Source: a virus (lineage: Duplodnaviria > Caudoviricetes). Taken from it: a stretch of 52,377 bases of DNA. Below the pieces are notes generated by a model. It ran no database searches and had not been told where the DNA came from. It saw only the letters and a program-made list of their open reading frames with translations. A program made the position numbers and the translations under genes. The DNA lies in IMG/VR virus record IMGVR_UViG_3300017785_001504, positions 1 through 52,377 of that record; one strand, given 5' to 3'. Positions 1-52,377 of the stretch are shown here, one piece after another. Each line of letters starts with the position of its first letter. Positions within the stretch are counted from its first letter, which is position 1.

Positions 1-2
1 GG

Positions 3-119
3 CAAACATTTGAAGAGTATTGGGATGAAACCTTTAAACAACAAGAACAATGCAGGTGTGGTCATCCAAAAGTTGGTGGATATAGTTGCCAAAGAACGGA
101 TTGTAATCAAAACCTTTAA
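3..119 (+). CDS. 3' end of a small hypothetical protein (5'-truncated by window)
   Basis: Hand translation QTFEEYWDETFKQQEQCRCGHPKVGGYSCQRTDCNQNL*; four Cys; not in ORF track. Confidence 0.5.
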   Translation, partial: QTFEEYWDETFKQQEQCRCGHPKVGGYSCQRTDCNQNL

Positions 120-134
120 ACAACAAGAACAATG
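28..134 (+). repeat. Two identical 25-bp copies of AAACCTTTAAACAACAAGAACAATG (28-52, 110-134)
   Basis: Exact direct repeat; related copies at 3810-3830, 3994-4006, 10244-10262, 10342-10355. Confidence 0.9.
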
Positions 135-257
135 AAAATAAGACTAACTGAAAGTTGGCCAGCCGGTAGGACTATCGGCTTGTCAATATCCCTGAGTTTG
201 GATGACAGGGAGATACTCATCCATTTTTTATTACACGGAATATCTATAAAGTTATGA
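132..257 (+). CDS. Small hypothetical protein, 41 aa
   Basis: ATG supplied by the junction repeat; MKIRLTESWPAG...ISIKL*; ATGA overlap with the next gene. Confidence 0.6.
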   Translation: MKIRLTESWPAGRTIGLSISLSLDDREILIHFLLHGISIKL

Positions 258-574
258 TGAACCAAAGATTGCAGACCAAGTACATGACGGTCTTAGAGGA
301 CATGTATGTAAGAGAGAGCTACACTTTAGCTGAAATCAGAGAAAAGCACCGAGTCAATCAATACTTTTTAATAGTGGTAAAGAAGCTAGGTTATGTCAAG
401 AAGGTAGATGGAAAGAAGCTATACACATGGAATAGCGGAGCACCAACCAAGAGACATATGAATAGGATAAGAACAGAGCTGATTGAAATTAAATTAAACA
501 GGTCTACCAAGCGAGTGCCTGCTAAAAGAAAAACAATCAAACTACTATGGGGTCTTATCACTTATGAGGTATAG
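254..574 (+). CDS. Basic hypothetical protein, possibly winged-helix DNA-binding
   Basis: 106-aa ORF, K/R-rich, coupled to neighbours. Confidence 0.65.
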   Translation: MMNQRLQTKYMTVLEDMYVRESYTLAEIREKHRVNQYFLIVVKKLGYVKKVDGKKLYTWNSGAPTKRHMNRIRTELIEIKLNRSTKRVPAKRKTIKLLWGLITYEV

Positions 575-761
575 CAACTATCACGTGTGCTACCACGTTA
601 GCCCAATCCTGTGCACTGGTGTGACGGTTGAGGCGCGTAGTATTAAAGAGGCAATAACTAAATCCAATATCGATGCAAATGAAATCATCTATGTCGCCAA
701 CCTTGAAAAGGTACATCGTGACGTTCGAGAATGGCCGGACTCTAAAGCTATTCGCAGTTAA
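564..761 (+). CDS. Small hypothetical protein
   Basis: 65-aa ORF overlapping the upstream stop; Y-x-V...V-E-A-x-S-x-x-E-A pattern of small phage alpha/beta proteins. Confidence 0.6.
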   Translation: MRYSNYHVCYHVSPILCTGVTVEARSIKEAITKSNIDANEIIYVANLEKVHRDVREWPDSKAIRS

Positions 762-867
762 CAGGTGGACGGCACTTGAGCTATGTGCAATCATGTCAAG
801 CCTGCCGATCAAGTCTATTGATGAAGCCAAAGTACAAATCAAAATTGAGGAGCCATGTTTAAACTAG
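691..867 (+). CDS. Small hypothetical protein (start uncertain, 673-691)
   Basis: RYIVTF...LFAVNRWTAL, a similar pattern to the preceding ORF. Confidence 0.55.
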   Translation: MSPTLKRYIVTFENGRTLKLFAVNRWTALELCAIMSSLPIKSIDEAKVQIKIEEPCLN

Positions 868-986
868 CCATTTCATTTCTGCTGATGTACATATTCGGCA
901 TCTCAAAATACCTAGCGATTCGGGTAATGGGAATCGCAATGTTTTTTATGTCTTTATACTTTACATTATGTCTATTAGAATTTTAA
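855..986 (+). CDS. Small membrane protein, 43 aa
   Basis: MFKLAISFLLMYIFGISKYLAIRVMGIAMFFMSLYFTLCLLEF*; fills the gap between ORFs; two hydrophobic segments. Confidence 0.55.
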   Translation: MFKLAISFLLMYIFGISKYLAIRVMGIAMFFMSLYFTLCLLEF

Positions 987-1432
987 TTGCGTCAATGGTC
1001 GGGATGGCCATTGTCACTAGAATCAAGAACGAGAACCTGCGCGCTAGCCTTGGGATTCCATTGGTGGCCGTTATAATGTTCATGCTACTATCTCTATCGG
1101 TCAGTGCCCAGTGGATTCCTGATCGACCAGATTATGAGGTTGTTAGAGATGGTAATTTTTACATGCTAACACCATCAAAGGATGAGGCAGTTGATATATG
1201 TCTTAAGACTCTTGAGTACAATGATGCTAAGATGCGAACAGTTAAAGTAGATAGAGATGAGCCATTCTCACCAATATTTACTTACTTCAATCTAGGTGAT
1301 GGTATGGTATATATTGTCTATGTAACTAAAACAAAGTCAGGTGAATATGTTATTTGTTTTAGATACCAAGAAGACAAACCAACTGATTTTGTTGAAGCAT
1401 ATGCAACCTTTAAGTACGAAGGAGATGAATAG
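968..1432 (+). CDS. Membrane-anchored or secreted hypothetical protein
   Basis: Hydrophobic N-terminus ending LSLSVSA/Q (signal-peptide-like), then a soluble domain. Confidence 0.7.
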   Translation: MSIRILIASMVGMAIVTRIKNENLRASLGIPLVAVIMFMLLSLSVSAQWIPDRPDYEVVRDGNFYMLTPSKDEAVDICLKTLEYNDAKMRTVKVDRDEPFSPIFTYFNLGDGMVYIVYVTKTKSGEYVICFRYQEDKPTDFVEAYATFKYEGDE

Positions 1433-1447
1433 AATATGTAAAATAAT

Positions 1448-1479
1448 TTTGAATGTTTAATATTTTTTAACTAAATTTG
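1448..1479 (+). promoter_or_regulatory. Bacteroidota housekeeping promoter (-33/-7)
   Basis: TTTG-N20-TAAATTTG, 7 nt before ATG 1487. Confidence 0.85.
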
Positions 1480-1486
1480 TAATCTA

Positions 1487-1966
1487 ATGCACTGGAGAAA
1501 TTTAATGAAAGACAACAAGTACCTAGGGAGTTGGGACTTGGAAGTCGATGGCAAGTACGAGCCACGAATCGTTACAATCGAAAAAATATTTCAAGACGTC
1601 ATGGTCGGTGAGATGGGAAAGGAAGACAAGGTCTTCGTAAAGTTCAAGGAATTCCAAAAGTCCATGGTGTGTAATCGCTCAAACTTTAAGAGACTCGAAG
1701 TTTTCTTCAACTCGTTTGACTTCAATGACTACATCGGCAAGCAGATTGTCATGTCGGTAGAGAAGGTCAAGAGCCCTCAGGGTGTGGTTGATGCGTTGCG
1801 TTTCAGCACACGTCCGCTACCTAAGAAGGAGAAGCCAACATTGGACGACGCTCGCTTTGCCAAAGCATTGCAGGCGTTGCAGGAAGGCAAGACAACCGTT
1901 GAGAAGTTGACTAGTGATTTTAATTTAAACCAGGCGCAACATGATCAGATTAAGGGCATCCAATAG
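1487..1966 (+). CDS. Putative ssDNA-binding/annealing protein
   Basis: HW...YLGSWDL N-terminus, beta-rich core, short helical C-terminal domain; directly upstream of the exonuclease. Confidence 0.55.
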   Translation: MHWRNLMKDNKYLGSWDLEVDGKYEPRIVTIEKIFQDVMVGEMGKEDKVFVKFKEFQKSMVCNRSNFKRLEVFFNSFDFNDYIGKQIVMSVEKVKSPQGVVDALRFSTRPLPKKEKPTLDDARFAKALQALQEGKTTVEKLTSDFNLNQAQHDQIKGIQ

Positions 1967-2726
1967 TTCAGGCATATTTTCGGGCGCAACCGGGGGTCTA
2001 ACCCCGGTTCAGTCCGCTACACTTGATGGCCTGTTAGCTAAGATTAAGTTGACTGATAAGCAGGCTGAGAAGCGTGATGAGTTGATTGCCAAGCGTGACT
2101 CTAAGCCTGAGCTCAGTGATGGCGCCAAGACAATCATTGAGGATATCATCAACACGACTGCATACCAGTACAAAGATTGGTTTGGTAGCCGTGAGACTGA
2201 CAAGGGTACGCGCATTGAGGACGACTCGATTGAGCTATACAACCGCATCTTCTTTACTGACTACAATAAGTTGGTTGAGGGTGATGAGTTCTATGAGCTT
2301 GCTTACAAGTGCTTGGGTGGTCACCCTGACATCGTCGACACAAAGCGATTGAAGGTCATCGACATCAAGAGCCCATGGTCTAAGAAGACGTTCCCTAAGT
2401 TAGAGAGTAAGGCTCAGAAGAAGGTCAAGGAGTCTGGGTACGACTGGCAGATAAAGAGCTATCTATTGATGCTACGTAAGATGACCGGCCTTGATTGGCG
2501 AGATGGGGAGGTGGCATACATGCTGACTGACACACCTGAGGATTTGCTCAACGAATGGGACGAGCCTACATTGCACTACATGGGTGACGTGCCTGATCAG
2601 CTGCGCGCTACTATTGTTAAGGTCACGTTGACTGACGATGAGATTGCAGTCATGGACGCAGCGTTAGATGCCAGCATTGATTATGCCAAGTGGTACACTG
2701 AATATTTAAAAACAAAGAACCAATGA
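1941..2726 (+). CDS. PD-(D/E)xK exonuclease, lambda-exo/YqaJ-like
   Basis: G-x-x-x-E, GHPD, DIKSPWS and YDWQxxSY motifs. Confidence 0.85.
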   Translation: MIRLRASNSSGIFSGATGGLTPVQSATLDGLLAKIKLTDKQAEKRDELIAKRDSKPELSDGAKTIIEDIINTTAYQYKDWFGSRETDKGTRIEDDSIELYNRIFFTDYNKLVEGDEFYELAYKCLGGHPDIVDTKRLKVIDIKSPWSKKTFPKLESKAQKKVKESGYDWQIKSYLLMLRKMTGLDWRDGEVAYMLTDTPEDLLNEWDEPTLHYMGDVPDQLRATIVKVTLTDDEIAVMDAALDASIDYAKWYTEYLKTKNQ

Positions 2727-2971
2727 TACGCTTGCTTACTGATGGTGGATACCCATCGCTATATAACCGAGTCGGTGAACTATTCCCGATAGACAAGAGA
2801 GGACACCTATACTACATTACAGTGAAAGGTAAAGAGTATGTGTTCTATCCAGATGAGGTTGAGGTAGTTCAGTTATACCAAGATAGTGTCGGTAAGCAGT
2901 TAATAGGCGTAGCTACCGTGATAGTTGTTACTGCAATAGCTATCACAATAATTATTTCCGTAATCTTTTAA
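2723..2971 (+). CDS. Hypothetical protein with C-terminal TM helix
   Basis: 82 aa; hydrophobic C-terminus LIGVATVIVVTAIAITIIISVIF. Confidence 0.7.
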   Translation: MIRLLTDGGYPSLYNRVGELFPIDKRGHLYYITVKGKEYVFYPDEVEVVQLYQDSVGKQLIGVATVIVVTAIAITIIISVIF

Positions 2972-2982
2972 TTAATACCTAT

Positions 2983-3333
2983 ATGTTTAAATTCAAAGGG
3001 ATTGCCTACAAGGTGGGCAACGTGGAGACTATCTCCGACAAATTTCGTAAGCGTGAGTTCATTGTAACCGATGGTGCTGACCAGTATCCGCAGTACATTC
3101 CATTCACATTTGTTAACGACAAGTGTGACTTATTGGAGAGCATTGCTGAAGGCCAAGAGGTCGAAGTATCGTTCAGTTTAAAGGGTCGTGAGTGGACTAG
3201 TCCACAGGGTCAGGTGAAGTACTTTTCAACAATTGAGGGCTTTGCTGTTACGACTACATCTAACCCGGCATTCGCTCCTAACGTAGCGCCTAGCGCTCCA
3301 GGATCAGGGCACACTGACGATTTGCCATTTTAG
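2983..3333 (+). CDS. DUF3127-family OB-fold SSB-like protein
   Basis: FRKREF, QYPQYI, GREW motifs and acidic DDLPF tail. Confidence 0.88.
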   Translation: MFKFKGIAYKVGNVETISDKFRKREFIVTDGADQYPQYIPFTFVNDKCDLLESIAEGQEVEVSFSLKGREWTSPQGQVKYFSTIEGFAVTTTSNPAFAPNVAPSAPGSGHTDDLPF

Positions 3334-3341
3334 TTCATAGC

Positions 3342-3401
3342 ACCTGCTAGGACAGGTTTGTTGTTTTGGTTTAATGGGTGTATCCTAGTGCACCCATTTT
3401 T
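3342..3401 (+). terminator. Two hairpins with complementary loops; the second is terminator-like
   Basis: ACCTG-CTAGGA-CAGGT and AATGGGTGTA-TCCTAG-TGCACCCATT followed by a T run. Confidence 0.7.
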
Positions 3402-3415
3402 AATCTAATTTAATT

Positions 3416-3814
3416 ATGTGGTTTAGAACGTCAACGGCTGATAATATTCAGACCGACCCAATTGTCGATAGGGTAATCAATAAATTTCATGAGAGGTCTC
3501 AAGCAGGGATAAAGAAGTATGGGACGATGCTAACTCGCGACGACCTCAGTACACTTGACTGGTTGAAACATTTGCAGGAAGAGTTGCAAGATGCAACGCT
3601 CTACATTGAGAGGCTGATGATTGTGAGAGATAGTGGTATGGATGAGTATTACCAAAAAGCGGCTGAAATAGTTAGTAAAGAGATCGATCGTTTGGAGCCG
3701 GTGTATAAGTTCATGAAGGCTCTCAATATAAACATGGAGTCTGTATTTGAGATAACAGATAATGATGGCAACCCTAAGACTATAAAGGTCTCAGATGTAT
3801 TTTTTAACATTTAA
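3416..3814 (+). CDS. All-alpha NTP pyrophosphatase-like (MazG-related) protein
   Basis: GIKKYG...WLKHLQEELQDATLY (EExxD motif). Confidence 0.65.
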   Translation: MWFRTSTADNIQTDPIVDRVINKFHERSQAGIKKYGTMLTRDDLSTLDWLKHLQEELQDATLYIERLMIVRDSGMDEYYQKAAEIVSKEIDRLEPVYKFMKALNINMESVFEITDNDGNPKTIKVSDVFFNI

Positions 3815-3826
3815 ACAACAAGAACA

Positions 3827-4006
3827 ATGAAAGAACTAACTGATTATGGATTGACTCCAAAAGATGCGATTGAATACACTAAGACTATTCCTGAAGTAAA
3901 CTATTTATATCAAAATGAACGAGGCTTTGTTGGTTATAAAGAAGAGCTTACCGCAGAAGAGCAAGAAGCAATAGGAGCTGCATTAATTTGGACTAAACAA
4001 CAATGA
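3827..4006 (+). CDS. Small hypothetical protein, 59 aa
   Basis: Starts in the junction repeat and ends in a partial copy (TKQQ*). Confidence 0.7.
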   Translation: MKELTDYGLTPKDAIEYTKTIPEVNYLYQNERGFVGYKEELTAEEQEAIGAALIWTKQQ

Positions 4007-4161
4007 AAGCACTATATTTTCTAGCTGGCATAGCGATAGGATATATCGTTTGTAGCTACATGCAGGAGCCAAAAGTAGAGCACACCGTCATTGAGATACC
4101 AACTGACTTTAGCGATTGCCTAAACGAACAGCAAATTAATTACTATGATAGAAATCATTAA
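4003..4161 (+). CDS. Small protein with N-terminal TM helix, 52 aa
   Basis: MKALYFLAGIAIGYIVCSYMQEPK...; ATGA coupling. Confidence 0.65.
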   Translation: MKALYFLAGIAIGYIVCSYMQEPKVEHTVIEIPTDFSDCLNEQQINYYDRNH

Positions 4162-4534
4162 GGGAATAATCAAGAGAGACCATCTTGACGGAGACAGCCA
4201 GTGTAAGACTGTTGCCGACGTTCGGAACTACCTAGCGTTTGTCATGAGACATCATTACCACATGAGTCTAAATGACATCGGCAGTGAGTTCAATCGCCGG
4301 CACACGTCAATCATGCGCGCCATTGACACGCATATTGCAAGGACGCTTAAGGGCGACCCATACATAGAGGACAATATAATTGAATACAAAAAAGAATTAG
4401 GAGATGGTGACTTATTTTCAATCGATTACACAAACCTCCACACCTTTCCACGTGGACGTAAGCCAAGCGCTGAAGAGGATCAGGGAGGGGAAGTCGAAGG
4501 AGCTAGTAGAATCGGTCAGAGCTGCCTCGACTAA
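4145..4534 (+). CDS. DnaA domain-IV-like HTH protein
   Basis: R-x-x-L-A-F...MSLNDIGSEFNRRHTSIMRAI resembles the DnaA C-terminal signature. Confidence 0.75.
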   Translation: MIEIIKGIIKRDHLDGDSQCKTVADVRNYLAFVMRHHYHMSLNDIGSEFNRRHTSIMRAIDTHIARTLKGDPYIEDNIIEYKKELGDGDLFSIDYTNLHTFPRGRKPSAEEDQGGEVEGASRIGQSCLD

Positions 4535-6719
4535 GGACGAACGCAATGAGCGAAAGAAACTACTACCTGCCATATGTTTCAGCGGTAAGTTTGAGAAGCG
4601 TGCAGACACTGCCTGCATCATGCACAGTGGTCTTATATGCCTCGATTTCGATGCCTTTGAAAATCAGCAGGCCTTAGAAGACAAACGCTTTGAGCTACAG
4701 CTCAGCCCTTACACCTATGCTATCTTCATGTCGCCATCAGGTGATGGGTTGAAGGTATTGGTAAAGATACCTGCCGACATTGAGAACCATAAGTACTACT
4801 TTGATGGCCTTCACTCGCTGTTCTTCTGCAATGAATTTGACACCACGAGTAAGAACCTCAGCCGCGTATGCTATGAGTCGTATGACCCAGATATGTATGT
4901 TAACGAGGATAGCCATGTGTTCATTGACATGGTTAGGCCAATTGTTGCACAGCCAAGGGTTGCACAAACAACAACCATCCGAGTAGACGACACCAATGAG
5001 ATCATCAGACGACTAAGCATTTGGTGGGGCAAGAACTACGGCATGGTCCCAGGACAGCGCAACAACAACCTGTATGTTTTTGCTGTGGCCTTAAAGGAGT
5101 TTGGAATCAATCAATCTGAGGCTCAGTCTGTGTTAATGAATCAAGACCCATCGGGTGAGATGCATGCTGAGATACCAACGATTTGTCGATCAGCCTACCG
5201 GGACATGTCATCGTTTGGCACCAAGTTCTACGAGGACGTTGAGAAGTTGGATGAGATCAAGAGGGTTGAGAAGATGAGTACTGCAGTATCTGCAGTAGAT
5301 GATTGTGAAGAGTTTTGGACCAAGTCGAGCAAAGGGAAGGTTGAGGCAGTGCCACACTTGTTTAGAACGTTTTTAAATAACAACGGGTTCTTTAAGTACT
5401 ACCCACCAGGATCAAGGACATTTGTGTTTGTTAGGGTGATGGACAACCTGATCAGCGATGTCAACGAGGATATCATCAAGGACTTTGTGCTTGACTATCT
5501 GATGGACTACGATGACTTGATGGTGTACAACTACTTCGCCATGAACACCAAGTTCTTCCAAGAGGCGTTCCTAAACTTTGTTCCAAAGATTGAGGCAACG
5601 TTCAAAGAAGACACCAATCAGTCGGCCTATCTGTACTACATGAACTGCGCTGTGCACGTCACTAGGGATAAGATAGATGTGATTGACTACAAGGACTTGG
5701 ATGGCCATGTGTGGGAGATGCAGCGAATAAATAGAGACTTTATCTACCGACCAAACGTTGAGGAGTGCGAGTTCAATACATTTGTCAGCAACATCTCAGG
5801 CGGTGAGTCGGATAGGATTAAGTCGATGCGCTCAACACTTGGATACCTTATGCACAGCCACAAGCCAGCAAGCTATTGTCCAGCTGTCATCTTAAACGAT
5901 GAGGTCATCAGTGACAACCCTGAGGGCGGTACGGGTAAGGGTATCTTTGTCAACTCAATCAACCACATGAAGAAGATGGTCAAGATTGATGGCAAGGGGT
6001 TCAGCTTCCAGAAGTCGTTCCCATACCAACGCGTTCAGGTTGACACACAGGTGTTGGTGTTTGATGACGTCGCTAAGAACTTTGCGTTTGAGAACCTATT
6101 CAGTGTCATCACTGAGGGCATCAGCTTGGAGAAGAAGAACAAGGACGAGATTCACGTTCCATTTGAACGCTCACCTAAGATTGTCATCACGACCAACTAT
6201 GCGATCAGGGGAGCAGGCAACTCATTCGACCGACGTAAGTGGGACCTAGAGTTCAAGCAGTACTACACCAAGAACAAGACCCCTGAGCAGGAGTTTGGTC
6301 ACATGTTGTACAGCGGATGGCATGATGACGAGTGGATCAAGTTTGACAACTACATGATATCAAACCTTCAGATGTACCTTCAGAAGGGGTTGATGAGTAG
6401 TGAGTTCAAGAACTTAAAGGTTCGCAAGTTAATTGCTGAGACGTCGTCAGAGTTCTACGAATGGGCCTCATCAAGAGATAACATGGACACCAAGCCAAAC
6501 GCTAGGACGCTAGGTAAGGACATGCTTAATAGTTTTGTTGATGAGTATCCTGACTACGGGCCTAGAGGTAGATATACTATATCAAACGCCAAGTTCTACC
6601 ATTGGTTAGATGCTTATGGTGAGTTTGCATTTGGTATGAAGCCAAGAGTAAACCGTACTACACTAGGTAAGCAGATTCATTTTGTTGTTAAAGAATTAAA
6701 ACAGTTAAAGTTATGTTAG
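4404..6719 (+). CDS. Primase-helicase: BT4734/VirE-N-like domain, PriCT, C-terminal P-loop helicase
   Basis: KKLLPAICFSGKF, ICLDFD, SPSGDGLK; GQRNNNL; Walker A GGTGKG, VFDD, VITTN. Confidence 0.85.
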   Translation: MVTYFQSITQTSTPFHVDVSQALKRIREGKSKELVESVRAASTKDERNERKKLLPAICFSGKFEKRADTACIMHSGLICLDFDAFENQQALEDKRFELQLSPYTYAIFMSPSGDGLKVLVKIPADIENHKYYFDGLHSLFFCNEFDTTSKNLSRVCYESYDPDMYVNEDSHVFIDMVRPIVAQPRVAQTTTIRVDDTNEIIRRLSIWWGKNYGMVPGQRNNNLYVFAVALKEFGINQSEAQSVLMNQDPSGEMHAEIPTICRSAYRDMSSFGTKFYEDVEKLDEIKRVEKMSTAVSAVDDCEEFWTKSSKGKVEAVPHLFRTFLNNNGFFKYYPPGSRTFVFVRVMDNLISDVNEDIIKDFVLDYLMDYDDLMVYNYFAMNTKFFQEAFLNFVPKIEATFKEDTNQSAYLYYMNCAVHVTRDKIDVIDYKDLDGHVWEMQRINRDFIYRPNVEECEFNTFVSNISGGESDRIKSMRSTLGYLMHSHKPASYCPAVILNDEVISDNPEGGTGKGIFVNSINHMKKMVKIDGKGFSFQKSFPYQRVQVDTQVLVFDDVAKNFAFENLFSVITEGISLEKKNKDEIHVPFERSPKIVITTNYAIRGAGNSFDRRKWDLEFKQYYTKNKTPEQEFGHMLYSGWHDDEWIKFDNYMISNLQMYLQKGLMSSEFKNLKVRKLIAETSSEFYEWASSRDNMDTKPNARTLGKDMLNSFVDEYPDYGPRGRYTISNAKFYHWLDAYGEFAFGMKPRVNRTTLGKQIHFVVKELKQLKLC

Positions 6720-6967
6720 AAGAAATTTTAGAGTACTACCCAGACGAGACCTTTTTAAAGGCAGATGGGTTAGACAGCGCCGTGATCGGCGTTCAGGTTG
6801 GAGAGCCTATGCGATTAATCTATTCAGTATCAAAGGTTATTGAGCATCTAGTTACTGAGGATGAGATGGATCTTGAGGACGCGCTTGAGCACTTTGAGTT
6901 TAACATTCGCGGAAGCTATGTAGGTGAGCAAACACCTATATGGTGCGATGATATGTATATGGTATGA
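6713..6967 (+). CDS. Conserved acidic phage protein
   Basis: ADGLDSAVIG...FEFNIRGSYVGEQTP pattern. Confidence 0.75.
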   Translation: MLEEILEYYPDETFLKADGLDSAVIGVQVGEPMRLIYSVSKVIEHLVTEDEMDLEDALEHFEFNIRGSYVGEQTPIWCDDMYMV

Positions 6968-7257
6968 ACCTAGCAGAAGTAATCCTAAAGAAGCGCCTCG
7001 AAGCAATAGTAGAGGTAGCTGAGAAACCGAGAGGTAAGAAGATCGATGCTGAGTTGATTAGCATGATGATATCATATGTATCAGCACTGAGATTTCTTAA
7101 TGGTGAAAATGATGACATCTACTACGACCCATACCATGCAATTACAGCATTGCGTCGTGAGTTGTCGTCGGTTAGGAATTCAGAAGAGCTCACTAAAGAA
7201 CTTAGTGAGGCAATCAAAAAACTAAAAGATGAAGCAGCTAAGAAGCTATCAAATTGA
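6964..7257 (+). CDS. Hypothetical protein
   Basis: 97-aa ORF, ATGA coupling. Confidence 0.7.
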   Translation: MNLAEVILKKRLEAIVEVAEKPRGKKIDAELISMMISYVSALRFLNGENDDIYYDPYHAITALRRELSSVRNSEELTKELSEAIKKLKDEAAKKLSN

Positions 7258-8470
7258 TATAGCAGAGAAGGCAACATACACACTACTTAAGCACAACATT
7301 GTATACCTAGCCATGGAGGTGAGAACTGGTAAGACCAGCACCTCTTTGGAGATAGCTAACAGGTTTGGTGCCAAGAAGGTGTTGTTCCTTACAAAAAAGA
7401 AGGCTATTGGATCAATACTTGATGACTACAAGGAGTTTGGTCACACATACCACATTGATGTCATCAACGATGAGTCGATGCATAAGATAACATCTAATGA
7501 CTATGACGTGGTGATACACGATGAGCACCATAGGTTTGGCGCCTTCCCTAAGCCAGGATTGTATACCAAGATGTTTAAGAAGATGTTTGGCCATTTGCCA
7601 ATGATCTTTCTGTCAGGTACACCATGCCCTGAGTCATACTCACAGATGTACCATCAGTTCTGGGTAAGCGACCACTCGCCATTCCGTGAGTACAAGAACT
7701 TCTACCGATGGGCCGATGACTACGTCACTAAGTTTGACCGGGTGATCAATGGCTTCAAGGTAACTGAGTACTCGAACGGAAGGGAGATTGATATAATGAC
7801 TAGGTTGGCATACCTAATGATCAGCCACACGCAGCAGCAGTCAGGGTTTGAGACGTCGATCGAGGAGGAAGTTCTTTATGTCGACATGTCTGAGAAGACA
7901 AAGATGATTGTGAAGAAGTTGGAGCGCGACTTGGTTGTGGAGGGCAAGGAAGAAGTTATTTTGGCTGACACCCCTGTTAAGTTGATGCAGAAGGTACACC
8001 AGCTATGCAGTGGCACGGTGAAGTTTGAGAGCGGTAATAGTATGGTCATTGACACCACTAAGGCTGAGTTTATAAGGTCGCATTTTGCGACATCAAGAAT
8101 TGGCATCTTCTATAAGTTTAAAGCTGAGCTGAAGGCATTGAAGCAAGTGTATGGCAACCAATTGACTGAGAGCTTGGAAGAATTTGACGCTGGCATGTGT
8201 CAGGTTATAGCATTGCAGATTGTATCAGGACGTGAGGGCATATCACTCAAGAACGCTGACTATGTTGTGTTCTACAACATTGACTTCAGCGCGACGTCAT
8301 ACTGGCAAGCGAGAGACCGAATGACAACAATGGATCGAAAGTTCAATAAGGTGTATTGGATATTCAGTGTTGGTGGTATAGAGGATAAGATCTACAAGGC
8401 TGTTAAAAGCAAGAGAAATTATACGTTAAACATTTTTAAGAAAGACTATGAACAGAGTACAACTAATTGA
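7229..8470 (+). CDS. SF2 (SNF2-like) helicase
   Basis: LRSYQ, RTGKT, DEHH, LSGTP, GREGISL, QARDR motifs. Confidence 0.9.
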   Translation: MKQLRSYQIDIAEKATYTLLKHNIVYLAMEVRTGKTSTSLEIANRFGAKKVLFLTKKKAIGSILDDYKEFGHTYHIDVINDESMHKITSNDYDVVIHDEHHRFGAFPKPGLYTKMFKKMFGHLPMIFLSGTPCPESYSQMYHQFWVSDHSPFREYKNFYRWADDYVTKFDRVINGFKVTEYSNGREIDIMTRLAYLMISHTQQQSGFETSIEEEVLYVDMSEKTKMIVKKLERDLVVEGKEEVILADTPVKLMQKVHQLCSGTVKFESGNSMVIDTTKAEFIRSHFATSRIGIFYKFKAELKALKQVYGNQLTESLEEFDAGMCQVIALQIVSGREGISLKNADYVVFYNIDFSATSYWQARDRMTTMDRKFNKVYWIFSVGGIEDKIYKAVKSKRNYTLNIFKKDYEQSTTN

Positions 8471-8999
8471 ATACTTAATCAAAGAACATGGACTAACCAC
8501 AAAGGACAGAAGTCGTCACTACATTTACAAACGATCTTACCTTTACCATGAGTTAAGAAAACTTGATTTTACCTTAGAAGACATTGGAGTTATGTTTGGA
8601 GGTAAGCACTATGCAACAGTATTACACGGAATACGTCAACACGAAGACTTACATCGATTTGGTTACGCTGACTATGCCTTGGCTACTAAGCAGCTTAGAG
8701 ACTTCCTAGACGGTGCCGAACTCCCTTACTATAGTGTTGACACACCTGATTTAAAACAAGAAATTTTAAAGGCTAAAACCTTTGCTCAGTTTAAACGAAT
8801 TCAACGCTACATAAAGCTAGGCAAGTACGATGAGCCGACTTTAATGCCAAATTTAGAAGAAAAGTTGGGTATTTACGAAAAAACATCTACATTTGTGGGT
8901 GACCGAGCAGCAGATACAAGCGAAGCTAATCAAGAACCTGGAGAAGGAGGGCTACTATGTGCTCAAGTTGTCGGTAACCAACAAGCCGGGAATTCCTGA
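8448..8999 (+). CDS. DnaA domain-IV-like HTH protein
   Basis: FTLEDIGVMFGGKHYATVLHG. Confidence 0.75.
   Translation: MNRVQLIEYLIKEHGLTTKDRSRHYIYKRSYLYHELRKLDFTLEDIGVMFGGKHYATVLHGIRQHEDLHRFGYADYALATKQLRDFLDGAELPYYSVDTPDLKQEILKAKTFAQFKRIQRYIKLGKYDEPTLMPNLEEKLGIYEKTSTFVGDRAADTSEANQEPGEGGLLCAQVVGNQQAGNS
8865..8895 (+). promoter_or_regulatory. Bacteroidota promoter inside the upstream gene
   Basis: TTG-N20-TACATTTG, 3 nt before GTG 8899. Confidence 0.7.
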
Positions 9000-9156
9000 T
9001 CTTATTGCGATACCAAAGGGATCAGATGTAAAATTTATTGAAGTAAAACGTCCAGGACAAAAGCCGAGGCCCCTACAGGTTTATAGAATTAAGGAGCTAC
9101 ATAACCACGGGGTATCGGCAACCTGGTATAATGGTGAGTATTATGATATCGAATGA
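8899..9156 (+). CDS. VRR-NUC nuclease (Holliday-junction resolvase-like)
   Basis: TEQQIQ, GIPDL, FIEVKRP, LQ motifs; GTG start chosen. Confidence 0.88.
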   Translation: MTEQQIQAKLIKNLEKEGYYVLKLSVTNKPGIPDLIAIPKGSDVKFIEVKRPGQKPRPLQVYRIKELHNHGVSATWYNGEYYDIE

Positions 9157-9409
9157 AAAGAAATTAGCTGCCGTCATTGGTATTCTTCCAGTAATGATGG
9201 ACTTCATGGAGGACATAAAGGATCAATATCCAAATATTTATGACAAGAGAATAAAGAAGTCGGGCAATGATTTTATAGAGGCTGTTGAAAAGTCAATCAG
9301 CCATTTGTACAAGAAGATGGACCATGAGCAGGAGAAGGATGTGCATGAATTTTACTACGAACTTGTCAACATGGGTAACTATTTCAGACAATGGCTAAAG
9401 GATTTATAA
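9131..9409 (+). CDS. Hypothetical protein
   Basis: 92-aa helical ORF in operon. Confidence 0.7.
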   Translation: MVSIMISNEKKLAAVIGILPVMMDFMEDIKDQYPNIYDKRIKKSGNDFIEAVEKSISHLYKKMDHEQEKDVHEFYYELVNMGNYFRQWLKDL

Positions 9410-9579
9410 AGTTCACAATTATATGGATCAGTCAGAATCTAGCCATTCCTTTTTGGACGATTGGTCATATTCACTTGATGACAACCATCTATGGTGACAT
9501 AACTGAGATACTCAGTTCTGTCGGTATGAACATAATAGTCGCACTGGGATTTTATTTAGATTATAAGAGGGGAGTTTAG
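9391..9579 (+). CDS. Small membrane protein
   Basis: 62 aa, two hydrophobic segments. Confidence 0.65.
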   Translation: MAKGFIKFTIIWISQNLAIPFWTIGHIHLMTTIYGDITEILSSVGMNIIVALGFYLDYKRGV

Positions 9580-9777
9580 TATTAACCTTTAACGTAAGGC
9601 AGATTTTAAACTAAGTCAGGCCTCCCCTCTTTTTGATATAGTACCTCGTAGCCTCTCTTAGATGCTCACTAGCGAGAGTGCGATGGACAGGGCAGCTGAC
9701 TGATTCCATCTAGCTGTGTAAGGCATGATAGTTTCGCGCTTTGCGCTTACACAAACCACCGAGCTAAAGTCGGGTGG
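9565..9777 (+). ncRNA. Candidate structured ncRNA: five consecutive stem-loops
   Basis: AAGAGGGGAG/CTCCCCTCTT, CTCTC/GAGAG, GATGGA/TCCATC, TGTGTAAG/CTTACACA, CCACC/GGTGG in a largely intergenic stretch. Confidence 0.5.
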
Positions 9778-9781
9778 ACAT

Positions 9782-9937
9782 AGTCCAGTGGCGGAATGGT
9801 AGACGCTATTATATTTTATGTCAGACACACCGAAACAAAGCGGACGGCGACACACAGGAGAGTTAACTCCCAAATAAACCATAAAATATAATTTGGAGAA
9901 CGAAAGTTTATTACAGGTTCGAATCCTGTCTGGACTA
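9782..9937 (+). ncRNA. tRNA-like RNA with no anticodon loop (156 nt)
   Basis: Acceptor AGTCCAG/CTGGACT+A; D arm TGGCGGAATGGTAGACGC; T arm ACAGG-TTCGAAT-CCTGT; anticodon arm is a 13-bp stem enclosing 59 nt. Confidence 0.8.
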
Positions 9938-9997
9938 CAAATTGATTCAAGATAAGGGGTAAAAATTGCCACATATCTAAACAAGAAATGTAAAAAA

Positions 9998-10246
9998 ATG
10001 AAATATCCGATAATTTTTTTAAGTGCCTTAATCATTGAAATCTGCTCTACATTTTATGTACACTATATTTCAGAAAGTAATGCTTTAGGAATGTGTTTCT
10101 TCGCTTTTGTTGGGCCATTTTTAGGACTACCTTTTGCAGGTTATATGGTTGAGTCAAAATTGTGGAGCGAACGAATTAAGATGGCTTTTGCTTTAGCGTT
10201 TGGATATGTATCGGGCGCTTTAATAGTAGTAAATGTAATTAACTAA
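9998..10246 (+). CDS. Small multi-TM membrane protein
   Basis: 82 aa, three hydrophobic segments. Confidence 0.7.
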   Translation: MKYPIIFLSALIIEICSTFYVHYISESNALGMCFFAFVGPFLGLPFAGYMVESKLWSERIKMAFALAFGYVSGALIVVNVIN

Positions 10247-10258
10247 ACAACAAGAACA

Positions 10259-10351
10259 ATGAATATATCAGAAATAATAATATTATCTCTGCCAATAGGA
10301 GGGCTAATTGGTTTAATTATTTACTATTTTTTTATTAATAAAAACCTTTAA
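10259..10351 (+). CDS. 30-aa single-TM peptide
   Basis: MNISEIIILSLPIGGLIGLIIYYFFINKNL*; bounded by junction repeats at both ends. Confidence 0.6.
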   Translation: MNISEIIILSLPIGGLIGLIIYYFFINKNL

Positions 10352-10356
10352 ACAAT

Positions 10357-10429
10357 AAAAAACCCCCTAGAACAGTATCCTAGAGGGGTGCTTACAAACT
10401 TCTTTGTAAGTGGGGTAGATACAAAGATA
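10357..10429 (-). ncRNA. Candidate sRNA 1 (about 60 nt) with -7 box and terminator
   Basis: TATCTTTG (10422-10429), hairpin CTTACAAA-GAAG-TTTGTAAG, GC-rich hairpin plus T6. Confidence 0.55.
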
Positions 10430-10436
10430 TTAAATT

Positions 10437-10820
10437 ATGAGACAACTAGTATACAACGCAGTAACCTGCACAGAATGTAAGGAGCATTTAGTTAGCTACA
10501 GCGTGCACGACTACAAGACCTGTGGATGTCCTAATGATGCCATGGTGGATGGTGGTCTTAGCTATAGTAGACATGGCGCAAAGGAAATGGACAAGATAAT
10601 CGTTCACCACTACTACGCTGATGACCCATTTGATGTAGTTCGCTGCTACGCCACGCGCGGAAGCCGCGGCAAGGATGGCAAGCAACCGCTGACTTGGATA
10701 CCACTAAAGGACATGGACGAAGATTACTTGGAGGCTGTGCTTGGATACGGAGGGGCTGAGTGGCATCTTGATCTTATTAGAAAAGAAATTCAATATAGAG
10801 AGAATGAACGAAGTAATTAA
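10437..10820 (+). CDS. Conserved phage Zn-binding protein
   Basis: CxxC...HDYxxCxC...VDGG. Confidence 0.8.
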   Translation: MRQLVYNAVTCTECKEHLVSYSVHDYKTCGCPNDAMVDGGLSYSRHGAKEMDKIIVHHYYADDPFDVVRCYATRGSRGKDGKQPLTWIPLKDMDEDYLEAVLGYGGAEWHLDLIRKEIQYRENERSN

Positions 10821-10913
10821 GATGCTATAAATGTCTAATATATTATCCATAATCGGCTATTTTCCGACTAAATGCATAATATATTACACTTTTGGTGAAA
10901 AACACTTAAAAAT

Positions 10914-11013
10914 AAAAAAGGCCGATTAAAGAACCAGCCTTTGCTTTGCCAATTATTGACAAACATTTTATTAGTGACTCTGCAAACTTACAATAAAAAT
11001 ATTAATTATGCAA
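10914..11013 (-). ncRNA. Candidate sRNA 2 (about 65 nt) with full promoter and terminator
   Basis: TTG-N20-TAAGTTTG; hairpin TTTGTCAA-TAA-TTGGCAAA; AAAGGCTGGTT-CTTT-AATCGGCCTTT running into a T tract. Confidence 0.65.
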
Positions 11014-11172
11014 GAAAAAGAAACAGGATGGATAAGTGCTCTTATTAAGTGTGACTTATGTGGGCATGAGTCATTGTCAGTACACCATGTATCATGTGAT
11101 AAACTTGAGTGTGCTAATTGTGGGCATATGTCTCACTATGAAATATTAAAAAATTATACAGATGAAAAATAA
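11008..11172 (+). CDS. Zinc-ribbon protein, 54 aa
   Basis: CDLCGH...CANCGH; overlaps thyX start; not in ORF track. Confidence 0.75.
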   Translation: MQEKETGWISALIKCDLCGHESLSVHHVSCDKLECANCGHMSHYEILKNYTDEK

Positions 11173-11782
11173 AGTAGAATTAATCGGTCACTACGGATCA
11201 GACATCGTTCATGCCCAGTCGGCTTGGACAAGTACATCAAGATATATATCACCAGATAAATTTGAACGCATACCTAAGCTCTTAGAGATGTTAGCATCAG
11301 AAGGTCACCACACGCCATTTGAGAAGTCCTCGCTGCACTTCTTGGTAACGGTAGACCAAGCTACTCACATCCATCTTTTAAAGCACCGTGTTGGAGTTTC
11401 TATCAATGGTGAGTCAGCTAGATATAAAGAGCTGAAGGAAGATAAATCCTACATACCACAAGACTGGCCAACAGATTGGCTTGAACATCTTGAGTGGTTT
11501 ACCAAGGAGGCTAATCATTGGTATCATGAAGCTCTTGAAAAGCTTACTCCTAAGTTAGGACGCAAGAGAGCTAAAGAGTCAGCGCGTTTCTTCAAGACAT
11601 TCAACTCACAGATTACTATGGATGTTATGTTTAACTGGCGCAGCTTCTACCACTTCCAGCAGCTCCGCAACTCCGAGCACGCTCAGTTGGAGGTACGTGA
11701 ATTGGCACAGCAGATGCTAGACCTAGTTAAGAACATCGAGGGTGATCCTTTTGTAGACACTATTAAAGCGTTTAAGTTATGA
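11162..11782 (+). CDS. thyX: Flavin-dependent thymidylate synthase
   Basis: GHxTPFE, KHR-x7-SARY (variant of RHR-x7-S), NWRSFxHFxxLR, HAQxEVR. Confidence 0.92.
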   Translation: MKNKVELIGHYGSDIVHAQSAWTSTSRYISPDKFERIPKLLEMLASEGHHTPFEKSSLHFLVTVDQATHIHLLKHRVGVSINGESARYKELKEDKSYIPQDWPTDWLEHLEWFTKEANHWYHEALEKLTPKLGRKRAKESARFFKTFNSQITMDVMFNWRSFYHFQQLRNSEHAQLEVRELAQQMLDLVKNIEGDPFVDTIKAFKL

Positions 11783-12006
11783 AAGCAACACTAGAATTTG
11801 ATGATGAGCAGGATCTCAGAGACGCCATTGACGGATGGAAATGGAAGAATGTAGCTTGGGAGCTAGACCAAGACCTTCGTGGTATAGTTAAGCACGGATA
11901 CTTTGGCAGCAGAGAAGCCACTGAGGCAGAGATTGAAATGGCAGACTATTGCAGGACTAAGCTACGTGAATTAATTAATGATGACGGATTAAATTTAGAG
12001 TCATGA
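11779..12006 (+). CDS. Hypothetical phage protein
   Basis: MKATLEF... 75 aa, ATGA coupling. Confidence 0.75.
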   Translation: MKATLEFDDEQDLRDAIDGWKWKNVAWELDQDLRGIVKHGYFGSREATEAEIEMADYCRTKLRELINDDGLNLES

Positions 12007-12245
12007 AGCCAGGTGTATATGCTGCCAACATAACGATCAAGGCCATGCCATTAAAACATGGCACTAGGTTGGTACCAGTGAATAAGGTATTGGAAAAATG
12101 GCCGGTCGGTCTTAAGGAAGACGGGTCAATTGTTGATGCATACTTCATACCTAGGGTAATTAAAAAAGAGAACATTAATAAATACAGGATAAACTACCAA
12201 ATAGATCCGATAGTTTTTTTATCAACATTTAACTATACTGTATAA
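12003..12245 (+). CDS. Hypothetical protein
   Basis: 80 aa, ATGA coupling. Confidence 0.65.
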   Translation: MKPGVYAANITIKAMPLKHGTRLVPVNKVLEKWPVGLKEDGSIVDAYFIPRVIKKENINKYRINYQIDPIVFLSTFNYTV

Positions 12246-12269
12246 ATTTTTCGTACATTAGCCTGCGTA

Positions 12270-12485
12270 ATGCAGAATGTCAACTACGTCAACTCAACTA
12301 TGCTCGAAATCAACGAGCTAACCGACAGCATCTATGAGCACCTCATGGATGAAGACTATGACGCATTGATTCCCACAATTCAAAATCTAATCGTAGTCCT
12401 CAGGGATCTGCACAAAACTCATTACGATGAAACAATACATCGACAGAATCCTGGAGCTCCTAGCATCGGGAATGACAAAGGCTGA
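12270..12485 (+). CDS. Hypothetical protein
   Basis: 71 aa; TACATTAG promoter-like box at 12254-12261. Confidence 0.65.
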   Translation: MQNVNYVNSTMLEINELTDSIYEHLMDEDYDALIPTIQNLIVVLRDLHKTHYDETIHRQNPGAPSIGNDKG

Positions 12486-13584
12486 TATTGCCAGACAAAT
12501 CATCTCAGAGAACAATCTTGATACTAGAGAGGAGACAATGAGAATATATGTCACTCGTGCTATTAAAAGACACAATAAAGGCGTTGATGAGGCATGTGAT
12601 GATCTACAGGTAGCCCCATCAAACGTCCCATATCTTTGGCTTAAGACCAAGCAGGCGTCCCTATTTATCAAGAACCCGGCCTATCGCGTTGATGAGATTG
12701 ACTACGAAACAATTGTATCGAAGTTCTTGCAGGACAAGCCCGTGATTGTGAAGAAAGAATGGAAGCCAGGAAAGACGGTTGATCGTTTGGTTTGGACTGA
12801 CGTTCACGTAGGCATGGATGCTAGCCGTAAGGGATTGGCTTTGTATGCTGAGGATTGGAATGAGAAGATATTGATGCAGCGCGTTCATGAGATGGCTGCG
12901 TTTGTTATAGCCAATAAATCGTCAGATACGCTCATTTTAGACGATCTAGGAGACTTTATGGATGGTTGGGATGGTGAGACAACTCGAAAGGGGCATAAGC
13001 TGCCACAGAACATGACAAACGAAGAAGCATTTGAGTCGGGTCTAAAGGCAAAAGTCACACTAATTGACATATTGGCTCCGGAGTACACTCAGATAGTATG
13101 TAACAACATCTGCGAAGACAACCACTCAGGTGCCTTCGGTTACATTGTCAACTCAGCATTTAAGCATGTCATTGATCGTAAGCACAGCAACGTCACCGTG
13201 CACAACCACAAGAAGTTTATAAACCACTACATAATCGGAGACCATGGGTTTATCATTAGCCACGGCAAAGACTCTCGCAACCTTAAGTTCGGCTTCAAGG
13301 TCCAACTTGATCCAAGAAGTGTTGAGAAAATATCTCAGTACATTAGACACTCGCAAGAAATAAGGGCCTGTAAGTATGTTGAGTTTAGCAAGGGTGACTC
13401 TCACCAAATGCTATTTGACTACTGCTCTTCTGATGAGTTTGATTACTTTAACTTCCCGGCATTCTCGCCTAGCTCAGAGTGGGTTCAGACCAACTTTAAG
13501 AAAGGCCGATCAGGATTTGTGTTCTTCCAGATCGACCTCACATGCAATCGTAAGGTTGTTATGCCTTACTTCTTTAATATTTGA
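12427..13584 (+). CDS. Calcineurin-like metallophosphoesterase with N-terminal HTH
   Basis: TDVHVG, LGDFMDG, DNH, SHG, GDSH motifs. Confidence 0.85.
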   Translation: MKQYIDRILELLASGMTKADIARQIISENNLDTREETMRIYVTRAIKRHNKGVDEACDDLQVAPSNVPYLWLKTKQASLFIKNPAYRVDEIDYETIVSKFLQDKPVIVKKEWKPGKTVDRLVWTDVHVGMDASRKGLALYAEDWNEKILMQRVHEMAAFVIANKSSDTLILDDLGDFMDGWDGETTRKGHKLPQNMTNEEAFESGLKAKVTLIDILAPEYTQIVCNNICEDNHSGAFGYIVNSAFKHVIDRKHSNVTVHNHKKFINHYIIGDHGFIISHGKDSRNLKFGFKVQLDPRSVEKISQYIRHSQEIRACKYVEFSKGDSHQMLFDYCSSDEFDYFNFPAFSPSSEWVQTNFKKGRSGFVFFQIDLTCNRKVVMPYFFNI

Positions 13585-16500
13585 TCGGCTGTTTTATTGG
13601 CCTTAATTGCTAACAACATTTCTTCTGTTGGTCTTGGAATGTATTCTAAGATTTTAGCATACTCTATTTTTTGATCCTCCGTTAATGCAGTCTTATTGTT
13701 GCTCTCTAAGGTTGTTTTAATGAAATCGATTTCATCATCTATAGTTGACATCTTTTTCTTCTTCTCAGCTAACTTCTCTAGCACTGGATCAAGCTTCCCA
13801 TATTTCTCTTTAATGTCAGCTGACATGTTTTTTACTCTTTCAGAAGTTCTATTACTTTTCTTAAGTAGTGCAAATGACTTGTTGGCTATCTGATCAGCTT
13901 CACGAATTGGAGCCACTAAGCCTATTGATTTTATGATAGCAACACTTTTCATTTTTTCCATTCCTTCATCGTCAAGGTATGCCGTTCTTTCATTGTTGTC
14001 AATGAATTCACCTGTCTCCATAGCCTTGTAAATATCATAAGCCTCCGACAATTTTTCACCTTGAATTCCAAGGGTACCAAAATTCGTTTCATCAGATATG
14101 TAGAACTGAATGGAGTTTTCTTCAATATATTTCTCTCTTTTCTTTCTTTCTTCTTCAGCAGTAAGTGGGTCTTGGTCCTTGAGCTTTCTAATGTTATTTT
14201 CTTGATCAATATATTCATCAACTTCTGACTTTTCTGGTGCACCTATACCTGCATATGCCATTAGTTGATTAGATTTCTCAAGAATAAAATTATCTGCTAA
14301 TGATAGTGGTGAGAATACATCTAATATAGCCTTACTCCATGATCCAGATAGCATATTCTTTTTAAGTGTTTCAACAAGCTCTTCCTTCTCTTCATCATCA
14401 TATCCTAGTATACTCATTGCTGACCATAGTATCAATTCAGCCATTTTAAATCTAATGACATTATATACAGCAATCTCAGCTGAAATAGATGCCAAAGATC
14501 TCGCCGTATCCAAGTCAAAATTACCGGTAAACATTTTTGTCAGGTCTCCCCACATCCTTGTCTTTTGGTTCATACCAAAAGATGAGAATGGGAATAGCAT
14601 ACTTTTGATAAGCTTGGCATATGGATTTTTAGATCTGTATAAATCACCTCTAATTCTAGAATCAGTCATATCCATCGATCTATCAACCATTGACTGTGCG
14701 TAAGCTGCTGCATCTACATTTGGCTCGGCATTAAAGTCGATTGGACCTAACTTGTTTTTTGCTGCATACTTTCTATAGTAGGCCATCCAAGCTATTCGTC
14801 GTGCGGCAGCATCTGGATTAGATACCAATATTTGAAAGGCTTTGGCATTAAACTTAGTAAACTTATCTAAACCTATCTCTGCTATGTTTTTACCTAGTGT
14901 TGCCTTATCTATTGACTTATCAAAATTTGACAATGATATCAAGATGTCATTCTCACCAACGTTTGCAATTGACTGCCCTGATCTATTCATGAAGTCAAAA
15001 GCTGCTTTGCTATAGTCAGTTGGTCTTATGTATTCACCTGCATTTACAATGGTGTTTGACATACCTGATGCAAACTGGTTAGCCCACTGGCCAATACCAG
15101 ATAGTGCTCTTACGGATCCAAATGTACTAAGCACATCAAAGAACTTATCTGCACCTCTTAGTAGGTTTTTGTCGACAAGATTTTTTCCCTTTATGTCGTT
15201 AATGTAATCAGATAGTGCGCTCTTAATGATGTCAAAATCTTTCTCAGATCCAATAATTTCCTCATTCTCTCTTGAGTTGTAGAATGAGTTTAATTGTCTA
15301 ATAGCTTTAGCTGTATAAGAGTCAGTAAGCGCAAGTCTATATGATCTGAACATATTATTATCAAAGTTTAAGTCAACGTACTTGCCGTTTGATTTTAAGT
15401 CTTTTGGTCTTGTTATTGGCATCAATACACCGGCCTCATTTCTATTGAAGTAGTTGTTTGAATACTGTCCAAGACCAAGAAGATCGCCACCATTCAAAGC
15501 ATCACCATTTTCAGCTGCTCCTTGCTTAATATTAACGTATGTCTTTGGGGTATAGTTAATATCTTGGTTCAACATGATATTGTAAACACCCATTGCAGTG
15601 TCACTCAATTGATCGTACTTCTCAGCAAACATATCAACAGCGAAATTTACTGCATCTATATTTGATTTCTCAGCCTTATCAAGTACACTTTCAAGAGTAA
15701 CGTTAGCATTATATAGACCAAGTTTTTTGAATACTTTGTCATATAGCTTACCCATCTTTACTTTAGTATCATCCTGACTTTTTAAAAGCATATCCTTAGA
15801 ATCCATAAGTATATTGACCAATCGATCAAACTCTGCATCTTGGTCTATGTTTGGATTTGTTCTAATTAAGTCAGCGATAATACCTCTCTCGTATATGTTT
15901 TCGTTTGACTTAAATCCTTTTATGCCATGGAATTTTTTAATGTACTCTGATTGCTTGAATGCAGCCTCAAAGTCAGCTTTATTGGCACCAACAATAATTT
16001 TATTAATTCCACTTGCTTTTTGATATGCGTTAGCTTTCTCTACACTTCTAAACTTACGCTCAAGTATTCTACTAAATCCTGCAAATCCCCCTAATCTTAT
16101 TTGACCTAACTTTTTAAACATTGCTATGCTCATTGGGCTAGATTTGTCTCTAAACTTTTTAGCGTTCATCATTCCCTCATAGGCACCCATTAGAGACTCA
16201 ATTCCTGATGTAACACCATTGGCAAAGTATGTGTCAAGTGCATCTAGAACTTTAATTGAAGAAGCAATACCAAACTCCTCAGCGTCAATGTTGATTGCAT
16301 CAATAATAACCTGTGGTGTATCCTCGTCTATAAGTTGGCTGTATGCTGCCAACTGTAGGTCAATCTGATCAAGTATGTCAGCTGAATTATCTACGTCAGG
16401 CTTCAACGCTTGGAGCTCTGTTAGCATTGTTTCAGCAGGCAAGTTTGTAGAAGGTTTGCCGGTAATATTCTCGTATCTAGCCTGTAGGTTTTTAAATAGT

Positions 16501-19500
16501 CGCTGCGTTTGACGTTGTTGCTCAGCGTCAATGTATTCAGCAATTACCTGTAGATCAGGTTCTTGTTTTAGTGTCAACTTGCCGCCTCTAGTAGAGCTAG
16601 ACTTAACACCTTCCATAATCATCTGTGCTACAGCAATATGGTCTACAATATTCTCAACGTACTCAGCATCTAGTGATGTAAACATCTTGGCTACTACAGC
16701 GAATGGATTTGGCTTACCTTTTAGTTTACTGGCAATTGCCTTAGACATTCTCTTGGCCTTCTGAACGTTGTCTATGTACTCAGCATTTGCAAGCGCTCTA
16801 GATACATAATCAATGAACTCAGACACCTTTTGCTTATTATCGAAATTTAGGCCCTTCAGCTTCTTCATAATGAAGTCAAACTGCTTGACTGATATGTTGC
16901 CCTTACTTTTTAAAGAAGTGACGGTAGCGGAGATGTCAGCTAGTATTTTCTTATACTCTCTCTTTTGTTCTCTCTGCGCTCTAGCCTCAAGTTTGATCTG
17001 ATCAAGTAGAGCCTTGTACTCATCTTTCACAATCACCTGTGTCGGCTTCCCTCCTAAAATTTTTGGTGCCTTTTGTTGTTTTCTTGTAGGAGTTGATATT
17101 TCAATATCCGACTCAGATAATAGATTTTCTTGTACAGAAGATTTAAGTTCTTCTAATGAAGATATCTTATCAGTAATCTTGTTTATTAAAGATTTTCTAA
17201 ATTCAAGGTCACTATCTGAACTAGTAATTTTTCTTGATTGTTTTTCAAGATCTTTTTGTAGTAAGTCAAGCCTATTTTCTATCGACTTAAGAAGAGATTC
17301 TCTTAACTCTGTTATTTTTTTGGTCTTACCTCCAAGAAAATTAGGGACATTTCTATTCTTTATATCCTGTAGGTACTCAAAAGGGATTCCTAGTTTATTG
17401 AATACATCTGTAAAATCCTCTCCATAAATCTTTATTTTAGATTCTCTACTAGGAGTTGCTTTTTGGAATTTAATCTTTCCACCCTTAGCTGACTTAGTTT
17501 CAAACATAGGGTCAGATGGAGACACTTTCTTGACGTTTTTAGCTAATACTAATGCGCCTACTTGAATAACCTCATCAGCTGAAACCACTGGCATGCCATC
17601 TGATTTATCGTAAAACCAACTGTATCTAAATGGATTCATACCAACTTGCGTCCAAGCAGGGTCGTTCATTAATTCTTCCGCTCTAGCATGTACCAACTTA
17701 GGGTCTTCATTAACCCAATCACCAAACATTCTAGCAATGGTTGTTTTTTGAGAACCTGTAGCAATTCTCATTGCCGTACCTGGGAAAGTTTTAAAGTCTA
17801 CATTTTTTAGAACAGCAGTCTGACCATAAGCAATAGATTTTCCTTCCTTAACTCCATCATGTATTGAAACAACCCAAGTATCAAACCACTCGTATGCAGG
17901 AATATCTAACCTACATGCTACTCTTGCGCCATCTACTAGATTCTTGGTTAGCCCAATAATACCTGTTGCTACTTGATTATCTTTTAATGAATTAACTATT
18001 TCTTTAAGGCTTGGTAATCTAGGAACATTTTTAAATAACTTAATAGGTTGATTTTTAGCAACAGTGTCAAGGTATTCTTCTTGAGTTATTTCTTCATTAA
18101 AATAATCCTTTGCAGCTTGTTCAACTATTGGATTTCTCTTTTGCTTTTGATTTACTTTGTTTTTCTTTTTCCAAGCCTCTCTTTGTGCTTCAGTTTCACC
18201 AAGCGCTTCTAAAGCCGCTTCAGATCCAGGCATGGCATCTTTATCAGTTGTTAGCTGTTTCTTACGCCCGGTTGTTTTGGCTGTTTCTCGTTCTTTACGA
18301 ATTTCAGAAAATGGCTTATAGCCTTTGTCCCTCCAGGTTTCGATTCTTTCTTTAAGTCCTTTTGCATCTAGTTGTTTTTTAAAATATTCTTCATAACTAT
18401 CAGGTCTTTCGCCTGTTCTTAATATGTTTGCAGCCCATAAAGCAGCTTGAACTTCTCTAGGGGCTAATCCTAATTCAGATGCTACTACTCTTACAAACTC
18501 TTTTCCTTTCTCAAATTCAGCTTGATTCTTAGGATTGACTTGTTTTTTATTAGGATTCTTCCACATTATTATAGACCAAACATGTGAGTCTACAGCAATG
18601 GCTTCTTTATCTCCGGTAAGAGCCTTAAAGAAGTTAGACATCTTATCTGACTTTATTCCTTGGCCTTCTAAAAATTGAGTTACGTATCCATAATACTCAG
18701 CAACACCTTTAGGCATTTCGCCTTGGTAAATTCTTTCGGCATTACTGATTGCCAAGCTAACCGTTGTAACACTATTAGCCGCCATGGATGCCAATGGAAG
18801 TAAAGATAAAACATCTTCAGCGTACTCTCCAAATATACCATCTACATATGTGGATAAGCCATCATACCATGTGGTCCAATCTATAACCTCTCCAACTATT
18901 TCTTTGGCCTCTTGAATGGTAAGCGGCATGTTATCTCTTTGAAATAACTTTTGCAGCTTTTCAGATGCTTGATCTGTTCTTTGAACTAATTGTTTCTTAC
19001 GAGCGCTTATCTCCCCAGATGCATAAGAAAGCTTAGCCGTTCTACCATACTGAGCTAGGGCATACTTTTCACTTTTGTATCTACCTTGTTCTACTTTTTT
19101 GTAATACTCTTCATAACTAAATGTATCTCCAGATGACTTTGTAAGTTCTTTTATTGCCTCAGAAAGATTGTATGCTCCATCTAAGATAAATACCTCAATC
19201 TCTGCTGAACTACCATCTTGATTAACAGCTGCAATTTCATATGGATATGACTTATGGTAGAATGGGTCTTTCTTGTTACTTTTATTTGCAACCAAGCCCC
19301 CTTTTGTTCTATAAACAATGACAATGTCATGTACGTTTTTAGACTTTTGCGTCTCTGGTTCAGTAAATTTTTCAGCCATTGCTGACATAGACCCGGCAGA
19401 TGGAAATTTATCACTAACTACCTTTCTGTCGCCTAGAACACCCGATACGAATTCTTTTCTTTCTTCAAATGTTAAAGACTTAATTCTTTGACCATTGTCA

Positions 19501-22500
19501 TTAAGTATGTCATTTCCATTTCTGTCCTTAATAAACCCATCCTGTTGGAATAAAGTATACTCAAGCTCATCAAAAATTTGCTCAATATTGTTTGATCTCT
19601 TTAATGCGTTCTTGATTATATTCTTTTTACCTGCTATCTTCTTTTTATCAAAAGCCTTCTCAATATACATCATCAACTCAGCCTTAGTTACGCCAGAGTT
19701 TTTCTTTAATGCATCCATTTTCATTAACTCCAATGTAGCCAATAACATATCATTGTTACTCATTTGGCTTTTGGGCTTCATGATTATAGGAGTACCATAT
19801 ATATAACCATCGGCATCTCTTTTAGAATTTCTAGCAATTCCACTTGCCTTTGTCATCGTATTAGATGCCCACCACTTTCCTGTTATTATTGGATAGAATA
19901 TACCACCAAAGAAATTAAATAGTTTATTACCTTCATCGTCAGCTATAAATGCACCAGTCATCCTATCTGACTCAAATACATTAGATTTCTTGCCATCAAA
20001 TCTAGACAAAGGAACATTTTCTTCTAATTTGGTATTTGGGTTTACAGGGTATCTTTCAAATGTACCTGTAGCTAAAATACTTTTCTTTCTAGTTACATTA
20101 GTTGCATTAAGTACACCACTAATACCCATAGAATTAATATTCTCACCTGTAGTCAATCCAAAAGTAATGGCGTTAATAAGGTCAGCAGCTTCTTTAGTCT
20201 TAGCAGACGCCTTGAATATAATACCTAGGCCAATCTTTTTCATCAATCGGTTGATCAATGCTTTGAACTGAGTAAGCTTGCTTACAGTAAGCTCTTCTCT
20301 GTTGTCAGCAAGGATACCACCAAGTTGAGCCATAAACTCCTCAGCCTTGAGCTCGTCACCATCATATGACTCAATGAAAGCATCAAGATCGGCTAGTCTA
20401 GCTTTATCTGTAATTAATGGACGAAGTCCTTTTGCTAGGTCGATAAATAGATTTTCAGAAATACCTAACGCTGCAAAAGCATGGTGGACAGCCTCGTGAA
20501 GAAGTGTAACCATATCAGCCTTTGTCATGTCAATGTGAATCTCACCGTCTATATAAGACCCGGCACTATTTTCCTTGGTAATTGACTGCTTGCTCTCACC
20601 CGTTCTGTCGGCTAACGCGCTAGCATATTGGTCTGTATTCTCATGAAGATATATCTTAACACCTGGTAGTGCCTTCATAATGTTAAGAGCGGCCCTTACT
20701 ATAGGATTACGCTTGAACTTAACAGACATTAATTTTGCGTTCTTCTCGGTTATTAGATTGGCTTCAGCATCTACAGTTTCCTGAACCTCACCATCTATCA
20801 TTGAGAATTCTTCCGGAAGCAAACCAATCTTTTGATCGGCAAATTTTGCCTCATCATAGATCTGATTAACAAGAGCAGCAGCTTCATCAAGTTTGCCTTG
20901 CTCACGTAATTTTACAGCTTCCTGTCTTATAAGTTCAACTTCTTCGTTAACACCGGAGAAGTTTACATATGAATTCTGACCTCTAGTCTCAGTTGTCATA
21001 GCTCTACGCGCCAAAGGAGAGTACATTCTTGCATGCACATTCCATGCATTCTCTTCTCCCTTAGGTCCAAATGAGTTACCTAGTTCAGCATGACCAAAGA
21101 AGTCATGAACAGCTCTAAATAAATCATTAACCAACATAGGTTGGCCATTGACATCAGTAAATTCAGTTGTTGCGAGTAATGGATTTTCAGCTCGTTGTTT
21201 TGGTGTGATTGGTGTATCTCCAAAACCAGCTTCAGTAGAGAATATTCTAATGCGCTTATTGTTGCGCAAATCCTCGATCATTTCTTCAGAGTTAGCATAA
21301 GGCTCCTCATTGTTGATCTCTACTACATATCCGGCATCTAGGAACGCTTGGTATTGCTCAATAGTTTCTTTTGCCATGGCTTCATAAGCCCTTCTGACCT
21401 CTGGGTCATTAGGACTATCTTCCATAGCTTCATAAGCAGCGGCTATCCTTTTTGCTCTTTCGACATCGAATTCTGTCGTACCTTCAAACGTTGGTCTTTG
21501 AGATCCGAAAACTCTTTGAAAGTATCGATTAGCAATTTCTGCAACTGCCTTGAGCGGCTCGTTGAAGAGTCTATTTCCAGCTTTTGGTTTTCCTTTTTCA
21601 TCTTTTGCTAAATTAGTTTGTTTTTGCGTATCCTGCAAATTTTCTTTTATATACTGTCTTTCGATCTCCTGATAGACCGTCTCAAACTCAGCCTGCTCAA
21701 CAACACCAAGTTTGTTCTCACGATCACGGATAGCAAAGTCAAGGGCTTGTTCACCGGTAAGTTTAACCGTGTTACCAAGTCTATCACTTACTACAACAGC
21801 TTGAAGTGCGCCATTATCGTCGAACTCAAAGCCATCCTCGTTGATCTCCATGGTCGGGGTGTCTATCACAATCACCTCTCCGTTTGGCATAGCCGCCTCT
21901 ACGCGACCGTTGTTGTCTGATAGGGTTACTTGTTGTCCATTGACTTCGGCTTCGACGCCATTGAAGTATTTTTCGGCTCTGATTTTTTGGACCGCTTCAG
22001 AAGTTCTTCTAGTAGGGCTAGCTGCCCCTGCTTTGGTAGTTGCGACAGTTTCAGTCTTTGTTCTAAATTCATAGTTATCTAATTTATCTGCAATGTTTAA
22101 TAATTTCTCAGACATAGCTGCCTTTGTCTCAGGGCTGTATTGATCTGACTTGTCTAGTTGTTCTACCTCATTAAAGATAGCCTCAATAGCAGTGTCAATG
22201 TCATTATCGTTGATAAACTCAGCGTTTGACATCTTATCCATGATTGGGTTTATAGTGGCTCCAAGACGAGCCTCTGCACCCATATCTGCTATGTATTGGT
22301 CTACTTCTTCTTTAGCTTTTTGGGTAGTTTCTTTAAGTCCTGTTTCGGGTTCTCCTTTCGCCATTTCTCTGCCACCTGTGGCTCCTGGCTGTACAGATAC
22401 TTCACTTGTTGCTTGCTCTTGAAAGGCATTTTCTCCAATTTTAGTTAGTTCTTCATTGATAGCCTTGATGCGTGCTTCTATAGGTGCAACAAGGTTAGGG

Positions 22501-25268
22501 TCTTTCCCTCCTTTTTCTCTTGTTAATTGAGCTCTTTCTGTAATCAAAGAAAGAGATTTATTCATGTCTGATGTAGATAGACCATTTGGCATCATTTCAA
22601 ACGCAGACTCAATCTCGTTCAAGTTATCTAGATTCTGCTGTGCTTTTGCTTTAGTGATTTTACCATCCAACATCTGAGTCTTCATAGATGCCACGTATAG
22701 CTTCTTGAAGTTGCTATCTACAACAATATCTTTTAAGAACTTTACGTCATCTTCATTATACAAAGAAATATTACCCTTTGTTATAGCTTGAAATAATGTA
22801 CCTACTGATCCTAGGGTAACACCGCCAATCAGCTCAGCAACACCATCCTCAAATGTTTTAGATCCTAATTCTTTTAACCCATCGGCTGTGTCAAAGTACT
22901 CACCTTGAGTTAGATTTTTCTTTTGCTCTTCAGTTAAACCGCTTTGTTGTATGTAGTTATAAACATTCTTCAAGCCTTGGTCTAATACCAATGCTTGCGT
23001 AAATCCAGTCTCAAATTCAGCAACACCTGCCTGTGTTACACGAATTAATCCCTTAGCTAAAAGACTTTCAACCTCTTTGGCGGCAACTCTTTCAAGCGCT
23101 TCTTTAGTTGCATTAGCGCCTACTTTCTTAGCAGACTTAATAGCAACATCCATCATTACCTTACCCAAGAATGAGTCACCCTTAACTAAGTTCTGCAAAC
23201 CTACACTCTCAAGCACACCCATACCTGCTGCGTATGGTATCGCAATAATCGCGCGATCACCAGCAGACGTATATTGAAAGTCAGGATCGCTAAGCATTTC
23301 CTCTTCAATACCACTATAAGCCTGTGCAGCAAGTCCTATAAAACCAGCAGCCTTACCAGCTACACCAGTTGCCATTGCAGGTAGTGATTCAAGAACACCC
23401 CCTATGGCTTGTGTAATAAAACCTCTATCGCCTGACTTCATGTACTCAAGGGTAGTTCCCTCAGATCCAAGTACATCGATAATATTTTCTTTTGCTTGAT
23501 TCTTTGCTTTTAATACAGCTTGATTATCAAGTAGATTTTCAATCTGATCTTTAGTAAGATTCTTTCCGTTATATTTTATTGACTTGTAGTAAGCCTTTTC
23601 CTCTGGAGATAAATAATCGTATCTTTTTTCATTAGCCTCTAATCCAGCAAATGGCTCAACAAATGTCATTGATACACCGCTTAAGACCTTGTTAACTACA
23701 AATCCACCAAAACTACCTTCCTTTTCTTTAGCGGCAACATACTTACCAGCTACTAGATTTAACTTATTCTGTGATGCTTGAATTTCTTTTTTTTGCATCA
23801 CCAAATTTTGGGCTCTTGTTTCTAATGATTCAGCTTTATTATCTAGTATCTTTTTCTGAGCATCGAATTGTTCTTGAGTCATTTTGCCGCTTTGAGCTAA
23901 CTCATTAAATCTATTTACCTCATCATCGTATACTTTTCTATCTTGTAGTATGTTTTTTTGTGACTGTTCAAGATCATTAAGCTTCATATTATACGTCTTG
24001 ATATTATCTTGAATAATCTCATCAGTATAGTATGTGTTAATTTTAGCCTTCGCCTCCTTTATCTTGGCAGGATCTTTAGTAGCTAAAGCATACTTATAGT
24101 CATCATATATTTGATCTTGCTTTGCTTTGCTTTGTTGATCGCCACCTATTTTCTTTTTCTTATAGTCTTGATATGCTGAGCTTTTGTAGAATGACTGAAC
24201 ATCCTTTGAAGAAATATTTCCACCAACAATTTTTTTCTGAATGATTTCTTTCTGCTCTTCAAATGGCAATTTCTTAAACTGTGACTGAAAATCGCTAGAT
24301 AATAAGTTCTTACCTATGATAGCAGCAGACTCTTCTTCATAGCTACTTTGATCAGTTCCAAATGCCAATGTACTGCCTCCAGTTTGGGGCTTTATTTTTA
24401 TATCTCCTTTATTAAGACTATTTAAAGCTTTGTCAAAGTTTTCGCTATATGACTTAGTGGCATTTGTCTCTAAGAATGCACGTAAATCACGTGCTTGCTC
24501 AGGATTCTTTTCATCAAATTCAACTAACAGCTCCTTGCTGCCGTCCTTTGTCTTTACTCTGATTTGGTCAATAGCAAATAATCCCTCTTCAGAGAATTCA
24601 AAGCCATACTTGCCGTATTTTTCAGTCAAGTATTTGATAGCATTCTCCTCTGTTTTACCTACAAAGTCTGAGTTAATGTCATCAAATTTAGCAGGCTTCA
24701 TAGTAGTTGTGGTTACAACTCTAGTGCTAACGCTTTTACCGTATCGATTATTTAACGCATTGATTGAGCCCTCATTTTGAATGGTATGCCACTTGCTACC
24801 AGGAGTCATTCGCTGCCATTGTCCGTCCTTTATACGGTATTGGTTATCAGCTTTCTCGTCATCGTAATTATTAAATAACTCATATTCTTGAGATAAAGAC
24901 GCATCCTTTTTAAACTGCTTATTAAGATTACCAATTCTATTTGGGTCAGTAATTTGAGCGTACTGAGCTTCCTTCTGGCCATATACTTTTACGCCAGATT
25001 CTTCATACCACTTGCCATTCTTAAACTTATAAGGCTTCTCTTCTTTACCGGGATATCCAGTAAAGATCTCAACGTTTGATGACGCCGATGAACCAGTCCC
25101 CGAAGCTGATCCCCCACCTGTTGGGTCTTTTTTTTTTAAATCAACTTGCGGAGCATACTCAGGATATTTTTCTACCATTTTAGATGCTAGAGTGTAATTA
25201 TCTACATCCTTATACTCTGGATACTTAGCTTTTATTTTTTCAGCAAATTCGTTATAGTCTAAAGGCAT
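13566..25268 (-). CDS. Giant (~3900 aa) modular virion/ejection protein
   Basis: Start placed at MPLDYNEF after an A-rich leader; last of three ejection-type genes; HEAVH zincin motif at 20484-20498; several discrete modules; long helical C-terminus. Confidence 0.85.
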   Translation of the reverse strand: MPLDYNEFAEKIKAKYPEYKDVDNYTLASKMVEKYPEYAPQVDLKKKDPTGGGSASGTGSSASSNVEIFTGYPGKEEKPYKFKNGKWYEESGVKVYGQKEAQYAQITDPNRIGNLNKQFKKDASLSQEYELFNNYDDEKADNQYRIKDGQWQRMTPGSKWHTIQNEGSINALNNRYGKSVSTRVVTTTTMKPAKFDDINSDFVGKTEENAIKYLTEKYGKYGFEFSEEGLFAIDQIRVKTKDGSKELLVEFDEKNPEQARDLRAFLETNATKSYSENFDKALNSLNKGDIKIKPQTGGSTLAFGTDQSSYEEESAAIIGKNLLSSDFQSQFKKLPFEEQKEIIQKKIVGGNISSKDVQSFYKSSAYQDYKKKKIGGDQQSKAKQDQIYDDYKYALATKDPAKIKEAKAKINTYYTDEIIQDNIKTYNMKLNDLEQSQKNILQDRKVYDDEVNRFNELAQSGKMTQEQFDAQKKILDNKAESLETRAQNLVMQKKEIQASQNKLNLVAGKYVAAKEKEGSFGGFVVNKVLSGVSMTFVEPFAGLEANEKRYDYLSPEEKAYYKSIKYNGKNLTKDQIENLLDNQAVLKAKNQAKENIIDVLGSEGTTLEYMKSGDRGFITQAIGGVLESLPAMATGVAGKAAGFIGLAAQAYSGIEEEMLSDPDFQYTSAGDRAIIAIPYAAGMGVLESVGLQNLVKGDSFLGKVMMDVAIKSAKKVGANATKEALERVAAKEVESLLAKGLIRVTQAGVAEFETGFTQALVLDQGLKNVYNYIQQSGLTEEQKKNLTQGEYFDTADGLKELGSKTFEDGVAELIGGVTLGSVGTLFQAITKGNISLYNEDDVKFLKDIVVDSNFKKLYVASMKTQMLDGKITKAKAQQNLDNLNEIESAFEMMPNGLSTSDMNKSLSLITERAQLTREKGGKDPNLVAPIEARIKAINEELTKIGENAFQEQATSEVSVQPGATGGREMAKGEPETGLKETTQKAKEEVDQYIADMGAEARLGATINPIMDKMSNAEFINDNDIDTAIEAIFNEVEQLDKSDQYSPETKAAMSEKLLNIADKLDNYEFRTKTETVATTKAGAASPTRRTSEAVQKIRAEKYFNGVEAEVNGQQVTLSDNNGRVEAAMPNGEVIVIDTPTMEINEDGFEFDDNGALQAVVVSDRLGNTVKLTGEQALDFAIRDRENKLGVVEQAEFETVYQEIERQYIKENLQDTQKQTNLAKDEKGKPKAGNRLFNEPLKAVAEIANRYFQRVFGSQRPTFEGTTEFDVERAKRIAAAYEAMEDSPNDPEVRRAYEAMAKETIEQYQAFLDAGYVVEINNEEPYANSEEMIEDLRNNKRIRIFSTEAGFGDTPITPKQRAENPLLATTEFTDVNGQPMLVNDLFRAVHDFFGHAELGNSFGPKGEENAWNVHARMYSPLARRAMTTETRGQNSYVNFSGVNEEVELIRQEAVKLREQGKLDEAAALVNQIYDEAKFADQKIGLLPEEFSMIDGEVQETVDAEANLITEKNAKLMSVKFKRNPIVRAALNIMKALPGVKIYLHENTDQYASALADRTGESKQSITKENSAGSYIDGEIHIDMTKADMVTLLHEAVHHAFAALGISENLFIDLAKGLRPLITDKARLADLDAFIESYDGDELKAEEFMAQLGGILADNREELTVSKLTQFKALINRLMKKIGLGIIFKASAKTKEAADLINAITFGLTTGENINSMGISGVLNATNVTRKKSILATGTFERYPVNPNTKLEENVPLSRFDGKKSNVFESDRMTGAFIADDEGNKLFNFFGGIFYPIITGKWWASNTMTKASGIARNSKRDADGYIYGTPIIMKPKSQMSNNDMLLATLELMKMDALKKNSGVTKAELMMYIEKAFDKKKIAGKKNIIKNALKRSNNIEQIFDELEYTLFQQDGFIKDRNGNDILNDNGQRIKSLTFEERKEFVSGVLGDRKVVSDKFPSAGSMSAMAEKFTEPETQKSKNVHDIVIVYRTKGGLVANKSNKKDPFYHKSYPYEIAAVNQDGSSAEIEVFILDGAYNLSEAIKELTKSSGDTFSYEEYYKKVEQGRYKSEKYALAQYGRTAKLSYASGEISARKKQLVQRTDQASEKLQKLFQRDNMPLTIQEAKEIVGEVIDWTTWYDGLSTYVDGIFGEYAEDVLSLLPLASMAANSVTTVSLAISNAERIYQGEMPKGVAEYYGYVTQFLEGQGIKSDKMSNFFKALTGDKEAIAVDSHVWSIIMWKNPNKKQVNPKNQAEFEKGKEFVRVVASELGLAPREVQAALWAANILRTGERPDSYEEYFKKQLDAKGLKERIETWRDKGYKPFSEIRKERETAKTTGRKKQLTTDKDAMPGSEAALEALGETEAQREAWKKKNKVNQKQKRNPIVEQAAKDYFNEEITQEEYLDTVAKNQPIKLFKNVPRLPSLKEIVNSLKDNQVATGIIGLTKNLVDGARVACRLDIPAYEWFDTWVVSIHDGVKEGKSIAYGQTAVLKNVDFKTFPGTAMRIATGSQKTTIARMFGDWVNEDPKLVHARAEELMNDPAWTQVGMNPFRYSWFYDKSDGMPVVSADEVIQVGALVLAKNVKKVSPSDPMFETKSAKGGKIKFQKATPSRESKIKIYGEDFTDVFNKLGIPFEYLQDIKNRNVPNFLGGKTKKITELRESLLKSIENRLDLLQKDLEKQSRKITSSDSDLEFRKSLINKITDKISSLEELKSSVQENLLSESDIEISTPTRKQQKAPKILGGKPTQVIVKDEYKALLDQIKLEARAQREQKREYKKILADISATVTSLKSKGNISVKQFDFIMKKLKGLNFDNKQKVSEFIDYVSRALANAEYIDNVQKAKRMSKAIASKLKGKPNPFAVVAKMFTSLDAEYVENIVDHIAVAQMIMEGVKSSSTRGGKLTLKQEPDLQVIAEYIDAEQQRQTQRLFKNLQARYENITGKPSTNLPAETMLTELQALKPDVDNSADILDQIDLQLAAYSQLIDEDTPQVIIDAINIDAEEFGIASSIKVLDALDTYFANGVTSGIESLMGAYEGMMNAKKFRDKSSPMSIAMFKKLGQIRLGGFAGFSRILERKFRSVEKANAYQKASGINKIIVGANKADFEAAFKQSEYIKKFHGIKGFKSNENIYERGIIADLIRTNPNIDQDAEFDRLVNILMDSKDMLLKSQDDTKVKMGKLYDKVFKKLGLYNANVTLESVLDKAEKSNIDAVNFAVDMFAEKYDQLSDTAMGVYNIMLNQDINYTPKTYVNIKQGAAENGDALNGGDLLGLGQYSNNYFNRNEAGVLMPITRPKDLKSNGKYVDLNFDNNMFRSYRLALTDSYTAKAIRQLNSFYNSRENEEIIGSEKDFDIIKSALSDYINDIKGKNLVDKNLLRGADKFFDVLSTFGSVRALSGIGQWANQFASGMSNTIVNAGEYIRPTDYSKAAFDFMNRSGQSIANVGENDILISLSNFDKSIDKATLGKNIAEIGLDKFTKFNAKAFQILVSNPDAAARRIAWMAYYRKYAAKNKLGPIDFNAEPNVDAAAYAQSMVDRSMDMTDSRIRGDLYRSKNPYAKLIKSMLFPFSSFGMNQKTRMWGDLTKMFTGNFDLDTARSLASISAEIAVYNVIRFKMAELILWSAMSILGYDDEEKEELVETLKKNMLSGSWSKAILDVFSPLSLADNFILEKSNQLMAYAGIGAPEKSEVDEYIDQENNIRKLKDQDPLTAEEERKKREKYIEENSIQFYISDETNFGTLGIQGEKLSEAYDIYKAMETGEFIDNNERTAYLDDEGMEKMKSVAIIKSIGLVAPIREADQIANKSFALLKKSNRTSERVKNMSADIKEKYGKLDPVLEKLAEKKKKMSTIDDEIDFIKTTLESNNKTALTEDQKIEYAKILEYIPRPTEEMLLAIKANKTADQILKK
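21608..21639 (-). promoter_or_regulatory. Internal promoter-like element in the giant gene
   Basis: TTTG-N20-TAATTTAG, 6 nt before an out-of-frame ATG at 21601. Confidence 0.45.
22301..22429 (-). CDS. Nested out-of-frame small basic protein (MPFKSK-type), 42 aa
   Basis: MPFKSKQQVKYLYSQEPQVAEKWRKENPKQDLKKLPKKLKKK*; A-rich leader. Confidence 0.65.
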   Translation of the reverse strand: MPFKSKQQVKYLYSQEPQVAEKWRKENPKQDLKKLPKKLKKK

Positions 25269-25284
25269 GTTTATTTTTTTATTA

Positions 25285-26736
25285 TTATAGACCCAATCCA
25301 AGAGGATCATTATTCTTAGGAGTTGCAGGTTTAGGTTTTTTAGTGGTAGTGCTTGCAGTTCTACCGCCTGCTCTAGCTTGATTAAGTGCGGCATCCCAAT
25401 CTCCTTGTTGAAGATTTGTAACCCCTAGATATGGCGTTAATGAATTAACTGTGGCATTTGGAATAGTTTCTACAAGTTCTTTTGTAAATCCAGTACCTCT
25501 TGCCTTTTTAACAGTCTTGTAAACCTGTAGCTTGCCACCTTCAATCCATTTAAAGTCATATGTAGTAGACATCTCGCTTAATTTTTCGCTACTAGTGAAG
25601 TTTTTTACAACTTTGTCAGCTAAAGGAATAAGTTTATTTTCAGGCTCTTTGTCGCCCTTTAATGGTCTTACGTCTTCTTCAATTGACTTGAATTCAATCT
25701 GTAGCTCAATAGCATTCTTGATAGCTTCTTTGGCGCGATCTCTTTGATATGCAGTAATCATTGGTTGATATACACCAGATGCATCTTTTTGCATTGGTAT
25801 GAGTTTTTTCTCAGCCTCTTTAATAAACTCATTTAACTCTCCCTGATCCATGTCAGCCATGTTCTTGAAAGCACGTATTTCATTTTGTTTATCAACCATC
25901 TCCATTAATAGTTGATCCTTATCTTGAGCTGTGTAATAAGTATTAAAGCCTTCGTCCATGTTATCCATCAAAATGGATAGTGTTGATCTATTATTGCTAG
26001 TCAAAGCACCTGTTAAGTCTGCTATTTTTTCAGCATAACCAGGTGCCTGTCTAAGGTCAGTTACTACAGTTATTCCGTTTTCTGTAGTGTATTTTTGCCA
26101 ATACTTAGTAACCTCAGCGACAGACTCATCTACTTTTACTTTGTCAAATATCATGTTATTGATATCTGCAATAGTCTTAGAGCTCTCAATAGTATCTGGA
26201 ATTACTTGCCCGGTTTTTGCATCTAATCGGCCTGTACTGACTCCACCAGTGCTTGGGTCTATAAAAACTTGTAAGTTCTTTAAGTCACCCATTCTAGCAA
26301 AATATTCACCTGCTTGAACAGATGCTTTTGATATTTCACCACTTTGGAGTTTTTTTTGAATCTCTGCGTTCTTTGTATCAAAGCCCTTTACACTAGTGGC
26401 TAGTGTACCCCAATTTTCCATGAGGTTGTTCATTCTTTGCTTATACTCTTTTGGGTCAAGCTCACCTCTCTTAAGTGCGTCATTCCAAGCCTTAATAGTA
26501 GCAACACCATTCTGAGATGCACCAAGCATTTGCTGTTGGAATGTCTGACTAGTAAAATTATCAGCCTCTTGAATGGTCCTAATATTGTCAGTCTTGAGTT
26601 GATCAAGCTCTAACTTAAGGTCTTCACGGGTAGTTTCAATATCTCTTACAGTGGTATAAAGACCGCCTATAGCCTTAGACCAATCTACCGACTCGGTAGG
26701 GATATAGCCAAATATGTTTTGATTGCTAGCTGCCAT
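25285..26736 (-). CDS. Putative internal virion/ejection protein
   Basis: Helical 483-aa protein between the small pilot-like gene and the giant gene. Confidence 0.65.
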   Translation of the reverse strand: MAASNQNIFGYIPTESVDWSKAIGGLYTTVRDIETTREDLKLELDQLKTDNIRTIQEADNFTSQTFQQQMLGASQNGVATIKAWNDALKRGELDPKEYKQRMNNLMENWGTLATSVKGFDTKNAEIQKKLQSGEISKASVQAGEYFARMGDLKNLQVFIDPSTGGVSTGRLDAKTGQVIPDTIESSKTIADINNMIFDKVKVDESVAEVTKYWQKYTTENGITVVTDLRQAPGYAEKIADLTGALTSNNRSTLSILMDNMDEGFNTYYTAQDKDQLLMEMVDKQNEIRAFKNMADMDQGELNEFIKEAEKKLIPMQKDASGVYQPMITAYQRDRAKEAIKNAIELQIEFKSIEEDVRPLKGDKEPENKLIPLADKVVKNFTSSEKLSEMSTTYDFKWIEGGKLQVYKTVKKARGTGFTKELVETIPNATVNSLTPYLGVTNLQQGDWDAALNQARAGGRTASTTTKKPKPATPKNNDPLGLGL

Positions 26737-26737
26737 T

Positions 26738-27439
26738 TTATCCGTTTAATCCAGGTATCCCCATCATGTTATATAATGATGCTCCAGGTGTAGCAAACGC
26801 AGGAACCTTTCCTTTTTGTGGCTCCATTTTTAAAACACCAATGCCCATGCCAGCTTTTCTTTGCGCATCGGCAGCGTCAATATTTTTATTTCTATAGAGT
26901 CCGATAATATCGTCTAAGCTAGTTGCCATGTCAGCTGCGGATCCAAGTGCACCTGTAATAGCAGCGTTACGATCTTTCTGTGCTTGAGCGCGAATTGCAT
27001 TTTGCTGCTGAACTTCGCCTAGGCCAACCGTAAAATCTCTCTCAGCTTGACGAGCTCCAATACCAAGTTGGGCCTCAGCTTGAGCCATATCTCTGTCATA
27101 CTGAGCTTTATCTGCTTGAGCGGCTAGAGCCATGTCTTGCTCGTTTCCTGCTGCTGCTAATTGGCCTATGCCACCTAGAACGCCTTCAGCACCTGTACCT
27201 TGTAGCGCACCAATCATCTGAGTCTCACGTTGAGACTGTTGCTGTCGTGCCATATCAATACCAAGTGTAGGGACCTGTAGTGCCTTAAATGGATTGGTTT
27301 CTTTAATCTGCTTTAATTGCTGTTTTGCCAAATTACTAGCCTGAGTGGCTTCCTTCATTTGGCTTTGCGACTTGATAGCCTGAGCGGCACTAACGCCAAT
27401 CCCGCCTAAGGCTACTAATGTTGATGTTACTGCTGCCAT
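26738..27439 (-). CDS. Putative internal virion/pilot protein
   Basis: Hydrophobic G/A N-terminus, Q/A-rich coiled coil. Confidence 0.65.
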   Translation of the reverse strand: MAAVTSTLVALGGIGVSAAQAIKSQSQMKEATQASNLAKQQLKQIKETNPFKALQVPTLGIDMARQQQSQRETQMIGALQGTGAEGVLGGIGQLAAAGNEQDMALAAQADKAQYDRDMAQAEAQLGIGARQAERDFTVGLGEVQQQNAIRAQAQKDRNAAITGALGSAADMATSLDDIIGLYRNKNIDAADAQRKAGMGIGVLKMEPQKGKVPAFATPGASLYNMMGIPGLNG

Positions 27440-27834
27440 ATCTTTATCATTTCAGTGCAGTTGCCTGATCCTTTTTTAAATCCGCATTCTGCATATCGGT
27501 TAATCAAATTATCGTTCTTAAGAGATGTATAGAAGTATTTAGTTCCATTTGTTTCGGCAGCCACCTCAACAAGTGAGTTAATCAATAGTTCTATCGCCTC
27601 TTTGCGATCGTCTTGTCTATAGTGGAAGTTTGACACAATGTACTCAATCCAAGCTGTCTTTGAGTTCGTGAAGTAAACAAATCCGGCACAAATATCTTCA
27701 CCGTCTTTACTTACCATCAATCCACCTCTTCCGTCTTGTGGTAGCATATCCTTAGGTGGGGCTGACCATCTCCAGTCTTTCCACCATTGCGCTAATACAT
27801 CGTAGTCGTGGTCATCTAAAAACCTAACTTCCAT
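27427..27834 (-). CDS. GNAT-fold acetyltransferase-like protein
   Basis: Beta/alpha pattern with VSNxxYRQ and RYAECGF; typical position before ejection genes. Confidence 0.7.
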   Translation of the reverse strand: MEVRFLDDHDYDVLAQWWKDWRWSAPPKDMLPQDGRGGLMVSKDGEDICAGFVYFTNSKTAWIEYIVSNFHYRQDDRKEAIELLINSLVEVAAETNGTKYFYTSLKNDNLINRYAECGFKKGSGNCTEMIKIWQQ

Positions 27835-27838
27835 GTAA

Positions 27839-27846
27839 CAAATTTA
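27839..27846 (-). promoter_or_regulatory. Bacteroidota -7 box
   Basis: TAAATTTG, 4 nt before ATG. Confidence 0.65.
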
Positions 27847-28626
27847 AGGAAAACTTTTGAATGCTGATGTACTTACTGCAAATAACTCTACCTCTACCTC
27901 AGCAGCTGATCCATTTAATGATAACGATAGGTCTAAATACCTACCTCGCGCCCCATATGATTCAGCCACAGGGCCTTTCAGTATGTACACATAGCTTCCT
28001 GGCGATGGTGAATTTATAAACCCAGGTGTCGGTATTACAGGTGCGGGTGGGTTGTTACTTGAAACGGATATCACATTTCCAACCACATCTACAACATATC
28101 CAACCTGTATGCTTGTTATTAGGTTGTTGTTTGAGTCAACAATGCCACTTATTATTAAGTCACCTGTAGATGCATTACTAACCTGTGTGTCCATTGTAAG
28201 CTCAAAGCCGACAATAGAGTCTATGATACCAACGCCTTGTGCAGATATCATCTGTAAGTTATTGTCACTCACAGGTCTTCTTATGTATGCAAAAAAATCG
28301 CCCTCTTTCTTTGAGAACTGAGATACGTTCATATAAACAGGATCAAGATCTGTAGACCCTGTAACGTTTAATGGGTGAGTGCTATCTAGCGCTAAACTCT
28401 TATACATCTTACTCTCCATTGGAGACTGATTTATAATTGTTTTTATTGAGAATCCGTCTGTTGTATTATAGAATCTAGTCCTAACAGTATTAGCGTCATG
28501 CTGATAAAGAGAGCCACCTTTAAATGAATAGAATATACTATTTAACCCAACCATCCACTCAGGTCGATAACTCCACCTAGATGTCCATCCTTGAGATGCT
28601 TCTGAATAAGTTATTGTATCTATCAT
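27844..28626 (-). CDS. Tail muzzle/stabilisation protein, C-terminal part
   Basis: TITYSE..GWTSRWSYRPEWM..FYSFKGG.LYQH, KKEG, ESYGARG, ELFAV resemble the usual C-terminus of this family. Confidence 0.7.
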   Translation of the reverse strand: MIDTITYSEASQGWTSRWSYRPEWMVGLNSIFYSFKGGSLYQHDANTVRTRFYNTTDGFSIKTIINQSPMESKMYKSLALDSTHPLNVTGSTDLDPVYMNVSQFSKKEGDFFAYIRRPVSDNNLQMISAQGVGIIDSIVGFELTMDTQVSNASTGDLIISGIVDSNNNLITSIQVGYVVDVVGNVISVSSNNPPAPVIPTPGFINSPSPGSYVYILKGPVAESYGARGRYLDLSLSLNGSAAEVEVELFAVSTSAFKSFP

Positions 28627-28630
28627 ACAA

Positions 28631-28638
28631 CAAAGTTA
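28631..28638 (-). promoter_or_regulatory. Bacteroidota -7 box
   Basis: TAACTTTG, 4 nt before ATG. Confidence 0.65.
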
Positions 28639-28644
28639 CGAATT

Positions 28645-29562
28645 TTAGACCAAGCAACTTTTCATGCCTTTGATCATTTCATAGTAGTGGTATGAGCATC
28701 TGTTTGGGTCTATCTCTAAATCTTCACCAAATGGAAGTGTGTGCATATATGACGCTTTATGGAACATTCCTTGTTGGTTATTCATCACACCTGCGTTGTG
28801 GAAAAAGTATACGTCATCCCATGTGCTTGATGGGCATGTAGCCCAAGCAAAATCAAAGTCCTTTGGCACCGTTACATGATGCCCAAAAAACCAAGCGTTC
28901 CATAGCTCGGCCCACATACTAGCCGTCCATGCCTGTATGCCGTTTGGATCGCCTTCCTTTTTAACGTGCTGCATGCCGGTCAGTAGTTTGTATAGTCCTT
29001 TGCTGTCTTCCTCTACCTTTTTCCAATAGTGATGCGTCAAGTTTTTCATTAGCTTCTGAGCGCCACCGCTCCTATCCTTATTAAACTCAACTATTTTTCT
29101 AGATATGCCAACTTGATTACACATGGCTTTTAAGATCTCTTCACCCTTGCTCATGATATAGTCGTAACCTATGTATGAGATAGTGTCTGAGAAGTACCAA
29201 ATATTGTTGTCTAGGTATGGTGTAAAGTCTAGGTATTTAGTAAATACAAAGTCAGCATCATGAAAAAAGATTGCATCGTTTGTCAGATCAGGATGCTTCT
29301 TGAAATGCTTTTGCAATAGGTGTGCCTGTATGGCAGGTGGATAGTCGCATTCACCCATGGTATCTTTATAGAAAAAGAACCTAGCAATGTCAGAATATGT
29401 CTGATACAACTTATTCCACGACTCAGGTATCTCATCTTGATACCCAGCAACTATGTCAATATTTTTGTAACCTAACGAAGCAAAGTTATGTATACATACC
29501 TCAATCTGCCATGCATAGTAGTCAAGCGCTGGTTGCGCTGACAACATCCTAAGTGTTCTCAT
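28645..29562 (-). CDS. GT-A glycosyltransferase resembling peptide O-glycosyltransferases (HPAT GT95 / SGT1 GT96)
   Basis: YYAWQ, DYPPAI, FFHDADFVF (DxD), GGAQ, WTASMW, late FHNAG. Confidence 0.7.
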   Translation of the reverse strand: MRTLRMLSAQPALDYYAWQIEVCIHNFASLGYKNIDIVAGYQDEIPESWNKLYQTYSDIARFFFYKDTMGECDYPPAIQAHLLQKHFKKHPDLTNDAIFFHDADFVFTKYLDFTPYLDNNIWYFSDTISYIGYDYIMSKGEEILKAMCNQVGISRKIVEFNKDRSGGAQKLMKNLTHHYWKKVEEDSKGLYKLLTGMQHVKKEGDPNGIQAWTASMWAELWNAWFFGHHVTVPKDFDFAWATCPSSTWDDVYFFHNAGVMNNQQGMFHKASYMHTLPFGEDLEIDPNRCSYHYYEMIKGMKSCLV

Positions 29563-32201
29563 TAACAGGTTTTACTTGCGCCGGTCCAGTTTGATCCGTT
29601 CCACTCATACGCAATATTTGTAATTAAATTTAAATACCAACCCAATGGTGCCCTTACGGAACCAAAGATGTCTGTAAAGATATAATTTCCTGGGATACCA
29701 ATAGGGCCGTTCACGTAATAATTATCAATGTCAAGCACTGAACAAACAGATGATTGTGAAGCAGAGTATGACAGCGTGATGTTAAACAATGGCGCTGCTG
29801 TTGTGGTCGTTGTAGTTGTTGTTGTAGTTGTAGTAGTCGTAGTTGTAGTTGTAGTAGTCGTAGTTGTTGTGGCAGCGCACTCTGAACAGCTGCCATACGT
29901 ATACAATATAGTTCCCGTGATTGCACCTGGACCTACTGACGCAGTGATAGTACAACAATTTCCATTGTTATCCTTCACATAGTTAGGCAAACTTAATGCC
30001 TCAAAGCCTGTGTATTGTAACAATACAGCGGCACCGCCAACACACCTTGTGCCTGAGTAGTATCTAACAGGAATGGTTGTTGTGGTTGTAGTTGTAGTAA
30101 CTCCTGAGCATGCTGACAAGTTGAGTATTTGTCCTGTGTCAGCAATTAGGCAGGCATAAGTTACACCAGACTTTCTAACTAGATACCATAAGAAAGCTCC
30201 ATTGAATAATGTTGTGGCGCCTGCATTTGTGTAAACAAAGCTGTTTACTGCAAATGTGCCTGTATGGTAGTAAGTAATGTATGTAGGTGTTTCTGTGCAT
30301 GCCAATGTAGCTGTAGTGAGACCAGTAGTGTCAATATCAAAACTAGTCACAGGTATTGCTGTGGTTGTGCTAGTTGTGGTTGTAGTCGTTGTCGTCCCTG
30401 TACAGGCTGTGCAGTCTGCATATGTGACTATTGGTGTAATGACATTATAGTATGGAAATGTTGCAGATGTCGATCCGGTTACTCTCCAGCAGCTACCATC
30501 TGTTGTTTTTATAACCCTTCCGGTTGTTATAGCTGTCCCTAGTGAATTTCTTAAAATGACATCTACTGAACTATCAGAACAAGATGTGGCTGTAAAATAA
30601 GTTCCAGCAGGAAGCGTTGTAGTTGTAGTTGTGGTTGTAGTAGTAGTTGTGCCAGCACATGTTGATTTTTTCAATACAGTGCCATGAGTGTCTACCTGAA
30701 TTGAATAATTTGAGTCATTTATTTGATACCACTTTTCGCCGCCCATGAATGGTCTTGTTGCCGCAGAATCATAATAAATAGTGTCAGTAAGATCAGGTAT
30801 ATAGTTGTTACCGCTAAAGTATAGCAGTGTGTATGACGGTGTAATTGCGCATGCGTCACTACCTGACTCTTGGAATTGCTCTACGTCAATTAGAAAAGGC
30901 TTTAAGTCGCCTGTGTCAACCACATTTATTGCAATAACTGTTGATGAGCTAGTGCCTCTACAGTTTATAGCTCTAAGCGTTACTGAATAAGTACCAGCAG
31001 GGCAGTTGTTAAATAAGATCGTTCCATTAGAAAATGAAGACTCAGATGGCAATGTGCTTGCTAGTAAGTTCCAAGATGTTGGGTTGTTTATAGCCTCTAT
31101 GGTGACAGACTCTTGTATGTTTGACTCGACTGTTATAGTGTCAGCAAGGATAAAAGGAGCAGCATATTCAAAGCATGTGCAATTTTCTTTTGAAAGTACC
31201 TCACCTGTTAAACTTGAAGTTATATAATAAATAGCTGAGGAAACAACTGGAGAATCTATTAAATGTAAATACTCATCACCAATATAAACCTCTAAACCAT
31301 CGTTTGTAACAAACAATTGATCACCAACATTAGGTAGTAAATCAATACCATTGTGCCATATTTCATCCGCAGGTAACTGAGCACATACATCAGAAGGTAT
31401 TCCAGGAGCCGTATCTATAAACAACCTAGTTAAGTATGGATTGATTTTATTAACAATCCACGTAGACCCACTAAATGGAGATGATACAATTAGATTTGCC
31501 TCTTCGGTTGGTAAGTTTTTGTAAAAATTAATAGTACCATCGCCATTATCAACAAGGCCATCATAAGGAGCCACAAGTCCAATGTCTTCAGCAGGTATAC
31601 CTGCCGCAATTAGTGCATCGTAATTTGCGGTTGAATTTAAACCCACATACTTAGTGTCAGCTACAATCTCTCCGTTCCATTCAATCTGATATCTTGTTGG
31701 TTGATCAGGATCAATGGTATTAAAATTAATACCAGCCCGGCCAATGTTTGGACCAAAAGACATGCCTATTGATCTGTTCTCAGTTACACCTTTGTAGGAT
31801 GCAACTGTATTCATTTTATCCTCATAGTCCCAAAGAAGGTAGACGTAGTCATAGTTGTTTGGGTTTGAGAAAACAAATTGACCGGTAAACACACCCCCGC
31901 TAAATACTACAGGGATCTCTGTGGCTGCCGCTAATATGGTTGCCTTATCTTCAGATGAGTACTGAATGTCAGATACGAGGTAGTATAGCTTGTTGTTTAA
32001 CGTAGGAGCAAGTTTCTCGTAAGACGCTGATGTTGATCCAGCAACTACCGTGACAGTGGCACCATTATATGGTATATAATCAATACCACCCACGCCAGTG
32101 CTAGAGTCAAATAGAGCGATAGCGCTATTACTTAGAATGACGTTGTCTATTGTATACGTGGAGCTGCCGGTATATGCAAATGATTGTTTAGTTTTAGTCA
32201 T
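29562..32201 (-). CDS. Mucin-like modular tail/surface protein with poly-Thr linkers
   Basis: Ig-like domain, repeated Cys-containing modules, Thr tracts of 12, 12 (one Ser), 8 and 24 residues. Confidence 0.8.
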   Translation of the reverse strand: MTKTKQSFAYTGSSTYTIDNVILSNSAIALFDSSTGVGGIDYIPYNGATVTVVAGSTSASYEKLAPTLNNKLYYLVSDIQYSSEDKATILAAATEIPVVFSGGVFTGQFVFSNPNNYDYVYLLWDYEDKMNTVASYKGVTENRSIGMSFGPNIGRAGINFNTIDPDQPTRYQIEWNGEIVADTKYVGLNSTANYDALIAAGIPAEDIGLVAPYDGLVDNGDGTINFYKNLPTEEANLIVSSPFSGSTWIVNKINPYLTRLFIDTAPGIPSDVCAQLPADEIWHNGIDLLPNVGDQLFVTNDGLEVYIGDEYLHLIDSPVVSSAIYYITSSLTGEVLSKENCTCFEYAAPFILADTITVESNIQESVTIEAINNPTSWNLLASTLPSESSFSNGTILFNNCPAGTYSVTLRAINCRGTSSSTVIAINVVDTGDLKPFLIDVEQFQESGSDACAITPSYTLLYFSGNNYIPDLTDTIYYDSAATRPFMGGEKWYQINDSNYSIQVDTHGTVLKKSTCAGTTTTTTTTTTTTLPAGTYFTATSCSDSSVDVILRNSLGTAITTGRVIKTTDGSCWRVTGSTSATFPYYNVITPIVTYADCTACTGTTTTTTTTSTTTAIPVTSFDIDTTGLTTATLACTETPTYITYYHTGTFAVNSFVYTNAGATTLFNGAFLWYLVRKSGVTYACLIADTGQILNLSACSGVTTTTTTTTIPVRYYSGTRCVGGAAVLLQYTGFEALSLPNYVKDNNGNCCTITASVGPGAITGTILYTYGSCSECAATTTTTTTTTTTTTTTTTTTTTTTTAAPLFNITLSYSASQSSVCSVLDIDNYYVNGPIGIPGNYIFTDIFGSVRAPLGWYLNLITNIAYEWNGSNWTGASKTC
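29799..29870 (-). repeat. (ACN)24 poly-threonine tract
   Basis: 72 bp of mixed Thr codons; other tracts at 30075-30098, 30360-30395, 30615-30650. Confidence 0.95.
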
Positions 32202-35200
32202 TTATGCCGAATGTTATAATATTAAAGCCTATCTTTTGGTCTCTTCCTTGAGTTAATGTGTAATCTACATATGAATTACAGTAATGAACTCTAAACTTAA
32301 TAGACCTTGGTGTTGCGGTTAGATTGTTTTGAACTCTAGCGTATATATCTTGAGATCCAACACCATTTTGATTGTATGTTGGCAACTCCACCCAGTTAGT
32401 GCCAAATCCATTATTAAGAACTTCAATGTCCCAAGATGTTGTACCTGATATTGAGAACATATACTCTAAACCTCCAGCCGTATTATGAGCAACGCTTCCG
32501 CTAGTAGGATTGATTGTTATGTCACAAGGCGTGTTTCTAATGAATGTAGATGCAATTACGTAATTGTGGTTGTATGGATCGTAGGCACCAAGCTTAGCAT
32601 TTTGAGGATTTGCCTTCATTAAATCCCTAAAGTAATCAGACATACCAACTCTAGATACCTCTAGGACTTGATCATTTGTCATCTTCAATACAGCACCTCT
32701 TCTTGCATCTGAGAAATACATTGTATCTCCCCAAACCGCAAAACTCTCAGGATTGCTAGATATACCAAACTCGTATGGGTATGCAATCTGTGTACCAAGC
32801 ACCTCAGGCACTGATGCGACAGTACCACCACCAACAGCGTCAACTAGTAGATTTTTGCCATAAAGTACTGACGTTATCTTATTCTGATGTAAAACCAATA
32901 GGTCTGTAGTTCTAGCGTAAATCTTCTGAACAGAGCCAAAGTTCTTGTCAAGGTTCTTGAAGTTAGCTGTAGATAGGTTGAACTCATTGAGTCTGTTGAT
33001 TGAAGAGCTCCATTGGTATAGGCCACTATAGGTTAGTGACGCATCTTTTACTTGCTGCTCATAGTCCTCGATTACAGTGCTAGCTCTTAAGCTATACTTA
33101 AGCCAAGGCTCATTGTATGTGTCAAGAATTCTGTTAGACTCGACACCATTGCCGTAGCAGTATGCGTTATAGTCAGAGTTCTTGTTAGTCGTGTTGTTCA
33201 AAACAACTATAGCTGGGTTCAGCGCACTAGTTTGGTCTTGATCAAAGTCATTATTCGACACACCACCAGGTTGATTGGACGGAACGACATAATTGATTAT
33301 TATGGAGTATCTATCTGGAGCTGATACAACTGTAAAAGGAGTGCCTGCTGGAATGTTTACTGATGTTATATAGACAGTCTGACCTGCCTCAAAGTAATGC
33401 GGCTCCTTGTTTCCGTTTTGAGTGAGCTTTGAGTTTAAACCAATTACTTGTGATGAGTCATACTTCCACAAAGAAAGGTGATTGCCATTCTCTATCTTGT
33501 GTGTTCTGCTAAGCTCATAGTAGATATCTGTGTCATCATTTGATGGGACTGTTTCGGCAGAAATCCTATTACTAATAGGAGTCTGAGTTACCTTTAAAGA
33601 GGCCTTTATTTCATTAAGATTAGATCCCGATCCAGTTCCAAATCCTTGAATAATCATATAAATATCACCTCCAACATTGGATTGATTTATCTGATTACTT
33701 AAAGGGTTGCCTGTATTTTGATAATTCGTTCCGTATCTAAATGTAACTCCTCTTGATCCAATATTTGTTCCTGATTGGTTATATTGAATATATGACGCAT
33801 AAGCACCTGACTCATAAAACCACTCTTCTAAGTTTTTGTAGTAGTTATTTGATATAAAACTCTGAACACCTGTTCCATTCGTAGGGTTATTTGGATTAGA
33901 ATCAAATAAAATATTTATCTCTATAGATGCGCCAGGAAATATAACCCCAGGTCCCTTTAATATAGCACCTCCTCCATAGAATGTCGCGGTACCTGGTAAT
34001 CCATACCCAGTATATGGATAAGATGGAGTACCTTCTGTACTTCCATCTCCTCTAACATTGAAAACCCATCTATCACCTACGTTATAAATTGCATTAGCAA
34101 AGTCAAGCTTCATACCAAGAGAAGAAGATGATAATGTATAACTTCCTCCAAATGGAATTGGAATATTAGCAGACCATGTTGATAATGCTAGGTTTGAAGT
34201 CCATCTAAACTCGTCATTTGGAAGTATCTCTACATTAATCCTAAAATCAGACTCAGAGTTTAAAGGACCTACAAATGAAGCAGTAACATCCTGCGTTGTA
34301 GGTATAATTGTATTGTCACCTGTATAGCTATAGTAAGATGTATCAATATTTAAAGATCTATTAAATACAGGTATTCTTAAACCTCTTCCTGATCCATCAA
34401 AGTTGAAATTTTGCTGAGCGCTTACGTTTAAGAAAGTATCTGAGGCATCGGCTTTAATTTTAAAATAAAGACCTTCTAATGCACCTGCTATAAAACCAAC
34501 TGGCTTTTGCTCTAGCTCTAGTACTTTAAATCTTTTATTCGTGTTTGTTGCGCCGGTATCAAAAGACTTGAATATGATAAACCCATTTACTTTTATCTTA
34601 TCTCTATCAGACTCGTTAATTAAAAAGTAACGGTATGATCCTGATCTTAAGAATGTAGTTGGGAAAATATTATAGTACTCACCCTTTGACTGCTTGACAA
34701 AGAATCTATATCCAGTCGCCCATTCAGGTGCCTTATTTTTAATCTTTACAACTAATGAGTTTGCCGTATCTGAGTTTTCAGCAGGTATGTATACAGAGTT
34801 TGATTGGTTGTTATTTGTATTGTCAGATGATGTGGTCAATACAGTTGTCATTCTGCCGTAGTCATCTAGATAAGCGATACCAATCTCGTAGTCACGATCA
34901 CTTCTCCATGTCTGTTTTGGATCAACTATAATTGGCTCTGATATATAGTCAACAACATAGTCAATGTCAATCATGCCAGCAGAGTTAACTAAATCTCTAA
35001 ACTGAGTGTAATTACCCATAACTAGTCGGCTACCAATCACATCTTGAGCTAATGCCTTTAATGGGACGTTGTCAAATAATCTAGTGGTTTGATCAGATGG
35101 CAGTGCTGCGTAAGTCTTATTGTTCATAAAAACAAAAGACTGTACTGAATCATCAGGTATACTGAGTTCTGATTTGTTTAAGTTGTCTATGATCCTTACA

Positions 35201-36039
35201 TTGAGAGTTCTTGACTCCCAAACCAATAGCTGTATCTCTTTTACAAATTCATTTCCTGTCTCAAATGATAGCTCAACCTGATTGAACTTGTTGAGCATGC
35301 CTTTATTTTCACCTGTCTGACTGTCAATTTGCAAAACCTTAGGATCAAACGCGACTGCTGAAAATGGAGACATTGATGAGTACTCGTTGTCTACATACTT
35401 GTACCTATAGCTGAAGTAAACAAACTTATCCTCAATATTGTTTGGTATAAGATTGGGACTAGAGAGTATAGATAACTTAATGTATGGAGCGTTGAGCGGT
35501 GGCCTAACAATAAGATTGATGTCCATGTCGATACGAGGGTCATCAACTGAATACGTTCTAGCTCTACTTATGTTGATTTTTCTAGGCTCATTCTTGTTAT
35601 CATTCCATACCAATATGCCACTGCCTTTGCCATCAGTAATGTAGTTTACACCTGTGATTAGGTTGTTCTTAGTGAAGCCTAGCTGACCTTGTGTGCATCC
35701 AAGTATTAATGACGTTATTTGGTTTTCTTGGTTGTACTCAAATATACCCTCAAAGTTAGACCCAACTACAAACCAATATAGTAGGCTTTGCGCCTCGTAT
35801 GTTACGGCTCCAATAGTTGATAGGTCGTTGCTTATGGTTACACCCATACTGGCTAATATACTCTGTGGAATATTTAGCTGAGTGTTTCCGAATGCATTCT
35901 GAACGGCACCTATGCTAGACCCCTCAGACGTGTCAATAGTTATGTTAACCGCATCACGGTATTCTCCATCAGGAATCAACCTCTCATCGAGGTCTTTATT
36001 CATTCTCCCGGCAAGAAATGTTCTTTGTAGGTCAGCCAT
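32194..36039 (-). CDS. Tail muzzle/stabilisation protein, N-terminal part
   Basis: F.AGRMNKDLDERL..GEYRDA.N start, FSYRYKY, YGNGVES, FGISSNPESFA, GAYDPY. Confidence 0.8.
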   Translation of the reverse strand: MADLQRTFLAGRMNKDLDERLIPDGEYRDAVNITIDTSEGSSIGAVQNAFGNTQLNIPQSILASMGVTISNDLSTIGAVTYEAQSLLYWFVVGSNFEGIFEYNQENQITSLILGCTQGQLGFTKNNLITGVNYITDGKGSGILVWNDNKNEPRKINISRARTYSVDDPRIDMDINLIVRPPLNAPYIKLSILSSPNLIPNNIEDKFVYFSYRYKYVDNEYSSMSPFSAVAFDPKVLQIDSQTGENKGMLNKFNQVELSFETGNEFVKEIQLLVWESRTLNVRIIDNLNKSELSIPDDSVQSFVFMNNKTYAALPSDQTTRLFDNVPLKALAQDVIGSRLVMGNYTQFRDLVNSAGMIDIDYVVDYISEPIIVDPKQTWRSDRDYEIGIAYLDDYGRMTTVLTTSSDNTNNNQSNSVYIPAENSDTANSLVVKIKNKAPEWATGYRFFVKQSKGEYYNIFPTTFLRSGSYRYFLINESDRDKIKVNGFIIFKSFDTGATNTNKRFKVLELEQKPVGFIAGALEGLYFKIKADASDTFLNVSAQQNFNFDGSGRGLRIPVFNRSLNIDTSYYSYTGDNTIIPTTQDVTASFVGPLNSESDFRINVEILPNDEFRWTSNLALSTWSANIPIPFGGSYTLSSSSLGMKLDFANAIYNVGDRWVFNVRGDGSTEGTPSYPYTGYGLPGTATFYGGGAILKGPGVIFPGASIEINILFDSNPNNPTNGTGVQSFISNNYYKNLEEWFYESGAYASYIQYNQSGTNIGSRGVTFRYGTNYQNTGNPLSNQINQSNVGGDIYMIIQGFGTGSGSNLNEIKASLKVTQTPISNRISAETVPSNDDTDIYYELSRTHKIENGNHLSLWKYDSSQVIGLNSKLTQNGNKEPHYFEAGQTVYITSVNIPAGTPFTVVSAPDRYSIIINYVVPSNQPGGVSNNDFDQDQTSALNPAIVVLNNTTNKNSDYNAYCYGNGVESNRILDTYNEPWLKYSLRASTVIEDYEQQVKDASLTYSGLYQWSSSINRLNEFNLSTANFKNLDKNFGSVQKIYARTTDLLVLHQNKITSVLYGKNLLVDAVGGGTVASVPEVLGTQIAYPYEFGISSNPESFAVWGDTMYFSDARRGAVLKMTNDQVLEVSRVGMSDYFRDLMKANPQNAKLGAYDPYNHNYVIASTFIRNTPCDITINPTSGSVAHNTAGGLEYMFSISGTTSWDIEVLNNGFGTNWVELPTYNQNGVGSQDIYARVQNNLTATPRSIKFRVHYCNSYVDYTLTQGRDQKIGFNIITFGIND

Positions 36040-36041
36040 AA

Positions 36042-36950
36042 TTACTTAATCCATTTATCCTTGCCTCTCATTGCCATCAACAATCGGCCTGGGTGCATGT
36101 TGCTCAATCTGATTTTTGTATTTCTAAGGGCAGCTGTTTTTTCTTTCTTAACCCTGCTAACAATATACTCTTGGACACCAAACTTATTAGTAAGCAAGGC
36201 CCACTTCAAGTAAGCATAGATATATTCTTCTGCTAATTTATTGATAGAGATGGCGCTTGTGTCGCCGTTCTCCATTCCGTCTGATATGTACTCAAGCACA
36301 ATATAAGAGTGCTCTACGCCTGATGTAAAGTCAATTACACCAGCTGCTTTGTTGATGTAGTACTTAGGGTTGATATTTGCGTCAGCTGTATTCAATCCAA
36401 AGTTCTGCGCGATTGGGTATCCAAAATACCACTCCCCGTCATACTCCCAACCCATTTGGTTGTAGTATGCGCCAGGTCCCACATATAGTCTATTCTCTTG
36501 GCGCAGGATATCTAGTCTTGACTCACCAATAACTACCTCTCCATTTGAGTCAAATACAATCTGACCGTTATTATCTTGAAGGTATGCTGTAGCTGTGATG
36601 CTCTGTCTAGCCTCTGTAAGTGGATACAATACACCACCTCTAAGCATTGATATTCGAACGTAGTTAACGTAGTCAGGAGGCAATACCAACTTAAGCTGGT
36701 CTCCTAGCTCAAACTCAAGAACCTTGATATTTCTGAGTGCATCGTAGTTTAGCTCTTGGATGGCTCTCTTTGCATGAAATAGAATGGTGTATCGATCGAC
36801 ATTGTTAATCAACTTATCATTCCCAACATAATTCAATATGAAGTTGTTGATCATATAGTCAAGCGTAACATATTGATAAGACCCCCAATTTGCATCTTCA
36901 GGGACATTACCATTGTTGGTATAGTACTGATAGTTAGTTATATATGCCAT
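36042..36950 (-). CDS. Virion structural protein (neck/tail ring)
   Basis: Position; LPPDYVNYVRIS pattern of adaptor/ring proteins. Confidence 0.7.
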   Translation of the reverse strand: MAYITNYQYYTNNGNVPEDANWGSYQYVTLDYMINNFILNYVGNDKLINNVDRYTILFHAKRAIQELNYDALRNIKVLEFELGDQLKLVLPPDYVNYVRISMLRGGVLYPLTEARQSITATAYLQDNNGQIVFDSNGEVVIGESRLDILRQENRLYVGPGAYYNQMGWEYDGEWYFGYPIAQNFGLNTADANINPKYYINKAAGVIDFTSGVEHSYIVLEYISDGMENGDTSAISINKLAEEYIYAYLKWALLTNKFGVQEYIVSRVKKEKTAALRNTKIRLSNMHPGRLLMAMRGKDKWIK

Positions 36951-37678
36951 TATTGTTTCTGTTGAATGTCTTGTACTTCTTCAGCCTTAGCAGCAGCTAC
37001 AACGTCCTGCTCTCTGATTGATATACCAGAATACTCTAGTATCTTGATAACTAAATTTGCAAAGTCATCTAACGGCAACTCAAAGTCTTGATACGTAGTA
37101 GATCCAGGTGCTCCAGGATTAAACAAAGGATCACCAAGTGGAGATGTTGAGTAAGTCCACTGTGGGTCTTTGGGGTATCTTAAGTACTGCGCTGATATAG
37201 ATGTAGATGAATAAGGTGCAGGAGGTGCTATTGTTGTTGGATACACAACAATACCATTCTGATCCATTGTGTATACTGGATATGAAGTCGTAGGAGCGGT
37301 TAGATTTGCATTGACTAGGTTTAATATCTTTCGATGACTAACCTTTTCAATCTCAGTATTGTTATTGTATATTAACTTCTCTAAAAAATAATAATCTGCC
37401 GGCAGGTTAAATCTACTTGTAATACCATTATATGATAATGGAGCGAATGTAGAAAAAGTATCAATTACCTCAGCCATGTTTTTAGGGATGTCAGTATACC
37501 CCTCACCATGCATTCGACCGTTCTGCTTGTTGATTGCATTGCTGTAATTGTACATATACTGCCCGAAAATCTCAAGCTGTGCCTGCTTTGCAAACAAGTT
37601 AAACTCAAATGGCGTAATGAAGCCACGGTTGTCTTTGCTAATTATTGATAGGACGGTATTTCGAACGTCATTGATCAT
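36950..37678 (-). CDS. Head-tail adaptor/ring protein
   Basis: MINDVRNTVL..KDNRGFITP.EFN; LPADY; YLRYP; start moved to ATG 37678. Confidence 0.7.
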   Translation of the reverse strand: MINDVRNTVLSIISKDNRGFITPFEFNLFAKQAQLEIFGQYMYNYSNAINKQNGRMHGEGYTDIPKNMAEVIDTFSTFAPLSYNGITSRFNLPADYYFLEKLIYNNNTEIEKVSHRKILNLVNANLTAPTTSYPVYTMDQNGIVVYPTTIAPPAPYSSTSISAQYLRYPKDPQWTYSTSPLGDPLFNPGAPGSTTYQDFELPLDDFANLVIKILEYSGISIREQDVVAAAKAEEVQDIQQKQ

Positions 37679-37693
37679 CTGACTGCTTTTGTA

Positions 37694-37736
37694 CAAAGAT
37701 AAATAAAAAAAGGCACTCCATTAGAAGTGCCCTTTT
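37694..37736 (-). terminator. Intrinsic terminator followed by a -7 promoter box
   Basis: GGCACT/AGTGCC stem plus T7, then TATCTTTG (37694-37701). Confidence 0.7.
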
Positions 37737-37755
37737 AGTAGTAGTTAGCTAATGA

Positions 37756-38034
37756 TTAAGCTACACCAATGCTGCTTACTGATTGCGGAAGAGTAGCATC
37801 ATAGACTGGGTTAGTCCAAGATGTTTTTAATGCGTTAGCAATTTCATTTTGGATGGCATTACGCATGCTGAATGCAACTTGAGCGGCATGAGTAATTGTA
37901 ATAACCTTACCACCAGCATAAGTAATATCAGTAGCGGTAGCGGTAGCGTTATTACTATCAACTAAAATAACATTAGTTGCAGCAATTAATTGATTACCTT
38001 CATTGGTAACCGGGATACTTAAAAACTTTTCCAT
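37756..38034 (-). CDS. Small virion protein (possible capsid decoration)
   Basis: A/T/V-rich 92 aa; own -7 box TAACTTTG at 38066-38073 and own terminator. Confidence 0.65.
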   Translation of the reverse strand: MEKFLSIPVTNEGNQLIAATNVILVDSNNATATATDITYAGGKVITITHAAQVAFSMRNAIQNEIANALKTSWTNPVYDATLPQSVSSIGVA

Positions 38035-38070
38035 TTTGTAAAAAATTAATGGGTTAAACAATACCCAAAG

Positions 38071-38835
38071 TTAAGCATTTTCTGAGAACTTATCTTCTAG
38101 GTATTTATATAGCTCTAAACCTTCGTCAGATTGCAAGTAAGAAGCCAATGCATGGATATGGTCATGACCAAATGGAACGGTCATTAGACGCTTCTTATTG
38201 TCCTTGAAGTTATAGTGGATGTCTTTGTTTCCTCTAAATGTGAGGTATCCTGCTGTAAATGCGCGAGCTGCGAAGTTATTGATCTTAAGCATTGGGTCAG
38301 ACGCAGCTTCCATGAAGTCTTGCGGATAACGCTTAGCAAATAACATCATATCTCTCTTAATCTCAGCAGAGCTCATTCGATCAACATCTCCACCTAAGAC
38401 CAATCTAGCGACAGCCTCTAATGTGGTAATGTCTTTGTCTGCTAAATCACGAGCCAATAGTAATGCATCAATTTCTGAGAACAACTCCATAACATCCTCT
38501 TGAGCATCTTTTTCTGAGTCAAATTCATAGAATTCACTACCATTACCTGGGTGATAATGCAAGAACTCTTGAAGTACAGGATTGTTTTTAGGAACGATTA
38601 AAACACCATCTTCAAATACAATAGGCTCAACAATTACGTTGGCATCTTGATCATCTTGAAATGGTGAGTTTGAATTTCGCGCGTAGCGAAGTGGGTGGTT
38701 GGTATTTGTCTCTTCATTGTAATAAAGAAGACGTTTGCGCGGTGTGTCTTTATGAGCGATATAATAGCTCAATGGTGACTCACTCATGTTTAATATATAG
38801 GTGCGATCTTTCGCCTCTAGTTTTACTCTGTTCAT
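38071..38835 (-). CDS. Conserved virion-associated protein
   Basis: 254 aa directly after the capsid gene; LRYARN..SPF, IVFEDG. Confidence 0.7.
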   Translation of the reverse strand: MNRVKLEAKDRTYILNMSESPLSYYIAHKDTPRKRLLYYNEETNTNHPLRYARNSNSPFQDDQDANVIVEPIVFEDGVLIVPKNNPVLQEFLHYHPGNGSEFYEFDSEKDAQEDVMELFSEIDALLLARDLADKDITTLEAVARLVLGGDVDRMSSAEIKRDMMLFAKRYPQDFMEAASDPMLKINNFAARAFTAGYLTFRGNKDIHYNFKDNKKRLMTVPFGHDHIHALASYLQSDEGLELYKYLEDKFSENA

Positions 38836-38855
38836 TTGATATAATTTAAATTATT

Positions 38856-38886
38856 AAAAAAATAGAGAGGGGCCGTAACCCCTCTC
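38856..38886 (-). terminator. Intrinsic terminator after the capsid gene
   Basis: GAGAGGGG-TTACGG-CCCCTCTC then TA and T7. Confidence 0.85.
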
Positions 38887-38895
38887 ATATTATTC

Positions 38896-40347
38896 TTATC
38901 CTTTGAAGATAAAGAAGTTGTTAGCACCTAATGTACAAAGCGCACGCTCTGACAAGAAGTTGACCTCCATAGCATCCAAGTCGCTAGTCTGTGCACCACC
39001 GGCAGAACCAGTCATCCAAGTTTTGTAACGACGATTTTCAGCTTCAGAAGCACGGTAACGAACGTGAAGGAATGGACGCTTAGCGTTCTTACCAAGTACT
39101 TGATCGTAAACGCTCATTGTACCAGCAGGAACTAAGACGCCATTGATAGCACCACCAACAAGACCACCGCGAAGAGTAGCATCGTTAAGGTATTTCCAAT
39201 CTGTCTTGTAGAACTCATAACCACGACGGAATCCAGAGAAACCAAGGTTAAGTGCCATTTCTTCGCTGTTGTCAAACAAACCGTAAGAAGTACCACCAGC
39301 ACCGTAAGAGTTTTGAGCAGCCAACATATCGTCGATGTCAAAAGAGAACTGACGGTTCAAGAACAATACGTTCTCAGCGATAGCACCTTGCTTGTCAAGA
39401 CGTTGTACGATTGTATCGAAGTCACCTAAAGAAGATGGGTTACCACCTGCCCAAACGTTACCACGAGATTCAATAGCAGCAAACATACCTTGAGTACCAG
39501 CAGCAGCAGCAAGGGTAGATCCAGTAGGATAAGCCGGAGCAACACCGTTAGTGCCAAGTACCCCAGAAGCAGCAGCACCTGATCCAACAGCAGCAGGAAC
39601 ACCTTCAACCATTGCCATTTCAAGATAATCCTCAAAACGCAAACGAGTTTCGTGCTCAGACTTCATGTACCAGTAGTAACCAGTAGCACCATTCTCAGTT
39701 GTTACTTCAACCCAACCAACTTGAGCCATGTCGGAACCAGATACACGATATTTATCTTTGATGATAATTGGCTTGTTGTCGAAGAATAAATCTTGAGCTT
39801 CGTTAGAACCAATCATGCCTTCAGTTCCTTTACGGAATTCAGAACCATAAACAAATGCAGTAACAGTTGTTCCAGAAGTAAATGGTGACGCAGATAAGTT
39901 GCTGTAATAAGCAACTGTAAATGTAGAGCCATCGTTAGCAACAGCTGTAATAATTGCCTTCTGAGATTCTGATGAAATAGAAGAAGAAGATAAAAATACA
40001 GTTTGGTTTACACGGAAGTTACATACAGTAAGTGGTGAGGTAACAGGCATGTTGAATACTTGTGTACCAGCACTATATGCACCAAGTGTGACGCTTGTAT
40101 ACTTTGTGTGAAGACGACCTTGTTCTGCCCATTTGATGAGGTCAGAGTTAGTAGGAAGTTCGGCACCAACCATACGCAAGAAAGATGCGATTGAACGGTT
40201 ACCGTAGCGCTCGAATTCTTGCTCATAAGTATCAGGAAGATACTGATTCAAGAAATCAAAGTTAGTAATGTAGTTTGTAGGCAATGTTGCCTTTACAGAG
40301 CTCGGAGTCAATAATGGGCCCGGAGATGCGGATAATGTACCAGCCAT
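38896..40347 (-). CDS. Major capsid protein
   Basis: QYLPD.YE.EFERYGNR, WAEQGRLH, LSERALCTLGANNF; strong codon bias; follows the scaffold gene. Confidence 0.88.
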   Translation of the reverse strand: MAGTLSASPGPLLTPSSVKATLPTNYITNFDFLNQYLPDTYEQEFERYGNRSIASFLRMVGAELPTNSDLIKWAEQGRLHTKYTSVTLGAYSAGTQVFNMPVTSPLTVCNFRVNQTVFLSSSSISSESQKAIITAVANDGSTFTVAYYSNLSASPFTSGTTVTAFVYGSEFRKGTEGMIGSNEAQDLFFDNKPIIIKDKYRVSGSDMAQVGWVEVTTENGATGYYWYMKSEHETRLRFEDYLEMAMVEGVPAAVGSGAAASGVLGTNGVAPAYPTGSTLAAAAGTQGMFAAIESRGNVWAGGNPSSLGDFDTIVQRLDKQGAIAENVLFLNRQFSFDIDDMLAAQNSYGAGGTSYGLFDNSEEMALNLGFSGFRRGYEFYKTDWKYLNDATLRGGLVGGAINGVLVPAGTMSVYDQVLGKNAKRPFLHVRYRASEAENRRYKTWMTGSAGGAQTSDLDAMEVNFLSERALCTLGANNFFIFKG

Positions 40348-40352
40348 TTTTT

Positions 40353-41462
40353 CTAGTTTTTAGGTTTTTGTTTTATAACTAATCTGTTACCGAAACCAGA
40401 CTCTACAGCTCTTACTTGGAACGTTCCGTCAGTTTTGTTAGTCACCTGAGTGGCTTGACGAGTCATATTAATGTTTTTAGACTCTTTAGAAACTGTCTCA
40501 ACAGCTTCTGTCATACCCTTCTCATAGAAGAACTTGGCAAACTTTTCGGGATTCGAAGCAATCGCTATTGCTCGATGGAACACCTCAGCATCCTTTAGGT
40601 AGCCCTCTTCGTTTAAGAACTTATTTACAAAGTTGCTTAATGAAGACTGCTCGTTAAGAAGTGTCTTTGCATCTGCCGGCTTGAACGTTACTGCCTTATC
40701 TTCGTCAATATTAAATTTGAAACCTTCAAACTTATCAGAAAATAATTCATTCGTCTTATCGGCGAAATACCTAGACCGCTTTTGTTGCTCCTCTTGCTCG
40801 CTAGTCGCGGTTTGTTTATATTGCTTATAAGATTCGTAAGCTTCTTTTTCTTCTTGCGGAACAAAGGTATCCCTTGACTCAAGCGGAGCCTTGTACTGTT
40901 CTTTAAGCTTATTAAAATACTCACGAGCCTTATTGAGCTCTTTTTTTCTCTCTAGCTTTACCTTCTTAATGTGCTTGTCATCATCAAAGTCCTCATCATA
41001 TGAAAACTTGGTCTCTAACTCAAACTTAACCTCATCAGCATCAAGCCCTGGGTTCTGATCTTTAGCGTATTGGTAAAGTAGAGAATCTTCGTCCATGGTA
41101 CTGTAATCAACGTTCAACTTCATGAAGTCTTCAATACCACGTCCTGTCTCTCTCTTGTATTTCAGAAACGCAGAGACATCTTCAGGTAGTTCTTCAGCTT
41201 GTTCGCGCTCTTGAACTAAATCATCCAAAGATGTAATCTCTTTGTTCCATCTCTTACCAAGATATGAAAGAACTTTATTATCATCCAAATCAACCTCTAC
41301 TGGTTGAATTGGGTCTTCTACAGGCTGCCCTTCGGTTAAGTCAATCTTTACTGTGTCTTGATCGCCACTATGATCTTCTAAACCCTCAAGAAGCGCTGCT
41401 TCTTTTTCGGCTACAGACTTCTCCTCGAAATCTACAGCTCTTACTTTAAATTCACCTTCCAT
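40353..41462 (-). CDS. Putative scaffold protein
   Basis: Acidic N-terminus and coiled coil, between portal and capsid; -7 box TAACTTTG at 41479-41486. Confidence 0.7.
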   Translation of the reverse strand: MEGEFKVRAVDFEEKSVAEKEAALLEGLEDHSGDQDTVKIDLTEGQPVEDPIQPVEVDLDDNKVLSYLGKRWNKEITSLDDLVQEREQAEELPEDVSAFLKYKRETGRGIEDFMKLNVDYSTMDEDSLLYQYAKDQNPGLDADEVKFELETKFSYDEDFDDDKHIKKVKLERKKELNKAREYFNKLKEQYKAPLESRDTFVPQEEKEAYESYKQYKQTATSEQEEQQKRSRYFADKTNELFSDKFEGFKFNIDEDKAVTFKPADAKTLLNEQSSLSNFVNKFLNEEGYLKDAEVFHRAIAIASNPEKFAKFFYEKGMTEAVETVSKESKNINMTRQATQVTNKTDGTFQVRAVESGFGNRLVIKQKPKN

Positions 41463-41523
41463 TTAATTTAATTTTCAACAAAGTTAGTAAATACTTTTAT
41501 CATTAATTTTATTCACATTATTG

Positions 41524-42003
41524 CTATCCCCAATGCTTATTCTCTCTCTCCCAATAAAACTCTAATTGCTCTTTATTCCAATCGTAATATTTTCCAACCA
41601 CATCACATTTGAAAATGCTGTGTATGTTTTCATACTGCGCTACGGTTATTATTTCTTTTCCTTTTATATTAGATAATGCATTAAACATAAATGTGTAATT
41701 ACTTCCACTTATGATTCCTGCTTCTACTAATACAATTTTTTGCTTATCAAACAATGGGATCATTTTTATGAAATTATCCCTATATGGCGTAGGATCTTCG
41801 TCTGGATATGGAACATTGATATGCAACATCTCCATCATCTCGCCCATCGAGCTTAAGTGATGTGCTATATGCATAGATATAGAAGAACTATAATCTGGTG
41901 ATATATTCAATATAATCCCATTAGACGGATTAATTTCATACTTTTCAAGCTCTTCACAAACTTTTTTAGTGGTTTCCCACTCTTCTTTTCTATCTACTTT
42001 CAT
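41524..42003 (-). CDS. Phosphoribosyltransferase-fold protein, atypical PRPP loop
   Basis: KIVLVEAGIISGSNY resembles VLxVDDxxxSGxT; C-terminal FYWE. Confidence 0.55.
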   Translation of the reverse strand: MKVDRKEEWETTKKVCEELEKYEINPSNGIILNISPDYSSSISMHIAHHLSSMGEMMEMLHINVPYPDEDPTPYRDNFIKMIPLFDKQKIVLVEAGIISGSNYTFMFNALSNIKGKEIITVAQYENIHSIFKCDVVGKYYDWNKEQLEFYWERENKHWG

Positions 42004-44427
42004 CTATTTTGGTCCAAATGATTCTAAGTCAAATCCATCCAGGGAATCCTCTGTACTTTCAAAGTTTTGTGGAGGTAAGTTATTTTGTCGTTGGTTGATG
42101 AGCTCAGACTGACGTGTAGCCTGTAGGTCTACTCGTTTATCTTTAGCTTTCTCCTTTTCAAGCTCACGATCTTTTAGCGTCTGCATCTGCATACCATTGA
42201 GCTGCATGTTGTATTGGAACTCAATAGCCATTAGCTCTTTCTTGAGCTCAGCTTCGGCCTGCATCTTTTGAATGTCGCCTTGAACTTCCATCTGCTTGAT
42301 CTGCGCCTTGGTCTGACCTTCCAATTGAATGATCTGTGCCTTGGCTTCAGAAGCTGCTTGAGAGGACTGAATGTTTGTCTGCATTTGCATTTGGAACTCC
42401 ATCTCCTTCTCTTTCTGCTTTTGCTCCATACGCTTACGACGCTTCATCTTAAGCATCTCATTAGCAAGCTTAATGTTATTAATCATGCGAATATCAATTG
42501 CATCCTCAAGGTCAATCGTTTGCTGCTGTAGGGCGATCTGAATGTTCTGCTCAAGCTGAGCTTTTTGCTCTTCATCCGGAGCTACCTCAACAAAGATACC
42601 AAAGTCATGTAGGTATAGTTCATTAACATCCTGCAAGATAGCTAGGTTGTACTTACCAATCTGCATAGCGAACTCTTCAGCAAAGTCAGAGTACTCTAGG
42701 ATGTCAGCAATACGTATAGAAATACACTCAGCTACACGTCTAGTTGTGATAATACCAGCATCTAGAATGTGGCGAGTTGCCGTGTTTGAATTTAGTGCTG
42801 CAAGTTTTTGAACACCAACCAATGCGTCTGGATGTGGTGTAGATGCGTCACGCACCTCATTCACACCCGTCACGTCACGGATCATATTTAAGTAGTGGTT
42901 GTAGTTGCCGATTAGGGCAGACATCTTAGCTTGGCCACTATTTGTATTAAGCTCTTGGATAGGAATACGAGCATTGTTGAACTCACCCTCTGTGGTATAA
43001 GATCGGCCAATCACACTACCTGTTTGGAAGTATAGATTGAGTGCATCCTCAGGATTGTATGCCGCACCGGTACCTAGGTCAACCTCATTGATACCATCAG
43101 CATCGATGAACACACCATCAGGAACAATACGAGCCATAACCTGCTGTAGCTTCAAGTGTGTCAACTGAATCTGATCAGCAAATGGAATCATACGTCTAAC
43201 TAGCGACTCAATATTTCCCTTGTAGTAACGTGGAGCGTAAGCAATGTAGTTTGAAAGCGCTCGCTGTGATGCAGACTTAGGACGAACCATGTTCTTCATC
43301 ATCTCCCACTTGATCATTATGTTGGACCCGCCAACAAGAACGCCTTCATACCAAACGTCGCGAACTGCTTCAATTACCTCGAAGTATTCACCGTTTGGAG
43401 CCATGAACGTATCTTCTTTACGAATAACGCGCTCACCACCATTATCAAGAATTTTCTTTTTCCAAACAAATTTCTTATGGGTCTTGTAGTTAAAGTATAA
43501 CAACGTCACAACCTCATTTAAGAATGCATCGTCTTGGTAGTTTCTAACTACAGGGAAGTAGTCATACCATGCTGAGCCTGCGTTCTTGATTTCAGTAAGT
43601 TGCTCGTTAGTTAGGTTTGGATCCATCTTGAGAAGCTCGGTGTAGTGCACCTGCTTAACCTCTCCAAAATAGAAACAATCAGAGTAGTCATTCTTTTCAG
43701 TATAGCTATGGATCCAGTTTGCTGGATCTACATACTCAATCTTTACGCCGTCATTAATAAGGAACTCATGCTTAACAACGCCAACACCAAGGGTAGTGAC
43801 GTCATAATAGTATAAACGCATGATGTCCTCATACTCGTTCATTTTCATGACAGTGTCGATAGCAATCTCTTCAGCAATCTCTACAGATGGCTTATAGTTC
43901 ATCTGCATGTACAATGACAGCTCCTGATCATTAGCAGGAAGGTCATCTGGATTAACGTTAAATGCGTCAATACCAAACTGCTCCTGTGTAAGTGTAAGGA
44001 AGTCCTTAGCCACCATATCAGACTCAATCATATCTTGGAAGACGTTCTTCTTCTCAGCAGACATTACGTCCTGAGCTTCGGCCTTTACAGTGTATGGTCG
44101 GTCAAGCATTCCGTTGACAACAACGTCAACAAACTTAGGGATGATAGGAACGGGAGTCCAATCTAGGTTGAGCATAGATATGTCACCATTGACAGCTAGC
44201 TCATCTTTATACTTCTGTACTGGCTGCTCTCCACGAGCATACAGTCTCAAACGGTGGAATTCACCCCACTGTTGATAAAATCTACTTGAGTTTGATTTCT
44301 TCTTAAACCACTCCCCTTCGATGGCTTTACCTACCCTTAGGCCATATTCAAATGTGACCTTAACCTCATCCGGTGCCATTTGGTCCGGAAAAGGTAGTGC
44401 AGAGATAACTACTGATGGTTTATCCAT
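42004..44427 (-). CDS. Portal protein
   Basis: 807 aa after terminase; LRLYARGEQ, LDWTPVPIIPKFVD; coiled-coil C-terminus; -7 box at 44471-44478. Confidence 0.88.
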   Translation of the reverse strand: MDKPSVVISALPFPDQMAPDEVKVTFEYGLRVGKAIEGEWFKKKSNSSRFYQQWGEFHRLRLYARGEQPVQKYKDELAVNGDISMLNLDWTPVPIIPKFVDVVVNGMLDRPYTVKAEAQDVMSAEKKNVFQDMIESDMVAKDFLTLTQEQFGIDAFNVNPDDLPANDQELSLYMQMNYKPSVEIAEEIAIDTVMKMNEYEDIMRLYYYDVTTLGVGVVKHEFLINDGVKIEYVDPANWIHSYTEKNDYSDCFYFGEVKQVHYTELLKMDPNLTNEQLTEIKNAGSAWYDYFPVVRNYQDDAFLNEVVTLLYFNYKTHKKFVWKKKILDNGGERVIRKEDTFMAPNGEYFEVIEAVRDVWYEGVLVGGSNIMIKWEMMKNMVRPKSASQRALSNYIAYAPRYYKGNIESLVRRMIPFADQIQLTHLKLQQVMARIVPDGVFIDADGINEVDLGTGAAYNPEDALNLYFQTGSVIGRSYTTEGEFNNARIPIQELNTNSGQAKMSALIGNYNHYLNMIRDVTGVNEVRDASTPHPDALVGVQKLAALNSNTATRHILDAGIITTRRVAECISIRIADILEYSDFAEEFAMQIGKYNLAILQDVNELYLHDFGIFVEVAPDEEQKAQLEQNIQIALQQQTIDLEDAIDIRMINNIKLANEMLKMKRRKRMEQKQKEKEMEFQMQMQTNIQSSQAASEAKAQIIQLEGQTKAQIKQMEVQGDIQKMQAEAELKKELMAIEFQYNMQLNGMQMQTLKDRELEKEKAKDKRVDLQATRQSELINQRQNNLPPQNFESTEDSLDGFDLESFGPK

Positions 44428-46646
44428 TATTCGATGATTTCGCTTCTAATGCCTGTATTCTTATATCTTACAAATTTAACACTTATTTTAGATTCCTCTT
44501 TCTTGGGTATAAATAGGTGTTTTCTTGATGCCATGATAGCAAGCCCTGAGCTAATCGAGGCATCGTGTTTTGTCCTGTTATTAATATCAAATCGAGCCCA
44601 GTCGTTGAGTGTTCTGTTGAAATACATGTCACCCATGGTGTCTGATTCTCTGTATGTTCCCTCCTGATCAAGGCCAACGTATTCTTCGATGTATGTGTTG
44701 ATGGAGTTAGCGTGGGCATGCTTTACGTCCTCAGATGAGTTGGGAATACCACCAAGCTCTAGCTCAGTTTTAGATAGCTTTGACGCATGCTTGTCTGGCC
44801 TATTTAAAGAAAATGCTCGATAGCCTCTGTTCTTAAAGTGGTAGAGTAATCGCTGCTTATTGTTCTCAATAAGTATAGGCATTCCGTAGAAATGACAGGC
44901 CATTAGAACATCCTCAAAGAATATCTCAGCTGTCTGTGGACGGGTAATGTACTCCAAAAAGAATTGATTTGTTGGCGCTTTTTCCATGTGAAATGAAGTC
45001 AATCCATGGAGCGCTCCGGCAGATCCACCACCACCAACTACACCTGATATGTCATAAGGGTCACACCCAAACACACCAATGTGCTCATTGCCTGGGCACT
45101 TGCGGCCGTTCTTCACAATCACTCTGTTACGCATAGCTTGGTCAGGAATCCATGACACCAAGAACCTGCCGTTCGGGTCAGGCGTCCAAACGACCTCGCT
45201 GTCTTGCTCTCCATTTTTCCAATGAAAGTAGCCCTTAGTTAGGACGCGGTCTTTGATTAAGGCGTCATTATAGTCAATCTGTTGATAGATTTTTGTGAGG
45301 TTAAATAGTGAGGACTTAGACTCATCACGGAACGCGTGAGACTCTGTGCGCGGGAACTGACGATAGAACTCATTGAGTGCATCTGAGTCAGTCTTAAGTG
45401 CGGCAACCTCATTGTTCCAATAAGTAATGACACCCATTGTTATCTCCTCACCATCGATACCCATGATAGGTTTCTTTGGGTCCTCAAACACAGGCCATCC
45501 ATACTCGTCAATAAAGCCCTCCATGTTCCACTCCATGGGAATGAAAAGGCTGTATAGTCCTGACTTGGTCTGACCATTGGCAGATCGCTTTGTTGGCTCG
45601 CTGTCGTTGTACAACTTCTTGAAGTTCTCACCACCCTTGCTGAGTGCATTTGATGTAGAACCCATCATACACTTGCCAATAATCCTACTACCCAAACGCA
45701 AACATGTTTTGGTTACGCGCCAGTTATTTAAGATGTTCTCAGGCTTCTCCCATTTACCACTCTCATCATGTACAAGTAGAAGTAGCTTCTCACCGTCATA
45801 GCTGTTGTCTGCGGTGTTTTTCCAGTCAATGGTAGTATCCAACCCTTCTATGTCATCATCGCGCTCCTCATCCATATTCTTGCGCGTAATCTTACTCGCA
45901 GGAACGCGGAAGGCCAACTCAGTCTTCGGGTTGTCCATACCGTCTTGGATCGGCTTGAAAAAGAAGGGGTAATTTCTAACGATAGGCACCACCTTGTCGG
46001 TAAACATCTTCTTGGCATCTCCACCTGTCTTAGACAAGATACCAATACGAGAGTCCCTAACAATTGTACCTGTGTTGGACGTCTCGGCTGAAGACATAAA
46101 CGAGAAACCTGAACGACGGTTCTTTAGATAGCACATGCCAAAAGATCTGCTGTCTGCCTTAGTGGCCTCCCAATAAATAAAGAATATTCGGTTAGACTCA
46201 CGGAAGTCAGGAAGACCGACGTCAATCTTGGTCCACTGCAAGTACATGTAGTGTGTCCCTGTAATGTAGGTTGGCTTGCCGTTGTTCTTAAACCAATAGC
46301 CATAGTCCCTTCGATCAAACTCCGTCTCGATCATGTCGACGTAATTTGACTTGAACGAATTGTCTCTACGGTTCCAGTCAAAGATTGACTTTATTTTCTG
46401 TAGCTCTGCCGGGTACTCTTGGGCAACCCATTTGTTTCCGCGGTCGTCTATCTTCTTTGGTGTAGATGGAACGGCAATCTTTAGTCCGTTAATCTCATAG
46501 ATGTCGCCAATAGTTCCGTCCTTAGATATAACGATGAGGTCATACTCTTTATTGTACCCATAGTCCCAACTTTTCTTGCTGTTCTTAGTATTAAGAGCAG
46601 TCCTGTGAACATGGTCAGTGACTATACGGTATAGATTATTTTCCAT
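44427..46646 (-). CDS. terL: Terminase large subunit
   Basis: KNRRSGFS Walker A, LVHDESGK Walker B, GSTS motif III, GCDPYD and HDA nuclease residues. Confidence 0.92.
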   Translation of the reverse strand: MENNLYRIVTDHVHRTALNTKNSKKSWDYGYNKEYDLIVISKDGTIGDIYEINGLKIAVPSTPKKIDDRGNKWVAQEYPAELQKIKSIFDWNRRDNSFKSNYVDMIETEFDRRDYGYWFKNNGKPTYITGTHYMYLQWTKIDVGLPDFRESNRIFFIYWEATKADSRSFGMCYLKNRRSGFSFMSSAETSNTGTIVRDSRIGILSKTGGDAKKMFTDKVVPIVRNYPFFFKPIQDGMDNPKTELAFRVPASKITRKNMDEERDDDIEGLDTTIDWKNTADNSYDGEKLLLLVHDESGKWEKPENILNNWRVTKTCLRLGSRIIGKCMMGSTSNALSKGGENFKKLYNDSEPTKRSANGQTKSGLYSLFIPMEWNMEGFIDEYGWPVFEDPKKPIMGIDGEEITMGVITYWNNEVAALKTDSDALNEFYRQFPRTESHAFRDESKSSLFNLTKIYQQIDYNDALIKDRVLTKGYFHWKNGEQDSEVVWTPDPNGRFLVSWIPDQAMRNRVIVKNGRKCPGNEHIGVFGCDPYDISGVVGGGGSAGALHGLTSFHMEKAPTNQFFLEYITRPQTAEIFFEDVLMACHFYGMPILIENNKQRLLYHFKNRGYRAFSLNRPDKHASKLSKTELELGGIPNSSEDVKHAHANSINTYIEEYVGLDQEGTYRESDTMGDMYFNRTLNDWARFDINNRTKHDASISSGLAIMASRKHLFIPKKEESKISVKFVRYKNTGIRSEIIE

Positions 46647-46920
46647 TCTTTAACTTTGCTCTGCCTTCAGCAAAACCACTCTTACCTAGAGTGACCTCAG
46701 CTATTGGTGTTTCAGATCTTTTGTTTTCTTCCTCATCAATCTTTAGAAGCATAAACATGGCATCCTCAAATGCCAAACGCTTAGCCGATGCAGCGTTCTT
46801 CATCTTGTCGGCAGATATGTCGTCCTCGGCATGCGTAATGATAGGCTGCTCAAGGACCTTGATCAGCTCATTTATAGCCTTCTTGCCAGCTTCGATGATT
46901 CTTATTTTTGTATCAGACAT
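46636..46920 (-). CDS. Putative terminase small subunit
   Basis: Small helical ORF immediately upstream of terL. Confidence 0.5.
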   Translation of the reverse strand: MSDTKIRIIEAGKKAINELIKVLEQPIITHAEDDISADKMKNAASAKRLAFEDAMFMLLKIDEEENKRSETPIAEVTLGKSGFAEGRAKLKNGK

Positions 46921-47456
46921 AGGTTCTTGTTATACATTCTATAGAGCACTTGGTCATCTATTCTAAACTCATACTCGCTATCTGGAGTAAAAGATACAAC
47001 ATCTCCCTTAGATACAAAACTATTGCTAGGATAAACAACCTCACCCCATAACTCCTCAAATCCACCTAGTGTGCTAAACACCTTATCCTCTGACGGCACA
47101 GGCTTAATGAACACAAATGGCTCAACGGCCTGCCAATCAGCGTCACGCTTAAATGCATAGACCTGATCAAGCTCAGCCAAGAACATATCGTCCATGACAT
47201 AATTCCAGCTGCTCTTTTGGCGGCCCTTCATGTCGTTGTAGAACTTAAATACGTTGTGGTGAACTATAACGGTGTCGCCAGGTTGAACCGGGCCGTTATA
47301 GTAAATAGGAGTTGCAATTACTTTTGCAAAGCGGTTAGAAGCCTTGTGGTCTTCTTGAGAGGAACTAATTATAAAATCTACGTCTCCGTATTTTTTAATG
47401 TTGTCGTACCGCCTCAGACCAATTGGTTCTACAATGAAGCAGTATGGGGATTTCAT
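46902..47456 (-). CDS. Tandem GroES-like co-chaperonin protein
   Basis: Two units with FIVEP..AKVIATP..VQPGDTV and FIKP..GEVVY..VSKGDVV. Confidence 0.7.
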   Translation of the reverse strand: MKSPYCFIVEPIGLRRYDNIKKYGDVDFIISSSQEDHKASNRFAKVIATPIYYNGPVQPGDTVIVHHNVFKFYNDMKGRQKSSWNYVMDDMFLAELDQVYAFKRDADWQAVEPFVFIKPVPSEDKVFSTLGGFEELWGEVVYPSNSFVSKGDVVSFTPDSEYEFRIDDQVLYRMYNKNLCLIQK

Positions 47457-47677
47457 CAGTAGTCTATTTTATACTCAATTGCAATTGGCATTGTTGGAGA
47501 GAAGGATTTCCATCTAATAATCTCTCCATCCTTGACAATCCACACGCAGATACTACCATCATTTTCAATTCTGATGGTGTTGATCTTCCAAGTCTTATCA
47601 AGGACTTCCTGACCGACCATGTAGTGCATAGACTTCATGTAGTCAGGACCGATTGATATTTTTCTAATTATACTCAC
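47456..47677 (-). CDS. Conserved hypothetical protein
   Basis: IIRKISIGPDY..MHY.VGQ; coupled ORF. Confidence 0.75.
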   Translation of the reverse strand: MSIIRKISIGPDYMKSMHYMVGQEVLDKTWKINTIRIENDGSICVWIVKDGEIIRWKSFSPTMPIAIEYKIDY

Positions 47678-47903
47678 CTGTTTGAAGGTTTACCTGAACG
47701 TCGCCATACTTGTCATAGATCTCCTGCTGTGTTCCAGAAAGATCCATGGTTGCTACCTTAAGCTGTTCCATAGTTACAGTCTTCTGCTCTTTAAGGCGCT
47801 CAAAAGACATTTCGATGTCAGCGACCGCGAACTTCAAGTCGCGATACATTCTGTTAGCTGCGACTAATTTGTCGAGCTCTTCTTTTTTGATTTTATTTTT
47901 CAT
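47664..47903 (-). CDS. Small coiled-coil protein
   Basis: Ends KYGDVQVNLQTGEY; ATG overlaps the upstream TAA. Confidence 0.7.
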   Translation of the reverse strand: MKNKIKKEELDKLVAANRMYRDLKFAVADIEMSFERLKEQKTVTMEQLKVATMDLSGTQQEIYDKYGDVQVNLQTGEYN

Positions 47904-48304
47904 TAGATTGATATATACCATTTAAGATTGGCATGACTGTACTGTAGACATACCGGTGTGTTTGCTGTAAGTGTAGCAGGAGCGCCAACGAATGTAGCTC
48001 CAGTTGATACCCATGTTGTTGTTGCGCGGGTAACTGTTGACATGACGACATACTTAACACCATCTAAGCTTGAGCTAGCTGCTGGAAGATTGACCGCAAA
48101 AGATGGGCCCGCTGTTCCTGTGAAGTATGTGTTGACGTTTGTAATCGTATAGGTTGTTAAAGCATCCGTTGCGATAACTGATGGAGTTTGATTTAAAGCC
48201 AATAAAGTAGGCACGTCAAAATTAACTGTCTTTCCGGCAGTGTTGGTACCAAATACTTTTGATGTTGTGTTTGGTGTCTCAGTGATATAGTCTTGTACTT
48301 TCAT
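47903..48304 (-). CDS. Putative virion structural protein
   Basis: T/A/V-rich beta protein, VNLPAA...WY pattern. Confidence 0.65.
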   Translation of the reverse strand: MKVQDYITETPNTTSKVFGTNTAGKTVNFDVPTLLALNQTPSVIATDALTTYTITNVNTYFTGTAGPSFAVNLPAASSSLDGVKYVVMSTVTRATTTWVSTGATFVGAPATLTANTPVCLQYSHANLKWYISI

Positions 48305-48432
48305 CGCCCTTGGCCTTTATATTTTTTCTTATAACCCTTTGAAGACTTTAAACAAGATGTCTTTGTCTTGGCATGAACGCCTGGACGACTCACCTTAACA
48401 CTCTTCTTTGCTGACTGCTCAACCTTCTTCAT
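48301..48432 (-). CDS. Small basic protein, 43 aa
   Basis: MKKVEQ...RPGVHAK...KKKYKGQGR*; -7 box TAAATTTG (48437-48444) 4 nt upstream; ATGA coupling. Confidence 0.75.
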   Translation of the reverse strand: MKKVEQSAKKSVKVSRPGVHAKTKTSCLKSSKGYKKKYKGQGR

Positions 48433-48441
48433 TGTACAAAT

Positions 48442-48906
48442 TTAGTGATTTATTTGAAAGTGCATCCAATCGAAGTTCTTCTCACGACCAAGGCTTATGA
48501 AGCCATGCTTGTAAAAGATGTCTATCATGTCCTTGTACTCAGCGCGAGCAAAGCGTGCGGTCTTAGATGTCTCCTTTAATGTGTTACGCGCAGGGTCTAG
48601 GTCAATAGCAATACCCCAAGAGTGTGTACTCCAAGACGAACCACCGCGCATTTTACGGAAGTTAAAGCATCCCCCATAAAGGTCTATTCCTAGCTCAACA
48701 ATACGTTCATACCCGTAGGTAGCTAAAAGGTCGTTAAATACGGCTAAAAAGGCATCAGCGACGTCCTTGTGGCAACGCATCTTTGTTACCTTAGTGTCGA
48801 TATCCCATGCTATACGCATTGGGTAAGGAAGGTTGATTGTTTTTAGGTATGTGCCCTTCTCGTTAGGCTTACCGTACTTGGCTATAATTTGAGCTGTAGT
48901 TAACAT
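48442..48906 (-). CDS. Endolysin, M15-family peptidase
   Basis: FNFR..RGG, SxHSWGIAID, DWMHFQ. Confidence 0.9.
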   Translation of the reverse strand: MLTTAQIIAKYGKPNEKGTYLKTINLPYPMRIAWDIDTKVTKMRCHKDVADAFLAVFNDLLATYGYERIVELGIDLYGGCFNFRKMRGGSSWSTHSWGIAIDLDPARNTLKETSKTARFARAEYKDMIDIFYKHGFISLGREKNFDWMHFQINH

Positions 48907-48907
48907 A

Positions 48908-49333
48908 TTACTTCCACTTATCGCTTTCTCTCTTAAGCCCGGTCATGAACACCTTAAATTTTGTAATAAGGTCTATTCCTGTGACATCTTTATAGTTCTC
49001 ATTGATTGACTTCACCTCAGTGAATACGCAGAAGAATGCCACCGCCTTTGTGATCAATAACTCAACAGATATAAAGTGAGCAATAATGTCACCGGCAATA
49101 TACTTCTCTATCATATAGAAAAACAAAATCGCTCCTGAATACAGAAACGACTTTTGTACAGTAGCTATAAGTTTTTTACTTTGGAAGGATACCCAACCAT
49201 TCTTTTTAACAGATCTCCAGATACCGAACATGGCGTCAACAAAGATCGCCATCAACGATACCAAGATAAGTGGTACTGCTGGTGTAATCACCGTAAATAA
49301 TGCAGACAAAACAATTAGTGTGTTAGTTTTCAT
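48908..49333 (-). CDS. Holin
   Basis: Several TM segments, DxxxG and E.KSI.EN motifs; next to the endolysin. Confidence 0.8.
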   Translation of the reverse strand: MKTNTLIVLSALFTVITPAVPLILVSLMAIFVDAMFGIWRSVKKNGWVSFQSKKLIATVQKSFLYSGAILFFYMIEKYIAGDIIAHFISVELLITKAVAFFCVFTEVKSINENYKDVTGIDLITKFKVFMTGLKRESDKWK

Positions 49334-49755
49334 ACTAGCCTTTTAAACAATCTATAGCCTGTATAGATGATAACAAAGATAATAAAAATAGCCAACAGGT
49401 TGTTTAGTAGCTTCTTCCAAAACGGATACTTCTCATAGTACTTTACAGGCACCTTTCGCTCTACAATCTTGGTGACATATATCGGATCACACTTGCCTTG
49501 TATGTATACCTTCTTCTCCTTTGGGACATACCAAGCCTTTACGGTAACTCTATCTTTGGTGATAGTAATAGTGTCGGTCAGTTCTTTAATTGTAACCACA
49601 GTGTCTGTATGCACCTCTGGCACATATAGTGTGATGGTATCCCTGATCACTAGAGTATCCACAGTAAGTAACTCAGGGTGCTTCTCAACTAGGCGCGTGA
49701 AACGGGCCTTCGGGCTGCATGATGCAATCAATAGTGCAATTAAAATGTACCTCAT
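49330..49755 (-). CDS. Unimolecular spanin-like lipoprotein
   Basis: Lipobox LIASC (Cys13), beta-rich middle, C-terminal TM helix; in the lysis cassette. Confidence 0.7.
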   Translation of the reverse strand: MRYILIALLIASCSPKARFTRLVEKHPELLTVDTLVIRDTITLYVPEVHTDTVVTIKELTDTITITKDRVTVKAWYVPKEKKVYIQGKCDPIYVTKIVERKVPVKYYEKYPFWKKLLNNLLAIFIIFVIIYTGYRLFKRLV

Positions 49756-50393
49756 TAGTATATCTTATTAAGGATAAAAATATGACTGTATATGTTGTTT
49801 ATGGCATTATTTGACCCCCATTGAACGGTTATATCTAGTCCGTTAGCAACAGTTGTATCAAAAGTGGTATTGTTTAATGAGCTAAAGTCTTGTCCTTCAA
49901 ATGCATTAGATGAGTCCTTGGAGTAAGTCAAGGCACCGGACGTCATGATTTTTGCAACACCTGTTGCTCCTGTAGATCTAATCGTAAACAGAACGCTAAG
50001 ATCCCAATGCTTATTTGTAGTAGTAGGTAGTGTTATTAATCCAGAGTCACCTAATATAACTGAACCAGACTTAAGCTTAAACCTAATGGTGTCGTTATTT
50101 ACTGAGCTAATTATTCCGCTCATTTGAATAGAAAAGCTGTCACCTACCTGAAATGCATTTGCCGGGACAGATAGTGTGCCAACGCCTCCATCTATCACCG
50201 TTGTTTCAGCCGTAGTTGCTGTCACAGGTAAACTATTAGAAGTCTGGGCAAAAAGCTTTGACGCGCCTATAGTGCTAACTATATCTTGCATGGTATAAAT
50301 CTCACGCTGTGAGTTAGCTAATGCTGATCCCTTCTCCTGTGTTTGTACAAACCCAGGGACTGTGTGAAACTTCTGATCAAATGGTATCATCAC
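49755..50393 (-). CDS. Putative virion protein
   Basis: S/T/G-rich beta protein. Confidence 0.6.
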   Translation of the reverse strand: MMIPFDQKFHTVPGFVQTQEKGSALANSQREIYTMQDIVSTIGASKLFAQTSNSLPVTATTAETTVIDGGVGTLSVPANAFQVGDSFSIQMSGIISSVNNDTIRFKLKSGSVILGDSGLITLPTTTNKHWDLSVLFTIRSTGATGVAKIMTSGALTYSKDSSNAFEGQDFSSLNNTTFDTTVANGLDITVQWGSNNAINNIYSHIFILNKIY

Positions 50394-50587
50394 TCTGCTG
50401 GTGTATATGTGATTTGTTCAAGCTCAAGCAACTGCTCTCGAATCTCGCTAAAGTTCGGGTCATTCAAAACTTCAATTCCTACGATAAATCTACCGCTTCC
50501 ATCTTGTACAAATAGCAGTTCGCTTGCGTTATTCTTGTAGCCGTTCAAGGCATTGTATTGGTCTTGGTTTGGATGTAGAACTATCAT
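50390..50587 (-). CDS. Hypothetical protein
   Basis: 65 aa, ATGA-coupled on both sides. Confidence 0.65.
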   Translation of the reverse strand: MIVLHPNQDQYNALNGYKNNASELLFVQDGSGRFIVGIEVLNDPNFSEIREQLLELEQITYTPAE

Positions 50588-51366
50588 AAGCTATTTTTAT
50601 AGGTGTTCCAGTCGTTGATGAAGTTGGTGTGCTCTGCAATCATTGAAGCTCCCATTGCATAACCTGCGCAAGTATTTGTACTATAATTTGTCGATGAACG
50701 CAAAATCCATTGATTCGCTGAAGTCATCGCTGATGATGTTTGAGCTGCGATTTGCGCAGTCGTGCTATTGTACGCAGTTACTGCTGTTGAGGATGTTCTA
50801 TGGATTGATTTAGTATTTATAGTTGAATCAAAAGTAATCACAGGTGATGCAATATTTGAACCCGAATTAATACGTTGAGAACCCGACACCCCTAAAAATA
50901 TTGAGTTATTACCGCTTGTATTTCCATCAAATCTACCTATACCTAATGCGTGAGTAAAGAAGTAGCGAGATGCGTTGTTTTGAGTGTACTGAACTCCTTG
51001 AGTTACTGGGTTAAAATTTGTGTCGATGTAGCTGCTCGTGCCGTTGCCTTGTAATCCACCATTGCTTACAAAAGTAGGGGTATTAACGAGTGTTGATTGA
51101 TTAGCGTTAGGGTTCTTCCAGTTGAGCGTGCCAAAGTCTGCGCCACCATCTTGAGCGAACACATAGAACACATCCAGCTTCGCCCACACACCATCAGCTT
51201 TCATAGAGGTAAGCAATGTGTTCTGCTTGGCTTGCACCGATGCGCTTGGCAAGGTGTAGCCGAGAGTCGTGGCTCTATTCAAAATGGCTTGGTAGTCAGG
51301 ATCGTATGTTGGTCCACTAGGCCCACCACCACCGATAGCATTTCCTATAAAAATACCTATTGGCAT
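50584..51366 (-). CDS. Putative head/tail spike protein (lectin-like beta sandwich)
   Basis: IGI..G N-terminus, GNGTSSYIDT; follows the spike-base-like gene. Confidence 0.55.
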   Translation of the reverse strand: MPIGIFIGNAIGGGGPSGPTYDPDYQAILNRATTLGYTLPSASVQAKQNTLLTSMKADGVWAKLDVFYVFAQDGGADFGTLNWKNPNANQSTLVNTPTFVSNGGLQGNGTSSYIDTNFNPVTQGVQYTQNNASRYFFTHALGIGRFDGNTSGNNSIFLGVSGSQRINSGSNIASPVITFDSTINTKSIHRTSSTAVTAYNSTTAQIAAQTSSAMTSANQWILRSSTNYSTNTCAGYAMGASMIAEHTNFINDWNTYKNSL

Positions 51367-51367
51367 G

Positions 51368-51634
51368 TTACCAGAGAGCTAAAATGTTTGTAGCTGTTGT
51401 ACTTGTAGCAAATACTCTAGTCACTTGAACAGGAAGGAATGTTCCAGCCAATAGTCCTGTAAATGTAACGTCATCACCACCTGCTGTTTGCACTCTTAAA
51501 TTTCCAGCCCCACCTATGTACAAAACACAAGGCCATGATGGAGTAGTGCCGTCACCACCAATGTAAGGAATGTCTACGGTATTGCTTGGAGTGACAACTG
51601 CTGCTCTTTCTACCTGTAATTTTTGATATGCCAT
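51368..51634 (-). CDS. Spike base protein (RcGTA Rcc01079-like)
   Basis: VTPS..LYIGGAGNLRV..GDDVTF..AGTFLPVQV.RV.AT.TTA..ALW. Confidence 0.75.
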   Translation of the reverse strand: MAYQKLQVERAAVVTPSNTVDIPYIGGDGTTPSWPCVLYIGGAGNLRVQTAGGDDVTFTGLLAGTFLPVQVTRVFATSTTATNILALW

Positions 51635-51637
51635 GTC

Positions 51638-51898
51638 TTATTTTTTTACGCTCTTGCCGTTTGCACCGTTTCGAGCTCTGTTTTTACTTGGGTTTTCTTT
51701 TACAAATTTACCACTTTTTGTGGAACTCATATCGGGGCCACCCTTGCCGTAGATGCCATTGGCACGACGGGCAGCATTATGTTCAGACCGGTATTTCTTT
51801 CGCTCCGGAGTTGCGTTCAACTCACGCTGATACTCACGCCTCTTCTCCGCTGCCTTCGGGTTGGCCGCGTAGTACTTCGATGTCTTGCTTTGTCCCAT
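51638..51898 (-). CDS. Small basic protein, degenerate HNH-like
   Basis: G.GGPDMSS...SKNRARN. Confidence 0.6.
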   Translation of the reverse strand: MGQSKTSKYYAANPKAAEKRREYQRELNATPERKKYRSEHNAARRANGIYGKGGPDMSSTKSGKFVKENPSKNRARNGANGKSVKK

Positions 51899-52061
51899 AG
51901 AATAGTTTGTTTATTAATAGGTCTGGGTTGTTAAGAGAGGCCTGCCTCTCTTGACAGCCGCAGTCATCAGTTATACTCTCGACTACTGCTTTTATGCCGG
52001 TTGCCTCAGCTATAGCTGCTACAGTATCACCTAGACCTTTGTGTCTTTTTATTACGATCAT
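51834..52061 (-). CDS. Conserved small phage protein
   Basis: KGLGDTV..TGIK..DCGC.ER...LN motif. Confidence 0.75.
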   Translation of the reverse strand: MIVIKRHKGLGDTVAAIAEATGIKAVVESITDDCGCQERQASLNNPDLLINKLFYGTKQDIEVLRGQPEGSGEEA

Positions 52062-52377
52062 TTTTAAGAGGCTTATTGCTTACAGTGACTGGTTTAGTCT
52101 GCATACTTCTTTTTATACCTAAATCATCAAATTGAGTTAAATCAGCTGCTTTTTGAAGACGTCCACCATATTTACCAATTAATTTCGTACCTGTAGAAAA
52201 TTGCTTAATATTTCTAGCTTGTCTAGATGTCAATTGAACACCCTCTACAGCAGCTTTAGCTATTTTACCAGCTTTACCAACTTTACCAATAAGAGGAATA
52301 GCACCAAATACCTCAAGAGCAGTCTCTCCTGACATTAATCCGTTTTTCTTAACAGATCTATATACATCATCCCATGA
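52027..52377 (-). CDS. Hypothetical protein, 5'-truncated
   Basis: Frame stays open to the window edge (SWDDVYRSVKKNGLMSGETALEVFGAIPLIGKVGK...). Confidence 0.65.
   Translation of the reverse strand, partial: SWDDVYRSVKKNGLMSGETALEVFGAIPLIGKVGKAGKIAKAAVEGVQLTSRQARNIKQFSTGTKLIGKYGGRLQKAADLTQFDDLGIKRSMQTKPVTVSNKPLKNDRNKKTQRSR

What the first reader, a model, noticed from the sequence alone, without database searches (positions are those of the whole stretch)
9782..9937. tRNA-shaped RNA whose anticodon loop is replaced by a long stem and a 59-nt domain
The acceptor stem (7/7 pairs), Leu/Ser-type D arm, T arm (TTCGAAT) and a small variable hairpin (GAAC-GAAA-GTTT) are intact. The anticodon stem extends to a perfect 13 bp (9808-9820 with 9880-9892). 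It encloses 59 nt with two small hairpins (CCG/CGG, GGAG/CTCC) and a GACACAC direct repeat. There is no 7-nt anticodon loop and no encoded CCA. Perfect pairing argues against decay. It could be a tRNA scaffold presenting an RNA cargo, a decoy for tRNA-targeting defences or synthetases, or carry an unknown type of intron.
Basis: partly seen in the sequence, partly recalled or inferred. Interest (0 to 1): 0.8.

Follow-up and report, generated by a model that had tools for sequence, protein, structure and literature searches.

The report
Anticodon-less leucine-tRNA-framed phage RNA gene
This crAss-like lake phage carries a small RNA gene that keeps the outer frame of a leucine tRNA but holds an unrelated folded insert where the codon-reading arm should be; it belongs to a large, barely described phage family whose inserts are swapped like cassettes and whose job is untested.

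Summary
Window 9782-9937 (+) is a tRNA-shaped gene (Rfam tRNA 38.1 bits; ARAGORN finds nothing). It has a 7-bp acceptor stem, a Leu-type D arm, a T arm, a perfect 13-bp helix around 59 nt, and no encoded CCA.

It is not a one-off. The same shell occurs in at least 257 distinct elements on uncultured-phage contigs, 70-166 nt long, with 195 unrelated interiors. Only about two dozen of the 257 look like ordinary tRNA-Leu genes.

Shell and cargo reassort:
- L118 has this cargo (1 change in 106 nt) in a different acceptor stem.
- L427 has this rare acceptor stem around an unrelated cargo.

The element and an upstream conserved RNA sit in a variable intergenic hot spot. Close relatives there hold other shells or none. 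The shell keeps the published LeuRS identity set, U at -1 and C at +74.

Best reading (0.58): a non-decoding tRNA-framed accessory RNA, matured by host tRNA enzymes, carrying a swappable structured cargo. The intron reading is not supported. The decoy reading is untested.

The closest annotated relatives are phage T5 RNA1 and RNA2. Earlier agents in this scan found the same family on other genomes. Its function remains unknown.

The parts
9781..9781 (+). U(-1) leader base directly before the acceptor stem
   Evidence: T at -1 in 153 of 196 family elements of 95 nt or more. The window has T here. The preference of bacterial RNase P for U(-1) is recalled, not tested.
9782..9788 (+). Acceptor stem, 5' strand (AGTCCAG)
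   Evidence: Pairs 7/7 with 9930-9936. This variant is rare: 1 of the 34 acceptor stems seen among 75 sequences. One other IMG/VR contig has it (L427).
9789..9807 (+). U8, G9, Leu-type D arm (GCGG-AAUGGUAGA-CGC) and U26
   Evidence: Same D arm as the family consensus: 58 of 75 sequences have the identical 16-mer. The first 10 bases of that 16-mer (family positions 10-19) were fixed by the search pattern.
9808..9820 (+). 5' strand of the perfect 13-bp helix that takes the place of the anticodon stem
   Evidence: RNAfold MFE and centroid structures. Unchanged in L118.
9821..9879 (+). 59-nt cargo core: predicted three-way junction with hairpins 9830-9843 and 9857-9870
   Evidence: Fold. Cargo z = -3.17. 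No Rfam family at E <= 10. One change against L118, at 9853. No antisense match to the phage's own genome beyond chance.
9880..9892 (+). 3' strand of the 13-bp helix
9893..9912 (+). Variable-arm-like segment with hairpin GAAC-GAAA-GUUU (9898-9909), ending in U48 (9912)
   Evidence: Fold. The base before the T stem is U in 191 of 196 family elements. My search pattern did not impose this.
9913..9929 (+). T arm ACAGG-UUCGAAU-CCUGU
   Evidence: In the family, 4 of the 5 T-stem pairs show changes on both sides.
9930..9940 (+). Acceptor stem 3' strand (CTGGACT), discriminator A73 (9937) and trailer CAA (9938-9940); no CCA
   Evidence: A73 in 167 of 196 elements. The trailer begins with C in at least 174 of 196 and is CAA in 80. 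CCA is encoded in 4 of 196.
9640..9781 (+). Upstream conserved structured RNA ('U element') that abuts the shell's 5' end
   Evidence: Conserved in L010, L012, L013, L014 and L018, with covarying pairs. It ends in hairpin plus T-run in L012, L014 and L018, but runs straight into a shell in the window and L013. RNA-library contigs cover it (X2 9607-9757; X3 9555-9783).
9566..9948 (+). Variable intergenic hot spot holding the U element plus the shell
   Evidence: It lies between the conserved end of ORF 9391-9579 and a conserved motif at 9949-10003. L005, L006, L070 and L001 hold about 60-100 nt of unrelated sequence there. L003 and L007 hold other shells.

Best explanation
This is a gene for a non-decoding, tRNA-Leu-framed small RNA. 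It is one member of a large phage-only family.

Shown:
- The acceptor stem, Leu-type D arm and T arm form a conserved, covarying shell.
- The region from position 26 to 48 is an arbitrary, structured 'cargo'. Here it is a 13-bp helix, a 59-nt junction and a small hairpin.
- Shells and cargos reassort between unrelated phages. The most likely route is recombination inside the invariant D-arm and T-arm sequences.
- The element sits, co-oriented with its neighbours, in a presence/absence-variable intergenic hot spot of a crAss-like phage that has no ordinary tRNA gene in this window.

Inferred:
- The shell recruits the host's tRNA maturation enzymes. RNase P would cut between U(-1) and A1, which would also make the 3' end of the upstream U RNA. 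The 3' end would be trimmed at A73/C74 and CCA added.
- The product would be a stable RNA of about 159 nt that displays the cargo.
- Because the shell keeps the full LeuRS identity set, it may also be leucylated.
- The cargo's target is unknown. The extreme cargo diversity, the cassette exchange and the accessory, polymorphic location point to a role in host takeover or phage-host conflict rather than in translation.
For: tRNA shape:
- Rfam tRNA 38.1 bits.
- Shell model R1 scores the window at 93.1 bits, but the window is in the seed.

Family size:
- 257 distinct elements carry this D-loop/T-loop signature with at least 6 of 7 acceptor pairs.
- 146 of them have the acceptor AGTCAGG.
- Lengths run 70-166 nt, and the interiors fall into 195 clusters.

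Shell covariation: 99.4% of cells are paired, and 11 of 15 pairs show changes on both sides. None of 500 shuffles reached this.

Features my pattern did not impose, in 196 elements of 95 nt or more:
- U48 in 191.
- A73 in 167.
- U(-1) in 153.
- C74 in at least 174.
- CCA encoded in only 4.

These match the E. coli and Aquifex LeuRS identity set: A73, U8-A14, A15-U48, G18-U55 and G19-C56. The anticodon arm is dispensable for charging (PMC2377443, passages read).

Cargo is structured:
- Six interior pairs are kept through double changes in subfamily A1.
- Mean cargo z is -0.92 against -0.30 for flanks, n = 103 each, Mann-Whitney p = 2.4e-5.
- The window's cargo has z = -3.17.

Modularity:
- Window against L118: cargo diverges 0.9%, acceptor plus discriminator differ at 5 of 15 positions.
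- L427 has the window's acceptor around an unrelated cargo.
- 23 of 38 multi-member cargo clusters occur with two or more acceptor stems.

Hot spot.

Expression hint: an RNA-library contig (X5) holds 9780-9938 contiguously inside different flanks.

Phage-only distribution: the 24-nt shell 5' half hits 8 MAG contigs among 185,579 species genomes. Every hit is a shell with a non-tRNA interior.

Precedent: T5 RNA1 and RNA2, annotated as tRNA-like stable RNAs, match R1 end to end (25.4 and 21.7 bits).
Against: - No processing, CCA addition, charging or accumulation was observed for this RNA. The RNA evidence is assembled contigs from metatranscriptome libraries. These cannot show ends and may contain DNA.
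- The window's own cargo has only near-identical homologues: L118, and the X5 contig with 5 differences whose positions I did not see. Its helices therefore have no covariation support of their own.
- The family's cargo z-shift is modest. Only 15% of cargos fall below -2, against 11% of flank controls.
- Cargos share no motif, have no conserved neighbouring protein (best cluster in 13 of 185 loci) and show no antisense target in the phage. Nothing points to what the cargo does.
- I preselected elements with at least 6 of 7 acceptor pairs, which inflates the acceptor-stem pairing figure.
- The D-loop and T-loop invariance was imposed by the search patterns.
Confidence: 0.58

Rival explanations
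1. Punctuation only. The shell is a cis-acting processing signal, like the plant-mitochondrial t-elements. Its sole job would be to bring RNase P and RNase Z to the transcript, releasing the upstream U RNA and the downstream mRNA. The interior would be tolerated filler.
For: - The shell abuts the U element with no spacer.
- In an RNA-library contig of a relative, the U element is followed at the same point by a different tRNA-like start (X3).
- Where the U element is not followed by a shell, it ends in a hairpin plus T-run (L012, L014, L018).
- Interiors share no motif and can be as short as 20 nt.
Against: - Filler should shrink, yet most elements are 90-150 nt.
- Cargo helices covary in subfamily A1, and cargos fold better than flanks.
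- Identical cargos are kept across unrelated phages.
- A processing signal would need only an acceptor stem and T arm. It would not need the full LeuRS identity set with A73 and U48.
- Only 55 of 196 large elements lie within 1 kb of a tRNA.
Confidence: 0.15
2. The shell is the active part. It would be a leucine-accepting, non-decoding tRNA mimic. It could titrate or exploit LeuRS or another protein that reads the tRNA-Leu body, or bait a defence that attacks tRNA bodies. The cargo would only tune stability or localisation.
For: - The complete published LeuRS identity set is kept, including A73 (167 of 196) and U48 (191 of 196), neither of which my pattern imposed (PMC2377443).
- One acceptor sequence (AGTCAGG) dominates, in 146 of 257 elements.
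- The anticodon arm is dispensable for leucylation (PMC2377443 abstract and passages).
Against: - Charging was not tested.
- 34 different acceptor stems are tolerated among 75 sequences.
- The discriminator is not A in 29 of 196 elements.
- This reading does not explain why cargos are so diverse, structured and exchanged.
- There is no anticodon loop, so the element cannot bait an anticodon nuclease.
Confidence: 0.12
3. An interrupted tRNA-Leu gene. Part of 9808-9892 would be an intron removed by an unknown route. Cutting after U34 would leave the loop AUUAAAU with anticodon UAA.
For: - The first 5 bp of the 13-bp helix could serve as an anticodon stem, and a variable-arm hairpin follows it. 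This member is therefore the most tRNA-like of the family.
- Joining at 9815/9884 would give a Leu(UAA) loop. That is my own reading of the sequence, not a tool result.
- tRNA genes with unexplained inserts are reported in Lak megaphages (PMC6784885, passages read).
Against: - No group I or group II match at E <= 10.
- No bulge-helix-bulge motif in a perfect helix.
- None of the 41 ORFs scanned looks like an RNA ligase or splicing endonuclease. Several ORFs were not scanned.
- Members with the same shell have no conserved anticodon stem or loop, and some have 20-nt interiors.
- No insert-free allele was found in 426 loci totalling 3.9 Mb.
- No joint was seen in four laid runs, and the X5 RNA-library contig is unspliced.
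- Other cut points would give AAA, UUA or UUU, so the UAA reading is not forced.
Confidence: 0.07
4. A decaying tRNA pseudogene or selfish DNA cassette with no RNA function.
For: - The window's cargo has only two near-identical homologues, so long-term conservation is not shown.
- Closest relatives do without the element.
Against: - The acceptor stem is paired 7/7 despite a rare sequence, and the 13-bp helix is perfect.
- Both shell stems covary strongly across the family.
- U48, A73, U(-1) and C74 are conserved.
- T5 RNA1, which has the same design, is annotated as a stable RNA.
Confidence: 0.05

Closest known systems
Phage T5 RNA1 (NC_005859 30501-30644) and RNA2 (32959-33083), annotated 'tRNA-like stable RNA with unknown functions'
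   Same: - Same architecture: a 7-bp acceptor stem, a T arm and an 80-nt-class interior in place of the anticodon arm. RNA1 also has a Leu-type D arm (by my reading); RNA2's D arm is not Leu-type.
- Both match shell model R1 over its full length, at 25.4 and 21.7 bits.
- T5's ordinary tRNAs give only partial matches or none. Its tRNA-Leu is not among the matches at E <= 0.01.
   Different: - Their acceptor and D-arm sequences differ from the family consensus.
- Their scores are far below those of family members (45-93 bits).
- They sit in a dense tRNA array of a coliphage.
- Their cargo is unrelated.
- Their stability in infected cells is stated only in the record's annotation. I read no paper on it.
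Engineered 'tRNA scaffold' for recombinant RNA expression (Ponchon and Dardel). I saw only the search listing and abstract of PMC3753655, which do not describe the design; the design itself is recalled.
   Same: A tRNA body with the anticodon arm replaced by an arbitrary structured RNA. The body is there so that cellular tRNA enzymes process and stabilise the product.
   Different: The scaffold is man-made and uses other tRNA bodies. Here the design is natural, Leu-specific and widespread in phages. Processing has not been shown.
tRNA genes with 'enigmatic introns' in Lak megaphages (Devoto et al. 2019, PMC6784885; passages read, supplements not seen)
   Same: Oversized phage tRNA-like genes whose insert matches no intron class. 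One of their inserts may itself encode a tRNA. Cargo that looks like a cloverleaf also occurs in this family (L142, judged by eye).
   Different: - The Lak genes were assigned an anticodon and an excision point, and insert-free alleles exist.
- In this family no anticodon arm is conserved, and no empty allele was found.
- Their Supplementary Table 6, which I could not open, may show whether any Lak insert sits in a Leu-type shell.
t-elements of plant mitochondria and other tRNA-like processing signals
   Same: A tRNA-like fold used as a cut site for RNase P and RNase Z at the ends of neighbouring RNAs. Here the shell abuts the U element.
   Different: t-elements are minimal and have no cargo. 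Here a full identity set and a structured, exchanged cargo are kept.
tmRNA and YrlA (bacterial Y RNA) tRNA-like domains
   Same: Non-decoding RNAs that keep an acceptor/T-arm module and replace the anticodon arm with other RNA.
   Different: - ARAGORN finds no tmRNA.
- There is no Rfam match to YrlA or tmRNA.
- The D arm is complete and Leu-type rather than Ala-type.
- Relatives' cargos share no reading frame. By my reading, L013's cargo has no stop codon in any frame.
- In YrlA the tRNA-like module is topologically permuted (recalled).

Membership tests
Phage tRNA-Leu-shell RNAs (uncatalogued family; T5 RNA1 is the annotated example) | Leu-type D arm with U8, A14, A15, G18 and G19 | tested here: met
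   9789-9806 is UG-GCGGAAUGGUAGACGC, identical to the family's commonest D arm (58 of 75).
Phage tRNA-Leu-shell RNAs (uncatalogued family; T5 RNA1 is the annotated example) | 5-bp T stem with loop UUCGAAU, preceded by U48 | tested here: met
   9912-9929. U48 is present in 191 of 196 family elements.
Phage tRNA-Leu-shell RNAs (uncatalogued family; T5 RNA1 is the annotated example) | 7-bp acceptor stem, A73, U at -1, C at +74, no encoded CCA | tested here: met
   T9781; 9782-9788 pairs with 9930-9936 at 7/7; A9937; trailer CAA.
Phage tRNA-Leu-shell RNAs (uncatalogued family; T5 RNA1 is the annotated example) | Positions 26-48 hold an unrelated structured insert, not an anticodon arm | tested here: met
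   105-nt interior (9808-9912) with no 7-nt anticodon loop. No ARAGORN call. The cargo is shared only with L118 and the X5 contig.
Phage tRNA-Leu-shell RNAs (uncatalogued family; T5 RNA1 is the annotated example) | Accumulates as a stable processed RNA in infected cells | not testable with these tools
   Only assembled contigs of RNA libraries were available.
Canonical tRNA (Rfam RF00005) | Cloverleaf scoring above the gathering threshold | tested here: met
   38.1 bits against 29, with 71 nt treated as an insertion in the anticodon loop. The genome-wide search tool did not report it at E <= 0.001.
Canonical tRNA (Rfam RF00005) | 5-bp anticodon stem closing a 7-nt loop with U33 and a readable anticodon | tested here: not met
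   A 13-bp helix closes a 59-nt domain. ARAGORN finds 0 genes.
Group I intron in a bacterial tRNA anticodon loop | Catalytic core (P3-P9) recognisable by the Rfam intron models | tested here: not met
   Apart from the tRNA hit, the four other matches (rox2, PyrG leader, SNORA69, abiF; E 0.85-9.4, all far below gathering) are unrelated, and none is an intron or ribozyme family, in 9500-10200 at E <= 10. The insert would be about 60-70 nt. That this is far below known group I sizes is recalled.
Archaeal/eukaryal-type tRNA intron | Bulge-helix-bulge motif at the exon-intron borders, and a splicing endonuclease and ligase available | tested here: not met
   The helix is perfect and has no bulges. 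None of the 41 ORFs scanned against Pfam or PHROGs is an RNA endonuclease or ligase. At least seven ORFs of 100 aa or more were not scanned. The host's enzymes are unknown.
tmRNA | Ala-type tRNA-like domain plus a tag reading frame ending in a stop codon | tested here: not met
   ARAGORN finds no tmRNA. The D arm is complete and Leu-type. Relatives' cargos share no frame (my reading).
YrlA / bacterial Y RNA (Rfam RF02553) | Match to the family model | tested here: not met
   No match at the gathering score over the window, or at E <= 10 in 9500-10200.

The most novel reading that the evidence does not exclude
The family is a natural, programmable RNA display system. A constant tRNA-Leu frame would be matured, CCA-tailed and possibly leucylated by the host. 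It would carry interchangeable RNA aptamer-like cargos, each of which binds and disarms a different host factor or defence protein. Phages would trade these cargos by recombination within the invariant D and T arms, which would amount to an RNA-based counterpart of protein anti-defence gene islands.
Probability: 0.13. Interest if true: 0.9.

Novelty: new variant of a known kind. Interest (0 to 1): 0.62.

Why it matters
Phage tRNA-like stable RNAs have been annotated since T5, but no function has been assigned. This element shows that the T5 RNA1 design is not an oddity. It is a very large, phage-restricted family with one constant leucine-tRNA frame and hundreds of unrelated, structured, exchangeable interiors.

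If the frame is indeed matured like a tRNA, phages arrived at the 'tRNA scaffold' that RNA engineers use. They would be running it as a modular accessory-gene system made of RNA.

The window supplies a clean 2x2 case: the same cargo in another acceptor stem, and the same acceptor stem around another cargo. It also shows a defined hot spot. Both make the recombination model directly testable, along with the question of what the cargos bind.

There is a practical consequence too. tRNA finders either miss these genes (ARAGORN here) or call them with meaningless anticodons. ARAGORN made calls in 54 of the 257 elements, many of them Phe, Ile, Pro, Ser or undetermined. That distorts counts of phage tRNA genes and suppressors.

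Tried and rejected
Searches for homologues of the window's cargo
- blastn of 9400-10300 against GenBank phages found nothing.
- The element alone gave only T-arm-sized hits of 16-20% coverage. One of these led to an unannotated family member in MW202828.1.
- The first metagenome scan found 0 hits. The second found one GC-rich chance hit, L185.
- Within all 426 fetched loci, only L118 shares any cargo module.

Cargo function
- No k-mer is shared by the 65 cargo clusters beyond z of about 4.
- The longest antisense match of the cargo to the window is 11 nt, the same as shuffles give.
- No conserved neighbouring protein exists. The top cluster, which looks like a terminase, occurs in 13 of 185 loci.
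- The small ORFs next to the element are not homing endonucleases.

Other readings and checks
- tmRNA-like tag reading: the window has a UAA in the loop of hairpin 2, but L013's cargo has no stop in any frame. Rejected.
- MITE reading of the 13-bp inverted repeat: rejected, because removing it would leave no anticodon stem, and the repeat is part of a cargo that moves together with the shell arms.
- Hammerhead-like CUGACGAG in L027's cargo: it lies in a simple hairpin loop and has no Rfam hit. Not pursued.
- The minus-strand ORF 9658-10035 overlapping the element has no PHROG match. It is absent from relatives that lack the element. I treat it as spurious.
- The promoter and terminator scan around the element found no more sites than shuffles do.
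- The genome search did not report the element with RF00005 at E <= 0.001, although cmscan does.

Read laying
- No joints were seen in any of the 4 runs. All were contigs, so this says nothing about RNA ends or levels.
- Stretches without cover mean nothing.

Literature
Six searches found no paper describing this family or characterising T5 RNA1. The subscription literature on T5 is not in the library.

- too much sequence. Not repeated.
- too many words. Resent.
- term too short. Dropped.
Full report
**1. What is there**

Window 9782-9937 on the plus strand reads as a cloverleaf frame. Its parts are:
- acceptor stem AGTCCAG/CTGGACT, paired 7/7
- U8 and G9
- D arm GCGG-AAUGGUAGA-CGC
- T arm ACAGG-UUCGAAU-CCUGU
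- discriminator A at 9937, followed by CAA rather than CCA

Between the D arm and the T arm lie 106 nt. A perfect 13-bp helix (9808-9820 with 9880-9892) closes a 59-nt domain that has two small predicted hairpins. A GAAC-GAAA-GUUU hairpin follows, in the place of a class II variable arm.

Rfam's tRNA model is the only family that reaches its gathering score anywhere in the window. It scores 38.1 bits and treats 71 nt as an insertion. ARAGORN finds no tRNA or tmRNA in the 52 kb. A permissive Rfam scan of 9500-10200 adds no intron, ribozyme or Y-RNA match. The one qualification is that the GACACAC repeat is not kept in the only close homologue.

**2. The genome**

The window is an IMG/VR virus record, 86% complete by CheckV. 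It encodes:
- a primase-helicase, a helicase, exonucleases and a thymidylate synthase on the plus strand
- a 3942-aa ORF, portal, terminase, virion proteins and a protein with a crAss muzzle domain on the minus strand

It is therefore a crAss-like podovirus. The runs in which I could lay parts of this region are labelled freshwater or riverine.

I scanned 41 ORFs against Pfam or PHROGs, not all against both. None looks like an RNA ligase, a splicing endonuclease or a CCA-adding enzyme. Several ORFs were not scanned.

**3. It is one of a very large family**

Relatives fetched through the helicase (80 loci) showed the same 5' and 3' tRNA halves around completely different interiors in L013, L014, L027 and L012.

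I then ran three exact-pattern scans of IMG/VR for the D-loop and T-loop motifs at different spacings. They returned 102, at least 120 and at least 119 stretches.

In the first batch I examined 120 D-loop/T-loop pairings. Of these, 105 had at least 6 of 7 acceptor pairs. I dropped the other 15 as probable neighbouring tRNAs.

Over all fetched DNA there are 257 distinct elements that meet the acceptor criterion.
- They are 70-166 nt long.
- 146 share the acceptor AGTCAGG.
- Their interiors fall into 195 clusters.
- ARAGORN makes a call in 54 of the 257.
- About two dozen of those calls are ordinary 78-85-nt tRNA-Leu genes with other, G-initial acceptors.
- The calls on AGTCAGG shells have scattered identities and misplaced anticodons.
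- AGTCAGG shells with interiors of only 20-30 nt have no anticodon arm at all.

A scan of one genome per 185,579 prokaryotic species for the 24-nt shell 5' half hit only 8 MAG contigs of inconsistent taxonomy. Each carried shell-plus-cargo elements of 104 nt or more. None was an ordinary tRNA-Leu.

One member sits unannotated in GenBank record MW202828.1.

**4. The shell is under RNA-level selection, and it is specifically leucine-like**

On 64 aligned members, 99.4% of the cells in the three shell helices are paired. Changes on both sides occur in 11 of 15 pairs, and 0 of 500 shuffles reach these values. Two caveats apply. I preselected for acceptor pairing. The D-loop and T-loop letters were fixed by the search.

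Other features were not imposed by the search. In the 196 elements of 95 nt or more:
- the base before the T stem is U in 191
- the discriminator is A in 167
- the base before the acceptor stem is T in 153
- the trailer starts with C in at least 174
- CCA is encoded in 4

The window has all of the majority states. According to the passages I read in PMC2377443, leucine identity in E. coli and Aquifex rests on A73 and on the tertiary pairs U8-A14, A15-U48, G18-U55 and G19-C56. The anticodon arm is dispensable for aminoacylation. The part that these phage RNAs keep is therefore exactly the part LeuRS needs. The part they replace is the part it does not need. This is a structural argument, not a demonstration of charging.

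**5. The cargo is structured and moves independently of the shell**

Evidence for structure:
- A sister cargo present in three diverged copies keeps six interior base pairs through double substitutions. A second sister cargo gives weaker support.
- Across 103 cargo representatives the mean folding z-score is -0.92. For equal-length flanks it is -0.30 (Mann-Whitney p = 2.4e-5).
- The window's cargo scores -3.17.

The window's cargo itself has only two homologues:
- L118, which sits in a tRNA array of an otherwise unrelated contig.
- A 299-nt contig of a freshwater RNA library. It matches 9780-9938 with 5 differences and then diverges on both sides.

Evidence for independent movement:
- Against L118 the cargo differs at 1 of 106 positions. 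The acceptor stem plus discriminator differ at 5 of 15, and pairing is preserved.
- The window's rare acceptor variant occurs once more in IMG/VR, in L427, around an unrelated cargo.
- Family-wide, 34 pairs have cargo divergence of 5% or less. Their cargos differ by 2.2% on average and their acceptor positions by 10%.
- 23 of 38 multi-member cargo clusters occur with two or more acceptor stems.

The simplest explanation is exchange of the middle by recombination within the invariant D-arm and T-arm sequences. This is an inference. No breakpoint was mapped.

**6. Local context**

The element lies in a variable intergenic site (9566-9948). The site is bounded by the conserved end of ORF 9391-9579 and by a conserved motif at 9949-10003.
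- Close relatives L005, L006, L070 and L001 have about 60-100 nt of other sequence there.
- L003 and L007 have different tRNA-like shells there.
- With model R1, 12 of the 80 helicase-anchored loci contain a shell at E < 1e-5 within about 6 kb of the helicase.

Directly upstream, with no spacer, is a conserved structured RNA of about 140 nt (9640-9781). It occurs in five relatives, with covarying pairs.
- Where no shell follows, it ends in a hairpin plus T-run.
- In the window and in L013 it runs into the shell instead.
- RNA-library contigs cover it. In one relative it is followed at the same point by the start of a different tRNA-like gene.

This fits RNase P making its 3' end. That step is inferred.

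**7. What the cargo does is unknown**

- The cargos share no motif.
- The window's cargo has no antisense target in its own genome beyond chance.
- No protein gene travels with the elements. The best cluster occurs in 13 of 185 loci. The listed neighbour clusters lie almost wholly on the element's strand, so the elements look embedded in operons.
- Only 55 of 196 large elements have a canonical tRNA within 1 kb.
- The window has no ordinary tRNA gene at all, so supplying translation is an unlikely role.

Three traits resemble those of accessory, conflict-related phage loci: huge cargo diversity, cassette exchange and presence/absence polymorphism among near-identical phages. That resemblance is my reason for proposing such a role. 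It is an analogy, not a test.

**8. Comparison with what is known**

- *T5 RNA1 and RNA2.* These are the closest annotated objects. Their record describes them as tRNA-like stable RNAs of unknown function. RNA1 has a Leu-type D arm, a T arm, an acceptor stem and an interior of about 80 nt (my parsing). Both match R1 over its whole length (25.4 and 21.7 bits). T5's ordinary tRNAs give only partial matches or none.
- *The engineered tRNA scaffold.* It has the same design logic. The design details are recalled.
- *Lak megaphage tRNA 'introns'* (PMC6784885, passages read). They share the oversized-tRNA appearance. Unlike this family, they have assigned anticodons and insert-free alleles.
- *Group I introns, bulge-helix-bulge introns, tmRNA and YrlA.* Each fails a defining feature (see the membership table).
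- *Literature.* Six full-text searches found no description of this family.
- *Earlier notes of this scan.* They describe the same family on other genomes. I re-derived the T5 link, the cassette behaviour and the D-loop-insert variants here. The variants are L012 and L003, compared with L007.

**9. Verdict**

The element is a real, well-formed member of a large and essentially undescribed phage family of anticodon-less tRNA-Leu-framed RNAs.

My best-supported mechanism, at confidence 0.58, has three parts: maturation by host tRNA enzymes, display of a swappable structured cargo, and a likely accessory role.

The rivals, in order, are:
- punctuation only (0.15)
- a shell-centred leucine-accepting mimic (0.12)
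- an interrupted tRNA-Leu(UAA) (0.07)
- a functionless relic (0.05)

I class it as a new variant of a known kind and score its interest at 0.62.

Noticed in passing
window 9640-9781: A conserved structured RNA of about 140 nt (the 'U element'). Its core is invariant: GATGGACAGGGCAGCTGACTGATTCCATCTAGCTGTGTAAGG ... CTTACAC ... CCACC-GAGCTAAAGTC-GGGTGG. The pairings GATGGA/TCCATC and CAGCT/AGCTG could form a pseudoknot. It has a variable-loop hairpin and a terminal hairpin that acts as a terminator-like end in some relatives. It matches no Rfam family.
   Followed up: partly
L013 8832-8915; L014 2762-2847; L045 1543-1615: A second kind of odd tRNA-like gene, which ARAGORN calls 'tRNA-???' with a two-base anticodon 'tt'. 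It has a different D arm (GTGTAAT..GGTAACA), and its anticodon region carries AATTTAATA plus a small covarying hairpin. In L013, L014 and L007 it is preceded by a conserved hairpin, CTCGGAAAGACGAG.
   Followed up: no
L012 9338-9503; L003 8895-9048; L007 10088-10218: Family members that share one cargo type (TAGTAGACGAAAA ... GAGGGATAAGCTCCAT). L012 and L003 also carry an insertion of about 30 nt in the D loop; L007 does not. The D loop is therefore a second insertion slot.
   Followed up: partly
L142 6972-7124: The cargo of this member looks by eye like a complete second cloverleaf nested in the shell (GCCGAGT...GATGGTTCGATCCCATT CTCGGG). ARAGORN did not call it.
   Followed up: no
L010 8806-8850; L012 9504-9550; L013 8917-8960: Another conserved RNA-like module, ACTAGCGGTGCTGTTATTGGTTGAGTAAACCGATTGAACCG. 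It closes the RNA island in three relatives and is followed by a GC hairpin. In L010 the hairpin is followed by a run of eight T (a terminator-like end); L012 has no such run, and L013 was not read that far.
   Followed up: no
window 9949-10003: The conserved intergenic motif AAGATAAG(G/T)GGTAAAAATTGCCACATA marks the downstream edge of the hot spot in L001, L003, L005, L006, L007, L017 and L070. It contains a small hairpin, GTGG..CCAC. Its core occurs exactly only once in the window (4 matches when 2 mismatches are allowed, no more than chance).
   Followed up: partly
window 10238-10262 and L427 2886-2910: A 25-nt identical gene junction (TTAACTAAACAACAAGAACAATG plus the next bases) is shared with an otherwise unrelated contig. 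It may be a common stop-to-start leader of these phages.
   Followed up: no
MW202828.1 523-630 (L183): An unannotated family member (acceptor AGTGCAG/CTGCACT, R1 53.4 bits) in a complete 60.8-kb GenBank podovirus genome from a spring. A further T-arm-like fragment follows it at about 665-700.
   Followed up: partly
window 13566-25394 (-): A single 3942-aa ORF with only two weak Pfam domains (DUF7178 and Phage_L5_gp82). The GenBank relative annotates its counterpart as 'reticulocyte binding/rhoptry protein', which is probably a misnomer.
   Followed up: no
run X2, contig 'record 6': A 163-nt contig of an RNA library, at depth 15, has a shell 3' end followed about 70 nt later by a shell 5' end. 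Tandem shells of some other phage are therefore present in a metatranscriptome at a higher word depth than the window's own sequence.
   Followed up: no

Follow-up and report, generated by a model that had tools for sequence, protein, structure and literature searches.

The window analysed here, a stretch of 52,377 nucleotides of DNA from a virus of the Caudoviricetes, very probably contains a genuine protein-coding gene at positions 22301-22429 of the minus strand, embedded in the +1 frame of a giant virion gene. Sequence comparisons show the nested gene's product to belong to a family of small phage proteins that is old and occurs very widely. The nested ORF stands out from chance by how well it is conserved, by its codon-position pattern and by the stand-alone genes to which it is homologous. 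Its length is not out of the ordinary, as 7 of the 103 ATG ORFs in the giant gene's +1 frame have at least 42 codons and the same frame holds 10 stop-free runs of at least 47 codons.

The nested reading frame and its protein family

The ORF was found exactly where a preliminary description of this DNA had placed a small gene (Table 1). It lies wholly inside the ORF 13566-25394, on the same strand and in another frame, which is the +1 frame of the giant gene because (25394-22429) mod 3 = 1, and it overlaps host residues of about 989-1032. The predicted peptide, MPFKSKQQVKYLYSQEPQVAEKWRKENPKQDLKKLPKKLKKK, is strongly basic, with a pI of about 10.2 and 14 K/R against 4 D/E; it is polar and basic throughout, with neither a cysteine nor a hydrophobic stretch. 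An AlphaFold2 model of the peptide (mean pLDDT 72.3) places short helices at residues 6-15 and 17-26 and leaves the Lys-rich tail behind them disordered. Foldseek searches with this model returned no match in the PDB at E <= 10, and in BFVD only weak, uncharacterised matches of its own family (best E 0.97).

Table 1. Coordinates of the nested gene and of the features discussed with it
Feature	Position	Strand	Description
Giant host gene, putative virion protein	13566..25394	(-)	3,942-codon ORF
Nested small gene	22301..22429	(-)	ATG at 22429, stop ending at 22301; 42 codons plus stop
Host-frame reading of the overlap ('linker')	22298..22430	(-)	Acidic, pI 4.6; predicted coil between helices
A-rich leader before the nested ATG, putative internal translation start region	22430..22459	(-)	No Shine-Dalgarno motif; weakly structured RNA
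Scaffold-position gene	40353..41462	(-)	369 codons; flanked by the portal gene and a capsid-like gene

In its own frame, the giant gene reads the overlap as NAFQEQATSEVSVQPGATGGREMAKGEPETGLKETTQKAKEEVD, as the preliminary description had quoted it. In a model of this segment of the giant protein, built on a shallow alignment of 7 rows (mean pLDDT 56.7), residues 115-165, or about 994-1044 of the giant protein, have pLDDT values of 27-34 and are flanked by helices on either side. The giant gene product matches Pfam DUF7178 and Phage_L5_gp82 as well as PHROGs 3170, 586 and 3842, all three annotated as of unknown function, and is a distant homologue of a gene annotated 'structural protein' in Flavobacterium elemo phages.

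The preliminary description had suggested a widespread stand-alone phage family with an MPFKS pattern, and such a family exists, with 3,106 clusters and members in five inspected phage records. Its members share the N-terminus MPFKS.xQ..[YF][LM][YF]..xP..A..[WFY], followed by ..LP and a Lys/Arg-rich tail. The window peptide has MPFKS, Gln8, Pro17, Ala20, an aromatic residue at 23, Leu-Pro at 35-36 and the Lys/Arg-rich tail, and it carries every invariant column of the 41-row family alignment. The 41-member profile matches it at E 1.2e-25, the window peptide being itself one row of that profile; independently of it, each of 13 metagenome candidates 42-54 residues long matched, the best at E 1.4e-13. 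In all, the profile retrieves representative clusters (50% identity) numbering 3,106 at E <= 1e-3 and 195 at E <= 1e-10. Among the best 150 of the 3,106 matches, 84 have no more than 80 residues, 127 start with M-[PA]-[FYW], and in most the module starts at residue 1.

Most family members are stand-alone proteins of 43-80 residues. Stand-alone ORFs of 36-72 residues occur in Synechococcus phage S-CBS2, Prochlorococcus phage P-RSP2, phage C75C1, Streptomyces phage Vorvolakos and phage 023Pt_psg01, and 7 of 17 MAG loci carry a stand-alone copy. The neighbours of such copies are inconsistent, with a holin in Streptomyces phages and small genes of no known function elsewhere. Family members of 100-850 residues have the module at residue 1 followed by unrelated C-terminal parts without a shared theme, including an AAA/P-loop domain, HExxH-like motifs (identified by eye) and Gly-rich segments; a single weak PHROG match among these longer proteins is to 'minor head protein and DNA pilot'.

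The only library family to match the small proteins is PHROG 1375, annotated as of unknown function. Its match to the window peptide is weak (E 0.058); relatives match better, among them the stand-alone copy at locus L081 (E 1.5e-5), the nested copies at L078 (1.1e-4) and L087 (1.3e-3), and longer family members (E 1e-4). The PHROG 1375 library entry makes no mention that members can be nested. Pfam searches with the window peptide, with 7 relatives and hosts, and with 149 representatives returned no family for the module, and no NCBIfam model matches the peptide. A protein atlas offered unnamed viral clusters of 42-44 residues and one named lead, to Pfam DUF3008 (PF11450), with a score of 0.85 and the label on 15% of the cluster's members. 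DUF3008 is, like the window peptide, a short, basic, phage-associated family; membership was rejected on the HMM test, in which PF11450 gave no match to the window at E <= 10 and matched none of the 149 representatives at E <= 0.01. A distant-mode nucleotide search of GenBank phages with the surrounding 1.2 kb found no match. In the portions of the literature reached by full-text search, no paper was found on the nested gene, the peptide motif or DUF3008; the one passage retrieved, in PMC12919940, is an unrelated coincidence of letters.

Start codon, leader and annotation

Of 364 confirmed viral loci, 80 were kept for counts, and all 80 retain the ATG. The small gene is nested in 78 of these, at +1 in every case, with 62 copies in a long ORF and 16 in an ORF of 378-428 codons, and it stands alone in the remaining 2; as the loci are related, these counts are not independent events. 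Among the closest relatives of the adjacent giant-gene segment, 8 of 10 have the nested ORF. Conservation of the ATG and open frame in related giant genes, which had been proposed as a check on the embedded gene, is thus borne out by the 62 loci in long ORFs.

It had also been suggested that annotation pipelines miss the embedded gene, and in the inspected elemo phage and ctfjg026 records no separate CDS is annotated beneath the match. The search matched 68 Flavobacterium elemo phage records, and among the matches listed only the large 'structural protein' is named there. One elemo phage also has a truncated second start, MPFKSK, with a stop after 10 codons, 132 codons upstream.

One could argue that the module is reached by a +1 frameshift near residue 989, which would give a truncated protein of roughly 1,030 residues with a basic tail and no independent small protein. 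Phages use programmed frameshifts in structural genes, and a metagenome protein of 1,075 residues (P0016) joins a giant-like N-terminal part in frame to the module at its C-terminus (residues 1034-1074); hence a fused form exists somewhere, or the P0016 record has an indel. We nevertheless regard a frameshift as improbable. The ATG is invariant in the viral loci and the window, and the family module is most often found at the very start of a protein. The nested frame closes 0-24 codons upstream of the ATG, usually fewer than 10, and at locus L028 a stop stands immediately before it. The 30 bases upstream of the ATG vary among loci and lack a conserved slippery motif, and the same cassette works in unrelated host genes. 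A programmed frameshift site was accordingly rejected as a candidate, given the variable upstream bases and the closed frame.

Independent initiation at the nested ATG on late mRNA would instead account for translation of the small gene, as far as can be judged from the sequence. Initiation would use an unstructured, A-rich context free of a Shine-Dalgarno motif, as at this phage's other genes; in the window, a Shine-Dalgarno-like tetramer is present at 3 of 30 gene starts. The A-rich leader of the preliminary description is real, the 30 bases upstream of the nested ATG being 53% A compared with a mean of 36% before the giant gene's 177 out-of-frame ATGs. Predicted folding from -30 to +30 gives -2.8 kcal/mol at the nested ATG versus a mean of -8.3 for the same 177 ATGs (rank 10 of 177). 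Across 71 distinct loci the mean is -2.86 against -8.28 +/- 3.6 for 5,124 control out-of-frame ATGs, with 65 of the 71 falling among the least-structured 20% of controls and 53 among the least-structured 10%, in a comparison where the loci are related and the downstream half of the folding window is conserved coding sequence.

Contigs 90-99% like parts of 21729-22782 were found in three RNA-recorded runs (X16, X17 and X18, from two studies) and likewise in a run that is probably DNA (X15). We give the RNA-library contigs no weight for transcription because contigs cannot reveal starts, strand or level. In several contigs from divergent relatives the similarity stops at 22429-22438, near the ATG, which merely restates the island of conservation.

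Selection on the overlap and copy number

Comparison of the two frames demonstrates that purifying selection acts on the nested one. Among 57 distinct sequences in which the copy lies in the giant gene, entropy at nested codon positions 1, 2 and 3 is 0.442, 0.237 and 0.882, and nested position 2 is host position 3, so that the host's third position is the least variable. Averaged over 51 such loci, identity is 80.5% in the nested frame; read in the host frame, this same DNA gives 51.6%, and the 500 host residues that follow give 16.7%. Among 604 inferred changes, 346 leave the nested peptide unaltered but replace a host residue (57% versus 15% expected, a 3.7-fold enrichment) and 59 are the reverse (9.8% versus 22.8% expected, 0.43-fold), in a Fitch reconstruction that treats sites independently and whose noise can be measured by impossible 'nested stop' changes, 9 on the first tree and 5 on the second. 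None of the 604 changes creates a host stop, and the second tree gives the same substitution pattern. Replacements in the nested frame are conservative (Y/F, K/R, L/V/I). Copies in the scaffold-position gene behave alike, with entropies of 0.465, 0.296 and 0.666 and identities of 72.5% nested versus 56.9% host; between the two classes, identity is 56% nested versus 34.7% host.

On these comparisons, the giant gene's reading of the overlap, an acidic linker predicted to be disordered, evolves almost freely, apart from staying open. Since the nested frame is much better conserved than the host reading, it is the small gene that determines how this stretch of the giant protein reads. The idea that the linker sequence is dictated by an embedded gene therefore holds up on both the least variable host third position and the excess of nested-silent, host-replacing changes.

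It might be objected that a motif of the giant protein, [ND]A[VFI]Q[EK]Q[ST]T.EV.VQ..., is what selection maintains, the +1 ORF remaining open and conserved merely along with its DNA. ORFs of this length are common in the giant gene's +1 frame, and the host-frame reading is itself alike across loci and recurs in scaffold-position hosts. Yet the entropies are the opposite of what host-frame selection would leave, host-silent changes are depleted where host-replacing, nested-silent ones are enriched, and homologues of the nested peptide stand alone in unrelated genome contexts. The hosts of loci L123 and L124, moreover, share no similarity outside the overlap stretch, as expected if the nested gene imposes the 'motif' on otherwise dissimilar ORFs. 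We find this objection very improbable.

Within one phage lineage, the single copy is found in the giant gene of some phages and in the scaffold-position gene of others, at +1 in every case. All of the 11 virus records counted gave exactly one profile match, CheckV rating 4 of the 11 as at least 98% complete, and the nested ORF is the sole family match in the window's own record. The window's scaffold-position gene is 36% identical to the host ORF of L078 over 284 residues (E 6e-56); its homologues in related phages contain the nested small gene in an N-terminal acidic region, and the window copy has none. Conversely, genome G003 has a homologous giant ORF of 3,139 codons without a nested gene and its single copy in the scaffold-position gene. 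The portals of the two lineages, with the copy in one gene or the other, are 50% identical over their full length. That a genome has just one copy, in one or the other of two host genes, argues strongly that the protein is important.

These observations also weigh on the suggestion that the ORF is a decaying relic, a once stand-alone gene swallowed by fusion, no longer expressed, and recognisable since the event was recent. Two distant giant-gene relatives, together with G003, have no copy in the giant gene, and the truncated start in the elemo phage could be read in the same way. However, the ATG and open frame persist across hosts whose flanking giant-protein sequence is down to the 16.7% identity given above, the substitution pattern is that of ongoing purifying selection, the copy is the only one in every record counted, and giant genes without it are paired with a scaffold-position gene that carries it. 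A relic is thus highly unlikely. It is scarcely credible that the island serves as a signal in DNA or RNA, for instance a recombination site or a regulatory RNA, and does not code: it does sit at a mosaic junction of the giant gene, with relatives either 42% identical on the upstream side and 97% on the downstream side, or 91% and 19%, respectively, but the three-base periodicity of variability and the conservative replacements point to protein-level selection, the RNA around the ATG is unusually unstructured, and stand-alone protein homologues exist.

Possible origin and comparison with known systems

Under the reading of an embedded coding gene, the small gene would be the older partner, and the large ORFs may have come to read across it by fusion or extension of neighbouring genes. 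Alternatively, a dual-coding cassette may have been transferred into a tolerant linker. It is tempting to speculate, though we do so tentatively, that this is a 'linker-dwelling' gene, that is, an ancient small gene that persists by occupying, at +1, the disordered acidic linkers that large head and virion genes encode, moves as a cassette between unrelated hosts (several times so far), and doubles as a homology patch for module exchange. The guest's lysine codons would be read as glutamate-rich, stop-free host sequence. Besides the giant virion gene and the scaffold-position gene, at least two further large ORFs host the cassette, and at least six context changes are needed on a tree of about 40 residues, which is weak. 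A role as a homology patch for giant-gene modules is suggested because the cassette is far better conserved than its surroundings; such a role could be a secondary consequence.

If the ORF is the coding gene that the comparisons indicate, annotation has overlooked a conserved gene throughout a group of aquatic phages, cultured ones included, and the missed gene is the only copy of a family with thousands of clusters and no Pfam model. The usual overprinting story would be reversed, with the embedded gene old and widespread and the large gene's reading the newcomer. The overlap would also be a clean case, from nature, in which one gene fixes the sequence of a linker in the protein of another, and [ND]AVQ[EK]QST.EV.V, a seeming motif of giant phage proteins, ought not to be counted among the features of those proteins. 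One copy with two alternative host genes provides a ready comparative system, and since cultured hosts exist, translation, packaging and function are directly testable.

Wholly embedded phage genes are not unprecedented. In the spanin genes of lambda, Rz1 is embedded in the +1 frame of Rz, and depending on the phage the Rz/Rz1 pair is embedded, overlapping or separate. The gene described here is likewise a small gene wholly inside a larger same-strand gene at +1, nested in some phages and stand-alone in others. Its host is either a giant putative virion protein or a scaffold-position protein, whereas Rz is a spanin, and nothing found here points to host and guest acting together. Rz1, as a lipoprotein of the outer membrane, carries a signal peptide and a lipobox cysteine; an embedded Rz1-like o-spanin was rejected as a candidate, the window peptide having neither a cysteine nor a hydrophobic segment.

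A second precedent, along with other microvirus overlaps, is gene E of phiX174, which lies inside the scaffold gene D, encodes a membrane protein and is regarded as a young gene born in D. Both cases involve a small +1 gene in a morphogenesis gene, and in relatives of the window the host is the scaffold-position gene. In contrast to E, the embedded gene here would be the widespread, older partner, the overprinted reading would be the host's linker, and the product is predicted to be soluble and basic. A lysis protein like E, with an N-terminal transmembrane helix, was considered and rejected, as the sequence is polar and basic and the model has two short helices of amphipathic length and a Lys tail.

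As for function, we raise, with considerable doubt, the idea that the product is a basic late protein, a helical hairpin with a poly-lysine tail, which may attach to nucleic acid or to acidic proteins inside the head while the head is being assembled, perhaps as a packaged internal protein. The internal proteins of T4 are small and basic, are produced late together with head genes, and carry an N-terminal capsid-targeting sequence. The likeness is a functional analogy only, in that the small-protein family also has a conserved N-terminal module followed by variable cargo.

The nested arrangement and its conservation

The window spans an entire IMG/VR virus record, 52,377 bases long (completeness estimate 86%), and encodes a terminase large subunit, a portal, virion structural proteins and a primase/helicase. 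A small gene had been proposed to lie in the +1 frame of the giant virion gene, and the two ORFs do stand in that relation, as (25394-22429) mod 3 = 1. The overlap DNA reads NAFQEQATSEVSVQPGATGGREMAKGEPETGLKETTQKAKEEVD in the host frame (pI 4.6), and the nested product has a pI of 10.2, with 14 Lys/Arg versus 4 Asp/Glu. The openness of the nested ORF by itself has no meaning; 7 of the 103 ATG ORFs in the giant's +1 frame are of equal or greater length.

Coordinates of the features discussed
Feature	Position	Strand	Length	Remark
Giant ORF as listed	25394 to 13566	minus	3,942 codons	
Nested ORF	ATG at 22429, end 22301	minus	42 codons	reads MPFKSKQQVKYLYSQEPQVAEKWRKENPKQDLKKLPKKLKKK
Start of listed giant ORF	25268-25394	minus	42 codons	overlaps end of upstream ORF by 110 bases
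Upstream ORF	25285-26736			
Exonuclease-like ORF	12427-13584	plus	385 codons	convergent with giant gene
Convergent 3'-end overlap	13566-13584		19 bases	giant gene and exonuclease-like ORF
Mosaic region	22005-22757	minus		compared with relatives L088-L095
Scaffold-position gene	40353-41462			between 807-codon portal gene and capsid-like gene
L001 (Flavobacterium phage elemoE_10-3D)	about 2604-2640			second, truncated nested start KKMPFKSKKLMK, then stop
L123 (MAG locus)	3001-3150			divergent family member
L124 (MAG locus)	3001-3165			divergent family member

The start of the listed giant ORF bears little resemblance to protein, and the Met at 25268, immediately beyond the stop of the upstream ORF, may be the true start, which would give a giant of ~3,900 residues.

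Back-translated patterns recovered at least 364 confirmed loci from IMG/VR, 80 of which were kept for analysis. The ATG is retained in all 80; the ORF lies at +1 within a long ORF in 62 (762 to >2,658 codons within the fetched stretch), at +1 within a 378-428-codon ORF in 16, and alone in two. In addition, when the giant segment immediately upstream was compared with its 10 nearest relatives, 8 carried the ORF at +1, and the remaining two (29% identity) had a plain acidic linker in its place. Start codon and open frame are thus conserved in related giant genes, as anticipated. In GenBank, identical nesting occurs in the cultured Flavobacterium elemo phages and in Podoviridae sp. ctfjg026, whose giants, annotated as 'structural protein' and 'reticulocyte binding/rhoptry protein', are distant homologues of the window giant. 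These records list no CDS of its own for the nested match, in keeping with the suggestion in the preliminary description that pipelines miss the embedded gene.

Substitution patterns in the two frames, and the nested start

Among 57 distinct sequences nested in giant-gene homologues (first 37 nested codons), entropy was 0.442, 0.237 and 0.882 bits at nested positions 1, 2 and 3, which are host positions 2, 3 and 1, so that the most conserved codon position in the overlap is the host's wobble position. Mean pairwise identity over 51 loci was 80.5% in the nested frame, 51.6% in the host frame of the same DNA, and 16.7% over the next 500 host residues. Parsimony on a tree of the downstream host protein gave 604 inferred changes: 346 were silent in the nested frame and replacing in the host (57% observed vs 15% expected), 59 were replacing in the nested frame and silent in the host (9.8% vs 22.8%), and none (0%) created a host stop. 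A tree of the overlap itself gave 545 changes, 315 and 44 in the same two categories; impossible 'nested stop' changes, a gauge of noise, numbered 9 and 5 on the two trees, respectively. Loci nested in scaffold-position homologues behaved likewise, with entropies of 0.465, 0.296 and 0.666 and identities of 72.5% (nested) vs 56.9% (host); between the two classes, identity was 56% in the nested frame and 34.7% in the host frame. These substitution patterns indicate that the nested frame is the one under selection, and uphold the idea that the embedded gene dictates the linker sequence.

The A-rich leader noted earlier is present at nested loci. These lack a Shine-Dalgarno motif, which is found ahead of several stand-alone members in other phages. 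A Shine-Dalgarno-like tetramer precedes only 3 of 30 window gene starts, and starts that lack it are therefore the norm in the window phage. The nested ATG of the window has a folding energy (-30 to +30) of -2.8 kcal/mol, ranking 10 of 177 among out-of-frame ATGs of its giant (mean -8.3); the window's own gene starts average -5.67 kcal/mol. Across 71 distinct loci the mean was -2.86 kcal/mol, versus -8.28 +/- 3.6 for 5,124 control out-of-frame ATGs, and 65 of the 71 fell within the least-structured 20% of controls, although these loci are not fully independent because the downstream half of the folding window is conserved coding sequence. The nested ORF is probably expressed from this A-rich, Shine-Dalgarno-free, weakly structured start. 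An origin of the product by frameshifting is unlikely, given that the nested ATG is invariant, that its frame is closed 0-24 codons upstream, and that the sequence upstream of the ATG varies.

The small-protein family and its hosts

A widespread stand-alone phage family of the kind suggested does exist. In a word-indexed search with the peptide, all 13 candidates (42-54 residues) matched (E 1.4e-13 to 2.3e-2). A tblastn search started from a distant family member revealed stand-alone ORFs of 34-72 residues, each beginning with ATG, in five phages: Synechococcus phage S-CBS2, Prochlorococcus phage P-RSP2, phage C75C1, Streptomyces phage Vorvolakos (annotated gp48) and phage 023Pt_psg01 (annotated). 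Three of the five ORFs fall in unannotated gaps. A profile of the 41-row family alignment, searched against 1.84 billion representatives, matched 3,106 clusters at E <= 1e-3, of which 195 reached E <= 1e-10. Among the best 150 of these 3,106, 84 were at most 80 residues long, 32 were 81-150, 30 were 151-400 and 4 were longer, and 127 began M-[PA]-[FYW]; the Met-Pro-Phe-Lys-Ser (MPFKS) module thus forms a unit at the N-terminus, as a rule with nothing but a basic tail behind it and in some members with larger, unrelated parts. For example, in four members of 296-362 residues (P0053, P0056, P0144 and P0112) the module starts at residue 1 and is fused to unrelated parts, among them a P-loop/AAA domain (Pfam E 3e-4), a motif read by eye as HELGH and a domain weakly matching the PHROG 'minor head protein and DNA pilot'. 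Such a module may be an adaptor that can be placed on the N-terminus of different proteins. No model of Pfam or NCBIfam matched it in the peptide, relatives or representatives searched; PHROG 1375 matches relatives (E 1.5e-5 to 1.3e-3) and, weakly, the window peptide (E 0.058). DUF3008, a lead named by a protein atlas, failed the HMM test and was ruled out. In the 1,075-residue metagenome protein P0016, a giant-like N-terminal part is followed by the module in frame at 1034-1074 and then a stop, which reflects either an indel introduced in assembly or a giant gene that is naturally fused or split.

The family profile matches exactly once in each of 11 records: the window, an elemo isolate record, the complete genome of ctfjg026 and eight other IMG/VR records, four of which CheckV rates as 98-100% complete. 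The 378-428-codon hosts are homologues of the window's scaffold-position gene (36% identity over 284 residues, E 6e-56), which itself has no nested ORF, and portals of the giant-nested and scaffold-nested lineages are 50% identical end to end. The related virus G003 carries both genes. Its 3,139-codon giant ORF, collinear with that of the window (26.6% identity over window residues 638-998, 40% over 1562-2133), has no nested ORF, and its sole family copy is in the scaffold-position gene.

A survey of MAGs added 17 loci: two nested in giant-gene homologues, four in scaffold-position homologues, two at +1 in other large ORFs, seven stand-alone (mostly with Shine-Dalgarno motifs ahead), one open by GC content only, and one (L127) counted with the stand-alone group. 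The two in other large ORFs, L123 and L124, have hosts of 1,641 and 1,922 codons (PHROGs 9854 and 13543) that show no BLAST similarity to the window giant or each other beyond the stretch imposed by the nested gene, and these two seem to have been embedded independently. At locus L125 the peptide is of the elemo type but the host is the scaffold-position gene. A peptide tree of 88 tips implied at least 6 context changes (27 on average when labels were shuffled), a count we regard as suggestive because a tree of ~40-residue peptides is weak.

The giant gene is also mosaic around the nested ORF among close relatives: the giant is 42% identical upstream and 97% downstream in three relatives, 91% and 19% in another, and 44% and 14% in a further one. 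Across these, identity is 89-97% for the nested peptide and 46-72% for the overlap as read by the host; recombination that exchanges modules may use the conserved island as its patch. In elemoE_10-3D, the truncated start precedes the intact copy by 132 host codons, beneath a repeated host motif (QEDAVQKQ), and was probably left by a duplication or recombination event at the cassette's 5' end.

Product, origin and known overlapping genes

An AlphaFold2 model of the peptide (41-row alignment, mean pLDDT 72.3) has helices at 6-15 and 17-26, a break at the invariant Pro17 and a low-confidence Lys-rich tail. The host reading of the overlap is predicted as coil between helices (pLDDT 27-34, in a shallow 7-row model of mean pLDDT 56.7), which agrees with its description as a linker. 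As a tentative best guess, more doubtful than not, the product would be a small late head-assembly protein that binds nucleic acid or an acidic protein and is possibly packaged, given its charge, the position of the module ahead of variable cargo in longer relatives, and its residence in two head-related genes.

The family extends well beyond either host gene and consists mostly of stand-alone members, from which we infer that the small gene is the older partner. Three routes to overlapping genes have been named: stop loss between contiguous genes, upstream start shift and overprinting (PMC2268670). An upstream start shift would fit the scaffold-position host, in which the ORF falls at host residues 24-112; for the giants, either a fusion of adjacent genes or cassette transfer into a linker would fit. 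In each of the 80 viral loci the third frame of the strand is interrupted within 9-80 codons around the ORF, leaving just one usable alternative frame, and the guest's Lys codons read as Glu-rich sequence in the host frame; together these would explain the constant +1 offset and the acidic-linker hosts.

Taken together, the comparative evidence argues that 22301-22429 (-) is a real overlapping gene overlooked by annotation; a full-text search of the literature found no description of it. Embedded genes are familiar from lambda, where Rz1 lies within Rz, and from phiX174, where E lies within D. The window pair has the same architecture, but its product is neither a lipoprotein, as distinct from Rz1, nor a membrane protein, as distinct from E. 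It differs from both, moreover, in that the embedded gene would be the ancient partner, recurs in unrelated hosts and is held as a single copy in each genome.

Follow-up and report, generated by a model that had tools for sequence, protein, structure and literature searches.

What does a gene for a DxD glycosyltransferase do in the tail region of a phage, directly after a gene whose product carries long runs of threonine? The question is raised by a locus in the stretch of viral DNA analysed here (52,377 nucleotides, referred to as the window), all features of which described below lie on the (-) strand. The ORF list places at 29562..32201 an 879-amino acid (aa) muzzle-associated tail protein, the candidate glycan acceptor. 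The gene that follows it, at 28645..29562, encodes a 305-aa protein of PHROG 4417 which, from its structure model, is a GT-A glycosyltransferase and is proposed to be a poly-Thr O-glycosyltransferase. The stop codon TAA of the former and the start codon ATG of the latter overlap by one base in a TAATG junction, as had been read from the sequence at the outset, an arrangement that demonstrates, at the level of sequence, translational coupling of the two genes. Upstream lies the gene for a 1281-aa muzzle protein, N-terminal body (32194..36039; PHROG 14478, E 4e-186), the stop of which overlaps the start of the 879-aa gene by 8 bases and the product of which shares homology with gp120 of Cellulophaga phage phi13:2 over residues 1-1112 of the latter. 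The C-terminal part of this same gp120 has its homologue in residues 28-187 of the 879-aa protein. Downstream of the enzyme gene, at 27844..28626, is encoded a 260-aa protein with a crAss muzzle C-terminal domain (crAss_MUZ_C, PF25729, E 9.6e-8, above cut-off), which has a homologue in phi13:2, gp121, with the annotation 'structural protein'. The position of the 879-aa gene between these two muzzle genes confirms its earlier assignment to the tail region. The window phage is a crAss-like phage of Flavobacteria, and the 879-aa protein probably attaches to the 1281-aa muzzle protein.

The four Thr tracts of the original prediction are all present in the 879-aa protein. They comprise 12 T at residues 518-529 (30615..30650), TTTTTTTTSTTT at residues 603-614 (11 T and one Ser encoded by AGC; 30360..30395), 8 T at residues 702-709 (30075..30098) and 24 T at residues 778-801 (29799..29870). 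All four ACN codons are intermixed inside the tracts and a tract of at least 7 residues occurs in only one of the 53 called genes of the window; the tracts are not a product of chance. Of the 896 cells in the 56 tract columns of 16 homologues, 818 are T and 49 are S, 19 hold another residue and 10 are gaps, so that T or S fills 867 of the 886 non-gap cells, while the third codon positions are scrambled. The length of 24 residues is kept in the fourth tract of 20 out of 25 relatives, although only 5-17 of the 24 codons are identical to those of the window. This pattern demonstrates selection that preserves both the Thr/Ser identity and the length of the tracts, in agreement with the earlier suggestion that the tracts are selected at the level of protein. 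In the layout of the protein an all-beta N-terminal part is followed by five small Cys-bounded modules, A0 (435-517), B1 (530-602), A1 (615-701), B2 (710-777) and A2 (802-879), joined by the four tracts; A0 matches A1 (E 4e-9) and B1 matches B2 (E 4e-6). The structure model is all-beta (pLDDT 74) and its segments below pLDDT 50 are the Thr tracts. SraP was seen among the generic fold matches of this model.

The 305-aa protein matches PHROG 4417, a phage protein family without an assigned function, over its full length (E 1.3e-66, residues 5-301 on profile positions 2-292 of 293), and a Pfam search found no family at E<=1. The family comprises 802 clusters at 50% identity and, among the matches listed (120 of 966 proteins), all are 'hypothetical protein' or nameless. 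All four motifs previously named were found, as YYAWQ (15-19), YPPAI (74-78), FFHDADF (containing D102 and D104) and WTASMW (212-217), and in an alignment of 51 sequences with 32-42% identity to the window protein they coincide with columns that vary little or not at all (W18, Y74, D102, D104, W212, M216, W217). In the same alignment D104, H255, Q169 and K269 are invariant and D102 is at least 90% conserved, which fits with retained catalysis. The DxD motif D102-A-D104 (29251..29259) comes after a predicted strand (97-101) and is the presumed metal and nucleotide-sugar site, with a putative catalytic role. The fold of the protein suggests that His255, in the motif HNAG (28798..28800), is the third metal ligand, as it is in GT8 enzymes such as LgtC. 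The structure model is of high confidence (pLDDT 95.5, pTM 0.93). With a cut-off of E<=1e-3 Foldseek gave 291 matches in the PDB; among those listed almost all are GT-A. The highest VIA-align Z-scores were to glycogenin (14.8), LgtC (14.5), Skp1 alpha-galactosyltransferase (14.3) and UGGT (13.7), followed by WbbM (13.4), LARGE1 (13.2), GlyE (12.8), PBCV-1 A64R (11.8) and Mimivirus R699 (10.4); the GT8 entry 3tzt is among the GT8 fold neighbours, whose Z-scores span 12.8-14.8. From this model the protein is confidently predicted to have the GT-A fold of a DxD glycosyltransferase, nearest to GT8/GT24. The relation to GT8 is a likeness of fold and not membership: none of the 51 relatives matched a GT8 model at E<=0.1, nor did the window protein at E<=1. 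The 305-aa protein has no membrane segment, in that no hydrophobic segment was found (maximum Kyte-Doolittle 0.74), and it is proposed to be soluble and cytoplasmic. Three of ten longer relatives scanned carry extra glycosyltransferase domains that pass the Pfam cut-off, two of them with GT6 and one with GT2, the GT2 fusion having also a DXD sugar-binding region, and one of the ten carries a radical SAM + SPASM fusion. The acceptor cannot be read from the fold, since some of the nearest matches act on proteins (glycogenin, Skp1 galactosyltransferase, UGGT, GlyE) and others on LOS/O-antigen (LgtC, WbbM). The structural search bore out a GT-A fold, with GT8/GT24 enzymes as the best matches.

The order of the motifs had been taken to match the plant hydroxyproline arabinosyltransferases (HPAT, GT95) and peptidyl-serine galactosyltransferases (SGT1, GT96), and this identification is weakly backed. 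The HPAT model PF23452 (cut-off 23.9 bits) gave no match to the 305-aa protein at E<=1. At E<=10 it matched neither its own record (0/1) nor any of five related phage records, a result of little weight, as the initial filter sent no candidate on to scoring and none of 14 control genomes was matched either. One of the 51 relatives does match PF23452 (E 1.3e-4) and, among language-model (Atlas) neighbours, 20 of 30 named clusters have an HPAT assignment for about 10% of the members. Taken together, the sequence comparisons suggest at most a distant relationship with HPAT. A likeness exists in that HPAT and SGT1 act on runs of hydroxy-amino acids in extended, mucin-like cell-wall proteins. Their acceptors are hydroxyproline and serine, the hydroxyproline of HPAT substrates sitting in extensin-type or CLE-type peptides, and the plant enzymes are Golgi membrane proteins. 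The 305-aa enzyme differs from HPAT in being prokaryotic-viral, in having no membrane segment and in that the neighbouring tracts are of Thr and not Pro/Hyp.

The proposal that enzyme homologues co-occur with poly-Thr genes across phages found strong support. The phage set comprised 112 loci (the window, 107 loci from IMG/VR and four cultured phages picked by hand) falling into 44 enzyme clusters at 70% identity; a tract was defined as a [TS] run of at least 7 residues with at least 60% T, and rank -1 as the gene immediately upstream of the enzyme on the same strand. A tract was present at rank -1 in 36/44 clusters, whereas at the remaining ranks 25/731 genes carried one (odds ratio 127; p 1e-37 by Fisher's test). 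Counted per locus, the gene at rank -1 has a tract in 97 of 112, and the median gap is 9 nt. With the tracts masked, the upstream proteins form 21 blastp families, 14 of which have tract-bearing members. The tract is absent from rank -1 in eight of the 44 clusters, two of which have it at rank -2 and one of which has only short PTTTT repeats, while in phage VPE25 it is found on the tail tube at +5. Nine cultured Gram-positive siphophages that have a homologue were picked by hand; in all of them poly-Thr forms the C-terminal end of the capsid and/or tail-tube protein, and in nine out of nine hand-picked cultured phages the enzyme lies within the head-tail module. Both proteins end T9-10-HHD in Lactococcus phage 1706 and T7-9-SHV in Lacticaseibacillus phage R9.1. 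The only feature common to the capsid, small head protein and tail tube of the siphophages is a C-terminal poly-Thr of 7-21 residues plus 2-3 further residues, and no modules are present. In phi13:2, where synteny is kept, the enzyme is absent and the longest run in gp120 is STTTT. The link is weak in the reverse direction: 50 IMG/VR loci were sampled in which a gene has a tract of at least 10 residues and is followed by no less than 1100 nt of sequence, and the enzyme adjoins the tract gene in 6 of them and is found anywhere in the locus in 7. Of ten other genes just after poly-Thr genes, three are GT2 glycosyltransferases.

Relatives were also found in bacterial genomes, where 80 loci gave a tract at rank -1 in 17/57 clusters compared to 16/692 elsewhere (p 4e-12). 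A tract gene is present in 34 of the 45 bacterial-genome loci with the short form of the enzyme. A long two-domain form on Bacteroidota chromosomes is located in lanthipeptide clusters: of its 35 loci, 30 have a LanC-like gene, which lies at +1 in 26, and this setting is a second peptide Ser/Thr context for the enzyme family. As 32 of the 35 long-form loci have no poly-Thr neighbour, the family is not dedicated to poly-Thr.

It may be asked whether the tracts are the target at all. The enzyme could glycosylate the folded modules or other sites of the virion protein, with the Thr tracts as plain flexible linkers that merely accompany it. The model does predict the tracts to be disordered linkers between the modules of the 879-aa protein, and 44 of the 50 sampled viral poly-Thr genes are not adjoined by the enzyme. 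We nevertheless regard this explanation as improbable, given that the siphophage acceptors have the poly-Thr tail and not modules in common, and that tract columns are nearly all T/S where a mere linker should tolerate P, G and A too. Slightly less probable still is a target that is not protein, namely phage DNA (in anti-restriction) or the LPS, teichoic acid or capsule of the host (in exclusion or serotype conversion), in which case the gene order would reflect coincidental operon packing. DNA or glycans of the host are the targets of many phage glycosyltransferases (PMC12619734), and the DNA of VPE25, which has a homologue of the enzyme, is glycosylated, although its authors attribute this to a T4 beta-glucosyltransferase homologue (PMC4999554); LgtC and WbbM are also among the top folds. 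Such a target does not readily account for enrichment at rank -1 (p 1e-37) beside at least 14 unrelated acceptor families in two host phyla, nor for an enzyme gene in late structural operons whose product has no membrane segment. With regard to DNA in particular, the only pyrimidine-pathway gene among the ORFs scanned in the window (86% complete) is ThyX, with no hydroxymethylase, and there is no DNA glycosyltransferase among the fold matches listed.

The protein might alternatively be an inactive or non-sugar-transferring GT-A-like factor, either a poly-Thr-binding assembly chaperone or a transferase of phospho-sugar or other groups. In tail operons chaperone genes often come after those of their clients. 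However, DxD, His255, Q169 and K269 show little or no variation among 51 sequences that are 32-42% identical to the window protein, and the fusions are to further glycosyltransferase domains, so that we rank this account, by a small step, as the least probable of those weighed here.

We favour the explanation that a cytoplasmic enzyme O-glycosylates the Thr tracts of virion proteins, to which we assign a probability of roughly 0.7. Against it speaks that Thr-rich linkers are also known from bacterial proteins that have no specialised enzyme encoded beside them. The presence of relatives in many phages just after Thr-tract virion proteins suggests that the enzyme probably coats the particle with sugars. 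The idea that the phage glycosylates its own fibre has survived in respect of co-occurrence and GT-A fold, and is weakly backed in respect of an HPAT/SGT1 identity. A soluble, metal-dependent GT-A enzyme would be made late in infection alongside the tail genes and, in the host cytoplasm, would transfer sugar from a nucleotide sugar to the Thr hydroxyls of the four tracts of the 879-aa protein, as O-linked sugars, before or during virion assembly. The linkers between Cys-bounded modules would in this way become stiff, protease-resistant, mucin-like stalks. We infer both that the tracts are the acceptor and that the chemistry is O-glycosylation; likeness to GT8/GT24 would imply a retaining mechanism and an alpha linkage. 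The benefit to the phage may lie in stiffness, protease resistance, masking or adhesion. A wider reading, which we put a little short of an even chance, is that PHROG 4417 and poly-Thr form a portable 'glyco-tag', such that any virion protein gaining a Thr homopolymer becomes a substrate of a single small cytoplasmic enzyme whose gene adjoins its own, that the enzyme has been reused for lanthipeptides in Bacteroidota, and that it may be a distant relative of the plant extensin/arabinogalactan-protein glycosyltransferases. Substrates would then perhaps include capsid, head decoration, tail tube, tail fibre and crAss-type muzzle appendage.

In the literature searched, glycosylated phage particle proteins are established only for a few mycobacteriophages, in which, according to citing passages, glycosylation of the virion blunts antibody recognition (e.g. 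PMC12619734). If the favoured explanation is true, a large unannotated phage family (the 802 clusters) gains a function, and a simple rule, the enzyme gene placed after a poly-Thr tract, would point out the glycosylated virion proteins in two host phyla. Cryo-EM, host-range, mucus-adherence and immunogenicity data on phages of dairy and therapy research may then need re-reading, and cytoplasmic O-glycosylation with one enzyme and one tag would be of biotechnological interest. Cultured phages carrying the pair include Lactococcus phage 1706, Lacticaseibacillus phages and Chryseobacterium phage MA9V-3. Should the glyco-tag reading hold, unnoticed mucin-like glycan coats would be expected on phages of Bacteroidota and Bacillota (long-studied dairy, enterococcal and staphylococcal phages as well as crAss-like ones).

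Several known systems invite comparison. The serine-rich repeat (SRR) adhesins of streptococci and staphylococci (PsrP with GlyE, SraP) likewise have hydroxy-amino-acid repeats encoded beside dedicated cytoplasmic glycosyltransferases, and GlyE (GT8) is a fold neighbour of the 305-aa enzyme (Z 12.8). In these systems a GT4 GtfA/B pair primes and the GT8 enzymes only elongate. They differ in that their repeats are Ser-rich dipeptides on a secreted cell-wall adhesin, whereas here Thr homopolymers are carried on a virion. The GT8/GT24 enzymes glycogenin, LgtC, Skp1 galactosyltransferase and UGGT align over 216-240 of 305 residues (Z 13.7-14.8) and have the DxD and a C-terminal His in common with the 305-aa enzyme, but differ in sequence (7-11% identity, no match of the latter to Pfam Glyco_transf_8) and in acceptor. 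PBCV-1 A64R and Mimivirus R699 are also virus-encoded GT-A enzymes which, in the cytoplasm and without host machinery, glycosylate structural proteins of the virus itself, although these are viruses of eukaryotic hosts with other acceptors. To our knowledge no poly-Thr pairing is known in capsid glycosylation of giant viruses.

The closest known case is virion glycosylation in the mycobacteriophages Che8, Corndog and Myrna, reportedly described by Freeman et al. in Cell Host Microbe in 2023. Glycosyltransferases of these phages glycosylate the C-termini of their own capsid and tail-tube proteins (PMC12619734, PMC12363180, PMC12691614), by enzymes that are unrelated to the present family and without poly-Thr tracts. 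A hmmsearch with the enzyme-family profile gave only -0.2 to -3.0 bits for Che8 gp108-110, no Mycobacterium phage is among 75 tblastn matches, and there is no poly-Thr at the C-termini of the Che8 capsid and tail tube. The glycosyltransferase genes of Che8 are at the far end of the genome and do not adjoin the acceptor gene, and the tracts of the window acceptor differ in being internal linkers of a tail protein. The likeness is that the Gram-positive relatives carry poly-Thr tails on the same two proteins, capsid and tail tube, and that the genetic tie of glycosyltransferase to structural proteins, a mark of virion O-glycosylation in phages, is seen here at rank -1 in 36/44 clusters.

The original prediction described an 879-aa protein (window 29562..32201, minus strand) with Thr tracts of 12 residues, 12 with one Ser, 8 and 24, encoded by mixed ACN codons, its stop overlapping in a TAATG the start of a 305-aa protein (window 28645..29562, minus strand). 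Both open reading frames and all of these features are present in the window, as are the four motifs named for the 305-aa protein. When 16 homologues of the 879-aa protein (38-90% identity) are aligned, 818 Thr, 49 Ser, 19 other residues and 10 gaps make up the 56 columns of the tracts. The length of the 24-residue tract is unchanged in 20 of 25 relatives with only 5-17 of its 24 codons identical to those of the window. The tracts are evidently under selection as homopolymers of hydroxy-amino acids. Single base changes of an ACN codon give Ala, Pro, Ile, Asn, Lys, Arg and Met, and also Ser; in the tracts Ser is nearly the sole substitution accepted. Such a pattern would be better explained if the hydroxyl group itself is required than if flexibility alone is. 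In an AlphaFold model (pLDDT 74) the 879-aa protein is all-beta and its long low-confidence stretches are the four Thr tracts and residues 22-41, with no others. An N-terminal body of ~430 residues is followed by five small modules bounded by conserved cysteines and alternating A-B-A-B-A, with A0 matching A1 (E 4e-9), B1 matching B2 (E 4e-6) and A2 resembling the A type by motif only. Foldseek with the whole model returned just generic multi-domain Ig-like and adhesin chains (TM about 0.1), which we take to suggest 'beads of beta domains' and nothing beyond.

The 305-aa protein matches PHROG 4417 ('unknown function') from end to end (E 1.3e-66), with no family found in Pfam or NCBIfam and only chance matches to PDB sequences by phmmer (best E 0.037). 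At 50% identity the PHROG 4417-type family counts 802 representatives with E<=1e-3, and for 360 of them E is <=1e-30. A word-indexed search gave 966 family proteins and, among the 120 matches listed, all were 'hypothetical protein' or nameless and none had a Pfam domain. A model built from 51 sequences (pLDDT 95.5, pTM 0.93) indicates that the protein is a GT-A glycosyltransferase by fold. The best Foldseek matches of this model were WbbM, XXYLT1, the UGGT catalytic domain, GlyE, LgtC, glycogenin and the Skp1 galactosyltransferase (E 3e-7 to 3e-5, TM 0.4-0.5), and a structure scan independent of Foldseek gave glycogenin (Z 14.8), LgtC (14.5), the Skp1 alpha-galactosyltransferase (14.3) and UGGT (13.7), followed by WbbM (13.4), LARGE1 (13.2), GlyE (12.8) and the PBCV-1 capsid glycosyltransferase A64R (11.8). 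The modelled fold is GT8/GT24-like. Enzymes of the GT8 and GT24 families are retaining and, from this likeness together with that mechanism, an alpha linkage is predicted. Across the 51 sequences D104, H255, Q169, K269 and Y74 are invariant and D102 nearly so. The 305-aa protein lacks any hydrophobic segment and is therefore expected to work in the cytoplasm.

The enzyme had also been likened to the plant peptide O-glycosyltransferases HPAT (GT95; Pfam PF23452) and SGT1 (GT96). Membership of the HPAT family did not hold, as the window protein has no Pfam match at E<=1; what stands is at most a distant resemblance, one of 51 relatives matching HPAT at E 1.3e-4. The PF23452 profile at E<=10 had no matches in the window record and five related phage records, but in both searches the first look passed no candidates on for scoring and 14 of 14 control genomes were also unmatched, so that these two negatives count for little. 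In ESM Atlas neighbour clusters at 0.97, HPAT was found on about 10% of members, for 20 of 30 named matches; other clusters carry DUF7164. By these comparisons the relation to HPAT is a distant lead, not membership. The window enzyme cannot be shown to belong to GT95 or to GT96.

Among the 150 best representatives of the family, 62 are of <=360 aa, seven of 361-450 aa and 81 of >450 aa. Ten long members were scanned in Pfam. Three had extra glycosyltransferase domains above the cut-off (GT6 in two; GT2 and a DXD sugar-binding region in one), one had radical SAM and SPASM, three had sub-threshold matches only (methyltransferase, GT25, GT7C) and three had none. The multi-glycosyltransferase fusions would be consistent with a glycan that is first primed and then elongated. 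Some family proteins (P0006, P0012) are fused to radical SAM and SPASM, one of them preceded by a methyltransferase-like domain (below cut-off), which hints at further tailoring of sugar or peptide.

The window record (52,377 bases) has an estimated completeness of 86%. Its late operon, on the minus strand, runs from the terminase through the portal, a 483-aa protein, two ring-type structural proteins and a 1281-aa muzzle protein to the 879-aa, 305-aa and 260-aa proteins, a small GNAT-like protein, two more proteins and a 3942-aa giant protein. The 483-aa protein, of the virion structural family PHROG 13704, occupies the slot expected for the major capsid gene; the muzzle protein matches PHROG 14478 (E 4e-186), the 260-aa protein matches Pfam crAss_MUZ_C above the cut-off (E 9.6e-8) and, between the GNAT-like and 3942-aa genes, only the product of 233 aa matches a virion structural family. 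The closest cultured relatives of the 260-aa protein belong to the Cellulophaga phages phi13:2, phi18:3 and phi46:3 (Pachyviridae) and to Flavobacterium 'elemo' phages, and on this basis the host is most likely a flavobacterium. The 3942-aa ORF (window 13566-25394, minus strand), the last of the structural operon, has as its sole Pfam matches DUF7178 (residues 2248-2322) and a Mycobacterium phage L5 gp82-like domain (2505-2610), and its product is presumably an ejected cargo of crAss-like type. The 135-aa GNAT-like protein (window 27427-27834, minus strand; PHROG 17252) has weak similarity to GNAT acetyltransferases, below the cut-off (E 0.003). Its gene adjoins the MUZ_C gene both in the window and in phi13:2 (gp122) and is therefore not tied to the glycosyltransferase.

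Residues 28-187 of the 879-aa protein are homologous to residues 1259-1514 (of 1613) of gp120, the muzzle protein of phi13:2, and the 1281-aa protein of the window spans gp120 residues 1-1112. Because of these two matches the 879-aa protein is, by homology, a distal extension of the muzzle. The muzzle of phi13:2 is a single 1613-aa gene (locus L112, 4156-8997), with the N-terminus of the 879-aa protein fused to the muzzle protein, whereas the window divides it between the 1281-aa gene and the N-terminus of a separate 879-aa gene, the start of which shares eight bases (ATGACTAA, window 32194-32201) with the stop of the muzzle gene. Synteny of the ring proteins, the muzzle, the MUZ_C protein and the GNAT-like protein is kept in phi13:2. 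The idea that a formerly uninterrupted muzzle gene had been split by the poly-Thr gene and the enzyme was rejected, since phi13:2 also has its 240-aa MUZ_C protein as a separate gene. No Cellulophaga phage was among the tblastn matches to the enzyme and gp120 of phi13:2 has no T/S run longer than STTTT. As phi13:2 has neither, the tract-linked modules and the enzyme would appear to occur together or not at all in this lineage, on this one comparison.

That homologues of the enzyme co-occur with poly-Thr genes was borne out in a set of phage loci comprising 27 close and 80 more distant IMG/VR loci (the best 80 of 595 relatives), the window and four hand-chosen cultured-phage loci. Genes were called mechanically as the longest non-overlapping ORFs of >=70 aa and [TS] runs of >=7 residues with >=60% T were counted as tracts; the enzymes formed 44 clusters at 70% identity, scored by gene rank using the locus with most genes in each. 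At rank -1 on the same strand a tract was present in 36/44 clusters as against 25/731 genes elsewhere (odds ratio 127, Fisher p 1e-37), with 1/44 at rank +1 and 6/42 at rank -2. Counted by locus, the rank -1 tract is found in 97/112; the distance from there to the enzyme gene has a median of 9 nt and is <=50 nt in 92 of the 97. Eight clusters lack it. Two of these have a tract at -2 (loci L074 and L085), one has just short PTTTT repeats (L096), the tract of phage VPE25 is on the tail tube at +5 and none is in view for the other four (L049, L057/L106, L068 and L111). Once the tracts are masked, single-linkage clustering by blastp sorts the upstream proteins into 21 families, 14 of which have tract-bearing members, which argues that the link between enzyme and tract is not the inheritance of one cassette.

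The converse relation is looser. An IMG/VR scan for twelve consecutive ACN codons gave at least 117 loci; among the 117 listed, a tract of >=10 residues lay within a called gene in 75, 50 of these with >=1100 nt downstream, and a PHROG 4417-type enzyme was the next gene in 6/50 and lay anywhere in the locus in 7/50. Most poly-Thr viral proteins among the loci listed therefore do not have this enzyme next door. When ten of the 28 other downstream genes were scanned in Pfam, three were GT2 glycosyltransferases. These GT2 genes directly follow the poly-Thr gene in contigs without this enzyme (L153:11776-12666, L184:4240-5067 and L191:3892-4731). This small sample hints that the pairing of poly-Thr with a glycosyltransferase extends beyond one enzyme family, and the pairing may be convergent across families.

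Homologues of the enzyme were found by tblastn in 75 of 50,697 phage records, from phages of Enterococcus (21), Lactobacillus (21), Staphylococcus (11), Lactococcus (8), Clostridium (3) and Lacticaseibacillus (2), from records named 'Bacteriophage' (6), and from one phage each of Chryseobacterium, Arcanobacterium and Levilactobacillus. Ten cultured phages, chosen by hand, were inspected: Chryseobacterium phage MA9V-3 and nine Gram-positive siphophages. In MA9V-3 the enzyme is preceded by a protein of 428 aa that contains a T/S tract of 21 residues and, two genes further up, almost half of a 245-aa protein is T/S tract. In the nine hand-chosen siphophages the enzyme gene belongs to the head-tail module, where it immediately follows the gene for the major capsid or the tail tube, and all nine have a poly-Thr C-terminal tail on the capsid and/or tail-tube protein. 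Both proteins carry such tails in Enterococcus phage phiFL2B, in Lactococcus phage 1706 (L003, 468-2528 and 3238-3975), where both end in T9-10-HHD, and in Lacticaseibacillus phage R9.1 (L231, 6882-7931 and 10339-10938), where both end in T7-9-SHV. That two unrelated proteins of a single phage end in an identical type of short tail is suggestive of a common tag for recognition, as if copied from one to the other. In Staphylococcus phage SA2 (L235, 7117-7930) and Arcanobacterium phage TPWB06 (L234, 7173-7935) the major tail protein ends in T8-9-P, and a small ORF that overlaps the 3' end of its gene in another frame encodes more long Thr/Ser tracts, so a variant of the tail tube extended by frameshifting is conceivable. 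The major tail protein of Staphylococcus phage vB-SscS-F1 (L232, 5773-7475) is annotated as pieces of 75 and 90 aa, the second still ending in T9-P, with a 295-aa ORF between them that looks like an inserted mobile gene.

In an independent set of 80 bacterial-genome loci, representing 60 enzyme clusters, a rank -1 tract was found in 17/57 clusters as against 16/692 genes elsewhere (p 4e-12). By enzyme form the set divides cleanly in two. The short enzyme (<450 aa) is present in 45/80 of these loci, mostly of Bacillota and some of Bacteroidota, with tract genes in 34 and a LanC-like gene in none. In Bacillaceae prophages the C-terminal tracts are typically on capsid-sized (~390 aa), ~105 aa and tail-tube-sized (~210 aa) proteins. 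The long two-domain enzyme accounts for the other 35/80 loci, the named ones mostly of Chitinophaga, Pedobacter, Mucilaginibacter, Sphingobacterium and Elizabethkingia, in which a LanC-like gene is present in 30 (26 at +1), a C39-peptidase ABC exporter in 23 and a tract gene in three. Pfam confirmed LanC-like, lantibiotic dehydratase, radical SAM and C39-ABC proteins in five long-enzyme loci. Bacteroidetes class I lanthipeptide clusters of the same make-up, with GG leaders and C39 proteases, are described in those parts of a lanthipeptide mining study drawn on here (PMC7268733). The two-domain enzymes are of 450-670 aa (L248, L256, L257, L267, L281 and 30 more, L250-L317), with a GT7C-like second domain in L256, and their clusters, of Bacteroidota class I lanthipeptide type, also contain small Cys-rich precursor-like ORFs. 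This gene content suggests glycosylated lanthipeptides in the five genera named. As the long-enzyme loci have LanC-like genes and are nearly without tract genes, poly-Thr is not the exclusive partner of the enzyme family; what its two genomic settings share is a Ser/Thr-rich peptide or protein of ribosomal origin.

The most likely mechanism, to which we give a probability of roughly 0.7, is that the co-translated GT-A enzyme would O-glycosylate the Thr tracts of the muzzle appendage in the cytoplasm; the sugar, the linkage, the sites and the transfer itself we infer from modelled fold, conservation and gene neighbourhood. Phage glycosyltransferases may also act on DNA. The DNA of VPE25 is glycosylated, which has been credited to a homologue of the T4 beta-glucosyltransferase with a second sugar enzyme speculated upon, and virion protein glycosylation goes unmentioned in the parts of that study drawn on here (PMC4999554). 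No pyrimidine-pathway genes beyond ThyX were found among the ORFs scanned in the window, the record being 86% complete. If cytoplasmic O-glycosylation of the muzzle appendage is correct, the window pair would be one instance of a widespread system of poly-Thr tag and enzyme in phages of Bacteroidota and Bacillota. No publication on the PHROG 4417-type family or on a phage pairing of poly-Thr and glycosyltransferase was found in the article texts of the open-access literature searched.

Within the literature searched, and in the parts of it drawn on here, established phage virion glycosylation is that of mycobacteriophages only. There, glycans borne C-terminally by the subunits of capsid and tail tube act as a shield from antibodies (PMC12619734, PMC12363180, PMC12691614), and the glycosyltransferases Che8 gp110 and Corndog gp38 are reported as essential (PMC12363180). 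The three glycosyltransferases of Che8, however, have no similarity to the PHROG 4417-type family, its glycosyltransferase genes lie about 50 kb from the capsid gene, unlike the window pair, and its capsid and tail-tube C-termini have no poly-Thr. The system proposed for the window would work like mycobacteriophage virion glycosylation, and like the glycosylation of serine-rich-repeat adhesins, but is not a member of either.
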